Positions 1 to 60,475 of a stretch of DNA of 60,475 nucleotides are shown in pieces. Source of the DNA: Bacillota bacterium. Lineage in GTDB: Bacteria; Bacillota; Halanaerobiia; Halanaerobiales; DATFIM01. The translations under genes were made by a program, and so were the position numbers. The stretch spans positions 1 to 60,475 of the forward strand of contig JBNJDL010000001.1 in the NCBI GenBank assembly GCA_051744825.1. Reading direction: 5' to 3'. Every line of letters starts with the position of its first letter. The stretch's first letter is position 1. The notes below the pieces were generated by a model. That model was not told the origin of the DNA and ran no database searches. It was given only the letters and a program-made list of their open reading frames with translations.

Positions 1-84
1 ACAATTACAATCATTATGTTTAGCTACTTTTTCAGAATACATCATTTGGCATTTTCTACATATATAATAATTTTTATTACTCAT
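1..84 (-). CDS. Small Cys-rich protein, N-terminal part only (ORF runs off the left edge)
   Basis: ATG at 84..82 overlaps the stop of 77..442 (GATGAGTAA). Reads MSNKNYYICRKCQMMYSEKVAKHNDCNC with CxxC and CxC pairs. Truncated by the window. Confidence 0.35.
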   Translation of the reverse strand, partial: MSNKNYYICRKCQMMYSEKVAKHNDCNC

Positions 85-442
85 CTTCCCACCTCACAGT
101 TTTTTTAGAATTGCTTTTTATTTTCATAATAAATAGCTTAAATTTTATATAACTTATAAATCCTAATATCATTCCTTTATTGTCAAACATAATTATATCA
201 GCATGGACTTTACAAAAGTCTTCATATCTATTTTTATATCTAATATAACTACCATTAAATAATTCATCTTCATATTCTATCATATTATATTCTTCAAATT
301 TTTCTTTAAATTTATTAAAATTACTCCAGCCATATTTTTCTGTATTATTTCTAACCATTGAAATATGAGTTAACCAATCTAAAATAATAAGTATAATACT
401 AGCAGCAATTAAACTTACTAATAAAACTAACATCGCTTCCAT
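77..442 (-). CDS. Hypothetical protein with N-terminal transmembrane helix
   Basis: ORF in the packed minus-strand gene train. Hydrophobic N-terminus MEAMLVLLVSLIAASIILIILDW. Stop and start are shared with neighbours. Confidence 0.6.
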   Translation of the reverse strand: MEAMLVLLVSLIAASIILIILDWLTHISMVRNNTEKYGWSNFNKFKEKFEEYNMIEYEDELFNGSYIRYKNRYEDFCKVHADIIMFDNKGMILGFISYIKFKLFIMKIKSNSKKTVRWEDE

Positions 443-717
443 TATTCTACCTCCTCATATAATGATTGACTTCTTCTTAAATCGCCATATAAAATTATTC
501 TCATTTCATCATCTATATCACCACTATATTTTTCTAAAAAGTTAACATCTTTTGGGGTGAATTTATAATTCTTGAATAAATATTTCCAAGCAGCTAATTC
601 TGTTTCAAAGCTTTTTTCAACTAATAATCTTTTTTGTTGATAATCATAATCCCAATAAACAACACTAATATCATTTGGATAATTCCTTACATATAATTTA
701 TATGGACTCCTTCTCAT
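442..717 (-). CDS. Hypothetical protein
   Basis: ORF abuts its neighbours with no gap. No recognisable motif. Confidence 0.6.
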   Translation of the reverse strand: MRRSPYKLYVRNYPNDISVVYWDYDYQQKRLLVEKSFETELAAWKYLFKNYKFTPKDVNFLEKYSGDIDDEMRIILYGDLRRSQSLYEEVE

Positions 718-1038
718 TTATACCTCCTCCAGGATTATTTTAACTTTATTTCTATCACGATAATGCCATTTTATAATATGTCTCTGATTATTTAATTTAT
801 TAATTATAGTCTCAGATCTAATCCCAAAATAATCAGCTTCATACTCAAAAGCTTCATCAAATAATCTGTTCCCGCTTTCCAATCCTATTAACTTTAATTC
901 ATTACGGCCAGTTTGAACTAACATATAAGCTATTTCTGTTCTTTCCCCGTAACTATCTTCCATTTCAAGTATAAAAATGTCACCGGCGTTTACTAATTCA
1001 GGCTTATTATTAATTTTCAATTTATTTTTAACTATCAT
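718..1038 (-). CDS. Hypothetical protein
   Basis: ORF in the co-directional gene train, immediately followed by the next start. Confidence 0.6.
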   Translation of the reverse strand: MIVKNKLKINNKPELVNAGDIFILEMEDSYGERTEIAYMLVQTGRNELKLIGLESGNRLFDEAFEYEADYFGIRSETIINKLNNQRHIIKWHYRDRNKVKIILEEV

Positions 1039-1050
1039 TTTATCAGCTCC

Positions 1051-1563
1051 TTAATATATTTTTATAACACCTTTTAACTTCTCATCTTTCAATTCTTTAA
1101 ATTCAATATCAAACCTAAAATCATCTAACATAACTCGATAATCTTTTCTATTTGTAAATTCAATATTCTCAAAATATTTATATATTTCTTTACTTCCAAA
1201 ATTAAACATTTTTAAATACAACCAACCTATTTTATTAATAGATTTTATTGGTCTAAATAAACCATCTTTTTGTGTTATCCAAGCAACCTCATCTGGCATT
1301 TCATAAAATACATCTGAAAGCCACAATGAAAAGTTAGCTTCTATTTTTACTTTGGATTGTAACATCTGTATGTATTGTTCTGCTGCTAATTCTACATCTT
1401 CTTCAACAGTTTTTTCTGTCCCAACAAAAATATTGTATTTATCATATTCTATATCAGGCTCAAAGAATTGTGATTTATTTTTTCTAACTGCACCAACCAT
1501 ATCATCATCATATTCAAATATGCCATCATTTTTAAGTTTTTTAATCAGATCAGCTTTATTCAT
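1051..1563 (-). CDS. Hypothetical protein
   Basis: The track ORF 1051..1668 is trimmed to the ATG at 1563 (MNKADLIKKL). That ATG is preceded by GGGAGGG and overlaps the stop of 1556..1783. Confidence 0.55.
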   Translation of the reverse strand: MNKADLIKKLKNDGIFEYDDDMVGAVRKNKSQFFEPDIEYDKYNIFVGTEKTVEEDVELAAEQYIQMLQSKVKIEANFSLWLSDVFYEMPDEVAWITQKDGLFRPIKSINKIGWLYLKMFNFGSKEIYKYFENIEFTNRKDYRVMLDDFRFDIEFKELKDEKLKGVIKIY

Positions 1564-1783
1564 TATATCCCTCCCAAAAATTTCTTTCATTATATAATAT
1601 GTCATTCTCAATAAGCCACTGTTCTGCAACTTCTTTTGTGGCTTTACATAACGGAATATTATAATCAATCATTAAATCCCAGATTTTATTAGCTGGATAA
1701 AAGTCTGACATTATTTCTTCTTTATTGTTTTCAAGTATTTCTAAAATATAATCATCGCCTGAATTATACCATTCTTTTAACAT
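1556..1783 (-). CDS. Hypothetical protein
   Basis: ORF in the gene train, adjacent to the stop of 1784..2059. Confidence 0.55.
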   Translation of the reverse strand: MLKEWYNSGDDYILEILENNKEEIMSDFYPANKIWDLMIDYNIPLCKATKEVAEQWLIENDILYNERNFWEGYNE

Positions 1784-2059
1784 TTATATCACCCCTTGAA
1801 GTTTTAATTCCCCAATAACAAAATCAATCTGTTCATCAGCCATTTCTTTATATTCTATAAAGTCTCTTACAAATTTAAATTTATTATCATGCCAACCTAT
1901 TAAGATTCCAGTTTGAGTTAATTCAATTTCAACTTCAGTTCTATAATTAGGGATTTTCAATTCCCAATCATCAAAAAAGTCTTTAAAATTCATTCTTCTA
2001 ACATGGATAATTCTGCCTTCATCAGCACTCATTAATTTTATCTTTTCTTCTCTATTCAT
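1784..2059 (-). CDS. Hypothetical protein
   Basis: ORF in the gene train with an AGGGGTGAA-type RBS region upstream. Confidence 0.6.
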   Translation of the reverse strand: MNREEKIKLMSADEGRIIHVRRMNFKDFFDDWELKIPNYRTEVEIELTQTGILIGWHDNKFKFVRDFIEYKEMADEQIDFVIGELKLQGVI

Positions 2060-2074
2060 TTAATTCACCCCTTT

Positions 2075-2485
2075 TTAATATTCTTGAGTATTTAGATATT
2101 CAACAGCGGCTTCTCTTAATTCTTCTAATCTTTCACCATCAAACAGATCTTCATCAAATATTTCTAAATGAGTATAAAATTCATCTTCAGTAAAATCATA
2201 ATAATTTGCTTTATCAACTAAATCTTCATATTCTTGCCAATAGTCTTCAAGCCATTCTTGGTCTAAAGTTTCAGCTACTTCACTTCTTAAGAATCCTATT
2301 AAATATTCATAGCCATTATGAAGGAATTGTTCAACTCCTCCATTATAAACTTGGCTTGTAAATCTGCTAACAGCAAAAGCTAATTTATCATTAAAATTGA
2401 GCTTCAAAAATTCATCTCTTTCCCAACCTACTTTTTCATCTTCATCCATCTTTTTAAGCCAATCATTTAATTCTTTTATTTCCAT
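2075..2485 (-). CDS. DMP19/DUF4375-like protein (possible DNA-mimic family)
   Basis: Motif FTSQVYNGGVEQFLHNGY resembles the NGG..QF..N signature of the DMP19 family. The start is set at the ATG at 2485, after GAGGTGAATAAA; the track start GTG lies inside the RBS. Confidence 0.4.
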   Translation of the reverse strand: MEIKELNDWLKKMDEDEKVGWERDEFLKLNFNDKLAFAVSRFTSQVYNGGVEQFLHNGYEYLIGFLRSEVAETLDQEWLEDYWQEYEDLVDKANYYDFTEDEFYTHLEIFDEDLFDGERLEELREAAVEYLNTQEY

Positions 2486-2507
2486 TTTATTCACCTCTTT
2501 TGAGTTT

Positions 2508-2573
2508 TAGGCTATCTCATCAGTCCAAGGAGCCTATCCCTTGAAGACTGGGAAATGAATACCCAGTTTCGAA
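2508..2573 (-). ncRNA. Hammerhead ribozyme motif, stem II-open (type II) permutation, copy 1
   Basis: Minus strand: UUC-GAAAC-UGGG(9-nt loop)CCCA-GUC / UUCAAGG-GAUAGGCU-CCUUGGA-CUGAUGAG-AUAGCCUA. All core boxes are present in the correct order. Loop I UAGGCU is complementary to the 3' tail AGCCUA. It starts right after the stop codon of 2574..2942. Confidence 0.7.
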
Positions 2574-2942
2574 TTAAAGAATAAACATTGAGAAGTATTT
2601 TTTAGTAACATTATCTTTATTATAACTAAATCTTATCAATCTATTAGCCTCATATTGTATCACTTCTAATTCATCAACTTTTATTTCCATATTTATATAT
2701 CCTGGATTTCCGCCACCAATATTTGTTTGAATAAATAATTCAATAAATCCCGTTTTAGTAGCTCTCACATCTATATTACTTATTTTTGTATTTTCTATCA
2801 TACCTTTTCGCATTCTAGCTTCTGGTGATTGAAATTGAATGAAATCAATCTCTCTTTCTGAATAATCACTTAAGAATTCTTTAATAGACAACGCTAACTC
2901 TTCAGCTTCTTCAAAATGCTTAGTTATTAATCTTTTTTTCAT
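2574..2942 (-). CDS. Hypothetical protein
   Basis: ORF with ATG at 2942 after AAGGAGTGGATAAA. The stop TAA at 2576..2574 directly abuts the hammerhead motif. Confidence 0.6.
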   Translation of the reverse strand: MKKRLITKHFEEAEELALSIKEFLSDYSEREIDFIQFQSPEARMRKGMIENTKISNIDVRATKTGFIELFIQTNIGGGNPGYINMEIKVDELEVIQYEANRLIRFSYNKDNVTKKYFSMFIL

Positions 2943-2975
2943 TTTATCCACTCCTTTTGATTTTTGAAATTTATT

Positions 2976-3284
2976 TTAAAGTCTTTCAACTTTTGTATTT
3001 GACTTTACATAAATATCACTTTTATCAATTACAGTTATAACTTTTATTGTATTTTTTGAGAATCCAAATATTATGCTTACTTCATTATCTTCATCTATTA
3101 AAGCAACATCTTCTTCTTCATTTTGTAATTCTTGAATCTTATCTTTGCCTAAGCTCAATAAATCAGAAGCTACCAAATATTCATCTATATTTCTTTGAGC
3201 CATTCTTTCTAGACTATGTTTTGTAGCTCTTATTGAATACATCTCTTTATTAATTTTAAGTGTTGTTAGTGATTTAGATTTCAT
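2976..3284 (-). CDS. DUF4258-like small protein (putative toxin-fold family)
   Basis: KHSLERMAQRNIDE resembles the H..ER..eRgI motif of DUF4258. It is the first gene after an early promoter. Confidence 0.3.
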   Translation of the reverse strand: MKSKSLTTLKINKEMYSIRATKHSLERMAQRNIDEYLVASDLLSLGKDKIQELQNEEEDVALIDEDNEVSIIFGFSKNTIKVITVIDKSDIYVKSNTKVERL

Positions 3285-3332
3285 TTTTTGTGCCTCCCTT
3301 TTTTAGTGCCTCTTTTGTTACTCTCTAATTAT

Positions 3333-3361
3333 ATTATATCACGTCTGGAGCCATTTGTAAA
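3333..3361 (-). promoter_or_regulatory. Early sigma70-type promoter, family 1 copy 1 (TTTACA-N17-TATAAT)
   Basis: Minus strand: GGGGTTTACAAATGGCTCCAGACGTGATATAATATAATTAGAGAG. The spacing was counted as exactly 17 nt. An A/T-rich UP-like tract lies upstream and a conserved leader downstream. Confidence 0.75.
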
Positions 3362-3402
3362 CCCCTAAAAGCAAATTAATTCAATTATTTTTAAATTATT
3401 TT

Positions 3403-3466
3403 TTAGTCTGTCTCATCAGTGATAAGGGACTAATCTTATCAGACTGGGATCTCTCCCAGTTTCGAC
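3403..3466 (-). ncRNA. Hammerhead ribozyme motif, type II permutation, copy 2
   Basis: Minus strand: GUC-GAAAC-UGGGA-GAGA-UCCCA-GUC / UGAUAAG-AUUAGUCC-CUUAUCA-CUGAUGAG-ACAGACUAA. Loop I UUAGUC pairs with the tail GACUAA. It lies between the stop of 3479..3964 and promoter 3333..3361. Confidence 0.7.
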
Positions 3467-3478
3467 TCTATGTATTTT

Positions 3479-3964
3479 TTAGTTATTATCTATAACTGTA
3501 ATCTCATCAGCATATCTGCTAATTATTTCAAAAGAAGTTGAGATTAATTCTGCTTTTTCTCTTATTATATTTTCAGGAACTGTTCTTGGTCTTTGAGCAT
3601 TTCTTTTAAGTGAAGTTTGAAGACTGACTTGGACATAAACTACTTCTGTTGTATATCCAGCTGATTGAAGTTCTACAATTCTTTTCACCATTTTTTCTGA
3701 GTTTGTTCCTGTGCCATCTATTATCATATTTTTATCATTTGCTATTGCGTTATATCTTTTCTTATTAGCTTGCTTCTTAGACCATTCATGAATTGCTGCA
3801 GGATTCTCTGGGTCATATTCAGGGTGTTGTTGTTTTTCTAAGTCAGGGTCAACCATTACATATTCTTCAACTTCAGTTTCAAAATCTCTATTTAAGATGT
3901 AAGATTTGCCAGCTCCAGGAAGTCCCATTGTTAAAATTGCGTGCTTTTCATTTCTTTTAGTCAT
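3479..3964 (-). CDS. P-loop kinase (zeta-toxin / AAA_33-like nucleotide or polynucleotide kinase family)
   Basis: Walker A GLPGAGKS. IIDGTGTN segment. About 160 aa in size. Confidence 0.55.
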   Translation of the reverse strand: MTKRNEKHAILTMGLPGAGKSYILNRDFETEVEEYVMVDPDLEKQQHPEYDPENPAAIHEWSKKQANKKRYNAIANDKNMIIDGTGTNSEKMVKRIVELQSAGYTTEVVYVQVSLQTSLKRNAQRPRTVPENIIREKAELISTSFEIISRYADEITVIDNN

Positions 3965-4030
3965 TTTAAAATCTCTCCTTTTGAGTTTTTGAGAATTTTT
4001 TTAATGCCTCTTTTGTTACCTTCTAATTAT

Positions 4031-4059
4031 ATTATATCGCAAATGAAGGGGTTTGTAAA
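4031..4059 (-). promoter_or_regulatory. Early promoter, family 1 copy 2
   Basis: Minus strand: GGGTTTACAAACCCCTTCATTTGCGATATAATATAATTAGAAGG, giving TTTACA-N17-TATAAT. Confidence 0.75.
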
Positions 4060-4097
4060 CCCTTTTTTGCAAGTTTTTTAAGTTTTTTTCAATTATT

Positions 4098-5174
4098 TTA
4101 AAAATATTTCCCAAATTTTAAATCAAAATATTCTTTAGCTATTTCTGGATTATCAGCTTCAAATTTTTCTAAGTATCTCCAAGCTGCACCTTTTCTGCCA
4201 CTTTTTAGTATTCCACCTTTCTTTCTGCTATAATCTCTAAAAGTCATTTTAGTAAAAAAGCTTGGCTGATTACACCAACTCGCTAGATTTACATACATTC
4301 CGCGATATAAACTATCTTCGTATTTTTTGTATCTCATTATATAAGGAAGGCTTTTGTTTTCACCTAAAATCCTAATTCTTTCAAATGTATTTTTAATATC
4401 ATTTTTCCAAAATTCTTTATCATATTTTTTATTTTTATCAAAAGCTGTTAATACATAAAACCTTAATCTATTATTATTATATTTTCGCCATAATTTTAAT
4501 TTATTTTCTATAATTTCCCTATCTTCTATATTATCAAAAGCAAATATAAAATTGCCCCTACTTTTACTATTATTTAATAAATAAATTATCTCTTCATTTA
4601 TCAACCTAAAATCTAATCCTTGCTTAAATTCATAAGGTTTCCCAGTATCTATTATATTATTAAAAATTTCAACTCTATTTTTATATCCTAAAAAATTATC
4701 ATCTAAAAATACAAAATATTTATTTTTCTTATCATCAAATTCTTCAAGACTACTCCACCTTTCTACTTTAGTTTTATTTCTATTAACACAAAATTCACAT
4801 TGTCTAAAGCAAAATCTAGTCAAAAATCCTATCGAATGATTTTTATAATATTTTCCATCAACATCTATATTATTATATAAATTATAATCTGGTTTATAAT
4901 GTTCAATCTCATCAGCTAAAAAATCTTTTTTATCATAATTAAAACCAGTCCCACCATAAAATATATTTTTATTATTTTTAAAATCTATTGGGATATTAGT
5001 TTTAGTAAATACTTTTGATAAGAATATTTTATCATAATTATCTACCTTATCATAATCATCAATAAGTTTTATTTTATATCCTTTATTTTTATAATAATTG
5101 CTAATCTTCATTAAAGCTAAATTTGGGAATCTAGTTCCTTTATCTAATAAATCAGAATCTATTAATCCAATCAT
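4098..5174 (-). CDS. Radical SAM enzyme (CxxxCxxC), unknown substrate
   Basis: FCFRQCEFCVN carries the canonical CX3CX2C cluster motif. The N-terminal segment looks like a Rossmann or B12-binding-like region. Confidence 0.6.
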   Translation of the reverse strand: MIGLIDSDLLDKGTRFPNLALMKISNYYKNKGYKIKLIDDYDKVDNYDKIFLSKVFTKTNIPIDFKNNKNIFYGGTGFNYDKKDFLADEIEHYKPDYNLYNNIDVDGKYYKNHSIGFLTRFCFRQCEFCVNRNKTKVERWSSLEEFDDKKNKYFVFLDDNFLGYKNRVEIFNNIIDTGKPYEFKQGLDFRLINEEIIYLLNNSKSRGNFIFAFDNIEDREIIENKLKLWRKYNNNRLRFYVLTAFDKNKKYDKEFWKNDIKNTFERIRILGENKSLPYIMRYKKYEDSLYRGMYVNLASWCNQPSFFTKMTFRDYSRKKGGILKSGRKGAAWRYLEKFEADNPEIAKEYFDLKFGKYF

Positions 5175-5761
5175 GATTCATACCTCCTAATTAATTCTAC
5201 AACTTTTTTATAATAATTTTCATTACCTGTAAATGAATTATAGTTTTGTCCTTTATTATATCTTATTATACTTAGCAATCTATCCCCTTTGTTATTAAGC
5301 CAAGCTAAAAATGATATAATATATTTGGCTTGTAATTTATCTGAATTTATTATTTCATAATCAGGAACTTCTTTAAATCCATAAATCTTATTTAACATAT
5401 CAATAGTAGTTTTACGCATTGAAATCCAACCTAAACTTTTGCCTTGATCTAAGCTTTTATAATTTACAAATCTAGTTTCATGCAATACAATAAAAAATGC
5501 ATCTTTCCAAAGTCTATGCGGGTGAATATCTGTTTCAAATTTAGTAGAATAATATTTTAAATAAAATACCCTATCGCCAGCTTGTTTTTCATTCATATCT
5601 TTTATTCCATTCCATTCCGCGAATTCTTTATTATAGTCTTCAGCTATATTAATAAAATAATTTATTGTATTTCTATCTTCAGCTTCCACTATTGAATAAA
5701 ACAAAATTGAAATCAAAAATGTTGTTAATAAAATTAATATAAATATTTTTAATAGTTTCAT
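5171..5761 (-). CDS. Secreted or membrane-anchored protein, weakly lytic-transglycosylase-like
   Basis: N-terminal hydrophobic signal or anchor. HETRF...GKSLGWISM is only loosely similar to the SLT E-S...G-L-M-Q motif. Confidence 0.3.
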   Translation of the reverse strand: MKLLKIFILILLTTFLISILFYSIVEAEDRNTINYFINIAEDYNKEFAEWNGIKDMNEKQAGDRVFYLKYYSTKFETDIHPHRLWKDAFFIVLHETRFVNYKSLDQGKSLGWISMRKTTIDMLNKIYGFKEVPDYEIINSDKLQAKYIISFLAWLNNKGDRLLSIIRYNKGQNYNSFTGNENYYKKVVELIRRYES

Positions 5762-5772
5762 TTAATCACTCC

Positions 5773-6279
5773 TTAAAATTTATTAAACAAAATCAACGCC
5801 ATTACAGTTTCTACTGAAATAGGCTCATAATTTATTAATTCAACAGAAACACAAAAATGATTATTATCTTTCCATTTACTATTTTCATAAAACAATCCAT
5901 GAATATGACCATGGATATTAATTTGATTATTTTCAACTTCAATTGGTCTATGAGTAAATATTATATTTTTATCGTATTCATATTTATCAAATGCATCTTC
6001 AAATCCCATTCTATCTAAAAGTTTAGTTCTTGATTGTTGATCATGATTTCCTATTATTAAATATTTTTTACCATTCAACTGATTAAAAATTTCAAATTGT
6101 TTTTCAGTATTAGTCAAGGCAAAATCTCCTAAATGATAAACTATGTCATCTTCTTTAACTTTTTTATTCCAATTATGAATTAATTTTTTATCCATTTCAT
6201 CTGCGTTTTTAAATGGTCTATTTTCATATTTAATTATATTCTCATGACCAAAATGTGTATCAGCTATTAACCATTCCAT
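5773..6279 (-). CDS. Calcineurin-like metallophosphoesterase
   Basis: ADTHFGH, GDF, GNHD and HGHIH motifs occur in order. The start is set at MEWLIAD (ATG 6279) after AAAGGGGATGAAAAA. Confidence 0.75.
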   Translation of the reverse strand: MEWLIADTHFGHENIIKYENRPFKNADEMDKKLIHNWNKKVKEDDIVYHLGDFALTNTEKQFEIFNQLNGKKYLIIGNHDQQSRTKLLDRMGFEDAFDKYEYDKNIIFTHRPIEVENNQINIHGHIHGLFYENSKWKDNNHFCVSVELINYEPISVETVMALILFNKF

Positions 6280-6327
6280 TTTTTCATCCCCTTTATGTAT
6301 TACAAGGAGGAATTTCACCTCCTCATT

Positions 6328-7092
6328 TTAAGCTTCTTTTAATTGCTCTTTTAAATATTGTTTTGCTCCATCTAAAATTAAACTTATATATTGATGAGAT
6401 TTATCTAACTCTTCAGCTATTTCTTGAAGATTTTTCTGCTCAGTATCTATCCCATAATATTTATATATAATCTTTTTCTGTAATTCCGGAAGCTTTTTTA
6501 TTTCTTTGGTTAATTTATCAAACAATTCTCTTTGTCTTACATAATCAAAATGAGTTTTATTATCTTTTGATATTACATCACCAGCTAATTCTATTATATA
6601 ATCATAAGATACTATCTCAGAAAATGTTTGTTCAATTAAAAGACATTTATCATAACTCAAATCACTATTCTCAGATATTAATTTTGGAGTAATTTCTTTA
6701 TTATGCCTATCTTTTAATTCATTTTTAACAGCATTATATTTATTTAATTCTTCAAACATATTTTCTGGTATTTTTATTTTTGTATCCCTATATCTTATTA
6801 TAGAATGTTTTATCCAAAAACTAGCATAAGTTGAGAATTTTACATTTCTATCTGAATCAAATTTATCTATAGCTTTAACTAAACCTAAATATCCTTGCTG
6901 AATTAAATCTTCTAAATTATTATTTACATTATATTTTTGAGCTATGCTAATTGCCATACTCATGCATGATTTAATTAATTTATCTTTAGCTTCTTTATCA
7001 CCTTCTTGGGCTTTTTTAGCTAATTCTATTTGGTCTGATTTATTTAAATTATTATATTCTCCAGCTTGTTTTTTATATTCTAAAATATCCAT
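6328..7092 (-). CDS. RNA polymerase sigma factor, sigma-70 family (regions 2-4)
   Basis: Region 2: YLGLVKAIDKFD...FSTYASFWIKHSI. Region 4 HTH: LQEIAEELDKSHQYISLI. Confidence 0.8.
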   Translation of the reverse strand: MDILEYKKQAGEYNNLNKSDQIELAKKAQEGDKEAKDKLIKSCMSMAISIAQKYNVNNNLEDLIQQGYLGLVKAIDKFDSDRNVKFSTYASFWIKHSIIRYRDTKIKIPENMFEELNKYNAVKNELKDRHNKEITPKLISENSDLSYDKCLLIEQTFSEIVSYDYIIELAGDVISKDNKTHFDYVRQRELFDKLTKEIKKLPELQKKIIYKYYGIDTEQKNLQEIAEELDKSHQYISLILDGAKQYLKEQLKEA

Positions 7093-7119
7093 TATTTCAC
7101 CGCCTCTATCAGCATTTTA

Positions 7120-9384
7120 TTAACCACACTTAGACCAGCCACAATTTCTACAACTTGAACATCCACCTTCATGTTCTAACTTAAATCCACATTCTGGGCA
7201 TTTAGCTTCATCTTTTATTTCAACATCAGTTTTAACTTCTTTAGTTTTTTCTATAATATCAATTTCATCTGTGTGATTTATTTTTTCTTTTATTTCTTTT
7301 AATTTTAAAGCAATTGCTCCAGCGCAGCTTGCCCCTGGACTAACATCTTTTCCTTTACCTCTTGCAGCTTGATAAGCTGGGCAACTTCCTGCACTTAATA
7401 ATTGGTCAATTACATCATCTAATTTTATTCCACCTCTCAAAGATAATGAAATCAATCTTGATGTTGCTCTAGTGAATATCATACAACCTCCATTAGCTGA
7501 TTCAGTAAAAGTCTCAATAATATTATCATCATCATCAACAACAATTATAAGCCACATTGTGCCACAACCTGTGTCAAGTTTATATCTATAGCTTTTAGCT
7601 TTTTCTTGAGCGTCTCTAATTTCGCCTCTTTTAAGTTTATTATTTTTATTTGATTTTCCTTTTGTTTTTATATATGCTTCTGTATATGCCTCTATAAGTT
7701 TTTTATCTTCATTTTCATCTTCTTCATTTAAAACTTGGACTTGTCTGCTTCCATTCCTATAAATAGTTATTCCTTTTAATTGCCTCATAAATGCTTCTTT
7801 ATAAATAAAACTAACATCATCTTTAGTTGCATTTTCTGGGAGGTTAATTGTTTTAGATACTGCACTTCCAACATTTTTCTGCCAAGCAGCTTGCATTAAT
7901 AAATGGTCAATAGGATCAATATTTAAAGCTGTTCTTAAAGTATCTTTAGAAGCAACTTTAGTAAAATCATATTCTAATTGTGTTTTATTTCCATCCCCAT
8001 CAGTATGAGTATATTTTAAGCTAAAAAATGGCTCAATCCCATAACTAGTATTTGCTATTAAAGCTCTACTTCCCGTCGGAGCAACAGTTGTCAAAACTGC
8101 ATTTCTTCTAGGAGTTCTAATATCAGTATTATCAAAACCAGGAAATTCTCCTTTTTCTTCAGCTAGTTTTTCGCTATAATTAATAGCTGTATCATTAATG
8201 AATTCAGATAATTCTTCAGCTAAATCTCTTGCTTTTTTAGTATCATAAGGAATATCTAAATACATCAACATCTCATGAAATCCCATAACTCCAATCCCTA
8301 TTTTTCTATATTCTAAAGCTTTTTCTTCTAATTCTGGGAGTGGATAATCATTCATATCAATTACATCATCTAAAAACCTAACTGCATTTTCGACTATAGT
8401 TTCTAAATAATCCCAAGCAACTTCATAATTTATTGGCTTATTATCTACAAAATCAACAGCTCTTAACATATTAGCTAAATTAATTGCCCCTAAAATGCAT
8501 GATTCATAAGGAAGCAGAGGTTGCTCGCCGCATACATTTACTCCTTCAATTCTTTCATTAATTGGATGCTTTTCGTTTATTGTGTCTAAAAATATTAATC
8601 CTGGCTCTCCATTTTTATGAGCATATTCTACTATTAAATCAAACAATCCAACTGCGCTAACTGTGTCAACTACAGAATTATCTTTAGGACTTATTAAATC
8701 AAATTCTTCTTCATTCATAACTGCATCCATAAAATCATCAGTGATTCCAACTGAGATATTAAAATTAGTTAACTGTTTTTCAAGTAAAGTATTTTTTAAA
8801 ACTTCAGCTTCTTTTTTATTTAATTGAGATTTCATTGATTCATATATTTGTTTATTTTTATCATTAAGTTCACCTTTAGAAGTTACAAAATCAACTATAT
8901 CTGGATGATCTACTCTAAGAACTCCCATATTAGCGCCTTTTCTTCTTCCGCCTTGTTTTACAATATCAGTTGCTCTATCAAAAACTTTCATGAATGACAT
9001 CGGCCCACTTGAAACTCCATCAATATCGCCAACTCTTGCGCCTGATTCTCTTAATCTACTAAAAGCAAAACCAGTCCCACTCCCGGCTTTATTTACTAAA
9101 GCAAGTTCTTTTATAGCTTCAAATATTGAATCCATTGAGTCGTCTACTGGGAGAACATTGCAGGCTGACATATATTGTTCTTCAGTCCCTGCATTCATTA
9201 GACATGGACTATTAGGAATAAAATCCATATTAGTTAACATTGCTTCAAATTCTTCATACCATAAAACTGAATCAATTTCAGCTTCTGAAACAACATCAGC
9301 TACTCTTCTTGAAATATCTTGCCAATCTTCTTCTCCATCTAATAAGTATCTATCTTTTAAAAGTTGTTGAATTCTTTGCTCCAT
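7120..9384 (-). CDS. nrdJ: Ribonucleotide reductase, class II (adenosylcobalamin-dependent type) with C-terminal zinc ribbon
   Basis: NVCGEQPL active-site loop and TVAPTGS. C-terminal CPECG...CSSCRNCG. The start is set at MEQRIQQ (ATG 9384) after AGGAGG. Confidence 0.85.
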   Translation of the reverse strand: MEQRIQQLLKDRYLLDGEEDWQDISRRVADVVSEAEIDSVLWYEEFEAMLTNMDFIPNSPCLMNAGTEEQYMSACNVLPVDDSMDSIFEAIKELALVNKAGSGTGFAFSRLRESGARVGDIDGVSSGPMSFMKVFDRATDIVKQGGRRKGANMGVLRVDHPDIVDFVTSKGELNDKNKQIYESMKSQLNKKEAEVLKNTLLEKQLTNFNISVGITDDFMDAVMNEEEFDLISPKDNSVVDTVSAVGLFDLIVEYAHKNGEPGLIFLDTINEKHPINERIEGVNVCGEQPLLPYESCILGAINLANMLRAVDFVDNKPINYEVAWDYLETIVENAVRFLDDVIDMNDYPLPELEEKALEYRKIGIGVMGFHEMLMYLDIPYDTKKARDLAEELSEFINDTAINYSEKLAEEKGEFPGFDNTDIRTPRRNAVLTTVAPTGSRALIANTSYGIEPFFSLKYTHTDGDGNKTQLEYDFTKVASKDTLRTALNIDPIDHLLMQAAWQKNVGSAVSKTINLPENATKDDVSFIYKEAFMRQLKGITIYRNGSRQVQVLNEEDENEDKKLIEAYTEAYIKTKGKSNKNNKLKRGEIRDAQEKAKSYRYKLDTGCGTMWLIIVVDDDDNIIETFTESANGGCMIFTRATSRLISLSLRGGIKLDDVIDQLLSAGSCPAYQAARGKGKDVSPGASCAGAIALKLKEIKEKINHTDEIDIIEKTKEVKTDVEIKDEAKCPECGFKLEHEGGCSSCRNCGWSKCG

Positions 9385-9394
9385 TTTATACCTC

Positions 9395-9613
9395 CTATTT
9401 ATATTTATCTTCATTGAATATATTTTTTAAAGATTGTAATTTGTTGTTTATATAAATTACATATAAGATTACATAACTGAAACTAACTATAATAACTATT
9501 TTTGGCCCATAATAAATTCCATAGAATACTACAGTAAATCCTAAAACCGCTAACATCAACCAAAACATTATCCAACCTAATAATTCAAGAGGTTTAATCA
9601 GAATCACCCCCAT
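9395..9613 (-). CDS. Small two-helix membrane protein
   Basis: Two hydrophobic stretches (WIMFWLMLAVLGFTVVFYGIYYGPKIVIIVSFSYVILYVI). Confidence 0.5.
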   Translation of the reverse strand: MGVILIKPLELLGWIMFWLMLAVLGFTVVFYGIYYGPKIVIIVSFSYVILYVIYINNKLQSLKNIFNEDKYK

Positions 9614-10178
9614 TTATCATCTCAGGAAATGTAAGATTTTTATCTAAATAATTTCTAAAGTATTCCCATTCAACTAAACTAGAATGTTTTCTTTGAGAAT
9701 AAATAGTTTTCAACTGAAGATAATTAGTTGTAATTCTAGCTGTTAATTCCAATCCCATTGGAGAAGTTGCCATTATTTCTTGAAATATTGTTCTTTTGAC
9801 TTCTTTACTTTCAATGTCATTATAATCCTCAATTTTCTCTTCTAAAATATCAATTACTCTTTCATCAACAAAATCGCTGCATTGCTTTTTAATATCCATA
9901 TCTAATATTTTGTGCATTTTAGATTGACTTGAAATAATATCAGCAAAATGATAACGTCCAAATTGAAGCCACCAATATTGAGGAGCTGTAATATCAGCAT
10001 GAACTACAATTCCTTTTAAAGCACAATCATGACCACTCCCAATTGGAGCTTTAGCTAATTTTTCAAGTCTTTTATAATCTTTAGTTTCAACTATATTTTT
10101 TATCTCAGTTGATTTTGGATAACCGCTAGCAACTAAAGTTTCTTCAATATCATATTCCCTTAATTTATTTATTTTCAT
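9594..10178 (-). CDS. ThyX-like protein (FAD-dependent thymidylate synthase fold) with a divergent signature motif
   Basis: GHDCALKGIVVHADITAPQYWWLQFGRYHFADIISSQSKMH aligns by eye to the ThyX block ...QLvRHRiaSySqqSqRY. RYH replaces RHR. Confidence 0.45.
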   Translation of the reverse strand: MKINKLREYDIEETLVASGYPKSTEIKNIVETKDYKRLEKLAKAPIGSGHDCALKGIVVHADITAPQYWWLQFGRYHFADIISSQSKMHKILDMDIKKQCSDFVDERVIDILEEKIEDYNDIESKEVKRTIFQEIMATSPMGLELTARITTNYLQLKTIYSQRKHSSLVEWEYFRNYLDKNLTFPEMINGGDSD

Positions 10179-10179
10179 A

Positions 10180-10572
10180 TTAATTCCTCCATGCTATTTT
10201 ATAATTATTTTCTAAATACTTTTTATTAAAATTAAATTTTTGATTATCATCTGTTGTTGTTACATATTCTTCGTTATTTTCATATATTTCTAATATTTTT
10301 TTAGCATTAAATATTCCTTTTTTATTTTCTATAATATCGCCTTTTTTAAATTTAAAATCTTCAGCGGATAAATTATCTACAAAATCTTTAGCTTTCATTG
10401 CTGCCTCAGCTGGGCCTACTTCATTACATTCATATATTGTAGATTCGCTAACTATCTCTTTTACTATTGAATTCCACCCATACAACATATTTCTTAATAT
10501 TATTTTTTTATCTTTATATTCAAAAACTATTTCATAACAATCATCAAAAGGAATGTCAAAAGTTTTACTCAT
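10180..10572 (-). CDS. Hypothetical protein with FKxGD repeat (paralog group)
   Basis: The start is set at ATG 10572 (MSKTFDIP) after GGAGGG, overlapping the upstream stop. Contains FKKGDIIENKKG, which is shared with 10565..11152 and 11323..11691. Confidence 0.5.
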   Translation of the reverse strand: MSKTFDIPFDDCYEIVFEYKDKKIILRNMLYGWNSIVKEIVSESTIYECNEVGPAEAAMKAKDFVDNLSAEDFKFKKGDIIENKKGIFNAKKILEIYENNEEYVTTTDDNQKFNFNKKYLENNYKIAWRN

Positions 10573-11152
10573 CAGAATCCCTCCACAATAAATAATAATT
10601 ATCTTCAATATATGCTTTGTTATAATACAATTTATCTTTAAGTATTTCTGTGACTAAATAATGTTGCCTATCTTCATCATATTTTATAATTTTTTTATTA
10701 TTATATTCATCATCAGTTCCTATTATATCTCCAGCTTTAAATCTATTTTCTGCAATTATTTTTAGACTATTTTTACTAAACATATCATTCAAAAGATCAC
10801 CTTCAGAATCAATATAACTAACTGCATATCTATCCCCATAATAATCTTCTTCATCTGCTATCCCGAATATAGTTCCTTTATGATTATCATTAATTATAAC
10901 TTTGTCGCCGACTTTAAAACTTTCTGTTTTACAAATCTTTTCAATCATTTCTGGCCCCCAAGTCCAATCTTCATCACCCTCTAAATATATATATTCTTTA
11001 TCATAATCAATTTTTTCAACAGTCATTTTACTGCCTCTATATTTACCCATTAGTTTAGTGAAATAAATAGTATTTCCATATAGCTTTTCTTCAATTAAAT
11101 CATTTCTAATTATAACTTCATCACCAATTTCAAGTTCATCAATATTAATCAT
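10565..11152 (-). CDS. Hypothetical protein with three (L/F)x(I/V/A)GD(E/K/I)(V/I)I repeats
   Basis: LEIGDEVIIRND, FKVGDKVIINDN and FKAGDIIGTDD. The block YAVSYIDSEGDLL is shared with 11323..11691. Confidence 0.55.
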   Translation of the reverse strand: MINIDELEIGDEVIIRNDLIEEKLYGNTIYFTKLMGKYRGSKMTVEKIDYDKEYIYLEGDEDWTWGPEMIEKICKTESFKVGDKVIINDNHKGTIFGIADEEDYYGDRYAVSYIDSEGDLLNDMFSKNSLKIIAENRFKAGDIIGTDDEYNNKKIIKYDEDRQHYLVTEILKDKLYYNKAYIEDNYYLLWRDSDE

Positions 11153-11164
11153 TTTAGTTCCCCC

Positions 11165-11326
11165 TTAATTTTTTATGCCTCTTTCAAATCTTTTGCCTTC
11201 AAAATATTCTTTTTCATAATCACAGCCAGGAGTTTGACATCTTTCCAACTTCTCTCTCAGATAACCTCTATCATAATCTTCATAAACTAAAACCATTTTT
11301 GAGCCGCAATTTTTACAGTAACTCAT
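11165..11326 (-). CDS. Small zinc-ribbon protein (53 aa, below the ORF-track cutoff)
   Basis: ATGA overlap with the stop of 11323..11691. Sequence MSYCKNCGSKMV...CQTPGCDYEKEY has two Cys pairs. Confidence 0.45.
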   Translation of the reverse strand: MSYCKNCGSKMVLVYEDYDRGYLREKLERCQTPGCDYEKEYFEGKRFERGIKN

Positions 11327-11691
11327 TTTTCTTCTTCACTCCAAACTAAACTATAAATTCCACTTTCTACAAACTCTTTAGCATTTTTTAATTCTTCTCC
11401 GTGCTTAGTTTCCATAATGTATGAATTATCTACTATATCAGTTATTTTTCTATAAGGAAAATCAACATCTAAATACTTTAATATATCGCCTACTTTAAAT
11501 TTGAATTCTTTAACTTTTTCTAAATCTTCTTTTCTATATAATTCATAAACTAAATCACCTTCATAATCAATATAACTAACTAAAACATCATACCCGACAA
11601 AATCTTTTTTAGCCATTATACATTCAACAGTTGCTTTATCGCCACTTCTAATTATAACCTTATCCCCAACTTTTAAATTATCATTATTCAT
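11323..11691 (-). CDS. Hypothetical protein, FKVGD-repeat paralog
   Basis: LKVGDKVIIRSGD...VLVSYIDYEGDLV...FKVGDILKY. Confidence 0.55.
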   Translation of the reverse strand: MNNDNLKVGDKVIIRSGDKATVECIMAKKDFVGYDVLVSYIDYEGDLVYELYRKEDLEKVKEFKFKVGDILKYLDVDFPYRKITDIVDNSYIMETKHGEELKNAKEFVESGIYSLVWSEEEK

Positions 11692-11742
11692 TTTATCCCC
11701 TCCATATTTTTATTATAACATAAATAATTGACTTTGTAAAAT

Positions 11743-12132
11743 TTATTTTTCTTTAGGCCACCCAATTCTTTTACCTCCATTTTCATCAGTGCATTCTTGA
11801 GTATATAAGTATCCATCCAATTCAATTATTTTTTCTGTTAATCTCTCAGCTAATTTATAAATATCATTATACAATTTCATTCTCTTTTTATAGTCTTCAT
11901 AATAAGGTTGAGCCATCTCAGCTAATTGATATTCTTCTTTTTTAATCCTATCGAGTAATTTATAGTGTATATGTTTTAGATCGTTTAATTCTTCAAGTTC
12001 ATCTAACAATCCATATCTACCTAAGTGTGAATTACCATATTCTTTATCGCCTTCAGCCTCTCTTGCTTGTCTCCATTTTCTAAATTCTTTTTCTGACATA
12101 TCGCAAATTCTTTTAGGATTTTTAATTTTCAA
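11743..12132 (-). CDS. Hypothetical protein
   Basis: ORF in the gene train. The start is uncertain (TTG at 12132 close to a GGGGG tract). Confidence 0.45.
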   Translation of the reverse strand: MKIKNPKRICDMSEKEFRKWRQAREAEGDKEYGNSHLGRYGLLDELEELNDLKHIHYKLLDRIKKEEYQLAEMAQPYYEDYKKRMKLYNDIYKLAERLTEKIIELDGYLYTQECTDENGGKRIGWPKEK

Positions 12133-12263
12133 TACCCCCTACTTTTATATTAAAATATTCTATAACTAAAATTAATATAATCATAAAATCATTTAATGGC
12201 TTCATTATTAGTTTATAATACCAAGGCAAAAAGTCCGGAGAAGTATATAAAACTTTATCAATT

Positions 12264-12704
12264 TCATCCTCTAAAATGAACAGCTTCAACACCTCCGGCT
12301 TCTAAGAATTCTTTTTGATTATCATATTCATCAAAAGCTTCCATTCTATTATCATTATATTTATTGATATAAATTACTTTTTCAATTCCAGCTTGAATTA
12401 TAGCTTGACAACAATTAATACAAGGTTGATGAGTTACATAAAGAATAGCGCCTTTGGATTCTTTGCCAGCTTGGATTATCGCATTAATTTCAGCATGAAC
12501 TGCCCGATGACAATGATTATCTTCTCCAATTGCGCAACCAACATCAGTGCAGTGAGCCATATTTCTTGGAGCCCCATTATAACCAGTCCCTACTATATTA
12601 TTATTTTTAACTATCAAAGCCCCAACTGTGCCTCTTGGGCAGGTAGATCTTTCAGCTGCAGCTTTTACAATTTTTATAAAATACTCAGACCATGAAATCC
12701 TCAT
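12264..12704 (-). CDS. dCMP deaminase (cytidine/deoxycytidylate deaminase zinc-binding family)
   Basis: HAEINAI and PCINCCQAI zinc-ligand motifs with the spacing typical of dCMP deaminases. Confidence 0.85.
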   Translation of the reverse strand: MRISWSEYFIKIVKAAAERSTCPRGTVGALIVKNNNIVGTGYNGAPRNMAHCTDVGCAIGEDNHCHRAVHAEINAIIQAGKESKGAILYVTHQPCINCCQAIIQAGIEKVIYINKYNDNRMEAFDEYDNQKEFLEAGGVEAVHFRG

Positions 12705-13185
12705 ATAACTCCTCCTTTATTGATTTGATTTCCCTACTTATTGTTGATTGAGATAAATTTGTTTTATCAGCGATTTCAGATTGTGTATAATCATCTATTA
12801 ATAATTTCATAATTTCAAACTTCCTTTCATCTAATTCTTTTTTAAAATAATCTAAAGCTTCTAATTCATAATATGGATTCTCATTAGATTTTAAATATTT
12901 CATTTTATCATAACCATCTTCTTCTCTAGCTTCAACTTCACTCCAATCTATCTTAACAATATCATTTTTAGTTAACTTTTTAAGCCTATTCAATATAATT
13001 GTTTTTGCATAATTTGAAAAAGCTTTTACTGGGAAGTTTTCAAAATCAAATTTTATTGCAGCTAAAGTTAATCCATATAAAGCTTCTGAATATCTTTCCT
13101 GGTGATTAAGATTCTTAAATTTCTTACACAAAGATTTTGCTAACGGGATATATTTTATAATTAAAGTTTCCCTTCGTTCTTCCAC
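12685..13185 (-). CDS. Small sigma factor (ECF-like, regions 2 and 4 only)
   Basis: About 166 aa. Region 2-like: EALYGLTLAAIKFD. Region 4 HTH: YTQSEIADKTNLSQSTISREI. Confidence 0.6.
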   Translation of the reverse strand: MEERRETLIIKYIPLAKSLCKKFKNLNHQERYSEALYGLTLAAIKFDFENFPVKAFSNYAKTIILNRLKKLTKNDIVKIDWSEVEAREEDGYDKMKYLKSNENPYYELEALDYFKKELDERKFEIMKLLIDDYTQSEIADKTNLSQSTISREIKSIKEELYEDFMV

Positions 13186-13221
13186 ATAATCACTCCTTTT
13201 GAGTTTTGAGTTGATTAATTA

Positions 13222-13464
13222 TTATATTTTTCTTTTTTCATCTTCAACATTATCATTAGCTAAAGCTTCATTACAAGCAGACATTATATTTTTTAATCCA
13301 TCTCTATCAGTTTGAATTGCATTCTTTACAAAGAATTTTATTACTTGCCCATCCGATTCTGCAACAATCTGTTGAGCTACTGAGATTTTACCATCACTTC
13401 TTCTTGAGATAACTAAATTCCTATTTTCACCAATTTTAACTTTTGCTAATTCTTTAAATTTCAT
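13222..13464 (-). CDS. Hypothetical protein
   Basis: First ORF after family-2 element A, with RBS AGGGGGAATTAAA upstream. Confidence 0.55.
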   Translation of the reverse strand: MKFKELAKVKIGENRNLVISRRSDGKISVAQQIVAESDGQVIKFFVKNAIQTDRDGLKNIMSACNEALANDNVEDEKRKI

Positions 13465-13504
13465 TTTAATTCCCCCTGTTTTTTAGTTTATGTTATTTTA
13501 CAAA

Positions 13505-13605
13505 TATCGCATGAGAAGCCGTTCTGGCCACTTTTTATTATATGAGTATTATACTATTAATATTATAATTATCATAGCCTCATCGACCTCTCACACGCTG
13601 TGCAG
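13505..13605 (-). promoter_or_regulatory. Conserved roughly 100-nt intergenic element, family 2 copy A (function unknown; contains a TATAAT box)
   Basis: Minus strand: CUGCACAGCGUGUGAGAGGUCGAUGAGG-58 nt-GCUUCUCAUGCG. The same boxes with the same 58-nt spacing recur at 25241..25340 and 57798..57896. TAGTATAAT lies at 13556..13548. Confidence 0.5.
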
Positions 13606-13752
13606 CTATTTTACAATCTCTCTTATCTGTTCATAAGCCATAGCTTTTTCAGCCTTTTCTTGTGTAGCATTCACAATATCTTTTTTGCTATTCTTAGAAT
13701 ACTTATCTTCCATTTTATCAACAATAACTTTTATTTGTTCTAATTTATTCAT
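13606..13752 (-). CDS. Small hypothetical protein (48 aa)
   Basis: ATG 13752 overlaps the stop of 13745..14083 (AAAAATGAATAA). It ends at TAG 13608..13606, directly abutting element A. Confidence 0.4.
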   Translation of the reverse strand: MNKLEQIKVIVDKMEDKYSKNSKKDIVNATQEKAEKAMAYEQIREIVK

Positions 13753-14083
13753 TTTTTGCCACCTTAATTCTGACATTCTCTTCAATAATATTTGTTAGTT
13801 TATTTGTATCAAATGTTTTTGGATCACACTTGAATTCAAATTTAGCATTTCCATCTTTATAAATTTGCAGCTTCCAGAATATATTTCTAGGTATCTCAAT
13901 CAAAGCTTCTTCATCTAACTCTTCAAATATTTTAACTTCAAAAAAATCATCAACAACCATGACAGTTTGTATTACATTAGATATTTCAGAATATGGGGCC
14001 TCAAACCTTAACTTTAAATTCCCATCACTAAAAACATCACTTTTATCAAATACTGATTCAAACTCACAAATTTCTTTTGCCAT
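13745..14083 (-). CDS. Hypothetical protein
   Basis: ORF sharing its start/stop junction with 14083..14403. Confidence 0.6.
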   Translation of the reverse strand: MAKEICEFESVFDKSDVFSDGNLKLRFEAPYSEISNVIQTVMVVDDFFEVKIFEELDEEALIEIPRNIFWKLQIYKDGNAKFEFKCDPKTFDTNKLTNIIEENVRIKVAKNE

Positions 14084-14403
14084 TAATTATTACCCCCTAA
14101 TAATATTTTTACAGCTCTAGATAAAGCTAAGTATTTACCAAAGACTTCTATATTTAAGTCATCTTCACTAACCTTAGCTGTTGTATACAATTCAAATTCC
14201 CTAGTAGTTTTATTTTTCTTCCCCACTATGCAACAACTACTTCCGTTTATTGAACAATATAATTCTATTACTCTATAACCTCTTTTACCTAATTCAGCTT
14301 TTAATTCATTAATTTTACGTTCTGTTTTTTCAATTATAGCTTCAGCTACATTTATATCAGACAAAGCTAATTCTTCAGCATAACTAAGCTGATTTTTAGT
14401 CAT
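14083..14403 (-). CDS. Hypothetical protein
   Basis: ORF in the gene train. Confidence 0.6.
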   Translation of the reverse strand: MTKNQLSYAEELALSDINVAEAIIEKTERKINELKAELGKRGYRVIELYCSINGSSCCIVGKKNKTTREFELYTTAKVSEDDLNIEVFGKYLALSRAVKILLGGNN

Positions 14404-14405
14404 TA

Positions 14406-14696
14406 TTATTCCCCCTCCTTTTTGAGTTTTTCTAATTCTTGAGCTACTTCTAATAAATCAAATGGTCTAACCATTATCCAACTAAAATCACCAACAAAAT
14501 CAACAACAAAGAAAGGAAGTTTTTGATATTTTCTAGCATTAAATATTAAAGTCTTAAAGTCTTCTCTGTTCAACCTAGTAGTCTTCTTTTCTGTAGATTT
14601 TAATTGCATGAGTAATTTATCTGAAACACCATCTTCTTTATATAATACTGTATTTCCACTCCCTTTTTGAGGTTTCAATCCAAGGTTTCTGATCAA
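14406..14696 (-). CDS. Hypothetical protein, possibly PD-(D/E)XK-like; N-terminus uncertain
   Basis: The frame stays open upstream to 14747 with GGAGGG-N6-ATA but no ATG, GTG or TTG. The track start TTG 14696 has no spacing to AAGGAA. GSGN...D...QLK is only weakly nuclease-like. Confidence 0.4.
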   Translation of the reverse strand: MIRNLGLKPQKGSGNTVLYKEDGVSDKLLMQLKSTEKKTTRLNREDFKTLIFNARKYQKLPFFVVDFVGDFSWIMVRPFDLLEVAQELEKLKKEGE

Positions 14697-14770
14697 TTCC
14701 TTCTCATCTTTTGTAATCTCTTTTTTACTTCTATATTTACTTATATTAATCCCTCCTTTTTTAAGTTGTT

Positions 14771-14795
14771 AAAAGTGGTTTTTAAAGGGAACCAC
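14771..14795 (-). terminator. Weak intrinsic terminator-like hairpin after the SprT-like gene
   Basis: Minus strand: GUGGUU-9 nt-AACCAC followed by UUUUAA. Confidence 0.35.
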
Positions 14796-14810
14796 AAAAC
14801 CCTTCTATAA

Positions 14811-15767
14811 TTAATCTTCTTCAACTTCTAATCTGAAATCTCCACTTCCGCAATGGTTACAAGTATAGCCTGGATTGTTAATTATTATCATCATTTTATC
14901 TGTTTTTCTTGATTGAGTTTTAAGAAGTTTCCCACATTCTTCACAATATATTTTATATTTTCCAAATCCAATGTTGTGACTTAATCTTATATCTCTATCA
15001 TTACAATATTCTTTAAATATAGGACTACTGTCTCCTTCTTTGGTTATTGCATGAGCTAATTCATGTTTTATTGTGTTAAAATATTCATCAATTCCTTTAT
15101 CATTGTTAGGAAGCTTAGGATTAACCTTCATCTCAGCAAGGCCAACAACCTCGCCAGTTATTCTATTTCTTCTAATTCCAATATTTCCAGCTGAAGTTCT
15201 TAATCTTCCATCAAATTTTATATCTTCTATTTCATCTATTATTTGAGATTCATTTAAAAATTCTGCCATCATTTTACAATCTTCAATTAAGTCTTCATTT
15301 GTTAGAATATCTCCAATTGTATTTTCATCACTTTTTGAAATCATTGAAGTTCTTCTTGATATGTAAGTTTCTTCATTTACTTCAGTATCTTTAATTTTAT
15401 TTTCTACTTCATTTCCTTTTTTATAATTGGAATAAAATATTGCTGCTTTTTTCAACATTTTATATTCTGCAGATTGTTCTCTACTTCTCATGCTTCCATC
15501 AAATTTTAATGTTTCATTTTGGTTTTCTAATACTATTTCAATTGTTACATAATTTTTATAATTGGTTGGATATAAATAAGCACTAACTTCTCCAAAATTT
15601 ACTGCAAATTCTGGTTTATCTTTTCTTAAAAACTTTCCATATAATGTTGTTTTTACTTCATATTCAGATTCTAAATTATACTTTTCTTGTTCATTTTCAT
15701 TGAAAATTAATCTCTTTCTGCTAAAGTCACTTCCGTTTACTTTTCTTTCAATTGTTTTAAATTTCAT
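14811..15767 (-). CDS. SprT-like zinc metalloprotease domain protein with C-terminal zinc ribbon
   Basis: HELAHAI (HExxH) followed by CEECGK...CNHCGS. Confidence 0.65.
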   Translation of the reverse strand: MKFKTIERKVNGSDFSRKRLIFNENEQEKYNLESEYEVKTTLYGKFLRKDKPEFAVNFGEVSAYLYPTNYKNYVTIEIVLENQNETLKFDGSMRSREQSAEYKMLKKAAIFYSNYKKGNEVENKIKDTEVNEETYISRRTSMISKSDENTIGDILTNEDLIEDCKMMAEFLNESQIIDEIEDIKFDGRLRTSAGNIGIRRNRITGEVVGLAEMKVNPKLPNNDKGIDEYFNTIKHELAHAITKEGDSSPIFKEYCNDRDIRLSHNIGFGKYKIYCEECGKLLKTQSRKTDKMMIIINNPGYTCNHCGSGDFRLEVEED

Positions 15768-15822
15768 CTTAATCTCCCCTTTTTGAGTTTTTTGGGTTTT
15801 CTTATTTGCACCTTCTATATTA

Positions 15823-15851
15823 ATTATAACATGTTTCAGGGGATTTGTAAA
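15823..15851 (-). promoter_or_regulatory. Early promoter, family 1 copy 3
   Basis: Minus strand: GGGGTTTACAAATCCCCTGAAACATGTTATAATTAATATAGAAGG, giving TTTACA-N17-TATAAT. Confidence 0.7.
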
Positions 15852-15879
15852 CCCCTAAATGAAAGTTTTTTATATTTTT

Positions 15880-15945
15880 TTAATCTATCTCATCAGAGTG
15901 AAGTGATTAATCTTCACTGACTGGGAACTTAATCCCAGTTTCGAA
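15880..15945 (-). ncRNA. Hammerhead ribozyme motif, type II permutation, copy 3
   Basis: Minus strand: UUC-GAAAC-UGGGA-UUAAGU-UCCCA-GUC / AGUGAAG-AUUAAUCA-CUUCACU-CUGAUGAG-AUAGAUUAA. Loop I UUAAUC pairs with the tail GAUUAA. It starts 3 nt after the stop of 15948..16190. Confidence 0.7.
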
Positions 15946-15947
15946 TT

Positions 15948-16190
15948 TTATAGAAAATCTTTTTTAATTGCGTCTTCTATATATTCAATTATATTTTCTT
16001 CCCCATAATATTCTATTGGATCAACGCTATCTCTTAAAGTCTCATCAAAAATTGGAACTGTAATTGCAAATCCCTTATATTCAAAAAACGGCAGATAGTC
16101 AATATCATCATAACCTCTATTGATTTTTTCAAATACATCTTTAGCAACATCTTCAACTCTCTTTAATAATAATTCATTTTTAATTTCCAT
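15948..16190 (-). CDS. Hypothetical protein
   Basis: ORF with ATG 16190 after AAGGAGTGGATAAA. Confidence 0.55.
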   Translation of the reverse strand: MEIKNELLLKRVEDVAKDVFEKINRGYDDIDYLPFFEYKGFAITVPIFDETLRDSVDPIEYYGEENIIEYIEDAIKKDFL

Positions 16191-16253
16191 TTTATCCACT
16201 CCTTTTGATTTTTGAGTTTTTGAGCAGTTTTAAATCTTACTCAGGATTTTATT

Positions 16254-16523
16254 TTATTTCATATCATTTATTAAAAGCTGTGTATAAATTTTTTCTTTTA
16301 ACATTTTTTCTAATTTTGTCATAAACATTTTAAAACTTCTGTCTGTTAATCCATCAATATATTCGTTATATCTTGAATTATTTTTTATAGTTATTTTAGA
16401 CTGTTTTATAAAATATTTTAAATCATTTTCTTTTTCTTCTAATTTTTCTAATCCATTATTTTCTACAAAATTTGCTATTGTTCTATGAGCTATACTCCTA
16501 ATTGTCTCTTGCCTTTTAGTCAT
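16254..16523 (-). CDS. Hypothetical protein
   Basis: First ORF after promoter copy 4, with ATG 16523 after AAGGAGTGGAAATA. Confidence 0.55.
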   Translation of the reverse strand: MTKRQETIRSIAHRTIANFVENNGLEKLEEKENDLKYFIKQSKITIKNNSRYNEYIDGLTDRSFKMFMTKLEKMLKEKIYTQLLINDMK

Positions 16524-16571
16524 TATTTCCACTCCTTATTTTTATCCCTTATTTTCTTACCTTCTAATTAT

Positions 16572-16600
16572 ATTATATCATGTATTGAGTAGTTTGTAAA
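16572..16600 (-). promoter_or_regulatory. Early promoter, family 1 copy 4
   Basis: Minus strand: GGGGTTTACAAACTACTCAATACATGATATAATATAATTAGAAGGTAAGAAAATAAGG. Confidence 0.75.
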
Positions 16601-16629
16601 CCCCTAAAGGCAAATTATTTTAATTATTT

Positions 16630-17100
16630 TTAACTTTTTTCTTCCATATCCCTAATAGCGGTTAATCCTATTCCAACTGCGTCAGCTGTATCTTTTTGAA
16701 TATCTTCAGTTAATCCATAAAATTCACAAATATATTTATTCATTTCATCTTTACTACATCTACCATTTCCTGTAACAACTTTTTTAACATGAGTTGGATG
16801 ATAAAATTCATATTCATCAATACCAATTTCAACAGCTTTTGTTAATACTACTCCAAAGAATATGTTCATAGTTTCTAATGATTGCCTATTTGGTCCATAA
16901 GGCTTCTCTAAAGCTAAGTGGTCAATATTTTCATACATTTTTAATAATCTGCTAAAATCTTCAGCTATCTTTTTAACTCTTTTCAAACCTGTATTTTTAT
17001 ATTTAAAATTGCCATAAGCTTTTAATTCTTCATCATCAAAAATTGCCCAACCAGTAAGATTGCCAGTTGTAGTTCCTGGATCTATACTTAAAATTCTCAT
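16630..17100 (-). CDS. ruvC: RuvC-like Holliday junction resolvase
   Basis: N-terminal ILSIDPGTTTG catalytic Asp motif. About 156 aa. A C-terminal acidic residue lies in DTADAVGIG. Confidence 0.75.
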   Translation of the reverse strand: MRILSIDPGTTTGNLTGWAIFDDEELKAYGNFKYKNTGLKRVKKIAEDFSRLLKMYENIDHLALEKPYGPNRQSLETMNIFFGVVLTKAVEIGIDEYEFYHPTHVKKVVTGNGRCSKDEMNKYICEFYGLTEDIQKDTADAVGIGLTAIRDMEEKS

Positions 17101-17831
17101 TTATTTAATTCCCCCAATTTATTTTTATTAAAACAATATTCTGTGCAATTACAAGTATTAGCTCTTCCAGCATTTCTTGAAATACATCTATCATGTTGCG
17201 GCGGAAGAATCCCATTTTTATTAAATTTATTTATTCCTTCCCAAATTTTAGATTCTCTTTCAATATATTTTTTAACAAAGTCTGGCTCATATTCTTGAAA
17301 ATAAATTTCATAATCAGCTGTATTTATATTTTCATAAATAACAAAACCTCTAGGAATTCCAGTTAGATACATATAAAATTGTATTTGTCTTTTAGTTGCG
17401 ATTGGCAGTTTTGTCATTGAATTAAATTTTTCACCTTTACTAGTTTTAATTTCAACAATATATCTTTTGCCCCACATATTTGCAATAATATCTGGAGTCC
17501 CGGTTGTTCCAAACCTATTGCCATGCTGCTTTTCTATTCTATCAGCAATCCCATTATTTTTAAAAATATCTTGCCATTTTTCATGCAAATAATTACCATT
17601 TTCTAATCTGTTAATAGTTTTTGGCGGAAGTGGCATAAATTCATCTTTTTCAACAAAATAATTTATAACCTGTTCTCTTAAACAAAAACTTCCTTCCGGC
17701 ATTATAATTGAAGAAGCGTGGATTCCGCCTCTTTGTTTTTTATCATATTGAATTTTATTATTTTCAATAATTGCTTCATCTAATTTTTCTTTAATCATTC
17801 CCTCTTTTAAATCTAAAAAATCATTAGTCAT
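17097..17831 (-). CDS. PD-(D/E)XK nuclease of the Cas4/RecB-like type with a C-terminal Cys cluster
   Basis: GTPDIIA...YIVEIKTSK (D...ExK) plus C-terminal CISRNAGRANTCNCTEYC. Confidence 0.65.
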   Translation of the reverse strand: MTNDFLDLKEGMIKEKLDEAIIENNKIQYDKKQRGGIHASSIIMPEGSFCLREQVINYFVEKDEFMPLPPKTINRLENGNYLHEKWQDIFKNNGIADRIEKQHGNRFGTTGTPDIIANMWGKRYIVEIKTSKGEKFNSMTKLPIATKRQIQFYMYLTGIPRGFVIYENINTADYEIYFQEYEPDFVKKYIERESKIWEGINKFNKNGILPPQHDRCISRNAGRANTCNCTEYCFNKNKLGELNK

Positions 17832-18669
17832 CTTCCTTTTCCCTCCTAATCTTTCTAATCTCTCTCATAACTTTTCTATCTTCACTTGGATTTACAAAAC
17901 CTCTATCAAATATTAAACTAATTTCAGCTTCTCTATAAGGAGGACAAACTTTAGATTTATAACTTCTTAAATTTATTAATTGGCCTTCAACATCGCCTGA
18001 CATCCTTAGCCATTTTTTTCTTGCAACTCTTATTCTTAAACTACTATAATGTTTTAAAGCATGACCACCTGGAGTTGTATATGGAGCAAATCCACTTCCG
18101 ATATTATCTCTAACTTGATTTATAAATACAACTGTAGTTCCATTCTTTTCAGCTTCTCTTGCAATCTTAAACATCCATCTTGAAAGCAATCTAGCAACTC
18201 CAGCAAAATTAGCTTTACTTCTATCTTTTTCATTTATATTCTCTTTAGGGACTAATGCTGGAACTGAGTCAACTACTATTAATGGCATTCCGGCTTCACA
18301 AGCTTTTATAATTGTATCTATTGCTTCTTCCCCATAATCAGGTTTTCTTACAATTAATTGGCCTTCTTTATTGCCAAACTGTTTAGCCCTATCAGCACTA
18401 AAACTTCCTTCCATATCAATATGAAGTGCATAATCATATAAGCTTTCCCATTGATGAGCAATTGTAGTTTTTCCAGCTGATTCAACTCCATATAATTCTA
18501 TAATTCTGCCAACAGGAATCCCACCACCCATTAAAAAATCTATCTGTTCAATACCAGTTTCAACTCTTTCGATTTCCCTCCCACCATCTTCACCTAAAAA
18601 ATATATAGATCCTTTACCAAATTCATTATCAATTTCATCCATTAATTGTGTTACTTTCCCTTTATCCAT
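17824..18669 (-). CDS. RecA-family recombinase/ATPase
   Basis: Walker A: YGVESAGKTT. Walker B-like: LIVVDSV. About 280 aa, next to nuclease and resolvase genes. Confidence 0.7.
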   Translation of the reverse strand: MDKGKVTQLMDEIDNEFGKGSIYFLGEDGGREIERVETGIEQIDFLMGGGIPVGRIIELYGVESAGKTTIAHQWESLYDYALHIDMEGSFSADRAKQFGNKEGQLIVRKPDYGEEAIDTIIKACEAGMPLIVVDSVPALVPKENINEKDRSKANFAGVARLLSRWMFKIAREAEKNGTTVVFINQVRDNIGSGFAPYTTPGGHALKHYSSLRIRVARKKWLRMSGDVEGQLINLRSYKSKVCPPYREAEISLIFDRGFVNPSEDRKVMREIRKIRREKEDD

Positions 18670-18680
18670 CTAACCACCTC

Positions 18681-21278
18681 TTAATAAATATTTGTATTCA
18701 TGTTTTGTAAGAATTGATTCCACTTGATAGTTCTTCTCCAGTAAGTTTTAGAATTAAATTGTAAAGCTCCATATTCTTGCAACTTTTCAATTACTCTTTT
18801 ATTTGCATATCTTTTAGGAACTCTTTCAATAAAATCTTCTTCAGATTTGAATGGTGCTCTTTTACCAATCTCTTCAGCTGTAGTTTTACCAATCCCTTTT
18901 ATTTTCATAATTCCTTCTTGAATAACTTTTTCACCTTCAACTTCCTGAATTGTAAAATCTGCTCCTCCATTAACATGAGCTAATAAAATAAGAATATCAT
19001 TTTGTGTAGCAGCTGCTAAATATTTATTTATTTTATAGTCATGTTTTTCATTTTTAAGAAGTGCATAAAAGAATTCTATCGGATAATAATATTTTAACCA
19101 AGCTGTATAGAATGAAGTAATAGAATATGCAGCACCGTGCCCCTTATTAAATAAGTAAGCTGTCATTTGATTAAATAATTCATTAGCTTCATTTTCAGTT
19201 AATCCATTATTAGAAGCCCCTTTTATAAATTCATTTTTAACTTCTTCATCTTCACCTAAAGCTTTCATAATATAATCAGTTTTATCCCAATCAAGTTCGC
19301 CTAAATCCCTACAAATTCTCATAACCTGTTCTTGAAATATTATAGCTCCATAGGTTTCTTTAGCGTATTCATAAAAAGTTCCATCTTTATTTACTTCACC
19401 ATTTTTAGCTCTTATATATTCATCAAGAATTCCTAATTGTTTTGGAGCCGGTCTATTTAAAGCATTGCAGGCTATTAGTTCATGAATATTTTTTGGATTA
19501 ACTCTTTGCAAAACATCAACTGCACCAGGTTTTTCAAATTGAAATACCCCAACACTTTTACCTTCAGACAACATCTTATAGACATTTTTATCTTCTAAAT
19601 ATTCTTCTTTCAATTCTACTCCAACTTTCTTTTCTACATCATTTATTACAGACAAAGTTGATAAACCTAAAACATCCATTTTAAGAACACCAATATCACT
19701 CAAACCATCTAAATCATAAGCTGTTTGCAAACTTCCTTTATATTTTTGTAGTCCAACATAATTTGTAATATCATCTGGAGCTATTGCAATTCCTGCTGCA
19801 TGTTTTCCAGTAAATCTAGTTTGATTATATAACCTTTGGAAGTGCTCAAGATAATTATATTTTTTATCATATTTCCTTAATTTAGCATTATTCTGTAATT
19901 CAGCTAAAGGTGGTCTATCCCCACCATCGATTATTCTTGACAATTCTGATTTTATATCATCCCTATCATCATCAGGAATATCAAGAACTTTAGCTAAATC
20001 ATTCATCAAATTCTTTTCTTTATAGTATCCAAAAGTTGAAATATGAGCTGATTTTCCTTCATATTTTTTAAGCAAATAATCTAATATTTCATCCCTTCTA
20101 TTTGCATCAAAATCCATATCAATATCAGGCATTTTCTTCTTTTCTTTACGCATAAATCTTTCAAAGTCAGTCCCAAATATTATTGGATCTACATCAGTTA
20201 AACCTAAAGAATAAGCTAATAAACTTCCACCAACTGAGCCTCTTCCAAAACCATATCTAATTCCATTATCTTTTGCATATTCAACAATATCATAACAAAG
20301 TAAAAAGTAATCATCATACCCTTGGGAATGAATTACATCTAACTCAAATTCCAATTGATTTATATATTCTTCAGTATTCTTTTCTTTTTTATCAAGCCCA
20401 TTATAAGCCAATTCTTTTAACATTTTTGGTGATGGTTTTTCCCAATCTTGGTCAGGCATCATATTATCAAAATCTAATTCAACATTAACTTTATTGACTA
20501 ATTCTTCTGTGTTTTTTATAAGCGGCTCAATATCAATATCTGGATTTACATTATTTAATAAAGTCTTTAATTGTTCTTCAGTCGGCATGTATCGATTTTC
20601 ATATACCGGCCCAGGATTTTTATCTTTAATAGCCATCATTAGTCTATAAGTATCCCAAGCGTCAGCTTCTGTATAATGAGAATCATTTGTTATAATAACT
20701 GGAGTATCTGTTTTATCTCCTAATCTAACTATAGTAGAATTTATTTTAGGCTGAATATCTAAATCAACAGGCATAACTTCTAAATAAAAATCATCACCAA
20801 ATATTGATTTAAATTTATTAACTATTTCAATTAAGTTTTCATCTGACATTCCATTTGTAATCATCTTTGGAATATACCCACCGGCACAAGCTGTTGACAT
20901 TATTAAACCTTCATGATATTTTTCTAATAATTCAAAAGTAAAGTTTGGTTTATAATGATAATAATCTCTACTGGCTTCAGTCTGTAATTTCATTAAATTC
21001 TGATAACCTTTCATATTTTTAGCTAATATGACTATATGGTATCTATCATTTTCTTTGCTAAATTCAGGCATAAAATACCCTTCAACACCTAAAACTGGTT
21101 TTATATCATGTTTTTTACAAGCATTATAATGATTTATTAATCCACTAATATCTCCATGATCTGTTATTCCTAAAGCTGGTTGGCCAATTTTTGCCGCATA
21201 TTCTGCCGCTTGATTACAATCCCCAAATCCATCCCAACTACTGAACATTGAGTGTCTATGCAAATTACTCCATGTCAT
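18681..21278 (-). CDS. dnaE: DNA polymerase III alpha-type replicative polymerase (PHP + Pol IIIA domains)
   Basis: N-terminal PHP region HRHSMFS...GITDHG. Also GRGSVGGSLLAYSLGLTDVDP, PDIDMDF and a C-terminal HhH-like KIKGIGKTTAEEI. Confidence 0.85.
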   Translation of the reverse strand: MTWSNLHRHSMFSSWDGFGDCNQAAEYAAKIGQPALGITDHGDISGLINHYNACKKHDIKPVLGVEGYFMPEFSKENDRYHIVILAKNMKGYQNLMKLQTEASRDYYHYKPNFTFELLEKYHEGLIMSTACAGGYIPKMITNGMSDENLIEIVNKFKSIFGDDFYLEVMPVDLDIQPKINSTIVRLGDKTDTPVIITNDSHYTEADAWDTYRLMMAIKDKNPGPVYENRYMPTEEQLKTLLNNVNPDIDIEPLIKNTEELVNKVNVELDFDNMMPDQDWEKPSPKMLKELAYNGLDKKEKNTEEYINQLEFELDVIHSQGYDDYFLLCYDIVEYAKDNGIRYGFGRGSVGGSLLAYSLGLTDVDPIIFGTDFERFMRKEKKKMPDIDMDFDANRRDEILDYLLKKYEGKSAHISTFGYYKEKNLMNDLAKVLDIPDDDRDDIKSELSRIIDGGDRPPLAELQNNAKLRKYDKKYNYLEHFQRLYNQTRFTGKHAAGIAIAPDDITNYVGLQKYKGSLQTAYDLDGLSDIGVLKMDVLGLSTLSVINDVEKKVGVELKEEYLEDKNVYKMLSEGKSVGVFQFEKPGAVDVLQRVNPKNIHELIACNALNRPAPKQLGILDEYIRAKNGEVNKDGTFYEYAKETYGAIIFQEQVMRICRDLGELDWDKTDYIMKALGEDEEVKNEFIKGASNNGLTENEANELFNQMTAYLFNKGHGAAYSITSFYTAWLKYYYPIEFFYALLKNEKHDYKINKYLAAATQNDILILLAHVNGGADFTIQEVEGEKVIQEGIMKIKGIGKTTAEEIGKRAPFKSEEDFIERVPKRYANKRVIEKLQEYGALQFNSKTYWRRTIKWNQFLQNMNTNIY

Positions 21279-21866
21279 TTAATTCACCTCTTTAATATAA
21301 TCATTTATTTGATCTTCATTAGTTGCGTCTATTAAATATATTTTTGGCCAGACTTGGTTATATAAAAATGAATGAGTATATAATTCTATTAATCTATATT
21401 CTGATTTCTGTATCATCTTTAAATCTTTTGGCCTATATTTATCATTTACTGAGTCAAAATTTATCGGCTGAACTAAAATAATATTATCATATAAAATATT
21501 AGCATGTTCACTACATAAATCCATTAATTCAATTAAAAATTCATTATACTTTTCTTTATTTTCTGGAGTTAATTGAGATTCATCTATAAACCTTATATAA
21601 TAATATAAATTATCAATTAAATTTCTATCTAAAATATAAATGCCATCTTTTTTACTTAATGTTTTTTCTTGTTCAATCTTCTCTCTAATAACATCTAATT
21701 CAAACTCAAAATATTTATTAGTATCCTCCCTTAATTTATCTATGGATTCAAATTTATGAGTTCTAACTATTTCTTGCATAAATTTAGCACCATCGATTTC
21801 ATCTTCTAATTTTTTGCCTAAAGTAGTTTTACCACTATGACAAGCTCCACTTAATGTTATTATCAT
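21279..21866 (-). CDS. P-loop NTPase / nucleotide kinase-like protein
   Basis: Walker A: LSGACHSGKTTLG. About 195 aa. Confidence 0.45.
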   Translation of the reverse strand: MIITLSGACHSGKTTLGKKLEDEIDGAKFMQEIVRTHKFESIDKLREDTNKYFEFELDVIREKIEQEKTLSKKDGIYILDRNLIDNLYYYIRFIDESQLTPENKEKYNEFLIELMDLCSEHANILYDNIILVQPINFDSVNDKYRPKDLKMIQKSEYRLIELYTHSFLYNQVWPKIYLIDATNEDQINDYIKEVN

Positions 21867-22200
21867 TTATTTTTTCCCCCTCATTTAAATATATAGGCAC
21901 AATTGTTTTTCCAGTTTTAAAAGCATAATAATATTCTAAAGTTTGTCCATTACTCATATCTTCATCATATATAATCATTAAAACATAATCACAATTATCA
22001 ATCATTCTAAAACAAAAATCTAATATATCTTCTCTCTTTTTATCTTCTTCAAAAAACCAAAATAAATGCAATGGACTAATTGGAAGAATATCATCTTTTT
22101 TATTTATTATTTTACAAATTTTATTTATTCTATCTCTATTATTTTTTATATCACTTGACAACGGGTGACTTACAAAAACTTTATCTCTAATTTTTATCAT
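21835..22200 (-). CDS. Hypothetical protein, weakly nucleoside 2-deoxyribosyltransferase/DUF4406-like
   Basis: Size and the pattern VFVSHPLS...DYVLMI...SNGQTLEYYYA are only loosely reminiscent of that family. Confidence 0.25.
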   Translation of the reverse strand: MIKIRDKVFVSHPLSSDIKNNRDRINKICKIINKKDDILPISPLHLFWFFEEDKKREDILDFCFRMIDNCDYVLMIIYDEDMSNGQTLEYYYAFKTGKTIVPIYLNEGEKINDNNIKWSLS

Positions 22201-22243
22201 CTCCTTAAGATATGTAATGGGAGGATTTTCACCTCCCTTAGTT

Positions 22244-22822
22244 TTAATAATTATTATCCTGTCTTTTATGGTTAATTTTATTTTTATCTAAGAATTCTTG
22301 ATATAAGTCTTCCGAATCCATTCCTAAATATAAAGTAAGATTAATTACAAAATGCCATAAATCAGCTACTTCCATTCTTAAATTATCTAAGTCAGGAGAA
22401 TTAGGATTTTCTTTCCAATCTTTCCAAGCTTGTTGCTCTTCAAGAATCTCACCTAACTCACTTATTATTGAAGTTACTGTCATCGGTATCCTTTCTGGTT
22501 TCATCCCTGGTATATTATCATCATTTAACCTCAGCTGCATTTTCTTTTGTAATTCAAATAAATCTTTTAGCATATCTGTTTTGTTTTTTAATATAGCATT
22601 GTCTATAATTAATTCTGTATATTTTTCACTTAAATCTCTATATTGCATTTTTTTATTTATATATTTTTCTAATTTTAGTATATCAACATTTACTTCGTTA
22701 TCCCTTAAAACCTCTTTAATATATTCAACATTAGTATCTAAATCATCAGCTAAACTATTCAAGTCTATAAAAGGTTTATCTTCTACAATTTCTAGTATGC
22801 GTTGTTTTTTAGTTTTCTTCAT
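22244..22822 (-). CDS. All-alpha NTP pyrophosphohydrolase (dimeric dUTPase / MazG-like) with an N-terminal extension
   Basis: ELGEILEE...AWKDWK...EVADLWHF metal-binding Glu/Asp pattern. The start is set at ATG 22822 after GGGAGGATTAATT. Confidence 0.5.
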   Translation of the reverse strand: MKKTKKQRILEIVEDKPFIDLNSLADDLDTNVEYIKEVLRDNEVNVDILKLEKYINKKMQYRDLSEKYTELIIDNAILKNKTDMLKDLFELQKKMQLRLNDDNIPGMKPERIPMTVTSIISELGEILEEQQAWKDWKENPNSPDLDNLRMEVADLWHFVINLTLYLGMDSEDLYQEFLDKNKINHKRQDNNY

Positions 22823-22824
22823 AA

Positions 22825-23421
22825 TTAATCCTCCCAAGGAACTTTCATATCCCCAACTTCATCTTCAAACTCTGAAACTTTGTCAGGCTCTTCTTCATCG
22901 GCTTCTAATCTTACATTATGAATATCAGCTAATAAATCAAATATTTCTTTCTTATTAGGAGTATCAGCTTTTTTAGTAAAGTCTGATTTATCTTGCGGAA
23001 CTACCTGATATGAAATGTCAAATGATGTTCCAGATCTACTTATTTTAAAATCTCTATTAGTTAGTGTTCCATAATCTTCATACATTGACATCAATTGTGG
23101 GACTGGAGTATAACTATTTGCCGCCCATCTAAACAATTGAACTTTTTCATTTTCATAATTATATATTGCCCAAACAAAATTCTCTCTAGTTCTAACTTTT
23201 CCAGCTTCTTCATTACAATATTTACAATGCTTTCCATAATATTCTAAACAAGGAACATCAATTTTTTCATCCCAATTATCATGCCACTTGACAGGAATTG
23301 CTTCTTCAAAATCAAATAAAAATCTTATTCTTGCACTCTCACCATCTTTTAAATAGAATTCATCATCAAAACTTGCTCCGCCTCTTTTAATTTCTTTTTT
23401 AATTTTATCTAACATTCCCAT
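22825..23421 (-). CDS. Putative ssDNA-binding protein (zinc motif, acidic C-terminal tail)
   Basis: CxxxxxxxCxxC cluster (CLEYYGKHCKYC). Very acidic tail EADEEEPDKVSEFEDEVGD. Located in the replication module. Confidence 0.35.
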   Translation of the reverse strand: MGMLDKIKKEIKRGGASFDDEFYLKDGESARIRFLFDFEEAIPVKWHDNWDEKIDVPCLEYYGKHCKYCNEEAGKVRTRENFVWAIYNYENEKVQLFRWAANSYTPVPQLMSMYEDYGTLTNRDFKISRSGTSFDISYQVVPQDKSDFTKKADTPNKKEIFDLLADIHNVRLEADEEEPDKVSEFEDEVGDMKVPWED

Positions 23422-23711
23422 TATAAATTCCCCCTATTTTTTAAATAATTTATATAGTCTATACTATTTCTAAATATTTTAATATTTCCTAAACCAGCTT
23501 TTCTAATTTGATCAATCAGAAGTCCTTTCCCGTGAGCCCAACAATAACCATTTATACCTGCAAAACAATATTCATCTTCGCCAATCCTTGTTAACTTATA
23601 AATATTATCATATTCAGATTCAAAAATTGTTATATATCTTTTGTAATAATTTTTATCAACATATTCAGACAAAGTTATTTCTTTGCTATTATCATTTTTT
23701 AATGTTAACAT
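23421..23711 (-). CDS. Hypothetical protein
   Basis: ORF sharing its start/stop junction with 22825..23421. Confidence 0.55.
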   Translation of the reverse strand: MLTLKNDNSKEITLSEYVDKNYYKRYITIFESEYDNIYKLTRIGEDEYCFAGINGYCWAHGKGLLIDQIRKAGLGNIKIFRNSIDYINYLKNRGNL

Positions 23712-23714
23712 TTA

Positions 23715-24623
23715 TCACCCTCCATAATTAAATTTTTTAAAAGTCTTTTTCAATAAAATATAAAATTGTTCTTGATTTAATTCAGCAATATCTTTAACAT
23801 AAGGCAAATACTGAAATCTCATAAATTTACCTTCTAACTTTTCATATAAATATTTACTACCTTCTAAACCTGCTCTATCATTATCTAAAGCTGAAATAAC
23901 AACATCAGCTTCATTAATTCTTTCTAATTGGTATTCTGAAGCTTTCCAACCAAAAATTGAAACTACATTTTTATAATTATATTTATAAGCAATCATCAAG
24001 TCAAAAATCCCTTCAACAACAAGTAACGGATAATCATTATTAACTTTACCTACTATAGTTTTTAATCTTTCAAATCCTTTATTATATAAATATTTAGGTT
24101 GTCCTTTATCAATCCTCCTTTGTATGTATCCTTTAAAGTTATCTCCATCAAATATTGGAATAACTATTGGATATTGTGAAGATCTGTTAAACTTTATCCC
24201 AAACTTTTCTTGAGTTTTTTTATCAACTCCTCTATTTTTTAAATATTCGCTGCATTTATCACAATCGCCGCTAACTTCTTTATAAAACTTTTTAGCTCTT
24301 TCTAATAATTTCTTTTTATTTTGTCTATTATTTTTAAGACTTTTTAATATATCATTCTTAACATCTTCTTTGCCTTCAGCAATTCTTTTGACTCTTTGCA
24401 TTGCTTTTAGTCTATTAATCCCCTCAAGTTCGGCTATAAATTGAATAATATCACCTTTCTTCCCACAGCCGAAACAGAAGAATATATCTTTTTGTAAATC
24501 AAAATGAAGGGATTTAACATTTTCAGAATGGAATGGACAATATATTTTGGTTTTTAAATCTTGAGTTATTTCACTGTCTTCATCTAATAAACCATATTCT
24601 TCTAAAACTTGAATAGAATCCAT
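23715..24623 (-). CDS. dnaG: DNA primase (CHC2 zinc finger + TOPRIM)
   Basis: CPFHSENVKSLHF...FCFGCGKKGD zinc finger. TOPRIM motifs VVEGIFD and LDNDRAG. Confidence 0.8.
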   Translation of the reverse strand: MDSIQVLEEYGLLDEDSEITQDLKTKIYCPFHSENVKSLHFDLQKDIFFCFGCGKKGDIIQFIAELEGINRLKAMQRVKRIAEGKEDVKNDILKSLKNNRQNKKKLLERAKKFYKEVSGDCDKCSEYLKNRGVDKKTQEKFGIKFNRSSQYPIVIPIFDGDNFKGYIQRRIDKGQPKYLYNKGFERLKTIVGKVNNDYPLLVVEGIFDLMIAYKYNYKNVVSIFGWKASEYQLERINEADVVISALDNDRAGLEGSKYLYEKLEGKFMRFQYLPYVKDIAELNQEQFYILLKKTFKKFNYGG

Positions 24624-24626
24624 TTT

Positions 24627-24929
24627 CTACACCCTCAATCTTTCATTTATTTTTTCAAATATCTCCTCCTCTAATTCCATTTTAATAAATTCTTGAATAT
24701 CAATTTCAGTCTCATCAATCTCTCTTATTTTATAATTATCATCTGAAATAATTCTTTCAACTAAAATTTTATTATTTGTGGTAGTTATTTTATTTTCATC
24801 ATGGTTATAAATTATATAGCCAATATTATATTTATTTCTTTTTAAATAAAATATCATATATTTCTGCTTAATATTATCATCTTTATATTCATTTATAATA
24901 TTTATTTTATAAACTTTATTTAATATCAT
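24627..24929 (-). CDS. Hypothetical protein
   Basis: ORF in the gene train. Confidence 0.55.
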   Translation of the reverse strand: MILNKVYKINIINEYKDDNIKQKYMIFYLKRNKYNIGYIIYNHDENKITTTNNKILVERIISDDNYKIREIDETEIDIQEFIKMELEEEIFEKINERLRV

Positions 24930-25161
24930 CAGTCTCCCTCCAAAGCCTATCCTCTAATTCTTGCTTTTCATTATCTTCTAAATCAACAATATCTGTAACA
25001 GGATAATCTAAAACATAAGATAACTTTAATATTAATTCCATGCTGCCAACTCCATTTGATGAGAAGTTATATAAAGTGGATTTAGATACATTCATTATTT
25101 TTGATAGTTGTTCTAAATTCATATTCTGCTTTTTAATTATATCAATAAGTTTTATTTCCAT
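24916..25161 (-). CDS. XRE-family helix-turn-helix transcriptional regulator
   Basis: LEQLSKIMNVSKSTLYNFSSN is a typical HTH_3 core. The start is set at ATG 25161 after GAAGGAGGGTAAT. Confidence 0.7.
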   Translation of the reverse strand: MEIKLIDIIKKQNMNLEQLSKIMNVSKSTLYNFSSNGVGSMELILKLSYVLDYPVTDIVDLEDNEKQELEDRLWRETDDIK

Positions 25162-25169
25162 ATTACCCT

Positions 25170-25216
25170 CCTTCATTATTATATAGGCTATAGGATTAAA
25201 AATTATTCGTCAAATT
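25170..25216 (-). promoter_or_regulatory. Promoter/operator-like element, family 3 copy c3
   Basis: Minus strand: TTGACGAATAATTTTTAATCCTATAGCCTATATAATAATGAAGGAGG. TTGACG-N15/16-TATAGC is followed by a second TATAAT box. Contains the palindrome TATAG-C-CTATA. Confidence 0.5.
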
Positions 25217-25240
25217 TAAGTTTTTCACTTTTTTATTAAA

Positions 25241-25340
25241 GCTTGTGAGAAGCCCACGAGGAAGTCTCAAAGCCTTCGAGCATTATACTATAGCAAAATA
25301 TACAATCATAGCCTCATTATTCTGTCACGAGCTCTGCGAG
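25241..25340 (-). promoter_or_regulatory. Conserved intergenic element, family 2 copy B
   Basis: Minus strand: CUCGCAGAGCUCGUGACAGAAUAAUGAGG-58 nt-GCUUCUCACAAGC. TAGTATAAT lies at 25290..25282. The upstream ORF stop (UGA) lies inside the first box. Confidence 0.5.
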
Positions 25341-25573
25341 TCTTTTAATTCCATATCTAACATATCAAATAAAGCTTTAAAATCTTCATAATTATTTACT
25401 CCAACTACAATTCCTTTTTTACTCGGCTTGTAATCTTTAGAATGTTGATCATACCAGAATTCTCTAATATCAATATATTCTTTACCATCTAATTCTGTAA
25501 TTTTAAATTTTAATATATTTCCATTATTCTTTTCCATATCACCTATAAAAATCTCATTATCCCAAAAAGCCAT
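25325..25573 (-). CDS. PC4/YdbC-like ssDNA-binding protein
   Basis: GKEYIDIREFWYD...PSKKGIVV resembles the PC4-fold block (G..Y.DIR.W....P.KKGI). Confidence 0.45.
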   Translation of the reverse strand: MAFWDNEIFIGDMEKNNGNILKFKITELDGKEYIDIREFWYDQHSKDYKPSKKGIVVGVNNYEDFKALFDMLDMELKDSQSS

Positions 25574-25922
25574 CTTGTAACCTCCCTATAATTTCATTAA
25601 TAGTATAATAGTCTAAGTTTAATAATCTAATAGATGAAACAATAATCATCGCTAAATCAATTATTATAACAAATATTGAAAATACTATAGTGACAACCAT
25701 ATCTCCACTATTTTCTTTTTCTATTTGGCCAACTTTTGTAATTAAAAAATAAACTAAAATCATAACTACAAAACATATAGTTAGCGATACTACATTACTT
25801 ATTAATATTTTACGCCTAACTAGTGGATAATATTGTTGTATTAAGCTAACTGCTTCTCCCCCTATTTTATAACCTAATTCTTCAACTCTACTAACAATTA
25901 AATTAATTATTTCTTGATTCAT
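25557..25922 (-). CDS. Membrane protein (two TM helices)
   Basis: Hydrophobic segments VVSLTICFVVMILVYFLI and VVTIVFSIFVIIIDLAMIIV. Confidence 0.55.
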   Translation of the reverse strand: MNQEIINLIVSRVEELGYKIGGEAVSLIQQYYPLVRRKILISNVVSLTICFVVMILVYFLITKVGQIEKENSGDMVVTIVFSIFVIIIDLAMIIVSSIRLLNLDYYTINEIIGRLQDGFLG

Positions 25923-25923
25923 T

Positions 25924-26157
25924 TTATAGCCCCCTTAATTCTTTTAACCTATCAATAACTTCTTCTAAATTCTCTTCAGTATCTTCATCATTTAAATAGA
26001 ATTCATATTTTTCATCAAAACCTTTTTCTTCTTCCCAACCTTCTAAATAAATTTCAAAATCAATTTTATTAACATGTGGACTATAATCAACAAAAACATC
26101 ATGCTCATTAATTTTATAAGCTAAACCTAAAGCTTCTTCTAATAGAATTTTTATCAT
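25924..26157 (-). CDS. Hypothetical acidic protein
   Basis: ORF in the gene train. Confidence 0.55.
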   Translation of the reverse strand: MIKILLEEALGLAYKINEHDVFVDYSPHVNKIDFEIYLEGWEEEKGFDEKYEFYLNDEDTEENLEEVIDRLKELRGL

Positions 26158-26552
26158 TATATCACCTCCTCTAAATATTTACAAACTACACCTTTTTGCA
26201 ATAAATTATTAACACATTCATCTAAATATTTTTTATCATGTTCTTTATATATTTTACCACTAATCATGTGAAGGACATTTCTATCAACAAAATCTGGATC
26301 ATACATTAATTGTTTACCTCTATAATTCATATTCCACCATTTTTGATTTATATTATAACCTCTATCTTCCATTTCAAGCATAACTTTTGAATGATAGCTG
26401 AATAATTTTATTGGATTATATTTAAAAACATAATTAACAGTGCTATGTTTTTTATTCCAACCTTTACCTCTTAAAGCACAACATTCTCTATGTTGACCTA
26501 ATAATTGTTGTCTAGGAAGTTTGTCAATTAAATCTTCATGCCATAATCTCAT
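26157..26552 (-). CDS. Pyrimidine-dimer DNA glycosylase (DenV/TIGR02328-like) family protein
   Basis: MRLWHEDLIDKLPRQQLLGQHRECCALRGKGW matches the remembered N-terminal signature of this family. Confidence 0.5.
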   Translation of the reverse strand: MRLWHEDLIDKLPRQQLLGQHRECCALRGKGWNKKHSTVNYVFKYNPIKLFSYHSKVMLEMEDRGYNINQKWWNMNYRGKQLMYDPDFVDRNVLHMISGKIYKEHDKKYLDECVNNLLQKGVVCKYLEEVI

Positions 26553-26577
26553 TTAATCATCTCCTATTTATTTTTTT

Positions 26578-26607
26578 AAAACAAATTTAAAACAAATTTA
26601 AAACAAA
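26578..26607. repeat. Tandem 11-mer repeat (AAAACAAATTT x2 plus a partial third copy) in a 5' leader
   Basis: Direct reading of 26578..26607. It lies between a leader hairpin and the RBS of 26157..26552. Confidence 0.8.
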
Positions 26608-26634
26608 GAAGAAAGAGTAGCTTTTACACTACCC
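26601..26634 (-). terminator. Intrinsic terminator/attenuator-like hairpin
   Basis: Minus strand: GGGUAG-UGUAAAAG-CUACUC followed by UUUCUUCUUUGUUUU. It sits directly downstream of element c4. Confidence 0.5.
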
Positions 26635-26675
26635 TCATTATTATATAGGCTATATATCAATATTTTATTCGTCTA
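26632..26675 (-). promoter_or_regulatory. Promoter/operator-like element, family 3 copy c4 (degenerate -35)
   Basis: Minus strand: TAGACGAATAAAATATTGATATATAGCCTATATAATAATGAGGG. Confidence 0.4.
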
Positions 26676-26969
26676 TCTTAAATTTTTTCTTATATATCCT
26701 TCAAATCTTTTATAATCTCTAAAATAAGCATTTCCTTTTTTATCGTATTGGACTTTATATTCTTTAATCTTACTAACCTCAATTTTATCTAAATAATGAC
26801 TTATCTCTTGGATAAAAACAGATTCTCCAGTTTTATTGACTAAAAGCCATTCTTGAGTTCTATTATTTATATATTTGCTTGCTGTATTATCAATCTCAGA
26901 AAGATTATTGATTTCATTTTCATCCATCTTATTAAATAAATCATTTAAATTCATAGCTGTAATTTCCAT
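26673..26969 (-). CDS. Hypothetical protein
   Basis: ATG 26969 overlaps the upstream stop (TAATG) after AAGGAGTGGGAA. Confidence 0.55.
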   Translation of the reverse strand: MEITAMNLNDLFNKMDENEINNLSEIDNTASKYINNRTQEWLLVNKTGESVFIQEISHYLDKIEVSKIKEYKVQYDKKGNAYFRDYKRFEGYIRKNLR

Positions 26970-27157
26970 TATTCCCACTCCTTTATTTTATATGTATTAT
27001 AATCAAAATCAAATTCCATATCATAATTAACTTCCATTCTTTCTAACCAATTAATAAAAGCTTTATTTAAATCATTCATACTTCTTCTAATACTAACTTC
27101 ACCAGATTCATAAAATTGTCTCATTTTAAGATTTAAATACTTTTCGCTATAACTCAT
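26969..27157 (-). CDS. Hypothetical protein
   Basis: ORF in the gene train. Confidence 0.5.
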   Translation of the reverse strand: MSYSEKYLNLKMRQFYESGEVSIRRSMNDLNKAFINWLERMEVNYDMEFDFDYNTYKIKEWE

Positions 27158-27179
27158 TTTAATTCCCCCTTTATTTTAA

Positions 27180-27362
27180 TTATTCCATTTCAGCTAATGT
27201 TGAAATAACTTTTGACATTAGAACATTTTCTTCTTTAATACTTAAATTATTATCAAAACTTATAGCTTCAACAGCTGATTTAATTTCACTAAATTCTCTT
27301 CTGCCATTTAAGTCAAACAATACTGCATTTACTAATTCTGTAATTCTTCTAGTTGTTAACAT
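27180..27362 (-). CDS. Hypothetical protein
   Basis: First ORF after promoter copy 5, with ATG 27362 after AAGGAGTGAATAAA. Confidence 0.5.
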   Translation of the reverse strand: MLTTRRITELVNAVLFDLNGRREFSEIKSAVEAISFDNNLSIKEENVLMSKVISTLAEME

Positions 27363-27411
27363 TTTATTCACTCCTTATTTTTTATTCACTTTATTCTCAC
27401 TCACTAATTAT

Positions 27412-27440
27412 ATTATATCACACTTCAAACTATTTGTAAA
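27412..27440 (-). promoter_or_regulatory. Early promoter, family 1 copy 5
   Basis: Minus strand: AGGTTTACAAATAGTTTGAAGTGTGATATAATATAATTAGTGAG. Confidence 0.7.
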
Positions 27441-27461
27441 CCTTTATTTAAAAGTTTTTTA

Positions 27462-27842
27462 TTATTTTTTATATTCCCAAAGTTTTTCTATTCTTGTTGG
27501 AGGACCGCTTAATCTAAAAACAAATCTAAAAACTTTAACAATCTGTAGATTTTCTTTATCAATTATGAACATCAACCTTGTTTTATTTTTTCTATCTTCA
27601 ATTAATGAAAATGAATCTTTTAAAGTCCCTGGATCTGTTCTAAAAACTTTAGCTGATTTTTCATCAGAATATGCTTGGAAATGTTTGTGTATAAAATTAT
27701 ATTGTTTTTTACTTGCTAATTTCCCATTATACTTACCAACAGATTTTCTTAATGAATTTAAAACATCAGATCTAGTTTCATCTACCCACTCTTGATAACT
27801 ATCCCATCTTGCTTTTGAAAGTGCATTTGGATTATAATTCAT
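27462..27842 (-). CDS. Hypothetical protein
   Basis: First ORF after promoter copy 6, with ATG 27842 after AAGGAGTGAACAAA. Confidence 0.55.
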   Translation of the reverse strand: MNYNPNALSKARWDSYQEWVDETRSDVLNSLRKSVGKYNGKLASKKQYNFIHKHFQAYSDEKSAKVFRTDPGTLKDSFSLIEDRKNKTRLMFIIDKENLQIVKVFRFVFRLSGPPTRIEKLWEYKK

Positions 27843-27892
27843 TTTGTTCACTCCTTATTTTTTTATTCCTTATTTTCTTACCTTCTAATTAT

Positions 27893-27921
27893 ATTATATC
27901 ATGTTTTCTGCACTTTGTAAA
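27893..27921 (-). promoter_or_regulatory. Early promoter, family 1 copy 6 (leftward member of a divergent pair)
   Basis: Minus strand: GGGGTTTACAAAGTGCAGAAAACATGATATAATATAATTAGAAGGTAAGAAAATAAGG. Confidence 0.75.
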
Positions 27922-27996
27922 CCCCTAATTGAAAGTTTTTTAAGTTTTTTTAAAATAAATTTTTATAAAAAAAATAAAATTAATTGCTAAAAAAGG

Positions 27997-28025
27997 TTTA
28001 CAAACCTCCTGAAACACGATATAAT
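27997..28025 (+). promoter_or_regulatory. Early promoter, family 1 copy 7 (rightward member of the divergent pair)
   Basis: Plus strand: AGGTTTACAAACCTCCTGAAACACGATATAATATAATTAGAGAGTAAC, giving TTTACA-N17-TATAAT. Confidence 0.75.
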
Positions 28026-28075
28026 ATAATTAGAGAGTAACAAAAGGGACACTAAAAAAAAGAGGAGTGAATAAA

Positions 28076-28264
28076 ATGTATAAAAGATTAAAAATAAAGG
28101 CGGCTAAAAAAGAGATAAGCAAATTAAGAAAGACTGGCAAGATTTTAGTTCCACAAAATACAGCTGATATAATTGAAGGATTATTAAGTAACTCAACAAT
28201 GATGACTTTAAAATTTGAAAAGGTTTATAATAATGTAGTTAAAATTACTAAGGAGGGGATTTAA
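28076..28264 (+). CDS. Hypothetical basic protein
   Basis: ATG 28076 after AGAGGAGTGAATAAA. First gene of the only plus-strand operon. Confidence 0.5.
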   Translation: MYKRLKIKAAKKEISKLRKTGKILVPQNTADIIEGLLSNSTMMTLKFEKVYNNVVKITKEGI

Positions 28265-28265
28265 T

Positions 28266-28556
28266 ATGTTAAAAACTTATCAAGATAAAATTTTAGTAGA
28301 AAGATATAAAAGTAAAAATGAAGACTTTGATTTTAATAGAGTAATCAATTTCACACTTGTCGGAAGAGATAAAGCTCTTGTTCTTTATGAAAGAGAAGAT
28401 GAAGATATTGATTTTATAAAAATATTCAGAGATGATAACAATGAAATGAATATAGAAGTTAGAACAATGTTCGCTGGTGATATTAAAAACAAAAGTCACC
28501 TCGGATCCATAATGTTAATTTTATTAGATGAGTGGGAAGAATTAAAAAATATATAA
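28266..28556 (+). CDS. Hypothetical protein
   Basis: ATG 28266 after AAGGAGGGGATTTAAT. Confidence 0.55.
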   Translation: MLKTYQDKILVERYKSKNEDFDFNRVINFTLVGRDKALVLYEREDEDIDFIKIFRDDNNEMNIEVRTMFAGDIKNKSHLGSIMLILLDEWEELKNI

Positions 28557-28571
28557 AGGAGGAGATTATAA

Positions 28572-28712
28572 ATGATAAGCTGTAAAAATTGTAAACATTT
28601 TGGAATAAATTCAGATAAAAACAATATTAGTTGGTGTTGGGCTGGGGACAGAAAATGTTCTAAGGAAGAATCAGCTTGTATAATATTTGAAGCTAATAAG
28701 GAGGAGATATAA
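28572..28712 (+). CDS. Small Cys-rich protein (46 aa)
   Basis: ATG 28572 after AAGGAGGAGATTATAA. Sequence MISCKNCKHFG...WCWAGDRKCSKEESAC. Confidence 0.4.
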   Translation: MISCKNCKHFGINSDKNNISWCWAGDRKCSKEESACIIFEANKEEI

Positions 28713-28784
28713 ACGAAACAATTGACTAAATCCTGATGGATGGGAAGATATTAAAGATTATATAAAAGACAATCAACTGTATTA

Positions 28785-28812
28785 AGCCTCTTAATTGAGG
28801 CTCTTTTTTTTT
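28785..28812 (+). terminator. Rho-independent terminator of the plus-strand operon
   Basis: AGCCTC-TTAATT-GAGGCT followed by CTTTTTTTTT. Confidence 0.8.
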
Positions 28813-28842
28813 ATGCCTAATTACCAATAATTACCGCGGCAC

Positions 28843-28914
28843 ATGTGAGTTTTTAAAATTGGACGAATAATTTTTGAATATATACCCTATATAATAAAGG
28901 GTGCTGCGGGGAAG
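28843..28914 (+). promoter_or_regulatory. Promoter/operator-like element, family 3 copy c1 (plus orientation)
   Basis: ATGTGAGTTTTTAAAATTGGACGAATAATTTTTGAATATATACCCTATATAATAAAGGGTGCTGCGGGGAAGA. Near-identical over about 70 nt to 49400..49473. Confidence 0.45.
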
Positions 28915-28950
28915 ATTATTCTCTCAAAACTATCAAATCAAGCTTTATAA

Positions 28951-28982
28951 AATAAAAAATCCCCCACTTTTTAAGGTGAGGG
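28951..28982 (-). terminator. Rho-independent terminator at the end of the late (lysis) operon
   Basis: Minus strand: CCCUCAC-CUUAAAAA-GUGGGGG followed by AUUUUUUAUUUU. Confidence 0.75.
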
Positions 28983-29009
28983 TGGAGGGGAACAAATTTG
29001 AGAATCACT

Positions 29010-29579
29010 TTATTTTATCATAAATAAACTAGCTAAAATTCCTAAAACAAAACCATAAGCTGCATATTTAATATTATTATTCCTATTTAATTTCTGTTCA
29101 ATTTCGTATAATTCTTTATAATTTTCTTTTTGAGAAGTTAACAGTTCAATTGTTTTTTCGTCTAGCTTTTGTATCTCAATATAAGTTTTAATTTTATTTT
29201 CTAATAAATCAATCTCTTCATTTTTAAGTTGAATAATTTTATCTTTATTTTTTATAATTATTTCTAAATCATTTTTAATTTTTTGTAATTGTTCAATTTG
29301 TTTTTCTAAGTTATTTATTTTTTCATTTTTTATTTGTATTACATCATCATGAGCTTTTCTTTCTTCTTTTAAAGCTTGTTGCAAATCATCTATTTTTTTA
29401 TTAAGGGAATCATATAATTTGACTAATTTTTCTTTAGCAACATCTTCTATAAAATATCCGCCTTCTACTTCTTTAAAATATTTCAGATCATCAGCTAAAA
29501 TTGCTGGACTAAATATCGTCCATTGCATTATCAATATCAGAAAGACTGCTATTAGTTTCTTCTTTTTCATATTTTTCAA
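29010..29579 (-). CDS. Coiled-coil envelope protein with N-terminal signal and C-terminal TM helix (spanin-like partner)
   Basis: N-terminal KKKKLIAVFLILIMQWTIFSPAILA, a long heptad-rich middle, and C-terminal YAAYGFVLGILASLFMI. Its start overlaps the end of 29509..29982. There is no Cys and no lipobox. Confidence 0.45.
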   Translation of the reverse strand: MKNMKKKKLIAVFLILIMQWTIFSPAILADDLKYFKEVEGGYFIEDVAKEKLVKLYDSLNKKIDDLQQALKEERKAHDDVIQIKNEKINNLEKQIEQLQKIKNDLEIIIKNKDKIIQLKNEEIDLLENKIKTYIEIQKLDEKTIELLTSQKENYKELYEIEQKLNRNNNIKYAAYGFVLGILASLFMIK

Positions 29580-29982
29580 GTCCCTCCTCTAATAGCTCAT
29601 CATTTTTAGTTTTAATTTTTTTTAGTTTTTCTTGAGTCTCATCTTCTTTATCTTTTATATCTTTCATTTTAAGTCTTAAATTTTGTATCTCTTTTTGATG
29701 TTTTACAATATCATCTTTTTTATTTTCATTCTTATTTTTTAAGTTTTCTATTATTTCATATTTTTGTTGTATTTTTTCATCATATTCTTTAAGTTCTGAA
29801 GTTAATTTTTCGCGTCTACTTTTTAATTTTTTTATCATTTTATCTTGTTTTCTAATTATTTCTTTAAGTTCAATTTGTTCTTTTTTATGGTTAGCAGAAT
29901 CACTTCCTAAAAAATAAGCAATTGCAACTCCAATTGTTGTCAACACAAACCAAATAATTTTATCTTTTATTTTTTTCCACAT
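29509..29982 (-). CDS. Type II membrane coiled-coil protein (i-spanin-like)
   Basis: N-terminal TM helix IIWFVLTTIGVAIAYFL followed by a charged coiled coil. Located in the lysis cassette. Confidence 0.45.
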   Translation of the reverse strand: MWKKIKDKIIWFVLTTIGVAIAYFLGSDSANHKKEQIELKEIIRKQDKMIKKLKSRREKLTSELKEYDEKIQQKYEIIENLKNKNENKKDDIVKHQKEIQNLRLKMKDIKDKEDETQEKLKKIKTKNDELLEEGLEKYEKEETNSSLSDIDNAMDDI

Positions 29983-29983
29983 A

Positions 29984-30193
29984 TTAAGATTTCCTTATAT
30001 TAGTTAATTGGTTAGCACCTTCAGCTACAAATAAACTAGTTGAAACATATTTAAATATACTTTCAAAAGCTGGTCTAGATATTAATCCAAATACAGTTAA
30101 TAACGTTGAAATTACTATAATTGTTATATACCATTGAAATTTATTATTAGTTCCAAACTTTAAATAATCTTTTATAAATTGAGTTTTATTCAT
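29984..30193 (-). CDS. Putative holin
   Basis: About 69 aa with a TM helix (WYITIIVISTLLTVFGLI) and a charged C-terminus. ATGA overlap with the endolysin stop. Confidence 0.45.
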   Translation of the reverse strand: MNKTQFIKDYLKFGTNNKFQWYITIIVISTLLTVFGLISRPAFESIFKYVSTSLFVAEGANQLTNIRKS

Positions 30194-30552
30194 CTTAAAT
30201 CCCACCTTGCATTATATGGTCTACAATCAACATGGATAAAAGTATTATATTTGCCTATGCCAGTAAATCCAATCTCTTCAGCAATTTCAGCCATTTCATC
30301 TATTGTATAATCTTTAACTTTTTTAACATCAGCTGCAATTCCTTCCATGTGTTTTGATTCGGGGGCACCACCAACAGCTTTATTGTGTTCAGGCGTTCTA
30401 TATCCGGAATTAATTATAAGTGGTTGGCTGCCTAATTTATATCTTAATATTTCAAGTCTATCAATTAATTCTTTTGTAATTTTGACTTCTTTAGTGTCTC
30501 TACTTTCAAATTCTGATAATTTAAAGTTTTGACTTATTTTAATATCATTCAT
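30190..30552 (-). CDS. Endolysin, peptidase M15A-type zinc D-Ala-D-Ala carboxypeptidase fold
   Basis: SGYRTPEHNKAVGGAPESKHMEGIAADV...IHVD (H-x6-D...H zinc ligands). The start is set at ATG 30552 after GAGGAGG. Confidence 0.75.
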   Translation of the reverse strand: MNDIKISQNFKLSEFESRDTKEVKITKELIDRLEILRYKLGSQPLIINSGYRTPEHNKAVGGAPESKHMEGIAADVKKVKDYTIDEMAEIAEEIGFTGIGKYNTFIHVDCRPYNARWDLR

Positions 30553-30553
30553 T

Positions 30554-31201
30554 TTAGTCCTCCTCATGGTCAAGATTTTTGCCTTTAAATTCTAATCCAT
30601 TAAAATCACCATTTATATCATCAATAACATCTTCAAACCATGTCATAATATGCGAGAATTCGCCTATATATTTATCAAATATTAAAGCTTGCATTGTAAT
30701 CTGATCATTATAATATTTGCTATCAACCACTTTTCTAATATCATCTCTAAAATATTTTATTCTTTCGGATTGCTTTACTTGATATTTTTTTATCAATAAA
30801 TCTAATGCCATTCTTTCAGTTCTAGTATATTCATCTGTAAAAAAATAAGTTGACCTTTCATTAATAGCATTGTGCAATAGGCTTAAATTTAATTCTTTTA
30901 ACTCTTCATCTGTTAAATCTTTATTATCAACTATATCGCTTAATTCTTTAAATTTCAATCTATATATTTCAATCATGTGTAATAAAAAATCTTGGACAAT
31001 TCCTTCTCTGCCATCATTTTCAGCATTTATTTCATATTTTATATATTCTTTAAAATCATTCATACGTTGGTGAACGGGATGATATTTAAGTTTTCTATCC
31101 CCTAATTTGTGTCTGATATTTCTTTTTTGATAAGTAAAATACCCTATAACAGCTGCAATTATTGTTGCTGCTGCCGCAATTAGTGCTTTTATTATTTCCA
31201 A
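30554..31201 (-). CDS. Membrane-anchored hypothetical protein
   Basis: N-terminal TM helix IIKALIAAAATIIAAVIGYF followed by a roughly 190 aa soluble domain. Confidence 0.5.
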   Translation of the reverse strand: MEIIKALIAAAATIIAAVIGYFTYQKRNIRHKLGDRKLKYHPVHQRMNDFKEYIKYEINAENDGREGIVQDFLLHMIEIYRLKFKELSDIVDNKDLTDEELKELNLSLLHNAINERSTYFFTDEYTRTERMALDLLIKKYQVKQSERIKYFRDDIRKVVDSKYYNDQITMQALIFDKYIGEFSHIMTWFEDVIDDINGDFNGLEFKGKNLDHEED

Positions 31202-31229
31202 TTAATTCACCTCTAAAATTTGTATTATA

Positions 31230-31628
31230 TTAAATATTTAAGATTAAAACTATGTGTTTAGAATTACGATAATTTATATTAGTATTATCCCTAATTCTAA
31301 ACGTGTGTGTTCCTGTTATTCCAGACCAAAATTTGAAAGCAAATAAATTTTTATACAAACTAGGATGATGAGTAGAATATACGATACTTTCTTGACTATC
31401 CATTTCAAGATGCAAACCTTCAGCATAATCATTAAAAGTTGTATCCATTGTGCAATCTGTTACAAAATATTGTATGACTGATGTTGTTTCTGAAACATTT
31501 AATGTAATATCAAAATAGCTTGGATCAGAGCGAACTCCAGTATAAGTAATTACTGCAGATTCATCATTAAAAAGAATCTCCTCCAAATCGCCTGACTGTA
31601 AATTACCTATTGTCGCTATTTGTGGCAT
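31230..31628 (-). CDS. Small beta-rich virion-module protein (MPxI group)
   Basis: Starts MPQIATIG. Third of three consecutive genes of similar size. Confidence 0.5.
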   Translation of the reverse strand: MPQIATIGNLQSGDLEEILFNDESAVITYTGVRSDPSYFDITLNVSETTSVIQYFVTDCTMDTTFNDYAEGLHLEMDSQESIVYSTHHPSLYKNLFAFKFWSGITGTHTFRIRDNTNINYRNSKHIVLILNI

Positions 31629-31639
31629 TCTCTTTTCAC

Positions 31640-32098
31640 CTACTTATAAAATACTATTATTTGTATACTTCGATTAGAAGCTTGTATTGGGCTATCCCCT
31701 GAAGAATATGGTATTTTTATAGTATGATTTCCAGCTGAGACTTCTTTTTTGCCAGCTACTAAAGTTCCATTTATAGCGCTATATGATGAAACTCCACTAT
31801 CGTTGCGAAATACTAAAGGTTTAACTGTTGTTTCCCTTAAAACAGTCCCATCAAATTCAATGCCATAAGTAACAGGAGAATAAGGATATAATTCTGAGGT
31901 GCTACTCCCAATAAAAGTAGCTGTCATGACTATAATAACATCAGCATCTATATTTGCTGGTATAGAAAATGTAGTTTCTAAATCTCCCATATAACCACTT
32001 GAGTTTGCTGAAATATTTCCACCTAATTGATCTTCGGCAAAATATTCTTTATGAACATCACCATCTATTTCTATTTGTGTTGTTGTTATTGTTGGCAT
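31640..32098 (-). CDS. Small beta-rich virion-module protein (MPxI group)
   Basis: Starts MPTITTTQIEIDG. FSIPANIDADVIIVMTA resembles IDIPSNCRAILMINHN of 32103..32582. Confidence 0.5.
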   Translation of the reverse strand: MPTITTTQIEIDGDVHKEYFAEDQLGGNISANSSGYMGDLETTFSIPANIDADVIIVMTATFIGSSTSELYPYSPVTYGIEFDGTVLRETTVKPLVFRNDSGVSSYSAINGTLVAGKKEVSAGNHTIKIPYSSGDSPIQASNRSIQIIVFYK

Positions 32099-32102
32099 AA
32101 AA

Positions 32103-32582
32103 TCACCTCTTTAAAGCCGCTACTACTAATTCTGAGAATACATTATGAGCTGATTGAACATCAATATCAGTATATTGGACTTTTATATTGGTTAATCCAC
32201 TTGGAAATCCAGAATCAGTATCTTTTAAAAGATAAATATTCATTGAATCATCAGCTGAAGAAGCTAGTTGAGATGTTTCGGATAAAGCTCTAGTATCCAC
32301 TACTAACCACTGTTCAGGGGAAGTCCAGGCGCCATTGTCAATATTAAACCTAAAAGCGTATTCAACATCTCTTGTATCAATTGAATCAATAGTATTATGA
32401 TTAATCATTAATATTGCTCTGCAATTGGAAGGAATATCTATATTAATAGACAATCCCATATCTTCCCAACCTGTTATTGAATAGTCTAGTGAGACACTAT
32501 TTGCTATTTCTATTTCACCTTGTGTTATTGCTCCATTTTCTATATCATCTATCGTAAATAAACTTGTAAATATATCAGGCAT
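32103..32582 (-). CDS. Small beta-rich virion-module protein (MPxI group)
   Basis: Starts MPDIFTSLFTIDD. Immediately downstream of the 669-aa tail protein. Confidence 0.5.
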   Translation of the reverse strand: MPDIFTSLFTIDDIENGAITQGEIEIANSVSLDYSITGWEDMGLSINIDIPSNCRAILMINHNTIDSIDTRDVEYAFRFNIDNGAWTSPEQWLVVDTRALSETSQLASSADDSMNIYLLKDTDSGFPSGLTNIKVQYTDIDVQSAHNVFSELVVAALKR

Positions 32583-32596
32583 AATAAATCCCTCCT

Positions 32597-34606
32597 TTAA
32601 TAAGCAGCTGGACTTTTGTTATCTTCTATATCATAAGCTATAACTTTTACATAATAAGTTGTATTCCCTTGTAGTCCACCAACTTCAAAGTGGGCTTGTT
32701 TTCCTTTTGAGACTAAAGTTGATTCTGATGGAGTAAAAGTAGGGCTAGATGTTGAAGCATGAACTTCAAAACCATCCCAACCTTTGAAAGTTGGTTTTTC
32801 AAGAGTTATTGTGAATCCTCTATATATCCCTTGATAATCTAAAATAATAGGCTCTGCCATTTTTCTATTATTAGTAACACCATCAACATTTGTTGGATTG
32901 CCGTCAGCGCCTGGCCTAGTTTCCATTTCAAGCCATTTTTCTTTTGAGCCAACAACTTTCCCAGCGGTTATAACTTCAGTTCTTAATTGATTTGAAGCTG
33001 GATTTATAATGTGTTTTAAAGATTCAACAGCATAAAATCCCATGCTGCTTTCAATCCTTGGATCCCATATTGATAATGTTGAAAATAAATCTATATCAGT
33101 GAATAATGGCATTTGAATTCTACTTGTTGAAGTTATTTGTTTTAAATCACTAAGAAGTGCACCAGCAAAATTTGTAGCTTCTGTTGATGTATCAATTAAT
33201 GGAGTATCTTTAGTCCCAATTGTCATAGCCCTTCTTCTAAATTCATCTATAGAATCAGCATCAGTGACAGTAACAGTTTGAACTTCATCTGTGGCAGAAT
33301 CAATGTATTCAACAGTTACTGCATTTCTTATTGATGAATCATTAAAAGCAAGATTCCTTGAATAAATATCATTTTCAGCTGTTAATAAATAATCAATAGA
33401 ATTTTTAGTTCTAGGTGGTTCTTTAAAAGTTAGTCTCCATTGGTTAGTTGAATTATCCCATAGATAACCTAAAAACCAACCAATTTGTTTAGCTATCTGT
33501 TGAATTGCGTCCCAGACTGATTGATAATCCACTTCATAAGGTTTTATATCAAAGCCTGGATCTGATGGAGTATATAAAGTTGGAGCTTCTGCTTCTAAAT
33601 TATCATCTAATATATTTTGTATAACAGTTTGAGCTGGCGTTCCTGCCTCCGAGCCATATTCCCTTTTAGTTTCAATATAAGTATCTTGCAATATTTTACC
33701 CAAATCTCTACATTGACAAGATATTGTAGTCCCATCATCTGAAGAATCAATATCATCACCTAAATATCCTCTAAACAATTCTTTATAATAATTATAGCTA
33801 ACCTCTATTTTAGTTGACACATCATCTTCAAAAGTTATAATTCCATCATCTTCATTTATTGTGTAAGGAGCAACGTCTTCATCTGTATTAAAAATAGTGT
33901 TTACAAATTCTTCCCCGCTGTCAGTTTCATCTCCAATAGCTAATGTTTCATCTCCAGCTGTATAAGTTTCATCTTGAGCTGTGGTTTCATCCCAAGCATG
34001 AACATCTTCATAAGGAGTTCCATCAAAATAAACTGTAACTGAATCAGAATCTATTGGATAATGGTCTAATTGAAATACAGTTTGGGTTGAGCCGCTTGAT
34101 TGTAAAACTTCTTTTTCCACAAAAGTATTTCCTGGCAATGCCTCATTTTCATCATCTTCAATCATTACTCTTAAAACAGTTGTTCTTAAAGGCCATAATA
34201 AAGGGGAATATTCTCCGCTGCTATTTTTATTCCAGCTTGAAAGCTTATCCATTGGATGAAAAGAATCACCATTTATATTATTTCTTTGGTTTTGTAAAGT
34301 AAAATTTAATTCCCTTACAACAGCGTCTCCAGCCATATTTCCAGTCCCTAATTGATCAACATCACCAAAATCAACTTCAGCTTCTAATAAATAATCAGTA
34401 ACCTCTTCCCAACTTCCATCTGGTCTACTAATAAATAATCTAGGAGTAATATTCCTATCAGAAGCTATTACAGTTTCTAAGCTATATTCAATATTATATT
34501 CTTCTTCAATATTTATATTTAAAGAATCAGAACTACTTTTGCTAGTATATTCATATTCAGAATATAAAGTTTCATTATAAAGATTTCCGACTCCATAAAA
34601 TTCCAT
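32597..34606 (-). CDS. Large tail tip / baseplate protein with a C-terminal fibronectin type III-like domain
   Basis: 669 aa in the tail module. The C-terminus ...GLQGNTTYYVKVIAYDIEDNKSP is a typical FN3 ending. Confidence 0.55.
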   Translation of the reverse strand: MEFYGVGNLYNETLYSEYEYTSKSSSDSLNINIEEEYNIEYSLETVIASDRNITPRLFISRPDGSWEEVTDYLLEAEVDFGDVDQLGTGNMAGDAVVRELNFTLQNQRNNINGDSFHPMDKLSSWNKNSSGEYSPLLWPLRTTVLRVMIEDDENEALPGNTFVEKEVLQSSGSTQTVFQLDHYPIDSDSVTVYFDGTPYEDVHAWDETTAQDETYTAGDETLAIGDETDSGEEFVNTIFNTDEDVAPYTINEDDGIITFEDDVSTKIEVSYNYYKELFRGYLGDDIDSSDDGTTISCQCRDLGKILQDTYIETKREYGSEAGTPAQTVIQNILDDNLEAEAPTLYTPSDPGFDIKPYEVDYQSVWDAIQQIAKQIGWFLGYLWDNSTNQWRLTFKEPPRTKNSIDYLLTAENDIYSRNLAFNDSSIRNAVTVEYIDSATDEVQTVTVTDADSIDEFRRRAMTIGTKDTPLIDTSTEATNFAGALLSDLKQITSTSRIQMPLFTDIDLFSTLSIWDPRIESSMGFYAVESLKHIINPASNQLRTEVITAGKVVGSKEKWLEMETRPGADGNPTNVDGVTNNRKMAEPIILDYQGIYRGFTITLEKPTFKGWDGFEVHASTSSPTFTPSESTLVSKGKQAHFEVGGLQGNTTYYVKVIAYDIEDNKSPAAY

Positions 34607-34623
34607 AATAACACTTCCTAAAA

Positions 34624-34716
34624 TTATTTATTATTTGTTTCCTGCTTCAATTCACACCTCGGACATATATTTTCATCATCTTCCATCTTCTTGCGACAAA
34701 ACTTACATCTTTTCAT
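34624..34716 (-). CDS. Mini zinc-ribbon ORF (30 aa)
   Basis: The ATG directly follows the stop of 34717..34947. Sequence MKRCKFCRKKMEDDENICPRCELKQ. Confidence 0.3.
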   Translation of the reverse strand: MKRCKFCRKKMEDDENICPRCELKQETNNK

Positions 34717-34947
34717 TTATCTCACCTCTGCAAGTTTCTTTTGTAGTTGTGAAATCTCACTTATAATATTATCCCTAGCAACTTTGATGTCATCTATCTC
34801 TTGTGTGTCATCAAATAGTTGTGCCATTTTCAAGTCCTCTGCTAGTGCTTTGAGTTCTTGTTGTTTAGTTGATATATCGCTTTCAAGTTGTGCAATTTTC
34901 TTTTCCTGCTCAACTACACTAGCATCTTTTTTTAGTATATTCCCCAT
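34717..34947 (-). CDS. Small coiled-coil protein
   Basis: Heptad-rich 76-aa ORF abutting its neighbours. Confidence 0.5.
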   Translation of the reverse strand: MGNILKKDASVVEQEKKIAQLESDISTKQQELKALAEDLKMAQLFDDTQEIDDIKVARDNIISEISQLQKKLAEVR

Positions 34948-35286
34948 CTATACCACCTCATATTCCATAACGTTTACTCTATATGATTTATCGCCAAACA
35001 TTTTTATTCGCTTGTCAACAGGGTAAGGCATATGTGCTAATTTTACATATAATTCACCATTTTCTCGATAAGCATCAACTATCGGGTCAATAGGTAAGTC
35101 TGTTTCAACACCTTCAAATTTGTCACCTTCTGCAATAACTGACAAGTCAAATGTATCAGTTTTAGTTGTGCTTTCTGCGTCGACTTTGCCATTTGTGATA
35201 TATTTTGCTGTGATAGTTTCGCCATCAAACTCGTAAGCTATATCATCATTGTAATTATTTCCTCTAAGTGTGTAAATTATTTTCAT
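34948..35286 (-). CDS. Hypothetical tail-module protein
   Basis: ORF adjacent to the tail fibre gene. Confidence 0.5.
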   Translation of the reverse strand: MKIIYTLRGNNYNDDIAYEFDGETITAKYITNGKVDAESTTKTDTFDLSVIAEGDKFEGVETDLPIDPIVDAYRENGELYVKLAHMPYPVDKRIKMFGDKSYRVNVMEYEVV

Positions 35287-36288
35287 TTATTTCCACCTGC
35301 CTATTGCTATTAATTTTGCGTGGTCTATAGTGTCATCAGTTTGTTCTTCTAACGAGTGAATTGAAAATTGGGCATTATTCGTGCTTGAAGTTGTTAGTAT
35401 TGTAGAAGTTAATGTATTTGTACTAGTAAGTCTAAATTGTAAATCTGCATAAGGAGCTTTGTCAAAAGATTGAGGAAAATCCCACTCATAATTAACATAC
35501 CTATAGATTGTTAATCCTTGTGCTGAACTATCGTTCCTTAAAGCGGATAAGTCGTCGCTACCTAAGTTATATACACATATCTGCCACCCATTCTCATACC
35601 TTATATAATCACCATCTGATGTGCTTCCTTCATCTACTACACCTGCACTCGACAAAGCGTTAAGTGCTGTTGCTACATCAGGGGCTGTGTCGAAGAAGGA
35701 AGTGTCGTCGAATAAAACATTAGCGGTTAAATCGCCATTTGGAATACTAACATCCCCACCAGTTTCAGCAACTAAAATATCTTGAATATTATAATTATCA
35801 TATATGGTTACCTTAGCCGTATTATCTGGACCTAAAGTTGAAATATTAAGATTTTGTATACCAGAATTTAAATTTCCTAAATCATCTATATAATTTCCCC
35901 CCATATCTAAAGAGCCTGTCATACTTTTACTACCATCTAAGGGGAGCACAGTATTAACATCTTCTGCTTCAACAAAATCCCCAACTGTATAATAAAAGAA
36001 ATATAAATCTCCTGTCTCATAAGTAGGATTAATAATTTTAATATACCTGTAAACATCATTTGCAGCTTCGCTAGACAAATCAGTAATTTTAGTATCTAAT
36101 ATATAATCTGTTCCTTTTGTTAATTGTGTTCCAGTTTTAGAAGGTCCAGTCCAAACATCTAAATTTGTATCTTCTAAAATTGTATCATGATCTAATCCAA
36201 AAGCAGTGCTCCCAACATTAGAATGCAATTCATTAAATTGTGAAATTCCATTTATATCTTTGTTTAATTTATCAGCCATAAAACTCAC
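35287..36288 (-). CDS. Tail fibre / receptor-binding protein
   Basis: LPLDGSKSMTGSLDMGGNYIDDLGN is the widespread tail-fibre motif (pLdGs..MtG.L.m.gn.I.nl). Confidence 0.6.
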   Translation of the reverse strand: MSFMADKLNKDINGISQFNELHSNVGSTAFGLDHDTILEDTNLDVWTGPSKTGTQLTKGTDYILDTKITDLSSEAANDVYRYIKIINPTYETGDLYFFYYTVGDFVEAEDVNTVLPLDGSKSMTGSLDMGGNYIDDLGNLNSGIQNLNISTLGPDNTAKVTIYDNYNIQDILVAETGGDVSIPNGDLTANVLFDDTSFFDTAPDVATALNALSSAGVVDEGSTSDGDYIRYENGWQICVYNLGSDDLSALRNDSSAQGLTIYRYVNYEWDFPQSFDKAPYADLQFRLTSTNTLTSTILTTSSTNNAQFSIHSLEEQTDDTIDHAKLIAIGRWK

Positions 36289-36293
36289 CTACC

Positions 36294-36680
36294 TTATGTT
36301 CCTATAATTATAGTAATATCAACCTCAAAAATCCAAGTAGTTCCTGAAATTTTAGTTCCTTGGGTGTCAACTAATCTATTTAAAAATTTAGTTCCGTTTG
36401 AAACTCCCCACTCTTCCCAACCAAAATTAGCCTCAGTATCACCAAAAGTAGCTTTAAATCTTAATTTATTATTACTTCCATCATTATCAGGATCTATTAA
36501 AGGATAATCAGAATCCATATTTGCAACAGCGGTTGAAGTTCCTTGTAAACTAGATTGACTAGCACTAACAGCTGTAGTTCCATTCCCAATATTTAATTGT
36601 GCATTTGTATTATCTAAAGCAGTTCCAGAATTAACAGCTAAACTTGTTAATAAATCTCTTCCATCATTTAATAGAGGCAT
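36294..36680 (-). CDS. Hypothetical tail-module protein
   Basis: ORF beginning MPLLNDGRD. Ser/Thr/Asn-rich. Confidence 0.5.
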   Translation of the reverse strand: MPLLNDGRDLLTSLAVNSGTALDNTNAQLNIGNGTTAVSASQSSLQGTSTAVANMDSDYPLIDPDNDGSNNKLRFKATFGDTEANFGWEEWGVSNGTKFLNRLVDTQGTKISGTTWIFEVDITIIIGT

Positions 36681-36856
36681 TATTTGTCCTCCTTTTTAGA
36701 GATGTTTTCAAATAATTTTTTAGCATTTTCGCCAGTTACTTCAAATGCTTTTTCTATAATTTCATCAGGCTCATCTTTATTAGGATTTTTGCCTTTTCCA
36801 TATTTATATAATTTAGTATCTACACCTATTTTAATTTTAAATTTATCTTTTTCCAT
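36680..36856 (-). CDS. Small hypothetical protein (58 aa)
   Basis: ATG 36856 after GGGGAATAAC. Its stop overlaps the next start (TAATG). Confidence 0.4.
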   Translation of the reverse strand: MEKDKFKIKIGVDTKLYKYGKGKNPNKDEPDEIIEKAFEVTGENAKKLFENISKKEDK

Positions 36857-37092
36857 AAAAGTTATTCCCCTTTTTTAATTATTATTATATATTTTGAGTT
36901 TTAAAAGTGAAACGATATCTTACTATTGTTGCAGTTATTCATCATTATACTCATCTGCGTTTCTACGCCAAACAGCCTTTTCTTCTTCAGGTGTTCTTTT
37001 CATTCCCCAAAATTCCCAATTTTCTCCCTCGGGGGTAATTTCTTTATTATTTGTTTCTTTGTATTCATAATTATTTATCACAAATTCACCTC

Positions 37093-37629
37093 CTATGAAA
37101 TCCATTCTACAACAAGCTCACAATCTATACCCTCTTCCGCTTCAAAAGTTCCCGATATGTTAATCCTAAACCTCATTTCTCGTGATAATGGTATAGACGC
37201 AACTAATACTTCTCCTAATTCATCACCTCCAACTATATTGTTATAATTACCCCAATATATTGACTGCACAAAGGATGTACTGTCACTATAATCAGTACTA
37301 TACTTCAGACTACTTTTGTTATTTTTTCTGCTTTGTATTTCTAATGAAAAACCTTCTCCATCTGCGAAAGTTCCTGTCATTCCGTATGATGTCAGATAAG
37401 CAATCATACCCGTTACTCCAGTAGGTACAGAAATTTCTTCTGTGACAGTAGATGTTCTGACTGCTCTATTTATAATTGTTTCATTTGACACATTTCTCCC
37501 ATACTGTTTCACTTTTGCATATCCGCTTAAATCTAAATTGTCAGGCCTAACGTTTAAGCTTCCACCAGATGTATTTAAAGGCTCAGTGCTGTTTGTGTGT
37601 AGTATCTGACCTAACGTAATATTTGCCAA
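37093..37629 (-). CDS. Hypothetical tail-module protein
   Basis: Track ORF 37093..37638. TTG 37629 has better spacing to GAGGTGA. Confidence 0.5.
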   Translation of the reverse strand: MANITLGQILHTNSTEPLNTSGGSLNVRPDNLDLSGYAKVKQYGRNVSNETIINRAVRTSTVTEEISVPTGVTGMIAYLTSYGMTGTFADGEGFSLEIQSRKNNKSSLKYSTDYSDSTSFVQSIYWGNYNNIVGGDELGEVLVASIPLSREMRFRINISGTFEAEEGIDCELVVEWIS

Positions 37630-37837
37630 TTGTATCACCTCTTACCTTTTTTATATCATCACTAAAAATAATCATGTCTTCACTAACAACAGTATTCTCA
37701 TCACCTAAAACAATATCAACATTTTTATTTGTATGGCACTTATTACATTTTGGATATTGTTGAGCTGGATGAATAGGGAGACTTAATTCAGCAATCTCCC
37801 CACCGCATTCCATACATTTATAATAGGGATAATTCAT
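37583..37837 (-). CDS. Small zinc-ribbon protein
   Basis: CMECGG...CNKCH. Its start overlaps the stop of 37834..38208. Confidence 0.45.
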   Translation of the reverse strand: MNYPYYKCMECGGEIAELSLPIHPAQQYPKCNKCHTNKNVDIVLGDENTVVSEDMIIFSDDIKKVRGDTIGKYYVRSDTTHKQH

Positions 37838-38208
37838 TCTTCTTTCACCTCTAAAGTTATTGAATGGCCTTTATCATGTTTGCCTCTATCGTCTATAAAT
37901 GGAGTTCTTTCATCAGATTCTATTCTAACAAAAGCATTAATGGAATTAGATAATTGAGTCCCGCCAAATTCATCTGACCAAAATTTAGTTAATCCATTTT
38001 GAATTTCAAGGACATGTTCCTTTATTGCAAAATATTCATCCCAAGTTAAATATTGAGCTTCAATAGTCCATACTTCTTTGATATTTATACTATCTTGTCT
38101 TTGTTTGCCTAAAGCTGTTCTGCTGCTTTCACCAATAAATTCATATCTAATATCAGTAATAGTTGCTCTTGGGATTGGAATATTTTCATCTATATAAGCT
38201 ATGGCCAT
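37834..38208 (-). CDS. Minor tail protein directly after the tape measure
   Basis: Assigned by position (its start shares a junction with the TMP stop) and small size. No motif. Confidence 0.4.
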   Translation of the reverse strand: MAIAYIDENIPIPRATITDIRYEFIGESSRTALGKQRQDSINIKEVWTIEAQYLTWDEYFAIKEHVLEIQNGLTKFWSDEFGGTQLSNSINAFVRIESDERTPFIDDRGKHDKGHSITLEVKEE

Positions 38209-41200
38209 TATTTACCACCTACTCCATATTTAGCTTTACCTTTTTTCTTTTTAGCTTTATCCATAGTTCTGATTATTTTTCTTTCTAAATCATTAATTCC
38301 ATAAACATCACCAATTGTTATTTGATAGGTATCTCCGCCTTGCTGATCTTGATTTCTAATAACTTCAGCAGCGTGAACATTTACTAATCCTGATTTTTTA
38401 ACAGTTGCTCCATTTGCAGCTGATGGGATTCTACTTCTTGATTTAGTTCCAATTGAAGATTCCCAAGCCCTTTGCATAACCTTAACGCCTCTTGGAATGT
38501 TTCTCATAGCGTCAGCAGCTTGTTTAGCTGATTCAGAAGTATTTTCTAAATTATCATCTAATTCTTTCATACTAACTTTCCATTTATCAAGACTAGTCCA
38601 AAAGATTATAACATCTAAAACATCAACTATTCCATTCCATACTTTAATAATTATCCCAGCTACCCACCTTAAAACTTCAGCTACTAATCTTAAAGGTGGT
38701 TCTATTATTTTAACGATTGGAAGCAACACTACACCCAAAGTATCTGCTAATAATTGTAATATAGGATTTATAGTTGCTAATAATTTTTGGAATGATTTAG
38801 AGTTTGTTATTAAACTTGTAATAATTCCAACTATTCCACCTTGCTTAAACCCTTCCATCATACTTTGCACCATCGGCATGCCTGATTTTAATTCACTCAT
38901 AACCCCTAGCATTACTTTAGAAGTTCCCTCTAATGTTCTACTAAATAAACTAGCTTTTTGTTGAATTCCGCCAGCCGGGCCAGCACCCATAAATTCTTGC
39001 TGATCTAAAGCTCTACTTCCATAACCAGTGCCGCCACTATCTTTTTCAGTAAATAAATTATTAAATCTATCCCTCAAATCATTTATTGTGTCCATTAATT
39101 TTTGCCCAGCGTCTTCAATTCCAAAGAATTCTCCAAATATATCAACAGTTTTAACTATTACTTTAATTAATATATTAAAAACATCAGCTAACATTTTTCC
39201 AATATTATTAATTGATTTTCCAATTCCTTCTAACCAGCCAGACATATTATCTTTGATATTAGTAAAGTTCATATTAGCAAAACTAAGTCCAACTCCACCG
39301 CCATCTTTATAACCTTTACTTCTCATGCTTTCTAAAGTTGATGTTAATTGTGGGAATTTTTTTACCATCCAAGCAGGCATTACCCATTCTCCGCCATGGA
39401 CTACTCCGGCCACTTGGTTAACTCCAGCATTACCAGTCAATCCTCCAGCTTTCTTTTCAGGCAGATTTCTACCACTAAAGTCTATAAACTTTTGAGCGTC
39501 AGTAAATATTTCAACTGTGCCTTGGCCTAACTCTTTAGAAGTTTTGCCTGTGATTGCTTTCAATAATGAATCTGAAACTCCTTGAACAAATTGCCAAGTT
39601 ATTTTTCCAATTGAAATAACTAATTCATCTATTTTCATAGCCATTCTATTTCCTTTAGATCCTTCTAAAGATAATAAATCGCCTAACCATTGAATTGCAT
39701 TTATTGACATTTTTAACATTTGAACTGCTATATAACCAACTATTCTTCCTAAGCTGTAAGCATAACCTTGTCTATGCACCCAATCTAAAGCATCAGCTAT
39801 TGCACCAATTCCAGTAGCTGTCATAGATTTTATATCTACATTAAAATCAGGAATTATATCAACTTCACCTTTTATAGCTTGCCCAGTCCATTCAACAACA
39901 CCTTTAAGCCAATTCCAAGTTGTGTTAACTGATTTACCTACCCAAGGAATTGCAGTATCTCTTAAAAAAGTGTTTAATTCTTGAGACTTATCTAAAGTCC
40001 AATTCCAAGAAGTTTCCATAAAATCAGCAGTTCCTGGACTAACTTTTTTAATCCAATTCCATAATTTCTTTGAGCCTTCTTCAATTAATTCAATTGACCA
40101 TTCCCAACCATCTGTCATCCAACCTTTTACATCTTCCCATTTTTCAGCCCAAGTTGTATCTTTCAGCCAATCCCAAGCCGTCCCAGCGATGTCTATAGAC
40201 CAGTCCCAAGCCTTTTGAAGCCATTCCCATATCTTTTCGAATACAGGCTTGATATACTTCTCCCATGAGTTCTGCACAGTCTCTCTGATTCCTAACCAGT
40301 TGTTATCCCAGGCAGCATATAACAAGAATGCTCCTAAAGCTAACAACCCTACCCATGAGAATATTATGCTTCCTAGTCCAGAGACTAAAGTCCCTATTCC
40401 TATTAAAGCTTTCATAGAAAGTTGAACAGCTGTGGCTAATAAACCAAAAGCAACGACTCCAGCTAGAATTCCACTGATTAAAACAGTCCATCTTAAAATA
40501 TTAGCTTTTACAGCATCATCCAAAGCATTAAATTTTTCAACTTGGTCAGTTAAATATCCTACAAATTGTTCAGCATAAGGTAGCAAATATTTACCCATAT
40601 TTCTTGCAAGATTATCTAATTGTCCTCTTAAACCTTTCATTCTATTAGCAAATGAATCTGCAGTTCTTACGGCGTCTCCCTGGATATGAGTTGTGTTTTC
40701 CATTAAATAATTGTATCTCAATTGGACTTTTTCAGCTTGATCCATAGATTCTACTTTTTCATCTATACCTTTTCTTAAAGCATAAGATTGAAGTGTAGCT
40801 TGAGTCATATCAATACCGAATTGCCTTAGAGGTTTTACCATTCCCATAAGACCAGATTGGATTGCTTCAAAAGCTTGTTTATCTGCTACTTCAAAAAATG
40901 ACCCCATATCGACAGATAATTTTGTTAAATTCTTTGACATATTCGCTGTCGCTTCAGAAGTCCCAAGTAAAGGTTTTAATATTGCTTGATTAAAAGCAGC
41001 AAATTCTCTCATTTGATAAGTTGAGCGATTCATAGCGTCTCCGGTTTCTTTCGCCCAATCATTTATAGAATCAGCCATTTCGCCAAAAGATTGATTAACA
41101 ACATTGGAAAGCTCTTTAGCTTCTGAAGCCATTTGTGTTAAATGATAAGCTCCAGCACCTATTCCTGCTAAAGCTACTCCAGCAACCATTGCTGCTCTCC

Positions 41201-41309
41201 TGGATTTTCTAGCAAAGCTATCCATTCTTCTTTCAGCTGTTCTGAGGCCTTTTTCTAAGCCTGTCGTGTCTGCGTTTATTCTAGCTGTTAATGTTCCTAT
41301 ATTAGCCAT
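38208..41309 (-). CDS. Tail tape measure protein
   Basis: 1033 aa, directly after the G/T chaperone pair. Helical N-terminus, internal hydrophobic segments and Trp-rich repeats (WxW...). Confidence 0.85.
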   Translation of the reverse strand: MANIGTLTARINADTTGLEKGLRTAERRMDSFARKSRRAAMVAGVALAGIGAGAYHLTQMASEAKELSNVVNQSFGEMADSINDWAKETGDAMNRSTYQMREFAAFNQAILKPLLGTSEATANMSKNLTKLSVDMGSFFEVADKQAFEAIQSGLMGMVKPLRQFGIDMTQATLQSYALRKGIDEKVESMDQAEKVQLRYNYLMENTTHIQGDAVRTADSFANRMKGLRGQLDNLARNMGKYLLPYAEQFVGYLTDQVEKFNALDDAVKANILRWTVLISGILAGVVAFGLLATAVQLSMKALIGIGTLVSGLGSIIFSWVGLLALGAFLLYAAWDNNWLGIRETVQNSWEKYIKPVFEKIWEWLQKAWDWSIDIAGTAWDWLKDTTWAEKWEDVKGWMTDGWEWSIELIEEGSKKLWNWIKKVSPGTADFMETSWNWTLDKSQELNTFLRDTAIPWVGKSVNTTWNWLKGVVEWTGQAIKGEVDIIPDFNVDIKSMTATGIGAIADALDWVHRQGYAYSLGRIVGYIAVQMLKMSINAIQWLGDLLSLEGSKGNRMAMKIDELVISIGKITWQFVQGVSDSLLKAITGKTSKELGQGTVEIFTDAQKFIDFSGRNLPEKKAGGLTGNAGVNQVAGVVHGGEWVMPAWMVKKFPQLTSTLESMRSKGYKDGGGVGLSFANMNFTNIKDNMSGWLEGIGKSINNIGKMLADVFNILIKVIVKTVDIFGEFFGIEDAGQKLMDTINDLRDRFNNLFTEKDSGGTGYGSRALDQQEFMGAGPAGGIQQKASLFSRTLEGTSKVMLGVMSELKSGMPMVQSMMEGFKQGGIVGIITSLITNSKSFQKLLATINPILQLLADTLGVVLLPIVKIIEPPLRLVAEVLRWVAGIIIKVWNGIVDVLDVIIFWTSLDKWKVSMKELDDNLENTSESAKQAADAMRNIPRGVKVMQRAWESSIGTKSRSRIPSAANGATVKKSGLVNVHAAEVIRNQDQQGGDTYQITIGDVYGINDLERKIIRTMDKAKKKKGKAKYGVGGK

Positions 41310-41614
41310 TAATTATCACCTTTATCTCTTAAGTCTTTCCCTCCGAAAGCTTTATTTAAATTCTCAACAATACTTAATAATTTGTTTTGTTTATCTTCTT
41401 CTTCTTCATAAAACTCAGGCATAAAATCTTGAGGCTTGTACTCTTTCTTATTTTTACTATCACCAAAAGATTGAATCGCATTGACAATTGTGCTTGCAAT
41501 TATACCTGTTCTTAAATCTTCTCTCTCTTCACCAAATGGATTTAAAGTATAAAACGCCATCCATTCAGTTAATTCTTTTGAGCTCATAGATAATAACAGC
41601 TCCCGCCTGGTCAT
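41309..41614 (-). CDS. Tail assembly chaperone, T-like part (probably expressed as a G-T frameshift fusion)
   Basis: ELTEWMAFYTLNPFGEERED resembles the gpT signature. Its frame stays open upstream across the G stop and is -1 relative to G. Confidence 0.65.
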   Translation of the reverse strand: MTRRELLLSMSSKELTEWMAFYTLNPFGEEREDLRTGIIASTIVNAIQSFGDSKNKKEYKPQDFMPEFYEEEEDKQNKLLSIVENLNKAFGGKDLRDKGDN

Positions 41615-41664
41615 ACCAAGTTTTAAAGCTAAAACATAAGTAAAATAACGGAAGCTGTTCTTGT

Positions 41665-42042
41665 TTAGTTTTTTGTCATTTCATCTACATCTTCATCTGA
41701 AATTCCATTTAATTCTTGAGCTACTTCAAAAACTCTATCAAGAGCTTTAGCGGATTTTTCACCTAATTTTTTAATATCATTCTCAGAGAATATTCTATTT
41801 CCATCTTCATCAACAACTGTATAAGCGACAAGTCTAGCTCTTAAATTTTCCTGCTTATATTCAGCTTTTTGATTTTTAGTTCCAAAGTTTCTAATTTGAA
41901 ACATGGAAGCTTCAAACTTATCTCTCTTTTCAGCTGTTATTGTTGAAACTCTAACTTTGCCACCCCATTCAGGAACATCTACAACTTTCACATCTTTATC
42001 ATCTGCACCTAATATTTCATCTCTTCCTAAAAATTTACTCAT
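41665..42042 (-). CDS. Tail assembly chaperone, G-like
   Basis: Lies between the major tail proteins and the TMP. Ends with the slippery A AAA AAC immediately before its stop. Confidence 0.7.
   Translation of the reverse strand: MSKFLGRDEILGADDKDVKVVDVPEWGGKVRVSTITAEKRDKFEASMFQIRNFGTKNQKAEYKQENLRARLVAYTVVDEDGNRIFSENDIKKLGEKSAKALDRVFEVAQELNGISDEDVDEMTKN
41668..41674 (-). promoter_or_regulatory. Programmed -1 ribosomal frameshift slippery heptamer AAAAAAC
   Basis: Minus strand: ACA AAA AAC TAA. Codon-by-codon reading shows the -1 frame is open from here into 41309..41614. Confidence 0.7.
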
Positions 42043-42061
42043 AATAATTTTCCTCCTCCTA

Positions 42062-42091
42062 TTTTTTAAAGAAGGGGGAACTTAATCCCCC
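42062..42091 (-). terminator. Hairpin / partial terminator after the major tail protein genes
   Basis: Minus strand: GGGGGA-UUAAGU-UCCCCC followed by UUCUUUAAAAAA. Confidence 0.45.
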
Positions 42092-42101
42092 AGTATTTAT
42101 T

Positions 42102-42551
42102 TTAAGCTAATGTTGGTTGTCCAGTAACTTTTAATGTTAAGCTTGCACTTAATTTATCATCATGTGGAGCGCTAGGCTCAAATCCAGTTACAATAGCATC
42201 AAAATTCCAAGTTGTTGCGCCAGAGTTTGAAAAGACTAATTCATAATTCTTTTTAGCTCCGCCATCTAACTCTCCTAACATTCCAGAAGCAGAACTATGA
42301 GTAGATTCATCTGGAACATAATTAATATCAAAAGTCACTTCGCCACTTCTTAAGACTGTAACTACATGTTCTTCCCATCCGCCTTCATTTACAAAGGAAT
42401 CATGAGAAGTAACATCAGAAGTGTCAGCTGATAAACCTGGACCAGTTATATCAACAACCTCAGCGATTGTAGTATAAGTAGTTCCAGAAGTTCCAGCTTG
42501 ATCACCTAATTTTAATAATGTTCCACCAGCAGCTATTCCATTACTTGCCAA
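42102..42551 (-). CDS. Major tail protein, paralog 2
   Basis: Lies before the chaperones. Shares long blocks with 42567..43055 (VDITGPGLS.DTSD, GWEEHV.TVLRSGEVTFD.NYVP, VTGFEPS.PHDDK.SAS.TLK.TGQPTL). Confidence 0.7.
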   Translation of the reverse strand: MASNGIAAGGTLLKLGDQAGTSGTTYTTIAEVVDITGPGLSADTSDVTSHDSFVNEGGWEEHVVTVLRSGEVTFDINYVPDESTHSSASGMLGELDGGAKKNYELVFSNSGATTWNFDAIVTGFEPSAPHDDKLSASLTLKVTGQPTLA

Positions 42552-42566
42552 TTTATATCACCTCTC

Positions 42567-43055
42567 TTAATTTAAAGTAGGTTGCCCGGTTATTTTCAAT
42601 GTCACACTTGCACTTGACTTATCATCATGAGGATTTGAAGGCTCAAAACCTGTAACAAAAGCATCAAATTGCCATTGAGTATTTGATAAATCAGTAAATG
42701 TGATTTGAAATCCATTTTTAGTTCTATTATTTAACATATATAATAGTCCAGGGGCTTCACCTGAGCCAACAGTTGTGCTTCCTGAAGAATTATTTTGAGT
42801 CGTATTTGAAGGAACATAATTTAAATCAAAAGTAACTTCTCCAGACCTTAAAACTGTTGCAACATGTTCTTCCCAACCATTCTCAGTTGTAAAAGAATCA
42901 TGATTTGTAATATCAGAAGTATCAGATGAAAGTCCTGGACCAGTAATATCTACTATTTCAGCAATATCACTATAACCAGAACTAGCACCAGACCCTTCTT
43001 CAATATATTTTGCGCTTAAAATTGTTCCACCTGCAGCTAAACCTTTAGAAGCCAT
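42567..43055 (-). CDS. Major tail protein, paralog 1
   Basis: Same blocks as 42102..42551, plus a Ser/Gly/Thr-rich insertion (NNSSGSTTVGSGEAPG). Confidence 0.7.
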   Translation of the reverse strand: MASKGLAAGGTILSAKYIEEGSGASSGYSDIAEIVDITGPGLSSDTSDITNHDSFTTENGWEEHVATVLRSGEVTFDLNYVPSNTTQNNSSGSTTVGSGEAPGLLYMLNNRTKNGFQITFTDLSNTQWQFDAFVTGFEPSNPHDDKSSASVTLKITGQPTLN

Positions 43056-43070
43056 TTAATCACCTCTCTC

Positions 43071-43460
43071 TTACATCATAAGTTCAAAATTGATTGACCA
43101 CTCTGGCCTATTATTTTCATCATAACCTAACCAGATTGGCTCTCCAACCGCTATCACTTGTTTATATAAATTCTCATTCATGTTTTCTAAATATAATTTA
43201 TGAAGATTATCGTAAACATCTTCAGCTAATTCTCTTGTATCAACATAACTATTTTTAGTGCCTCTAATCCTTACTTGGACGGTTGGATATTTTAATCCCT
43301 GCTCATCTGAATTCAATAAATTTTGTTCAGCCATTCCGCCAGTATCAAAAAAAGTAATAACTTTATCTGGCTCAGTAGGTATTTTCCCAAGTCTAGTCTC
43401 AACAGTTTTTGTAGTCATATCCGAATAATATTCTAATAAATCATTAGCGGGATCTATCAT
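43071..43460 (-). CDS. Putative tail completion/terminator protein
   Basis: Assigned by position between the gp10-like gene and the major tail protein genes. Confidence 0.35.
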   Translation of the reverse strand: MIDPANDLLEYYSDMTTKTVETRLGKIPTEPDKVITFFDTGGMAEQNLLNSDEQGLKYPTVQVRIRGTKNSYVDTRELAEDVYDNLHKLYLENMNENLYKQVIAVGEPIWLGYDENNRPEWSINFELMM

Positions 43461-43828
43461 ACAATTAACTCACCTCTAATCGCAGCAAGAACTTGTTTTT
43501 CTTTTGCCTTCAGCGCTTTTTCTAGGAATTTAGCTTCTCCAACTATATGCCTATTTTCTGTTTTTTCATGAACATGAATTGCATAATTAGAAGTGTATCC
43601 TATTTCAGCACCTGGCCCTCTACTAGTTTTGAGTGGTCTAGTATAAGTCCCAGCTTTTAAATTTCCAGTATCAACTGGAGTTCTTTTTTTAGATTCTCTT
43701 TCAATAATAAGTGCAGCTTTATAAACTCCTTGTTCCGACATATTTTTAATATCATCTATTTTTTCATTTAAGTTCTGTAATACATTTTGCAAACCTGTCA
43801 ATTTATAACTATAACCTTTAGGAGCCAT
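43457..43828 (-). CDS. HK97 gp10-like head-tail joining protein
   Basis: KKRTPVDTGNLK is the family hallmark (P.DTG.L). Confidence 0.6.
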   Translation of the reverse strand: MAPKGYSYKLTGLQNVLQNLNEKIDDIKNMSEQGVYKAALIIERESKKRTPVDTGNLKAGTYTRPLKTSRGPGAEIGYTSNYAIHVHEKTENRHIVGEAKFLEKALKAKEKQVLAAIRGELIV

Positions 43829-44152
43829 TTACAACAACACCTTATATTGATATTTATCTCCTTTTATTGAAGGAATTTTATCAACCTTTTTTATTTCATA
43901 AGCATTGGAAATGTCAGTTCCAGAATGTTCCCCCTCCTGAATATATTCTTCAGCTGATAAAATTTGATTAACAAAAATAACAGCCTCTGAAACTTTTTCA
44001 TTTCCTTCAGCATCTTTATATAATTCTTTTTTATCTTCCCATCTACAGTTTAATATAACAGGAGATTTAATATTGGGATTGGAGAATTTATCAAACCCTG
44101 AAGTTCCCCAATATGTTAATTTTTGGTTAAGCATATTAGAATACCAGCTCAA
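43829..44152 (-). CDS. Head-tail adaptor candidate
   Basis: Assigned by position. TTG 44152 after GAAGGTGA is the likely start. Confidence 0.35.
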   Translation of the reverse strand: MSWYSNMLNQKLTYWGTSGFDKFSNPNIKSPVILNCRWEDKKELYKDAEGNEKVSEAVIFVNQILSAEEYIQEGEHSGTDISNAYEIKKVDKIPSIKGDKYQYKVLL

Positions 44153-44153
44153 A

Positions 44154-44525
44154 TTAATCACCTTCACTCATCACATTAAATACTGGTTTTTTAAGACCTA
44201 GCTTTGAAAGAGTTCCTGTTGTATCTAATAATTTAACTTGTTGTCCATATTCAGTAGAGTCTAATCCTAATCCTTTTTTATTAGTATCAAATTTCACACT
44301 TGCGTCTCCCATAGATTCTTGAGATATTCTTTTATCACTAACAGCAACTAGATGAGCAGATAGCCACCTTTCAATCTCTTTTAGTAATTCATCGCCTAAG
44401 GCAGAACTACCTAATTTATTAGTTACAATAAGATTAGCTGCTGTTATAAATGGGTCAACAGTTATTTCTGTATTTATTATTTCTTTTACCTCATCAGAAG
44501 TTACCCTATTGGACATAAGTTTCAT
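44154..44525 (-). CDS. Head-tail connector (gp6-like) candidate
   Basis: Position after the capsid genes, and the pattern LLKEIERWLSAHLVA. Confidence 0.4.
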   Translation of the reverse strand: MKLMSNRVTSDEVKEIINTEITVDPFITAANLIVTNKLGSSALGDELLKEIERWLSAHLVAVSDKRISQESMGDASVKFDTNKKGLGLDSTEYGQQVKLLDTTGTLSKLGLKKPVFNVMSEGD

Positions 44526-44928
44526 CTCCAGAATCTAACCTGATATTTATAATTTCTAAAGCCTCATCTTTTCTAACTTTCTTTTCCATGTGAGGTAGAT
44601 CATACCAATTAGTGGAAGTTTTATATTGCTCAACATATTTTTCTATATTATCTTTAGTGACATCATCAAAAAGGATTAATTCATCTTCTTCATTAGTTTC
44701 TTCGTTTGTTTCTTCATTTGTTTCTTTATTAATTTCTTCAACTTCTTCTTCAACTGATTTTTCTTCTATTTCTTCAACTTCTTTTACTTCACCTAATTTT
44801 TCAAATCTGTCAGGCCATTTTTCATAATGTTTTAAAGGAAGATTTTCAATAGTGTCTCCAGCTTCATACCTAACTCTTTTGCCATCTTCTTTTAATGAAT
44901 GTCTACCACTTTTTAACTTAACTCTCAT
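44506..44928 (-). CDS. Hypothetical acidic protein with NEET repeats
   Basis: ORF after the capsid terminator. Contains NKETNEETNEETNEE. Confidence 0.5.
   Translation of the reverse strand: MRVKLKSGRHSLKEDGKRVRYEAGDTIENLPLKHYEKWPDRFEKLGEVKEVEEIEEKSVEEEVEEINKETNEETNEETNEEDELILFDDVTKDNIEKYVEQYKTSTNWYDLPHMEKKVRKDEALEIINIRLDSGDETYVQ
44696..44731. repeat. Tandem 12-nt repeat (GTTTCTTCNTTT x3) encoding NEET repeats
   Basis: Direct reading of the sequence. Confidence 0.7.
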
Positions 44929-44950
44929 TTTACCACTCCTTTTTTAAATC

Positions 44951-44987
44951 TTAAATAAAACCGAGGAGGTAGGAGGGGGTTACCTCC
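44951..44987 (-). terminator. Hairpin/terminator after the major capsid gene
   Basis: Minus strand: GGAGGUA-9 nt-UACCUCC followed by UCGGUUUUAUUU. Confidence 0.55.
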
Positions 44988-45020
44988 CCAGCAATATTAT
45001 AATAAAGCTAATCATCTAAC

Positions 45021-45986
45021 TTAGCTATAATAAACAATTCCTTGATTTCCATCATCATCAGATTTTACTCTTGGAGCTAAAGCAGACATAACTTTAAAGT
45101 AAACCATCATGCCGGAGCCGTGCTCCCAATCAACAGTTGTAACATCTTGACCAATACTTAAATCAACAACATCTGGAGTCATCTGAACTAATAGTCCATC
45201 AGTATCTCCTAATGAATCAGCAGTTTTAACATTATTGATTTGGTCAAGTTGCAAGATTCTACTTCTCTTAGTTTGGCCAGATCCATCAGAATAAACTATT
45301 CTTGACCAAGCGGAATTCTGCTTGCCAATATATAGATTGAATGGACCATAATATTTATTATCTTCAGCATCAGCAATCATATCTAAAACATCTAAATATG
45401 GGTCTGTGCCTGAGCCACTCCAACTTGAAATAGATCCAGTGTTAGAAGTATCAGTTAAACCATTAATAGAATTCCCATCAATATTATAACTAACACCATT
45501 AAGGATTAAGTCTTCAATTTTTTCAGCTACTTTTCTTGCAGCAGTTGCCGCTTGAGTTGTATCTATTGTAGCCCCCATTTTTCTTGAAGCTTGTAACCTT
45601 CTGATATTAATTCTAAAATCTTTATGAATTATTGGAATTGGAACACTAACTGTGGAGAATGTAACGTCATCTTCTTCACCTGGACTAACTCCAGCCATAT
45701 CAAGGTTAGCGTCACTCATATCAGATTGTTTTTCATACTGGTCTACAGTAGTTCCTAAACCACCTAAATTTCTTACAAGTCCAGCATTTCTTAAATCATC
45801 AGCAACAACAAGTCTACTTCTTGCAACATCAATTACTGTCTCATCTAACATTTTCCATTCATCTTGTCTCAAAACCCTATTAGTTTTCAAGGCGTCAATA
45901 TTCATACTATTAGCAATAAGTTTTTCAATTGCTCCGCCTTGCATATTCTCTAAGTTCTGAGAATTTGTAATTTTAGCTTCGCTCAT
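45021..45986 (-). CDS. Major capsid protein
   Basis: 321 aa, after the scaffold and decoration-like genes and followed by a strong hairpin. Assigned by position and size. Confidence 0.7.
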   Translation of the reverse strand: MSEAKITNSQNLENMQGGAIEKLIANSMNIDALKTNRVLRQDEWKMLDETVIDVARSRLVVADDLRNAGLVRNLGGLGTTVDQYEKQSDMSDANLDMAGVSPGEEDDVTFSTVSVPIPIIHKDFRINIRRLQASRKMGATIDTTQAATAARKVAEKIEDLILNGVSYNIDGNSINGLTDTSNTGSISSWSGSGTDPYLDVLDMIADAEDNKYYGPFNLYIGKQNSAWSRIVYSDGSGQTKRSRILQLDQINNVKTADSLGDTDGLLVQMTPDVVDLSIGQDVTTVDWEHGSGMMVYFKVMSALAPRVKSDDDGNQGIVYYS

Positions 45987-45987
45987 A

Positions 45988-46419
45988 TTATATCACCTCT
46001 ATTTTAATTCTATCATTACTACCAGTGGAACCAGTAGTTGCTTCAATAACTTGTCCAACTATACTTTCACCATCAGCGCCAGTTGTTGTGTAAGCTTGTA
46101 GATAGCCGGAGCCATCAGAAGCTAACATATCCCCAACACTATAAGATGTAGCACCAGAAGTTAATAGTGCATTAATTTCGTCGCCAGGTTTACAGAATAA
46201 AAATTTAACTCTGTCTCCATCAGCATAATCAGTGTCAATTCCTTCACCCATATAATCTTCATTATCGGCGAATATTTTAGCAGCATTTCCATTAGCACTA
46301 GAATGAGCTTTAACAGTGCCATTTGAAGTTCTTTCTAACAACATCCCAGGAGTTACTGCACCAGAAGCTTCAGCTTCCTTGGATATTGGACTTCCTTTTA
46401 ATAAAATCTTATTAGCCAT
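45988..46419 (-). CDS. Head decoration-like / DUF2190-like protein
   Basis: 143 aa, Gly/Ala/Ser-rich, located between scaffold and capsid. Confidence 0.35.
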   Translation of the reverse strand: MANKILLKGSPISKEAEASGAVTPGMLLERTSNGTVKAHSSANGNAAKIFADNEDYMGEGIDTDYADGDRVKFLFCKPGDEINALLTSGATSYSVGDMLASDGSGYLQAYTTTGADGESIVGQVIEATTGSTGSNDRIKIEVI

Positions 46420-47822
46420 TATTGATCATCTCCTTTATCTTTTTTGTTGAAGAATAAACCAGGACTCTTATATTCTTTTTCTTCATTTGTTTTATGGCCT
46501 GGTCTGCCAGAATAATCAGCAGCTTCTTCATTTATTTTAGCTAATTTTTTAAGACTATTTAAAGACATTCCTTCTAAGTCTTCTTCCTCAAAGTCAAGCG
46601 CTTCATTTTCAATAACCTCTTTTTTAGTATCAGCTATTTCTTCTTCTAACTCTTTTTCGGCCTGTTTTTTATTTTCAATCATTTCTTCTAATTCTTCTTC
46701 AGTAATATCATAATTTTCTTTTAACAAGTCTTTGAATTCCACTGTTTCTTCTTCATCTCCTTCATCATTAGTTTTAGGATTTTCATCCTCTTCATCTTCT
46801 TCAGAATTTGAGCAATTAATTGATAAGCCTTCTTCGATGGTTTTTAATTGATTCTCATTAAAACCTTTCAAAGTTTCTTCATCAAATTCATTGCATTCAT
46901 ATTCTGAAATCTTTGTAATTAATTCATCTTTCATATTTTCACCTCTTGTTTTAAAATTATTTTTAATAAACTCTTTTAACTCATCTAACTTTTGAGCTAT
47001 TATATTTTGACTCTCATCATTAGCTTTAGGATTTTCACCTTCTTCATCTTCATTATTATTAGCTTTATAATGATTGACTTTCATAGTTCCACACCCATCT
47101 TCTAAACTACAAGCACCTTTTTGAGAAGGTAGTAAAGCTAAATGGTCTGGCCTAATATTTCTTTGAACGCCATTATACTTAATTCCTTCATGAGTTCCTT
47201 CTACCATTTCAACATCACTAAAATAAGCAGTTGAAACATCCATTGGCTCATGATTTTTAAGTTTATTTAGGGCTTCTTTTATGTCATCATTATTTTCAGC
47301 TAATTTTTCAGCTTTATTTATTTCTACCCAGATTTCACCTTTTAGTTTATTATCTTCCCAATTTACATTGTAGAATCTACCTATGACTTCAGAATCAATA
47401 ACTTCTTTATGTCTGGAACTAACATTTTTACCCATTCTTTCCGGGTGCATTACTGGAACAGGAACATCATTCCAAACATCAATATAAGTATTCAATTCTT
47501 CTTTGGGAGCAAATTGCCCATTTAAAACTTGCTCTCTTACAGCAACAACCGGGACTACTAAATAATCAATCCCATCTTTTGTAACTTCTTTGACTTTATC
47601 ACTATTTAAGCTATGAATTATAATTGTATTTTGATTCATATTTTCAATCACCCCATTTGCAGTTTTAATAGCTTTTGCTTCACATTTTTCTTGTTCACCT
47701 CCACCTTGAAGACATTCTTCTAAAATAGAGTTTGCAACACTTTTCCATCTTTCTTTTTGCTTTCGGTTTAAACCTTTTTTAAATTTATCAACATCAGAAA
47801 CTTCCCATGGCAATTTTACCAC
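46419..47822 (-). CDS. Scaffolding or prohead-maturation protein (DUF2213-like N-domain, acidic repeated C-half)
   Basis: Lies before the capsid. N-domain block VPVMHPE...EVIGRFYNV...RPDHLALLP. Two nucleotide repeats of about 39 nt (46762..46800 and 47014..47052) encode EDEE.ENPK.NDE. Confidence 0.5.
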   Translation of the reverse strand: MVKLPWEVSDVDKFKKGLNRKQKERWKSVANSILEECLQGGGEQEKCEAKAIKTANGVIENMNQNTIIIHSLNSDKVKEVTKDGIDYLVVPVVAVREQVLNGQFAPKEELNTYIDVWNDVPVPVMHPERMGKNVSSRHKEVIDSEVIGRFYNVNWEDNKLKGEIWVEINKAEKLAENNDDIKEALNKLKNHEPMDVSTAYFSDVEMVEGTHEGIKYNGVQRNIRPDHLALLPSQKGACSLEDGCGTMKVNHYKANNNEDEEGENPKANDESQNIIAQKLDELKEFIKNNFKTRGENMKDELITKISEYECNEFDEETLKGFNENQLKTIEEGLSINCSNSEEDEEDENPKTNDEGDEEETVEFKDLLKENYDITEEELEEMIENKKQAEKELEEEIADTKKEVIENEALDFEEEDLEGMSLNSLKKLAKINEEAADYSGRPGHKTNEEKEYKSPGLFFNKKDKGDDQ

Positions 47823-47829
47823 CTTCTAA

Positions 47830-48453
47830 TTAGCTACCATATTTTTCTTCATAAAGGAACATTCTAAAATATACATCAACTGCATCATCGGCAGAACTTA
47901 TATTTAAGATTTTTATATGATAATAAGAATCATTTTTTGTTACTATTTCTTCATTAGGATTTTGACTTAATTCCCCTGATGTAACTTGATTCCCAGCTGA
48001 ATTTCCTTTAATTTCAAAACTATGCCATGAACTACCGGAAGTGCCTGTAAATGAAACTCCGCTAGTCCTTAATTCAGATTTTGCCGGATTGTTAATATTG
48101 TCATTTAAATTATTAATATCTAAAAGTTCACTACCAGAATTTGTTATATTAGAACCACTAAAACTATTTTTTATTTCAACTCTTAAACTAGCCCCTAATC
48201 CATTTAATCCGATATTTTTTATATGATTATATTTATCAACCCCTGTTTTTAATAACAAACTTTTAGAACTTCCTGCTGTTAAACTTGGAATTTTAAATTC
48301 TGTTTGATAGCCGATTCCTCTATGGATATATGAATGATCAGTGTTGATATTATTCATGGCTTCTGTTATTTTATCAGCTTTTAGTCTGACAGGATTGCCC
48401 TCGTCATCAAAACTATATAAATAAAATTCTCCTCTTCCATCATCATTAGGCAT
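47830..48453 (-). CDS. Hypothetical Ser/Thr/Asn/Gly-rich beta protein (virion module)
   Basis: First ORF after terminator 48473..48508. No motif. Confidence 0.5.
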   Translation of the reverse strand: MPNDDGRGEFYLYSFDDEGNPVRLKADKITEAMNNINTDHSYIHRGIGYQTEFKIPSLTAGSSKSLLLKTGVDKYNHIKNIGLNGLGASLRVEIKNSFSGSNITNSGSELLDINNLNDNINNPAKSELRTSGVSFTGTSGSSWHSFEIKGNSAGNQVTSGELSQNPNEEIVTKNDSYYHIKILNISSADDAVDVYFRMFLYEEKYGS

Positions 48454-48472
48454 TTATATCATCCCTTTCACT

Positions 48473-48508
48473 AAAAAAGACCTACCACTTTATTTATTGT
48501 AGTAGGCC
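48473..48508 (-). terminator. Rho-independent terminator closing the cargo cassette
   Basis: Minus strand: GGCCUACUAC-AAUAAAUAAA-GUGGUAGGUC followed by UUUUUU. Confidence 0.8.
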
Positions 48509-48527
48509 TTCAAGAGGCTCAGCTATA

Positions 48528-48683
48528 TTAACTTGGATTTACAACAAATTCTTTTTCAAAACTTCCGCCTGATGTCACATAATTCATTTCGCCACATCTT
48601 GGACATTTTATTTCTATGTTACCTCTAAGCTTTTTAAAATCAAACAATCTTTTATTACAATTTTCACACCTAAATTCAATCAT
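48528..48683 (-). CDS. Com-like zinc-finger protein (51 aa)
   Basis: MIEFRCENCNKRLFDFKKLRGNIEIKCPRCGEMNY parallels the phage Mu Com pattern (C.NCNK.LF....IEI.CPRC). Its start overlaps the cytidylyltransferase stop. Confidence 0.55.
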   Translation of the reverse strand: MIEFRCENCNKRLFDFKKLRGNIEIKCPRCGEMNYVTSGGSFEKEFVVNPS

Positions 48684-49374
48684 TGGTTTCCCTCTCCTTT
48701 AACAAAACTTCAGCTATTTTAAAATCTTTTATATTATCTACATCATGATCTGAATATTTATCTACTTTTAATGCTAAACAATCTTCTAACATATTATAAT
48801 ATTTTATATCTCTTTTAGTTTTATAAATCATAATTGTGAAATTGGTCCAATAAGTTTTGTCGTATTTATAAAAGTGACTTTGGTATTTATCTAATGGAAC
48901 AATCTTATTATTTTTAACTTTAAAAGCATGAGTATAAAGAGAATGATATAATTCAGAAACAGTTATTAATTTATTAGCTGTATTATTTTTAATCATTTCC
49001 AAACCTCTATTAATATCTTGCCATTTTACTAATGGTGAGGTTGGTGCGATAACTGTGTGATAGCACGGTGTATAGCCTTCTTCTTTGTTAAGGTTATACA
49101 ATACATTCTCAACTACTTTATCTACTGTAACAGCCCCATTAGCGAGCTCTGCGGGCCTATCCATCACTTCATAGCCGTAGTTTTCGCCGATTTCTTTTAT
49201 TTCATCATCTTCAGTGCTGATTATTATTCTATCTATATTAGATTTTTTCATCGCCTCAGCTACCCAAATCATCATAGGTTTGCCATTAAGCATTTTTATA
49301 TTCTTTCTTTTTAGCCTTTGGCTTCCGCCTCTTGCTGGTATTATTCCTAAAGTTTCGCTGTTATTTTTGACCAT
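48676..49374 (-). CDS. Nonulosonic-acid-type cytidylyltransferase (NeuA/PseF/LegF family)
   Basis: N-terminal GIIPARGGSQRLKRKNI signature. About 230 aa. Confidence 0.75.
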   Translation of the reverse strand: MVKNNSETLGIIPARGGSQRLKRKNIKMLNGKPMMIWVAEAMKKSNIDRIIISTEDDEIKEIGENYGYEVMDRPAELANGAVTVDKVVENVLYNLNKEEGYTPCYHTVIAPTSPLVKWQDINRGLEMIKNNTANKLITVSELYHSLYTHAFKVKNNKIVPLDKYQSHFYKYDKTYWTNFTIMIYKTKRDIKYYNMLEDCLALKVDKYSDHDVDNIKDFKIAEVLLKERETND

Positions 49375-49399
49375 CTAAAGTGGTTCCCTCCTTAAAAAA

Positions 49400-49473
49400 A
49401 TGTGAGTTTTTAATTTTGGACGAATAATTTTTGATTCTATAGGCTATATAATAAAGGGGCCTGCGGGGAAGAG
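49400..49473 (+). promoter_or_regulatory. Promoter/operator-like element, family 3 copy c2 (plus orientation, antisense to flanking genes)
   Basis: ATGTGAGTTTTTAATTTTGGACGAATAATTTTTGATTCTATAGGCTATATAATAAAGGGGCCTGCGGGGAAGAG. Confidence 0.45.
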
Positions 49474-49477
49474 TGTA

Positions 49478-50263
49478 TTATTTTTTTATCCCGCTAAGGT
49501 TAACTTTACCTAAAAATTGACTGCTAAATACTAAAAATATAATTATCATTGGAATCGAAGCGAATACAGATCCAGCCATTATTAATTGTATTCTTTGGTC
49601 AAATTGTTGTTGTAAAGAAGCAACTGCTAAAGGCAAAGTATTCATCTCAGAAGTCCTTATCATAATTAAATGCCAAAAATAATCATTATAACTTTTTATA
49701 AAAGTAAATATTGCTAACGCTGTGATTGATGATTTAGAAAGCGGTATTATTATTTTATAAAATATCTTAAATTCACTTGCCCCATCAATTCTAGCAGCGT
49801 CTATAACTTCTGAAGGAATTGTTTTTATTGATTGCCTCATTAAAAATACTCCAAACGGCCAAGCTAATGTTGGAAGTATTAAACCTAAATAATTATTAAT
49901 CATTCCAAAGTTTTTCATCATCTGAAATAAAGGAACTATTATCGCTTGTTTAGGAATTGCCATTGTTCCAATCATTATTATTAATATTATATTTGCTCCC
50001 GGAATTTTTAATTTACTTAAACTATAACCTGCCATAGTTGAAAATATACACATTAAAATTGTTGTGACTACAGCTATAAATATTGAATTAAAATTCCATC
50101 TTAAAAAATTATCTAAACCCAGGAGCTCTTTGTAATTTTCTAAAGTAAATTTATTTGGTATTAATTTTAAATCAGCTTTTTCAGGTTGAACTGAAGTTGC
50201 TAACATCCAAATCATAGGGGATATAAAAACTAATGCTATTAATATTATAAACAGTTTTTTCAT
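49478..50263 (-). CDS. ABC transporter permease (CUT1/MalG-like)
   Basis: Six hydrophobic segments and an EAA loop (IDAARIDGASEFKIFYKIIIPL). The start is set at ATG 50263 after AAGGAGGGGAAT. Confidence 0.8.
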   Translation of the reverse strand: MKKLFIILIALVFISPMIWMLATSVQPEKADLKLIPNKFTLENYKELLGLDNFLRWNFNSIFIAVVTTILMCIFSTMAGYSLSKLKIPGANIILIIMIGTMAIPKQAIIVPLFQMMKNFGMINNYLGLILPTLAWPFGVFLMRQSIKTIPSEVIDAARIDGASEFKIFYKIIIPLSKSSITALAIFTFIKSYNDYFWHLIMIRTSEMNTLPLAVASLQQQFDQRIQLIMAGSVFASIPMIIIFLVFSSQFLGKVNLSGIKK

Positions 50264-50273
50264 ATTCCCCTCC

Positions 50274-51125
50274 TTAATATTCAAAATCTGATTTTAAAAA
50301 TCTATATTGGAATACAGTTAATATAGTTACTATAACTAACAATATTGATCCCATAGTTGAGGCTAATCCATATTCATTAAATTGGAATACTGTTTTATAT
50401 AATTGAAATGCAATTGTTGATGTTTTATAATATGGGCCTCCTCCAGTTAATAACTGAATTATTACAAATACATTAAAAGCCCCAATAGTCCTAACTATCA
50501 TTAAATATAGTATAGTAGGTTTTATTAGTGGAATTGTTATATAATAAATTCTTTGCAGCCAATTAATCCCATCAATTTCAGCCGCTTCATAATACTCTTC
50601 AGGAATATTATTTATAGCTCCTGTTAAAAGTATAATTGGCTGGCCAACTGCTATATAAATTAAAACTAATATTAAGCTGTAAATCGCTATATTAGAGTTT
50701 CCTAAAAAATCTATATTCAAGCCGAATACATTATTGATTAATCCATTATAAGAATATATCATTTTCCATGTCAAGAATATTGAAACTCCACTTGCTATAT
50801 GAGGCAAATAAAATAAACTTAAATATAGATATTGTTTTTTGAGTTCAGCTATAATTAATGATATTGCTAAACTAAATATTAAAACTAAAGGAGTTGAAAT
50901 AAATACAAATAATAAAGTATTTTTTATTGATTGTATAAAAATTGAATCAGTAAACAAATTTATATAATTATTAAATCCTACAAACTCAAATGTTGTTAAA
51001 TTGTATATAAAGAAACTATTATATATTGTCTTAAATATAGGATACAACAAAAACATAGAATATATTATAAGGGATGGGAGAAGCAGTAAATAACCTGCTC
51101 CCCACCTTTTTATTTTATTTTTCAT
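50274..51125 (-). CDS. ABC transporter permease (CUT1/MalF-like)
   Basis: Multi-TM protein with an EAA loop (YEAAEIDGINWLQRIYYITIPL). Confidence 0.8.
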   Translation of the reverse strand: MKNKIKRWGAGYLLLLPSLIIYSMFLLYPIFKTIYNSFFIYNLTTFEFVGFNNYINLFTDSIFIQSIKNTLLFVFISTPLVLIFSLAISLIIAELKKQYLYLSLFYLPHIASGVSIFLTWKMIYSYNGLINNVFGLNIDFLGNSNIAIYSLILVLIYIAVGQPIILLTGAINNIPEEYYEAAEIDGINWLQRIYYITIPLIKPTILYLMIVRTIGAFNVFVIIQLLTGGGPYYKTSTIAFQLYKTVFQFNEYGLASTMGSILLVIVTILTVFQYRFLKSDFEY

Positions 51126-52339
51126 TTTAAAATCTTATTAGCTTTATTTTGAAAATCTTCTAAAGCCTCAGCTGGCTCTTTCATATCAGCAAATACTGCT
51201 TGCATTTCAGGATAGAATCTAGCTCTTAATTGACCGTATTCAGCTAAATCGCTTCCTTTATAAGTTGTATATTCTAAAAAGTCTTGCAGTATCCACATTT
51301 CTTTTAAATCATAAGCAGGAACAGTATTTTTCCAAGCTGAGAATCTACTTAAATATCTTGTAGCTTCTTTATTATAATTATTTATAAAGAATCTAACAAA
51401 TTTCTTAGCATATTCTATTTTTTCTTTATCGCCGTTATCAAATATTCCAAAAGCGTTAAAAGTTGCTACATGTTTTGGCTTAAGTCCTTCAGGATGTGGA
51501 GAAGCCATCATTATTGAATCAACTTTTTCAATATTATCTTCAGATAAGAAGTATGATCCACCATAAATAATTGCTCCTACATTTCCTTCTAAATAATCTT
51601 GAATTACTTCAGTAGCTTTTACATTGCCTGGATTTCTATAAGTTAAACCCTCTTTTTGTAATTCTTTAAGATATTTTAACCCTTCAACAGCTTCAGGTTG
51701 ATTTATAACGACCTCTCCATCAACAATATATTCTGGACCATAATTTTGTAGGAATAATCTTATCCTATCATCGCCCTGCTCATTATTAATTCCAAATCCA
51801 AATGGAACTTTCACATAAGGTTTTATAGTTGTTAAGAATTCTTTAAATTCTTCTATAGTCCAATGTCTATCTTCAGGAATATCATATCCAGCTTTCTCAG
51901 CTATACTTTTATTAATAGTTATCGCACTTATATAGCTGGAAGTAGGATAAACATAAAGCTTATCATCTATCTCACAAAATTCTTTTACTGATTTATATAT
52001 ATTATTATTCTCTGTTTCAGTTAACTCAAACGGAACTAACTTTCCTTGAGCTGCATAAGATAACAATCTTGAATCTCCATCATAAATAATATCAGGAGTT
52101 GTATTAGAAGCTATCGCCATATTTACTTTTTCTGGGCCACCATTATATGGAATTGTTTGAAAGTTAATTTCTACCTCTGGATATTTATCCTCAAAAGCTT
52201 CTATAACCTCTTGCTCAAACCAACCGTTTTCAACACCATCTTTGTTCCATCTGGGATAGCCCCAATAGTCTAATTCTACAGCTCCGACAGATAATGTCAT
52301 AACAAAAACCAACAATAAAGCAATTAATAATTTTTTCAT
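51122..52339 (-). CDS. ABC transporter extracellular solute-binding protein (family 1, sugar type)
   Basis: N-terminal signal MKKLLIALLLVFVMTLSVGA with no Cys. About 400 aa with a typical SBP_bac_1 layout. Confidence 0.7.
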   Translation of the reverse strand: MKKLLIALLLVFVMTLSVGAVELDYWGYPRWNKDGVENGWFEQEVIEAFEDKYPEVEINFQTIPYNGGPEKVNMAIASNTTPDIIYDGDSRLLSYAAQGKLVPFELTETENNNIYKSVKEFCEIDDKLYVYPTSSYISAITINKSIAEKAGYDIPEDRHWTIEEFKEFLTTIKPYVKVPFGFGINNEQGDDRIRLFLQNYGPEYIVDGEVVINQPEAVEGLKYLKELQKEGLTYRNPGNVKATEVIQDYLEGNVGAIIYGGSYFLSEDNIEKVDSIMMASPHPEGLKPKHVATFNAFGIFDNGDKEKIEYAKKFVRFFINNYNKEATRYLSRFSAWKNTVPAYDLKEMWILQDFLEYTTYKGSDLAEYGQLRARFYPEMQAVFADMKEPAEALEDFQNKANKILK

Positions 52340-52365
52340 TATATAACCTCCAAGGGATTCTTTTT

Positions 52366-54108
52366 TTATTCTACATAACTATATTCATCTAAAATCATAT
52401 CTCTACAATTTTCTAATTCTTTTTTAAAAGCTCTTCTATATTCATTATATTTTCTTAATATTTTTTCTTGTTTATTCTTTTCGCTCAAATACATTCTTTT
52501 AGTGGCTTCATTGTATTCCATTATTTCCGGGATTAAAACTCGCTCAGTAAAATATTTAACATTATCAAATTGGTCAATCTTATTTTCTAATTCGCTGAGT
52601 CTGGTATTATCCCAATTGCCGTTATCATCTAAATTAGATATTAAGCCTCTAACTTCAAGAATAATTTTATGAGCAATATCTATTGCTTGATTAATTTCTT
52701 GTAAAGTCTTAGCCATTTTATCTTGAGCATCTTCTTTATAATCTTCAAATCTAGGTTTTTTGTTTTTATATAGTTCATCTAATATTTCTTTTGCATTAAT
52801 CTCACCTTCAAAAGAATCGATTACATCTTTTAATTTTTTATTCTCTGCACCTTTAAAATTACAACCGCCTTCAGTTGCGTCTATAACTTTACAATCAAAC
52901 TGCTCAAATAAACTTTCAAAATATGCAATCATAGTTTTATATTTCTTAGTAGTTTTAACTTTACCATCCCAGCCATCAATCTCAACAGTATCATAATCAT
53001 CAAATTCTTTGCCATCATAGCCTGACTTTTCTGAGTGATATTTATCATCAGTAAATGCCAAATCCTGCCCAACAAAAACTATTGGATCACAACCTAATTT
53101 ATAAGCTAAATAAGCTGAAGAGTGAGCAACAGTTCCGCCAGTCCTTATTGTTTCATATTCGCCTTTTAAATCTTCAATCCAACCGCTGAAATTTCTTTTC
53201 ATTGTAAAGAATAATTGTGGACCTTTCCAATTCCTATTAATCATATACTGATTGCCTAACTCAGAAGCTAAAATAGTGTCATCTATTTTATCAACAATAT
53301 CTTCAAAATGAATTTCCCAGTTTTCAACCTTGCCATCAATCGAAACAACAATATCCGGCTCAATTCCATGATTTAATAGTGCTTTAGTAGAACTCCCAGC
53401 TGAAATGATAATAGCTTTATCCTTAGCTTGCTTTAAGTCCTCTATATTTTTGTCAAGCGAAGGACCATTACTGACTACAATAGCTGGTATACCGCTTAAA
53501 TCATCAAAGAAGTCATCAGCTTTAGGACTATCTAATATATTACTAATATTCCCTATTATATTATTCCGCCATTTTCTAGAATGTCTTATATTAGTTATTA
53601 AATTAATCCTTTTATATTGTAATCCATTTTGTATCTCATCAATTAAGTTTTTGCTCATGTCAGGATAATTATTTTTATAGTAACTATTGTCAACTATTTC
53701 AGGAACTCTATTTAATTGTATATCTACAAATTCATTTACAGCTTGAAATACTGAAGATAATTGTTGGAATATAATTATTAGATTGTCTCTTTTAAATGTA
53801 TCACTAAAATCAAACTCATGGAGCAAAGCATAAAATACTGACATATTAGGCTCAATTATAATAATCTTCTCGCAGCGACCAATATTATTTACAGTTCCCT
53901 GCAGCCCAACAAATATTATCTGACTTCTATTATTATAATCTACGTCTACTATTTGATTAAAATTCTTGTATAAAAATTCTTCACCAGTAACTAAGTTTTT
54001 AACTATATTGCCTTCAATCTCAAATTGATGTTCCATTTTATTTAATAAAGTTTTTATGCTTGGATAATTTTTATTTAATGCATTTTTATTTTTATTGTAG
54101 TAGTTCAA
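52366..54108 (-). CDS. Maf-type (motility accessory factor, DUF115 / MptE-like) putative nonulosonic-acid protein glycosyltransferase
   Basis: IPAIVVSNGPSLDKN (GPSL motif) and VIDATEGG. N-terminus NKNALNKNYPSI resembles Maf N-termini. 580 aa. Confidence 0.65.
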   Translation of the reverse strand: MNYYNKNKNALNKNYPSIKTLLNKMEHQFEIEGNIVKNLVTGEEFLYKNFNQIVDVDYNNRSQIIFVGLQGTVNNIGRCEKIIIIEPNMSVFYALLHEFDFSDTFKRDNLIIIFQQLSSVFQAVNEFVDIQLNRVPEIVDNSYYKNNYPDMSKNLIDEIQNGLQYKRINLITNIRHSRKWRNNIIGNISNILDSPKADDFFDDLSGIPAIVVSNGPSLDKNIEDLKQAKDKAIIISAGSSTKALLNHGIEPDIVVSIDGKVENWEIHFEDIVDKIDDTILASELGNQYMINRNWKGPQLFFTMKRNFSGWIEDLKGEYETIRTGGTVAHSSAYLAYKLGCDPIVFVGQDLAFTDDKYHSEKSGYDGKEFDDYDTVEIDGWDGKVKTTKKYKTMIAYFESLFEQFDCKVIDATEGGCNFKGAENKKLKDVIDSFEGEINAKEILDELYKNKKPRFEDYKEDAQDKMAKTLQEINQAIDIAHKIILEVRGLISNLDDNGNWDNTRLSELENKIDQFDNVKYFTERVLIPEIMEYNEATKRMYLSEKNKQEKILRKYNEYRRAFKKELENCRDMILDEYSYVE

Positions 54109-54125
54109 AGACTATCTCCCTCCTT

Positions 54126-54335
54126 TTATTTTTCTTCAAAAGTAATTCCATTATCATCAATATATTCTTCAGTATGATTAACTTCACCTGTTAATATTTC
54201 ATGCGGTATCCCTTTTGGATAAGCTTTGCAATGATAATATTCTACACTTTCGTCATCATTTGGCTGTTTTACCCATTTCAAATGTTTACATATATTCCCT
54301 TTTAAGCAAGTAGCATCTTCTGAAATATATATCAT
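54126..54335 (-). CDS. Small hypothetical protein downstream of the MuF fusion
   Basis: Its start overlaps the stop of 54332..56062. Contains Cys and His residues (C..C...H...HC). Confidence 0.5.
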   Translation of the reverse strand: MIYISEDATCLKGNICKHLKWVKQPNDDESVEYYHCKAYPKGIPHEILTGEVNHTEEYIDDNGITFEEK

Positions 54336-56062
54336 TGTAATCCCTCTCTTATTAAGCCCATAATTTTATTTGCTAATGGTTTATCTGTATTTAATTCATC
54401 ATTTACAAAACTTTCAGCTACAAATTCTTTGTTATTAGTCCTAGCATACCCAGTGAGCTGATTATACATTTCCCTACTTGATAATTTAGAATATTTTTGA
54501 TAAGCTTCTTCAACAATATCATTTATTTTAGCTAAATTATTATAATGATAAGCATGACCGAATTCATGTGTTAATGTGTAATCCATACCATCTTTAACTA
54601 AACTGCTACCAAATTCAACTTTATTAGGATTTATAAAATAATCTGGATTAACAGTTACTGAATTATTTTGCGGGAAATATTGTCCAGCAGCTCCAGCATC
54701 ATCTCCAAATTTACCAATAAAACTCATATCATCAAAATTAGGTTTATTTGGCATTGTATTTTGAAGTTTTTTATCAAAATCCATTTTTCTTCTTTTAACA
54801 ATTTTTTCTAAAGTATCACCAGTTGCGCCTCTATCTTTATAATATTGTCTTATAGTTTTACCATCGAATAATGTTTCCCTCAATTCTTCTTCGGCTTCAT
54901 CAACCGCTTTCTGCCAATTCTTTAATTTTTGAGAATACATATCTGTGAAATTATCAATACTATTTGCTGTTTTTGGATATTTTTTACATAATTCATCAAA
55001 TCTTTTAGTAATTTCATTAAAAGCATTCATGTCCATATTATCTACTACTTCATCAGCCATATCTATATTTATATCATATTCTTTTTTAAAATAATCATCT
55101 GCTTGCTTTATATTATTAAAATCACCAATTGTCCCAGCAGCTCCATCTTTAACCCTACCGCCTGGCTTCATCTTCTCGCCATCTTTTTCAACAACAGGCA
55201 ACCAAGCACACCTACAATTTGGATGAACAGGAATAACTCCCCTTGCTCCATCAATGCTATAAGTTTGCCCTTCTAAACCTTGACAAATTCCGCAGACTCT
55301 TCCATCACCGGCTGTTGATAATTCAACTTCAGCTGTAACCTCTTTTAATCCAGCTTGTTGATAAGTATTTAAAGTGGCTTCAGCGTGAGCGTTAACGACT
55401 TCAGTTCTTGCCATAGTTCTTGCTCTAGTTATTCCTATCTTATCTACTCTTTTATTTAACATGGATGCTATCTGTCTTGGATTCTTGCCTTGGGCAAAAC
55501 CTTTAGATAACTCTCTGCCTATATCTCTATTCATTGCTTCAGTTATTCCATCAAGCGCTTTATAATTGCGGCTATATAATAATTCAACAGAATCCTTATG
55601 AACAGGCATTGCAAATATTGAACTGCCGCCTCCTGATGGAGTATTAATTCCAGTCTGATTAAGATAATTTCTGGCACTCTCATTTGCTTTTTGATAAGAT
55701 GATCTAATATATTTCTGCTGCCAATCTGAATTATCTAATATTTCTAATTCATTTCGTTCAACATTTCTAAGCCAACTCATAAATTCATCTAACTTTTTAG
55801 CATCTGTATCAAACTTAAATTGTTGATAAGGAACATCATAATTAGCTTTTAAGTCTTTATTCATAACTCTATTGGTTAATCCAAATATATCTAAATCTAT
55901 AATGCCTTCCCTAATTCTACCTTTTAATTTGCGAAATCTTTTATAACAATCAGCTGAATATCTTCTTCTAATAGTTTTAGTCTGAGTGGGGTCAATTTTA
56001 AATTGTGCATTAGTTGTTATATTATTATTTACATGTGTTCTATTTCCACATATTTTGCACAT
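54332..56062 (-). CDS. Head morphogenesis protein (Mu F / SPP1 gp7 family) fused to a C-terminal HExxH domain
   Basis: The MuF core is ITRARTMARTEVVNAHAEAT...CGICQGL...HPNCRC. The C-terminal roughly 280 aa carries THEFGHAYH and a downstream EFVAESF. Confidence 0.7.
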   Translation of the reverse strand: MCKICGNRTHVNNNITTNAQFKIDPTQTKTIRRRYSADCYKRFRKLKGRIREGIIDLDIFGLTNRVMNKDLKANYDVPYQQFKFDTDAKKLDEFMSWLRNVERNELEILDNSDWQQKYIRSSYQKANESARNYLNQTGINTPSGGGSSIFAMPVHKDSVELLYSRNYKALDGITEAMNRDIGRELSKGFAQGKNPRQIASMLNKRVDKIGITRARTMARTEVVNAHAEATLNTYQQAGLKEVTAEVELSTAGDGRVCGICQGLEGQTYSIDGARGVIPVHPNCRCAWLPVVEKDGEKMKPGGRVKDGAAGTIGDFNNIKQADDYFKKEYDINIDMADEVVDNMDMNAFNEITKRFDELCKKYPKTANSIDNFTDMYSQKLKNWQKAVDEAEEELRETLFDGKTIRQYYKDRGATGDTLEKIVKRRKMDFDKKLQNTMPNKPNFDDMSFIGKFGDDAGAAGQYFPQNNSVTVNPDYFINPNKVEFGSSLVKDGMDYTLTHEFGHAYHYNNLAKINDIVEEAYQKYSKLSSREMYNQLTGYARTNNKEFVAESFVNDELNTDKPLANKIMGLIREGLQ

Positions 56063-56065
56063 CCA

Positions 56066-56257
56066 CTAAAACCCCTTTTCGTCTAAGTTTCGTTGATTCT
56101 CCTTTTTATCTTCTTTCAATTTTTTAAGATAATACTTTTTAGCTTTAAGCTCTAACTCTAATGACTCAATCTGATGTTCTAAATTATCAATATTAGCATA
56201 TATCTCTTTTTGCCTTTGGAATAAATTTACTATTTCAGTTGTTGAGATAAATTTCAC
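56066..56257 (-). CDS. Small coiled-coil protein
   Basis: ORF with a GTG start overlapping the upstream stop. Confidence 0.45.
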   Translation of the reverse strand: MKFISTTEIVNLFQRQKEIYANIDNLEHQIESLELELKAKKYYLKKLKEDKKENQRNLDEKGF

Positions 56258-56397
56258 TCCTTATCTAATAGTTTGTCTAATTTAGCCTCTATTCTTTTTT
56301 GCCTTTCAGCATTAGAATCGACTTGTTTTAATATTTTCTTAGACTTCTTTAGATTAAGCTCAACATATCTCAATAAATCTTTTGTAAATCCAGGCAT
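56254..56397 (-). CDS. Small hypothetical protein (47 aa)
   Basis: ATG 56397 after GGAGGGGGAATTCTA. Fills the portal-proximal gap. Confidence 0.4.
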   Translation of the reverse strand: MPGFTKDLLRYVELNLKKSKKILKQVDSNAERQKRIEAKLDKLLDKE

Positions 56398-56411
56398 TAG
56401 AATTCCCCCTC

Positions 56412-57773
56412 CTAATTTAGATTATTAAACTGTTCCTGGACTTCATCATCTTCTTCATCTAACGGCTCTTCTTCTAAATCATTAATTGGAAGATTAAGCT
56501 CATCTCTTAATATCTTCTCAATATCAACAATAGAGCCAGCAGCTCCTTTTGCGTATTCATTAGCAGCTTTAGCTTTAGATAAGTGCATTTCAGCTTTTTC
56601 TTTATCATCAAGTTCAATAAGTTCATGCCAATTAATTTTATATTCAACTTTAGGAAGTGCGCCATATTTAATTAATCTATCAATAAATGGCCTTAAGATT
56701 GTAGGCTCAGCAAAATTAGTCTGCCTTGTTTTTATGATACTTGACCAGTTTTTAGCGTCCTGAGAAGATGATAGTTCTCCTCTTTCTGAGCCGAGTAATA
56801 TTCTTTTAGGAATACCAGTAGTTGCTGAAATTAAACTCATTATAACCTCAAAAGTAGGTTTCGGATTGGCTACACTCACACCTAAGTCTTTTAATTCTAC
56901 ACCTTGAGTTCTTACATATCTTCTTAATCCATTAAAGTATTCATCTAATTCATCTTGTAAATCTTCCATATCTTCAGTTCCTGGATCAAACTCTTCACTA
57001 ATATCAGCATGTAATCCTTTTCTAGCATTCTGCCAAAACATCTCAGGACTACCACCAGCTACTTTATATAAATCATCTAACAAATTATAAACTCTTTTTA
57101 AATCTGGCCTACCATAAATCTCATCTTCTTCTAAATTATCAGCTATATGGATAACTCTTGAATGATGGACTTTTGTAGTTTTAGACTTATCTGAATCTAA
57201 AGTATTATTCCCAATCTCAATTGAATAATATTTAGGTAGTCTAAATCTTGGATTAAATGGATCATCTTCAAAAGTATCTATATCAACTCTTCCTTGAGAA
57301 TATGGTGCTAAAAATATTATATCTTCCGGGCCGCTTAATTTAGGCATTTCATCTGACAATTTACCTTTTCCTTTTGCGCCTATTAATAACACACCAAATT
57401 CGCCAATTCTTGAAAGTTTATCAGCTCTCTTAAAATAATGTGAGATTCTTAGTCTATCTTCTAATTTATCCCAAGCTTTTTCAAACTCAGTATTCCTTTC
57501 TTCATCATCGGTTTCATGTATATCTGGCATATCTTTCCAGGTTTCATCTGCTGGAGCATCTATAATTCTGCCAGCAATATCTTGCCTTTGATATTTAGCC
57601 ATATAATTATTAAAAGCTATTTTATCTTTATAACCGAATGTATCATAATAATCTCTATTACCTTCAAATGACTGACCGAGATAACCGGCTAAAGTTTTTC
57701 TAGCAAGCAATGTTGTGTTCTGTATTAGTTTATTGAATTGAGATTTATTCATTTTAATTTCTTTATCGCTCAA
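56412..57773 (-). CDS. Portal protein
   Basis: 453 aa, directly after the large terminase. Acidic C-terminus. TTG start after AAGGTGGTG. Confidence 0.75.
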   Translation of the reverse strand: MSDKEIKMNKSQFNKLIQNTTLLARKTLAGYLGQSFEGNRDYYDTFGYKDKIAFNNYMAKYQRQDIAGRIIDAPADETWKDMPDIHETDDEERNTEFEKAWDKLEDRLRISHYFKRADKLSRIGEFGVLLIGAKGKGKLSDEMPKLSGPEDIIFLAPYSQGRVDIDTFEDDPFNPRFRLPKYYSIEIGNNTLDSDKSKTTKVHHSRVIHIADNLEEDEIYGRPDLKRVYNLLDDLYKVAGGSPEMFWQNARKGLHADISEEFDPGTEDMEDLQDELDEYFNGLRRYVRTQGVELKDLGVSVANPKPTFEVIMSLISATTGIPKRILLGSERGELSSSQDAKNWSSIIKTRQTNFAEPTILRPFIDRLIKYGALPKVEYKINWHELIELDDKEKAEMHLSKAKAANEYAKGAAGSIVDIEKILRDELNLPINDLEEEPLDEEDDEVQEQFNNLN

Positions 57774-57797
57774 ATAATTTCACCACCTTATATACAA

Positions 57798-57896
57798 AGC
57801 TGTGAGAAGCTCTATATGGAGTTTTATAGTCTAAGTAGTATATTAATACTTATATAAGCTTAAAATGTCCTCATCAATCTTACACAAGCTGTGCGG
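57798..57896 (-). promoter_or_regulatory. Conserved intergenic element, family 2 copy C (between large terminase and portal)
   Basis: Minus strand: CCGCACAGCUUGUGUAAGAUUGAUGAGG-58 nt-GCUUCUCACAGC. Confidence 0.5.
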
Positions 57897-57926
57897 TATG
57901 TATCTATGTAATACCTACACCACACA

Positions 57927-59354
57927 TTAACTGCCCCATGTAATTCTTGACTTTTTATTCCTAACTCTATCAGCTAATCCTGTTAAACTATCAGGAGCAT
58001 CATCATGTTTATTTTTGCCTGCTTTAGAATATGTCAAAAATTGCTGCATGAATTTATCATAAGGACTTCCTTCTTCATAATCTTTCCTAAAATAGAAGTT
58101 CTCTTTTATAAATCCAGATTGCATTAGAATTCTTGTTTCCTTATTTCTAGTCTCAGCTCTGGAATTAACATTACAATAATAATTGCTCTGATGTAATAAT
58201 TCCTTTATATCTTTAGCAAATATTCTGCCCCCGTTATTGGATTCAATAGTTACATCTTCTATATCATTATTTATAATTGATTGAACAACAAGCGGCTCAC
58301 TAATTTCAACTGGCTCCTGAGTAAAAACTACATCTGTTATAAAATACTTACCTTTTATTTTTTTAGCTATTGGGAACGATAAAAAGTCAGTGCCTTCATC
58401 TGCTGTATCACAAAAACCAATAATTGCATCCGGCTTATGATTCTTAATATCTTCTAAATTAAATCTGTTCAACTCATCTTGCTTAAATAATAAGCCTTTA
58501 GCTTCAATTGGATTTTGCATCCACTCAGCTTGCCAAATCATATCATCATTTATTTTCTTCTCTTCTAACAATTCTTCTTTAGAATGAGCAGCTTCACAAT
58601 AAGACTTGCCATCTATAATAGCAGGGATTACAATTTTTTCAGCATCCGGTGAATCAAAATAATCATCTTGAATTAACTTTCCTGGTATATCATTAACTGA
58701 CCACCTAGTTGCTATATGAATTTCAGGGCAACCTTTTTCTTTCCTGGATCTGTGAGTTGATGTATACCAATCCCACTTTTTGTTAAGTGTATTCTCATTC
58801 ATTGCCTCTTCCCAGTTTTTAACTGAGTCATCTAAGATTGCAACTTTACTACAACCAAAGCCAATAATTGAGCCACCAACACCAGCACCAAAATATGATA
58901 CTCCCTTTTGGGATTGTTTTAACTTCCAGCCATCTACTTTATCAACACTAAACTTAATTTGCGGAAATATTTCTTTGTATTTATTATCATGAGTTTCCCC
59001 TTGCATTATATCTCTACAATCCGTGGAGAACTTAGAATAAAGTGTAGCTGTTACTGTATTCCGCATGATTGAGCCTGTTGGATCTCTCCCTAAACTCCAA
59101 GCAGCAAATAAAGTTGTTATATAAGATTTGCCAGTTCTAGGAGGCATTGCTACATATAATAAATTAAGATTGCCTTCTTCAATTCTTTGGAAAGCCTCAG
59201 CTACTGGTTTTAAGATTGAACTCCTATTATAAAAGAATTCATAATCCATATATAAGCAGAAGTCCCAAAAGTTTTCATAAGCTTCTAGCTGCTTAAGCTC
59301 TCTAAAATCTTTATCAAGTTTTATCAGCTCATAAAATTCTTCATGATTTAACAT
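57927..59354 (-). CDS. terL: Terminase large subunit
   Basis: 475 aa. Walker A-like PPRTGKS. Acidic nuclease half with C-terminal HDDAPD. Lies after the small subunit. Confidence 0.85.
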   Translation of the reverse strand: MLNHEEFYELIKLDKDFRELKQLEAYENFWDFCLYMDYEFFYNRSSILKPVAEAFQRIEEGNLNLLYVAMPPRTGKSYITTLFAAWSLGRDPTGSIMRNTVTATLYSKFSTDCRDIMQGETHDNKYKEIFPQIKFSVDKVDGWKLKQSQKGVSYFGAGVGGSIIGFGCSKVAILDDSVKNWEEAMNENTLNKKWDWYTSTHRSRKEKGCPEIHIATRWSVNDIPGKLIQDDYFDSPDAEKIVIPAIIDGKSYCEAAHSKEELLEEKKINDDMIWQAEWMQNPIEAKGLLFKQDELNRFNLEDIKNHKPDAIIGFCDTADEGTDFLSFPIAKKIKGKYFITDVVFTQEPVEISEPLVVQSIINNDIEDVTIESNNGGRIFAKDIKELLHQSNYYCNVNSRAETRNKETRILMQSGFIKENFYFRKDYEEGSPYDKFMQQFLTYSKAGKNKHDDAPDSLTGLADRVRNKKSRITWGS

Positions 59355-59364
59355 ATTGCCTCCG

Positions 59365-59826
59365 CTAATCTTTATTAAGTTTATTCCTTAATTCCTGGAT
59401 TCTTTTATTTCTTTCTTCTTCAGACATATCAGTAATATCTTGAGTAGTCTGGTTAATATTGACATTCTGTTCTTTATTCCAATCAGGATAATTATTTGTT
59501 AGGGCAAACATAACGCCTCTAGTTGTTCCTTTAGTCCTATACAATTCTTCTGCAGCATAGGCTTCAATTTTTTCTTTCGCGCGACTAATGATGTTATGAA
59601 ACTCATCCCCATATTCTTTCTGGTACCTGAGCAACGTTGACCTATTTGTATCTAATGCTACTGCCAAACCTGCTACTGTTGGAGGCCTATGATAAACTCT
59701 AATTTTATTTCCATCAGCGTCCTCTATTACTTTAGTTATTGAGTCAAAATATTTATTTACATCTTTTTGCATTTCATCTGGATCTTCATATAATTTCCTT
59801 GGCCCACCTCTACTACCTACAGTCAT
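59365..59826 (-). CDS. terS: Terminase small subunit
   Basis: PPTVAGLAVALDTNRSTLLRYQ HTH block typical of small terminases. Lies upstream of terL. Confidence 0.75.
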   Translation of the reverse strand: MTVGSRGGPRKLYEDPDEMQKDVNKYFDSITKVIEDADGNKIRVYHRPPTVAGLAVALDTNRSTLLRYQKEYGDEFHNIISRAKEKIEAYAAEELYRTKGTTRGVMFALTNNYPDWNKEQNVNINQTTQDITDMSEEERNKRIQELRNKLNKD

Positions 59827-60014
59827 TTTAATTCACTTCCTTTAAATTCTATTCCATATTTTATTGTTTTATTTACAAAATCATTGTATATACTTTTAAT
59901 TTTATTTTCATTTATCAGCTGAAGCTTATCGCTTATAACTAATATAATTATAACAACTTTTATTAAAAACACATACCATGATTTTAATTTTATATTAACG
60001 TGTAATCTTTTCAT
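59823..60014 (-). CDS. Small membrane protein
   Basis: Hydrophobic helix WYVFLIKVVIIILVI. Confidence 0.45.
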   Translation of the reverse strand: MKRLHVNIKLKSWYVFLIKVVIIILVISDKLQLINENKIKSIYNDFVNKTIKYGIEFKGSELK

Positions 60015-60015
60015 A

Positions 60016-60150
60016 TTAAACCTCTCTTAGATTGCCTAAATGAAGTTTGCTCATACATTTTGGACATTGAAGGGAACCAGCGTGTAACCTTCTTTTCTTC
60101 CATTGATTTAAGTTCATTATCTTTCCACACATTGGACATTGTAAGCCGAT
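60016..60150 (-). CDS. Small zinc-ribbon ORF lacking a canonical start codon at the RBS-spaced position
   Basis: GGAGTGATTAAA-ATC-GGC...: the frame reads (I)GLQCPMCGK...LQCPKCMSK. The first in-frame ATG is at 60132. Its stop abuts the next start. Confidence 0.35.
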   Translation of the reverse strand: MGLQCPMCGKIMNLNQWKKRRLHAGSLQCPKCMSKLHLGNLREV

Positions 60151-60221
60151 TTTAATCACTCCTTAGAATAAATATATTCATATTATATTAAATACACTCA
60201 TTTATTATTTAATGGATATAT

Positions 60222-60297
60222 TGGTTGCGGCAGGCAGATTCGAACTGCCAGCTTTGGGATATGAACCCAACGAGTTAAACCGTTACTCTATGCCGCT
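60222..60297 (-). tRNA. tRNA-Met (CAU), initiator-like
   Basis: Hand-folded 76-nt cloverleaf with encoded CCA. Anticodon loop UUCAUAU. GGG:CCC closes the anticodon stem. A11:U24 pair. Position 1:72 is an A-A mismatch. Confidence 0.8.
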
Positions 60298-60305
60298 AAA
60301 TTTTA

Positions 60306-60382
60306 TGGAGCTGGGAATGAGATTTGAACTCATAACCTGCTATTTACAAAACAGCTGCTCTTCCAAATTGAGCTATCCCAGC
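60306..60382 (-). tRNA. tRNA-Thr (UGU)
   Basis: Hand-folded 77-nt cloverleaf. Acceptor GCUGGGA/UCCCAGC. Anticodon loop UUUGUAA. T-loop UUCAAAU. CCA is encoded. Confidence 0.8.
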
Positions 60383-60387
60383 TTTAA

Positions 60388-60475
60388 TTAATATGGCCTT
60401 TGATTATAACCTAAAGTATAAGATTTAGTTCTTTTAATCCAATATTTTTCACGCTCTCTAATTTTATTTATATGA
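60388..60475 (-). CDS. GIY-YIG nuclease-like ORF, C-terminal end only (truncated by window)
   Basis: Reads ...HINKIREREKYWIKRTKSYTLGYNQRPY*. The RE..WI....GYN pattern is typical of the end of a GIY-YIG domain. Confidence 0.4.
   Translation of the reverse strand, partial: HINKIREREKYWIKRTKSYTLGYNQRPY

Follow-up and report, generated by a model that had tools for sequence, protein, structure and literature searches.

A six-gene cassette on the minus strand of the contig analyzed here (positions 48528..54108) probably constitutes a phage pathway that scavenges a nine-carbon (or closely related) 2-keto-3-deoxy sugar acid, activates it, and transfers it to a protein of the virion; we hold this reading with moderate confidence. 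The scheme of scavenging, activation, and transfer is well supported by the family membership of the gene products and by the genomic context of their relatives. The main new result is that this phage set is not unique. If the acceptor is indeed a virion protein, the cassette would be a late-expressed virion glycosylation module, and the sugar on the phage coat would not need to be made by the host.

Organization of the cassette

The window, i.e., the whole 60,475-nt contig, was deposited as a Bacillota MAG and appears to represent a virus of salt-loving anaerobic bacteria with a diderm, Halanaerobiales-type host. The first cassette gene encodes a full-length Maf-type transferase; it is followed by those of the solute-binding protein and two permeases of the CUT1 type, then by the CTP_transf_3 cytidylyltransferase gene, and finally by that of a Com-like zinc ribbon (Table 1). 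The cassette lies between the MuF and scaffold/protease genes, the latter followed by those of the decoration protein and the major capsid protein (MCP), and breaks into the conserved portal-MuF-scaffold-decoration-MCP order at the junction that is occupied by an HNH gene in HATV-3. Every open reading frame (ORF) is intact, and the boundaries are overlapping or closely spaced, with an 11-nt overlap between the two permease genes. Phage genes are present on both flanks, and the GC3 of the cassette (0.16-0.25) equals that of the remaining phage genes, which argues against both an assembly chimera and a recent graft. DNA polymerase, primase, RNR, and sigma factors are all phage-encoded, and the phage looks virulent by its gene set; no integrase or repressor was found in the contig, although the genome is possibly incomplete and a lysogeny module could be missing.

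The sole sizeable gap is the 103-nt spacer, with an imperfect GCGGG...CCCGC hairpin; within it, a good ribosome-binding site (AAGGAGGG) precedes the cytidylyltransferase ATG. There is an 8-nt overlap (ATGATTGA) between the cytidylyltransferase stop and the start of the zinc ribbon gene, and the two genes are predicted to be translationally coupled. The terminator that closes the cassette has a centroid energy of -17.5 kcal/mol (z = -2.6) and was missed by the consensus scanner solely because its loop exceeds the scanner limit of 8; a strong terminator just upstream of the scaffold/capsid genes is odd for a plain late-operon module. The 69-aa ORF has no match in Pfam or NCBIfam, and neither it nor the Com-like ORF has a counterpart in the other viral cassettes. 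The co-oriented ORFs, their MuF and scaffold/capsid flanks, the interruption of the head-assembly genes, the terminator, and the Com-like finger had all been described in a sequence-only reading, and each was found as described, the ORFs at the given coordinates on the minus strand and the flanks by profile and PHROG matches.

Table 1. Features of the cassette and the surrounding head and tail genes
Feature	Position	Strand	Evidence or remarks
MuF-type minor head protein	54332..56062	-	Phage_Mu_F (Pfam), E 1.1e-13; upstream flank
Cys/His-containing ORF, 69 aa, in MuF-Maf gap	54126..54335	-	ORF list; stop 17 nt ahead of Maf start
Maf-type (MptE-like/DUF115) nonulosonate transferase, 580 aa, TTG start	52366..54108	-	Profile, homology, fold
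Periplasmic solute-binding protein, ST6/SatEFG-like	51122..52339	-	SBP_bac_1, E 1.9e-25
CUT1 permease 1 (UgpA/MalF-like), EAA loop	50274..51125	-	BPD_transp_1, 3.7e-12; UgpA, 1e-30
CUT1 permease 2 (UgpE/GlcU/MalG-like), EAA loop	49478..50284	-	BPD_transp_1, 2.7e-15; GlcU, 8e-35; UgpE, 1.5e-32
Spacer, importer block to cytidylyltransferase gene	49375..49477	-	103 nt
CMP-(non)ulosonate synthetase-type cytidylyltransferase	48676..49374	-	CTP_transf_3, 5e-27
Com-like zinc ribbon, 51 aa	48528..48683	-	Zn_ribbon_Com, E 3.5e-7, 30 bits (cut-off 22.9)
Intrinsic terminator closing the cassette	48473..48508	-	13-bp stem, 10-nt loop, T6
Ser/Thr/Asn-rich protein, 207 aa	47830..48453	-	phrog_5335, 1.1e-8
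DUF2213 scaffold/prohead protease-like protein	46419..47822	-	PF09979, 1.3e-6; phrog_760 and head maturation protease PHROGs; downstream flank
Head decoration protein	45988..46419	-	phrog_766, 4.8e-14; S+T 18%; candidate acceptor
Major capsid protein	45021..45986	-	phrog_771 and phrog_264 (major head protein); S+T 16%; candidate acceptor
Tail-tube paralogue pair	42567..43055 and 42102..42551	-	Major tail protein PHROGs; candidate acceptors

Maf-type transferase

The 580-aa protein matches the Pfam MptE-like family (PF01973; E 1.7e-48, 165 bits, cut-off 34.6) and, at 4e-36 but under the model's cut-off, the NCBIfam PseD-domain model. The GPSL motif is located at residues 215-218, and 16 of the 16 invariant family columns are present. 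The protein has three domains, of which the N-terminal one is shortened. A Foldseek search with its AF2 model (pLDDT 88.5) returned a Maf (5MU5; E 1.1e-15) as the top and sole strong PDB match, followed by MptE HPPK and GT29 sialyltransferases.

The closest relatives (38-41% identity, 84-91% of the length aligned) are the Mafs of Halanaerobiales-type flagellin glycosylation islands with the arrangement flagellin-FlaG-FliD-Maf-DUF8042-Leg/Pse biosynthesis. The phage protein is approximately 35 residues shorter than these at the N-terminus, whereas the whole C-terminal helical domain is present in it as well. DUF8042, the gene at the adaptor position after Maf, occurs in all three host islands but does not accompany the phage Maf. 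Maf-2-type enzymes require a cis-encoded adaptor, GlfM, for flagellin binding, and GlfM adaptors are mostly not exchangeable across species (bioRxiv 10.1101/2023.12.03.569772). Flagellin is the only known acceptor of Maf enzymes, and CbMaf leaves noncognate flagellins unglycosylated (PMC11339370).

Cytidylyltransferase and importer

The cytidylyltransferase scores 112.9 bits with the PseF model (cut-off 205.7) and at most 57 bits with KdsB models, and its PDB matches are NeuA (9FTB; 1e-22) and the Vibrio cholerae CMP-Neu5Ac synthetase (6IFD; 4e-17, full length). A KdsB identity was rejected, as the KdsB scores are well under the NeuA/LegF/PseF-type ones. The nearest relatives (38-40% identity) come from clusters with NeuB and Epimerase_2; on one contig that holds both Leg-type and Pse-type clusters, the relative is the Leg-type copy. 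By these comparisons, the enzyme groups with the Neu/Leg-type enzymes as a divergent relative and with neither KdsB nor PseF. The PARGGS, KN, STED, TSP, and D-x-D motifs are retained. On the other hand, Gln replaces the usual Lys of GGSK (K19Q), and the (R)RQ-D sugar-site motif that is common to the closest relatives is missing; both changes are also found in the cytidylyltransferase of another viral contig (L025). Its substrate may therefore be a sugar other than Neu5Ac, Leg, or Pse; alternatively, the activity may be impaired. A sugar of the Neu5Ac/legionaminic (D-glycero-D-galacto) type is considered most likely.

The solute-binding protein begins with a signal peptide in which, as judged by N-terminus comparison, the lipobox cysteine is lacking. 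Its closest PDB entries are 9RY2/9RSI (E 1e-38, residues 21-405), the chain of which matches P0129 (E 7.5e-251), whose gene adjoins those of NanE and an MsmK-type ATPase; i.e., the nearest solved solute-binding protein is streptococcal and NanE-linked, while the phage protein is just 27-34% identical to any relative. The best named models for the permeases (UgpA/UgpE, GlcT/GlcU, and MalF/MalG) are CUT1 types, and the EAA loops are legible as EAAEIDG and DAARIDG. Permease 1 is 41-47% identical to permeases from loci linked to a lyase or DUF386, and permease 2 is 42-47% identical to the cellular clade with the same linkage. A DHDPS-family lyase and/or DUF386 lies within 8 kb in seven of the eight reference-genome loci with importer relatives, and none of the eight carries an ATPase gene. 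One of these lyases clears the NCBIfam N-acetylneuraminate lyase cut-off, and those of some related loci are ambiguous rather than clear NanA. These sequence relationships support the grouping of the phage importer with the ST6/SatEFG type of sialic-acid importer. ST6 and ST7 sialic-acid ABC systems generally depend on MsmK (review, PMC8461474). The window has no ABC ATPase gene, with neither an MsmK homologue nor an LSGGQ motif found, and no homologue of NeuB, PseB, PseC, Epimerase_2, or PglD; no catabolic genes accompany the importer.

Upon infection, the solute-binding protein would be exported into the host periplasm and would pass the free sugar acid to both phage permeases, which may be powered by an MsmK-type orphan ATPase of the host. 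The imported sugar would then be coupled to CMP by the phage cytidylyltransferase and moved from the CMP donor to Ser/Thr of a protein by the Maf-type enzyme. The families named in the sequence-only reading (Maf/DUF115 with GPSL, family-1 solute-binding protein, two CUT1 permeases with EAA loops, and NeuA/PseF-type cytidylyltransferase) are thus borne out, as are the missing ATPase and biosynthetic genes, the importer type, and the location of the set; the sugar and the acceptor that it proposed are not established.

Recurrence in other viruses

Importer, cytidylyltransferase, and MptE-like transferase genes occur jointly, contiguous and co-oriented, on three IMG/VR contigs (L052, L076, and L043). 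The order in L052 is MuF-SBP-P1-P2-CT-MptE-like-(245 aa)-MCP, which places the set at the same MuF/capsid junction as here, and in L076 and L043 it adjoins portal/MuF. The importer and the cytidylyltransferase are found together in L025-L029 (TerL...SBP-P1-P2...CT-portal in L025), and L012 has the order MCP-151 aa-MptE-like-CT-NeuB. Other IMG/VR contigs carry partial or biosynthetic versions adjoining head genes, and a cytidylyltransferase accompanies NeuB/PseB/PseC clusters on at least 58 contigs. The packaging/head module is the site of the set in all phages examined. The permeases of the viral sets are 25-47% identical to one another, no nearer than to cellular genes, and these identities indicate independent assemblies; the GC contents span 29 to 56%, and the importers of L043, L052, and L076 are generic CUT1 only (25-33% identity). 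The other viral MptE-like proteins consist of the catalytic core alone. The presence of comparable sets in several unrelated phage contigs of uncultured viruses, for which a search had been suggested beforehand, strengthens the idea that the three functions are coupled. No published description of such a set was found, in agreement with the sequence-only reading, but the set is not a one-off.

Acceptor of the sugar

At least one virion protein (capsid, decoration, tail tube, or 207-aa protein) is favored as the most likely acceptor. The head-module site in all phages examined, the virulent look, the N-terminal loss in Maf, the absence of DUF8042, the core-only viral MptE-like proteins, and a reported precedent for glycosylated phage capsids (Freeman et al. 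2023, cited by PMC11256854) favor such an acceptor. The restriction of known Maf activity to flagellin is against it, and the head-module position could stem from a permissive insertion site, as the HNH gene of HATV-3 suggests.

The main rival, which we regard as possible but rather unlikely, is that the same pathway acts on host flagellin and redecorates the filament of the infected cell with the scavenged sugar. A flagellar receptor could then be masked, resulting in superinfection exclusion or in less progeny lost on debris, or motility could be altered. Enzymes whose genes adjoin those of flagellin, FlaG, and FliD are homologous to the phage Maf over its full length (41% identity), and because the phage protein retains their whole C-terminal helical domain, flagellin may still be its acceptor; the adaptor could be supplied in trans by a host DUF8042 or GlfM-like protein, and phages are known to use flagellar glycans as binding determinants (PMC7099621). 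However, with no integrase or repressor found and a virulent-looking replication module, there would be little time for new flagellin to enter filaments. The mostly non-interchangeable adaptors, none of which is phage-encoded, and the N-terminal deletion also argue against flagellin, as do the core-only proteins in head modules of viruses with very different GC. Moreover, an importer would be unnecessary in the many hosts that already produce CMP-Leg or CMP-Pse themselves.

It is improbable that there is no single pathway, i.e., that the importer is nutritional and that Maf and the cytidylyltransferase were captured separately from a flagellar island and are possibly in decay, or that the contig is misassembled. 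The 103-nt spacer, the motifs lost from the cytidylyltransferase, and the fact that the nearest relatives of Maf are from Halanaerobiales but those of the importer from Clostridia or Spirochaetes-type loci are consistent with such an origin, whereas the intact, tightly spaced ORFs, the complete set of invariant Maf residues, the phage-like GC3 and flanks, the lack of catabolic genes, and the repeated, independent joining of the functions in other viruses speak against it.

Slightly less probable still is another host surface glycoconjugate (lipopolysaccharide, S-layer, or capsule) as the acceptor, with a seroconversion-like block to further phage adsorption. Haemophilus puts scavenged sialic acid to such use through uptake, a CMP-Neu5Ac synthetase, and a lipooligosaccharide sialyltransferase, and the contigs with biosynthetic clusters would fit. 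We know of no demonstrated glycan-acceptor activity of MptE-like/Maf enzymes, however; the cassette has no flippase, polymerase, or lipid-carrier gene by ORF list and profile search, and the gene set is of the virulent type. Phage-encoded enzymes have been reported to modify the nonulosonic acids in Acinetobacter capsules (PMC12053666 and PMC6586298), in line with a surface acceptor.

Least probable is phage DNA, i.e., an antirestriction hypermodification with the sugar acid on a modified base and a regulatory Com-like finger as in Mu com/mom: phage DNA glycosyltransferases are able to attach Kdo, among other sugars, to 5hmC, and a cytidylyltransferase is required in one such pathway (bioRxiv 10.1101/2023.12.21.572611), packaging genes adjoin every viral cassette, and a Com-type ribbon is present here, but that ribbon does not recur, a search of the window found no C5-methyltransferase, 5mYOX/TET, dCMP/dUMP hydroxymethylase, or DNA-kinase signatures, and the transferase is a true homologue of Maf rather than a GT-B DNA glycosyltransferase.

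With regard to the favored virion acceptor, the 207-aa protein (S+T 18%), whose gene is the first past the terminator, may be an acceptor or a head accessory protein; it has no homologue but itself among 5.8 billion proteins, and its single-sequence AF2 model (pLDDT 40) is unusable. The tail-tube paralogues, which match each other at E 2e-53, are both rich in Ser/Thr (S+T 25% and 23%).

Genome context and layout of the cassette

The window, a complete contig of 60,475 nt deposited as a Bacillota MAG, encodes a siphovirus-type phage in which nearly every gene lies on the minus strand and the GC content is 29%. From the right end, the gene order is two tRNA genes, the small and large terminase subunits, portal, MuF, the cassette, a 207-aa protein (p207) and then the rest of the head and tail genes, as shown in the table. 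A DUF2213 scaffold/protease, a decoration protein, the major capsid protein (MCP) and connector proteins are encoded downstream of p207, and beyond the connectors come two paralogous tail-tube genes, chaperones, the tape measure and the tail fibre genes. The left half carries genes for a DNA polymerase, a primase, a UvsX-like recombinase, SSB, ribonucleotide reductase, a radical-SAM protein and nucleotide kinases, as well as two sigma-factor-like genes, which suggest phage-directed promoter specificity for middle or late genes. Since no integrase or repressor was found among the window ORFs tested, the phage looks virulent, allowing for a possibly incomplete genome in which no terminal repeat was detected. 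A search for close relatives by blastn of the cassette and tblastn of the transferase against 50,697 GenBank phage records returned nothing, as did single-protein pattern scans of IMG/VR with the transferase and with the portal, and the large terminase reaches no more than 46% identity in GenBank phages. No homologue of p207 was found among 5.8 billion proteins, and its single-sequence AF2 model (pLDDT 40) is unusable.

The six ORFs of the cassette were confirmed by ORF calls at the positions given in the sequence-only reading, and all of their family assignments are at or above the curated thresholds. They encode an MptE-like/DUF115 transferase (Maf), a solute-binding protein (SBP), two CUT1 permeases (P1 and P2), a cytidylyltransferase (CT) and a Com-like zinc ribbon. 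The genes are tightly packed: 17 nt separate the 69-aa ORF p69 from the start of Maf, P1 and P2 share 11 nt, an overlap of 8 nt joins the Com-like ORF to the stop of the CT gene, and the sole real gap is one of 103 nt between the importer and the CT. The terminator taken earlier as the closing element of the cassette is genuine, and the same reading was correct that the window holds neither an ABC ATPase nor a nonulosonate biosynthesis gene. GC3 of the cassette genes (0.16 to 0.25) is the same as that of the rest of the phage (0.12 to 0.25), and the cassette is thus neither a chimeric assembly nor a fresh graft; recent capture and mis-assembly are ruled out by GC3 together with the flanking genes. 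Only about 20 nt separate this strong intrinsic terminator from the head-module gene that follows, and it stands within what would be expected to be the late structural operon. A promoter was not identifiable in the surrounding region; given the phage's own sigma-factor-like genes, its promoters may be non-canonical.

Features of the phage and of the loci compared with it (cassette genes are on the minus strand; curated cut-offs are in brackets after the bit scores)
Sequence	Feature	Coordinates	Details
Window	tRNA-Met (CAT) and tRNA-Thr (TGT)	60222..60382	contig end, upstream of the terminase genes
Window	portal	56412..57773	
Window	MuF	54332..56062	
Window	p69	54126..54335	
Window	Maf (MptE-like)	52366..54108	165.1 bits (34.6)
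Window	SBP (SBP_bac_1)	51122..52339	91 bits (26)
Window	two permeases (BPD_transp_1)	50274..51125 and 49478..50284	47 and 57 bits (26.4)
Window	CT (CTP_transf_3)	48676..49374	95.5 bits (22.6)
Window	Com-like ORF (Zn_ribbon_Com)	48528..48683	30 bits (22.9)
Window	region around terminator	48454..48527	
Window	terminator	48473..48508	
Window	p207	47830..48453	phrog_5335 match
Window	acidic protein	44506..44928	
Window	two tail-tube paralogues	42102..43055	
Window	skew reversal	28001..29000	
Window	plus-strand ORF	28266..28556 (+)	
Window	two sigma-factor-like genes	6328..7092 and 12685..13185	phrog_351
L001	DUF8042 gene of flagellin island	11933-12514	
L004	DUF8042 gene of flagellin island	11932-12519	
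L006	DUF8042 gene of flagellin island	3950-4561	
L052 (IMGVR_UViG_3300044799_000158)	viral set	4804-10155	GC 54%; TerL-HNH-portal-MuF-SBP-P1-P2-CT-MptE-like-(245 aa)-MCP
L043	viral set	2-3306	GC 55%; P2-CT-MptE-like upstream of portal and MuF
L076	viral set	2612-10241	GC 47%; SBP-P1-P2-...-CT-MptE-like directly upstream of portal-MuF fusion
L025	viral set		GC 32%; TerL...SBP-P1-P2...CT-portal
L025	CT	12304-13044	
L026-L029	viral sets		GC 33-38%; SBP-P1-P2-CT
L031/L032	viral CT		GC 56%; 38% identical to window CT, between portal and window-like tail-tube gene
L012 (IMGVR_UViG_3300024259_000061)	viral set	8241-12393	GC 32%; MCP-151 aa-MptE-like (349 aa)-CT-NeuB
L012	B12/radical-SAM gene	1558-2925	
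L024 (Haloarcula tailed virus 3, HATV-3, NC_062757)	head genes	4082-9718	

The Maf-type transferase

Profile HMMs and the predicted fold both place the 580-aa protein in the Maf family. Each of the 16 columns that are invariant in an alignment of 42 family sequences is kept in its catalytic domain, including G215-P-S-L218, D258, G347-Q-D349 and E413-G-G415. The AF2 model (pLDDT 88.5, pTM 0.86) shows the three-domain Maf architecture, and Foldseek returned 5MU5 over the whole length (E = 1.1e-15, TM = 0.55/0.51) as the sole PDB match below E = 1e-3, followed by MptE kinase and then by GT29 sialyltransferases with weak scores. The sequence aligns over its whole length, but about 35 residues and smaller pieces of the N-terminal domain are absent, while the C-terminal helical domain is retained. 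The domain Maf_flag10_N (PF20157), present in most of the closest homologues, has no match in the window protein at E <= 0.01. The NCBIfam PseD model (NF050051) gives 124.7 bits, short of its cut-off of 670, which makes the protein a relative and not a member of that family. By its family, the enzyme presumably transfers a CMP-activated nonulosonic acid onto Ser/Thr residues of protein.

The best non-self matches among 5.8 billion proteins are 33 to 41% identical and 620 to 660 aa long, and their named sources are Halanaerobium, Selenihalanaerobacter and Frackibacter. At three loci (L001, L004 and L006), the homologue stands in a flagellin glycosylation island with the order flagellin-FlaG-FliD-(FliS)-Maf-DUF8042, followed by legionaminic- or pseudaminic-type biosynthesis genes and a CTP_transf_3 gene. 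The DUF8042 gene (193 to 203 aa) always lies directly after Maf; neither a homologue of it nor a flagellar gene was found in the window. Maf-2-type enzymes do not bind flagellin alone and need a small adaptor, GlfM, encoded in cis just downstream, as reported by the Viollier laboratory (bioRxiv 10.1101/2023.12.03.569772). The DUF8042 gene of the Halanaerobiales-type islands occupies the position of the GlfM gene in Shewanella and Kurthia, and from this position alone we infer that it may play the GlfM role. DUF8042 gave no NCBIfam hit, and its length is double that of GlfM.

The cytidylyltransferase

The CT scores 112.9 bits with the PseF model and at most 57 with the KdsB models. Its PDB matches are NeuA (1e-22) and CMP-Neu5Ac synthetase (4e-17), whereas KdsB matches at 1.7e-11 or weaker and over the N-terminus only. 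A KdsB identity is ruled out by these scores, and the NeuA/PseF-type assignment of the sequence-only reading stands. The equivalog level of PseF (TIGR03584) is missed, the cut-off being 205.7 bits. An exhaustive search of 1.84 billion representatives yielded no relative above 40% full-length identity, the few identities above 40% in that list being partial-length matches. Among the relatives, P0137 lies in the context Polysacc_synt_2-CT-NeuB-Epimerase_2, P0142 adjoins NeuB, and P0140 is the CT in a Leg-type cluster, its contig carrying PseB-PseC-CT-PseG as a second, separate cluster. Because the closest relatives belong to such Epimerase_2 and NeuB (Neu/Leg-type) clusters, a PseF identity is considered unlikely. 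Of the island copies, the Leg-type one of L004 is nearest (34%), and the Pse-type one of L006 aligns only over 52 residues. This Leg-type relationship of the CT agrees with a Neu5Ac-type importer; Neu5Ac and legionaminic acid have the same stereochemistry (PMC5420450).

The motifs PARGGS, KN, STED, TSP and D-V-D (the C-terminal D-x-D) are present. On the other hand, residue 19 is Gln and not the Lys of GGSK, and the (R)RQ-D...NG sugar-site motif is absent, with HFY-KY...TNFT in its place at about residues 165 to 180; the sugar may therefore be non-classical. The CT of the viral contig L025, which is also linked to an importer, deviates at both of these places, and the common deviations may mark a different sugar specificity.

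The ABC importer

A word index gave a dozen relatives of the SBP, none above 34% identity. The best solved relatives are 9RY2 and related entries (E = 1e-38, full length); no paper describing the 9RY2 series, or 9FTB (the NeuA match of the CT), turned up in a literature search. A chain of the 9RY2 series matches P0129 (E = 7.5e-251, 835 bits), a streptococcal-type lipoprotein whose gene adjoins NanE and an MsmK-type ATPase. SBP relatives are linked to sialic-acid catabolism (nan) genes, namely NanE at L007, NanA at L010 and L017, and a NanA-like gene with DUF386 at L019. At L010, the neighbours of the SBP relative are a lyase scoring above the NCBIfam cut-off for N-acetylneuraminate lyase, a YhcH/DUF386 anomerase-like gene and a GntR regulator. 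A reference-genome scan with a 6-sequence SBP alignment, trimmed from 9 divergent sequences, found eight loci, all SBP-permease-permease without an ATPase. Seven of the eight have a DHDPS-family lyase and/or DUF386 within 8 kb, the placement of the lyase within the DHDPS family being ambiguous in two of them. The window permeases are 41 to 47% identical to the SBP-permease-permease clade of these loci.

The ST6 type of sialic-acid transporter (SatEFG, or SatABC in S. pneumoniae), like ST7, generally relies on MsmK, an orphan ATPase, and occurs in Spirochaetes as well (reviewed in PMC8461474). The window importer has the same architecture, SBP_bac_1 and two CUT1 permeases with EAA loops and no dedicated ATPase gene, and is best described as ST6 SatEFG-like, with Neu5Ac as a predicted substrate. 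It differs in an SBP identity of only about 27%, in the absence of nan genes from the window and in the lack of a lipobox. The proposal of a sialic-acid-type importer is supported by the nearest solved SBP and by the nan-linked relatives. The signal peptide of the SBP has no lipobox cysteine, which most relatives have; such a protein would suit the periplasm of a diderm cell, Halanaerobiales being the putative host group.

Many GenBank records named as phage, including OR846992.1, OR848323.1 and OR846785.1 ('Listeria phage LM 4-11-1', 'LM 4-14-1'), match the permeases or SBP with ordinary bacterial CUT1/SBP genes. These short, unannotated fragment contigs are most likely host DNA from phage preparations and were not counted as phage importers. 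Host-DNA contigs filed as phage can mislead surveys of phage auxiliary genes.

Recurrence in other viruses

The recurrence of the set is the main new result. Profile-based scans of IMG/VR, with loci annotated by PHROGs, Pfam and local HMMER, found comparable sets in other viral contigs. In three unrelated contigs of 47-55% GC (L052, L076 and L043), importer genes, CT and an MptE-like gene stand together, beside or between portal, MuF and MCP genes. L052 has the five functions of the window at the same MuF/capsid junction, with portal and capsid of different families. The MuF of L043 matches that of L052 (E = 6e-76), and related phages therefore carry the set at different positions. The B12/radical-SAM gene of L012 matches one in the flagellin island of Halanaerobium congolense (E = 4e-157); L012 is probably a second Halanaerobiales phage, with a biosynthetic instead of an import version of the module. 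L032 has a homologue of the window tail-tube protein (E = 1e-19) near its CT gene. No ABC ATPase was found in the viral loci L012, L025-L029, L031/L032, L043, L052 and L076. All SBPs of the viral sets have a signal sequence and all of their MptE-like proteins have GPSL; a search of these loci found no Com-like, p207-like or p69-like ORF.

CT relatives occur in at least 58 IMG/VR contigs (L030-L087), some of jumbo-phage size or from giant viruses, and most adjoin NeuB, PseB-like and PseC/DegT genes. Further viral contigs carry PseC-PseB-(MptE-like)-NeuB-CT clusters, with an MptE-like gene of about 325 aa inside the cluster in L046, L060 and L063-L065. We found no published account of the purpose of the L030-L087 clusters. 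BFVD holds about a dozen automatically annotated phage MptE-like proteins, each consisting of the core only. The viral sets are no closer to each other than to cellular genes (permease identity 25 to 47%), the only close pair being L028 and L029, which indicates that the combination was assembled several times. It is this repeated assembly that argues most strongly for uptake, activation and transfer acting jointly.

Comparison with known systems

The flagellin islands of Campylobacter, Aeromonas, Shewanella, Clostridium and Geobacillus, and those of L001, L004 and L006, have in common with the phage a three-domain Maf and a CTP_transf_3 CMP-nonulosonate synthetase. The window Maf is 38 to 41% identical to those of L001, L004 and L006, and its CT is 29 to 34% identical to the Leg-type island CTs. 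Unlike these islands, the phage has no flagellar, sugar biosynthesis or DUF8042/GlfM-position gene, its set lies in a head operon, and the ABC importer stands where the islands have biosynthesis. The viral nonulosonate clusters (L012, L046, L047, L060 and L062-L065) have CTP_transf_3 and often a short MptE-like gene in common with the window; they make the sugar (CT with NeuB and PseB/PseC, with or without an MptE-like gene), whereas the window imports it, and their MptE-like proteins are core-only, whereas the window Maf is full-length.

In Haemophilus influenzae, imported sialic acid is activated by the CMP-Neu5Ac synthetase SiaB and transferred by LOS sialyltransferases. The import of a sugar that the cell does not make, activation with CTP and transfer to a surface structure are common to both systems. 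In the phage, on the other hand, the three steps are in one compact viral operon, the importer is a CUT1/ST6-like ABC system and not a TRAP transporter, and the transferase is of the Maf type and presumably acts on protein and not on LOS.

To our knowledge, mycobacteriophage virions are the only established precedent for glycosylated tailed-phage virions. In Che8-type mycobacteriophages, phage-encoded transferases put sugars on capsid proteins (PMC11256854, citing Freeman et al. 2023). Their enzymes are ordinary glycosyltransferases that use nucleotide sugars of the host and are encoded near the genome end, and these phages are not known to have an importer, a CMP-sugar synthetase or a Maf-type enzyme; the window set lies inside the head operon.

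The acceptor

We tentatively favor virion proteins as the acceptor, at somewhat less than an even chance. The set stands within the packaging/head module, in varying slots, throughout the phage lineages examined (L026-L029 have no recognised head genes), which argues for a virion acceptor. The virulent-type gene set, the missing adaptor-position gene together with the shortened N-terminal domain of Maf, the core-only MptE-like enzymes of other phages and the precedent of glycosylated mycobacteriophage capsids point the same way. So does the Ser/Thr content of the decoration, capsid and tail-tube proteins (16 to 25%). The two tail-tube paralogues, in tandem and of 162 and 149 aa (mutual E = 2e-53), contain 23 to 25% Ser+Thr, and the upstream copy carries an additional insertion rich in Ser, Thr and Asn.

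Alternatively, the head-module position may reflect no more than a tolerant insertion site. HATV-3, with the same order as the window (portal-MuF-scaffold(DUF2213-like)-decoration-MCP), carries an HNH gene at its MuF/scaffold junction, and insertions at this slot seem to be tolerated in tailed viruses that are only very distantly related.

Host flagellin is the less likely acceptor, its case resting on the ancestry of the phage Maf in flagellin islands and on its retained C-terminal helical domain. Maf enzymes are known to act on flagellin only and are acceptor-specific (PMC11339370; bioRxiv 10.1101/2023.12.03.569772), and a paper on a Tannerella transferase contains no precedent for a Maf acting on another protein. 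The remaining probability falls to other acceptors or to no coupling.

Phage DNA is the weakest of the acceptors considered: sugar hypermodification uses phage transferases, sometimes with a cytidylyltransferase, that can place the ulosonic acid Kdo and other sugars on 5hmC (bioRxiv 10.1101/2023.12.21.572611), and the Com-like finger recalls Mu com/mom. Against this, the window transferase belongs with the Maf enzymes, and the Com-like ORF does not recur in other cassettes. A methyltransferase, a TET-like enzyme or a hydroxymethylase was not found in the window, nor was any of the hypermodification core of C5-methyltransferase, 5mYOX and GT-B DNA glycosyltransferases. Furthermore, Mu Com is encoded immediately upstream of a mom-type gene and activates its translation, whereas the Com-like ORF is the last gene before the terminator, with no mom-like gene after it.

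Novelty and implications

The families of the cassette parts are known, as is the logic, which is that of bacterial precursor-scavenging sialylation and flagellin glycosylation. The novelty lies in an ATPase-less importer, a CMP-sugar synthetase and a Maf-type transferase as a compact unit in phage head operons, recurring in unrelated uncultured phages. In agreement with the sequence-only reading, which knew of no such set, full-text searches found no description of a phage-encoded Maf, a nonulosonate-decorated phage particle or such a cassette. GenBank phages gave no Maf homologue and two weak CT matches.

There is a substantial chance that the cassette represents a new type of virion modification. 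A wider and more doubtful possibility is that several unrelated tailed-phage lineages coat their virions with sialic-acid-like sugars, either home-made (NeuB-type) or taken up from outside by a phage-encoded, binding-protein-dependent importer that draws on a host ATPase, and that the Maf/MptE-like enzymes attaching them have switched from flagellin to capsid or tail proteins. Such a modification would form a new class among those made to virion proteins after translation, and an uptake system that supplies a building block of the particle itself would be a first for a virus.

If the pathway works as proposed, phages can carry a self-contained, sialic-acid-like protein glycosylation independent of host sugar synthesis, and virion glycosylation, so far described in mycobacteriophages, would extend to a different chemistry and to environmental phages, with consequences for how stable the particles are, how they adsorb and how hosts or immune systems recognise them. 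Maf/MptE-like enzymes would also be retargetable away from flagellin, which is relevant to glyco-engineering, where CbMaf has already been explored (PMC11339370), and a virus-encoded, binding-protein-dependent importer running on a host ATPase would be an unusual auxiliary function. The recurrence gives a testable gene set and a search rule, i.e., MptE-like, CTP_transf_3 and CUT1 importer genes within 10 kb of portal, MuF or MCP genes.

Other features of the genome

Between the capsid and connector genes lies a gene for a very acidic 140-aa protein with a NEETNEETNEE repeat and no PHROG match. Elsewhere, a single stretch of the window shows a sign flip of both GC skew (+0.30) and AT skew (+0.19). 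It contains the only sizeable plus-strand ORF and may be a divergent regulatory region or a replication origin.
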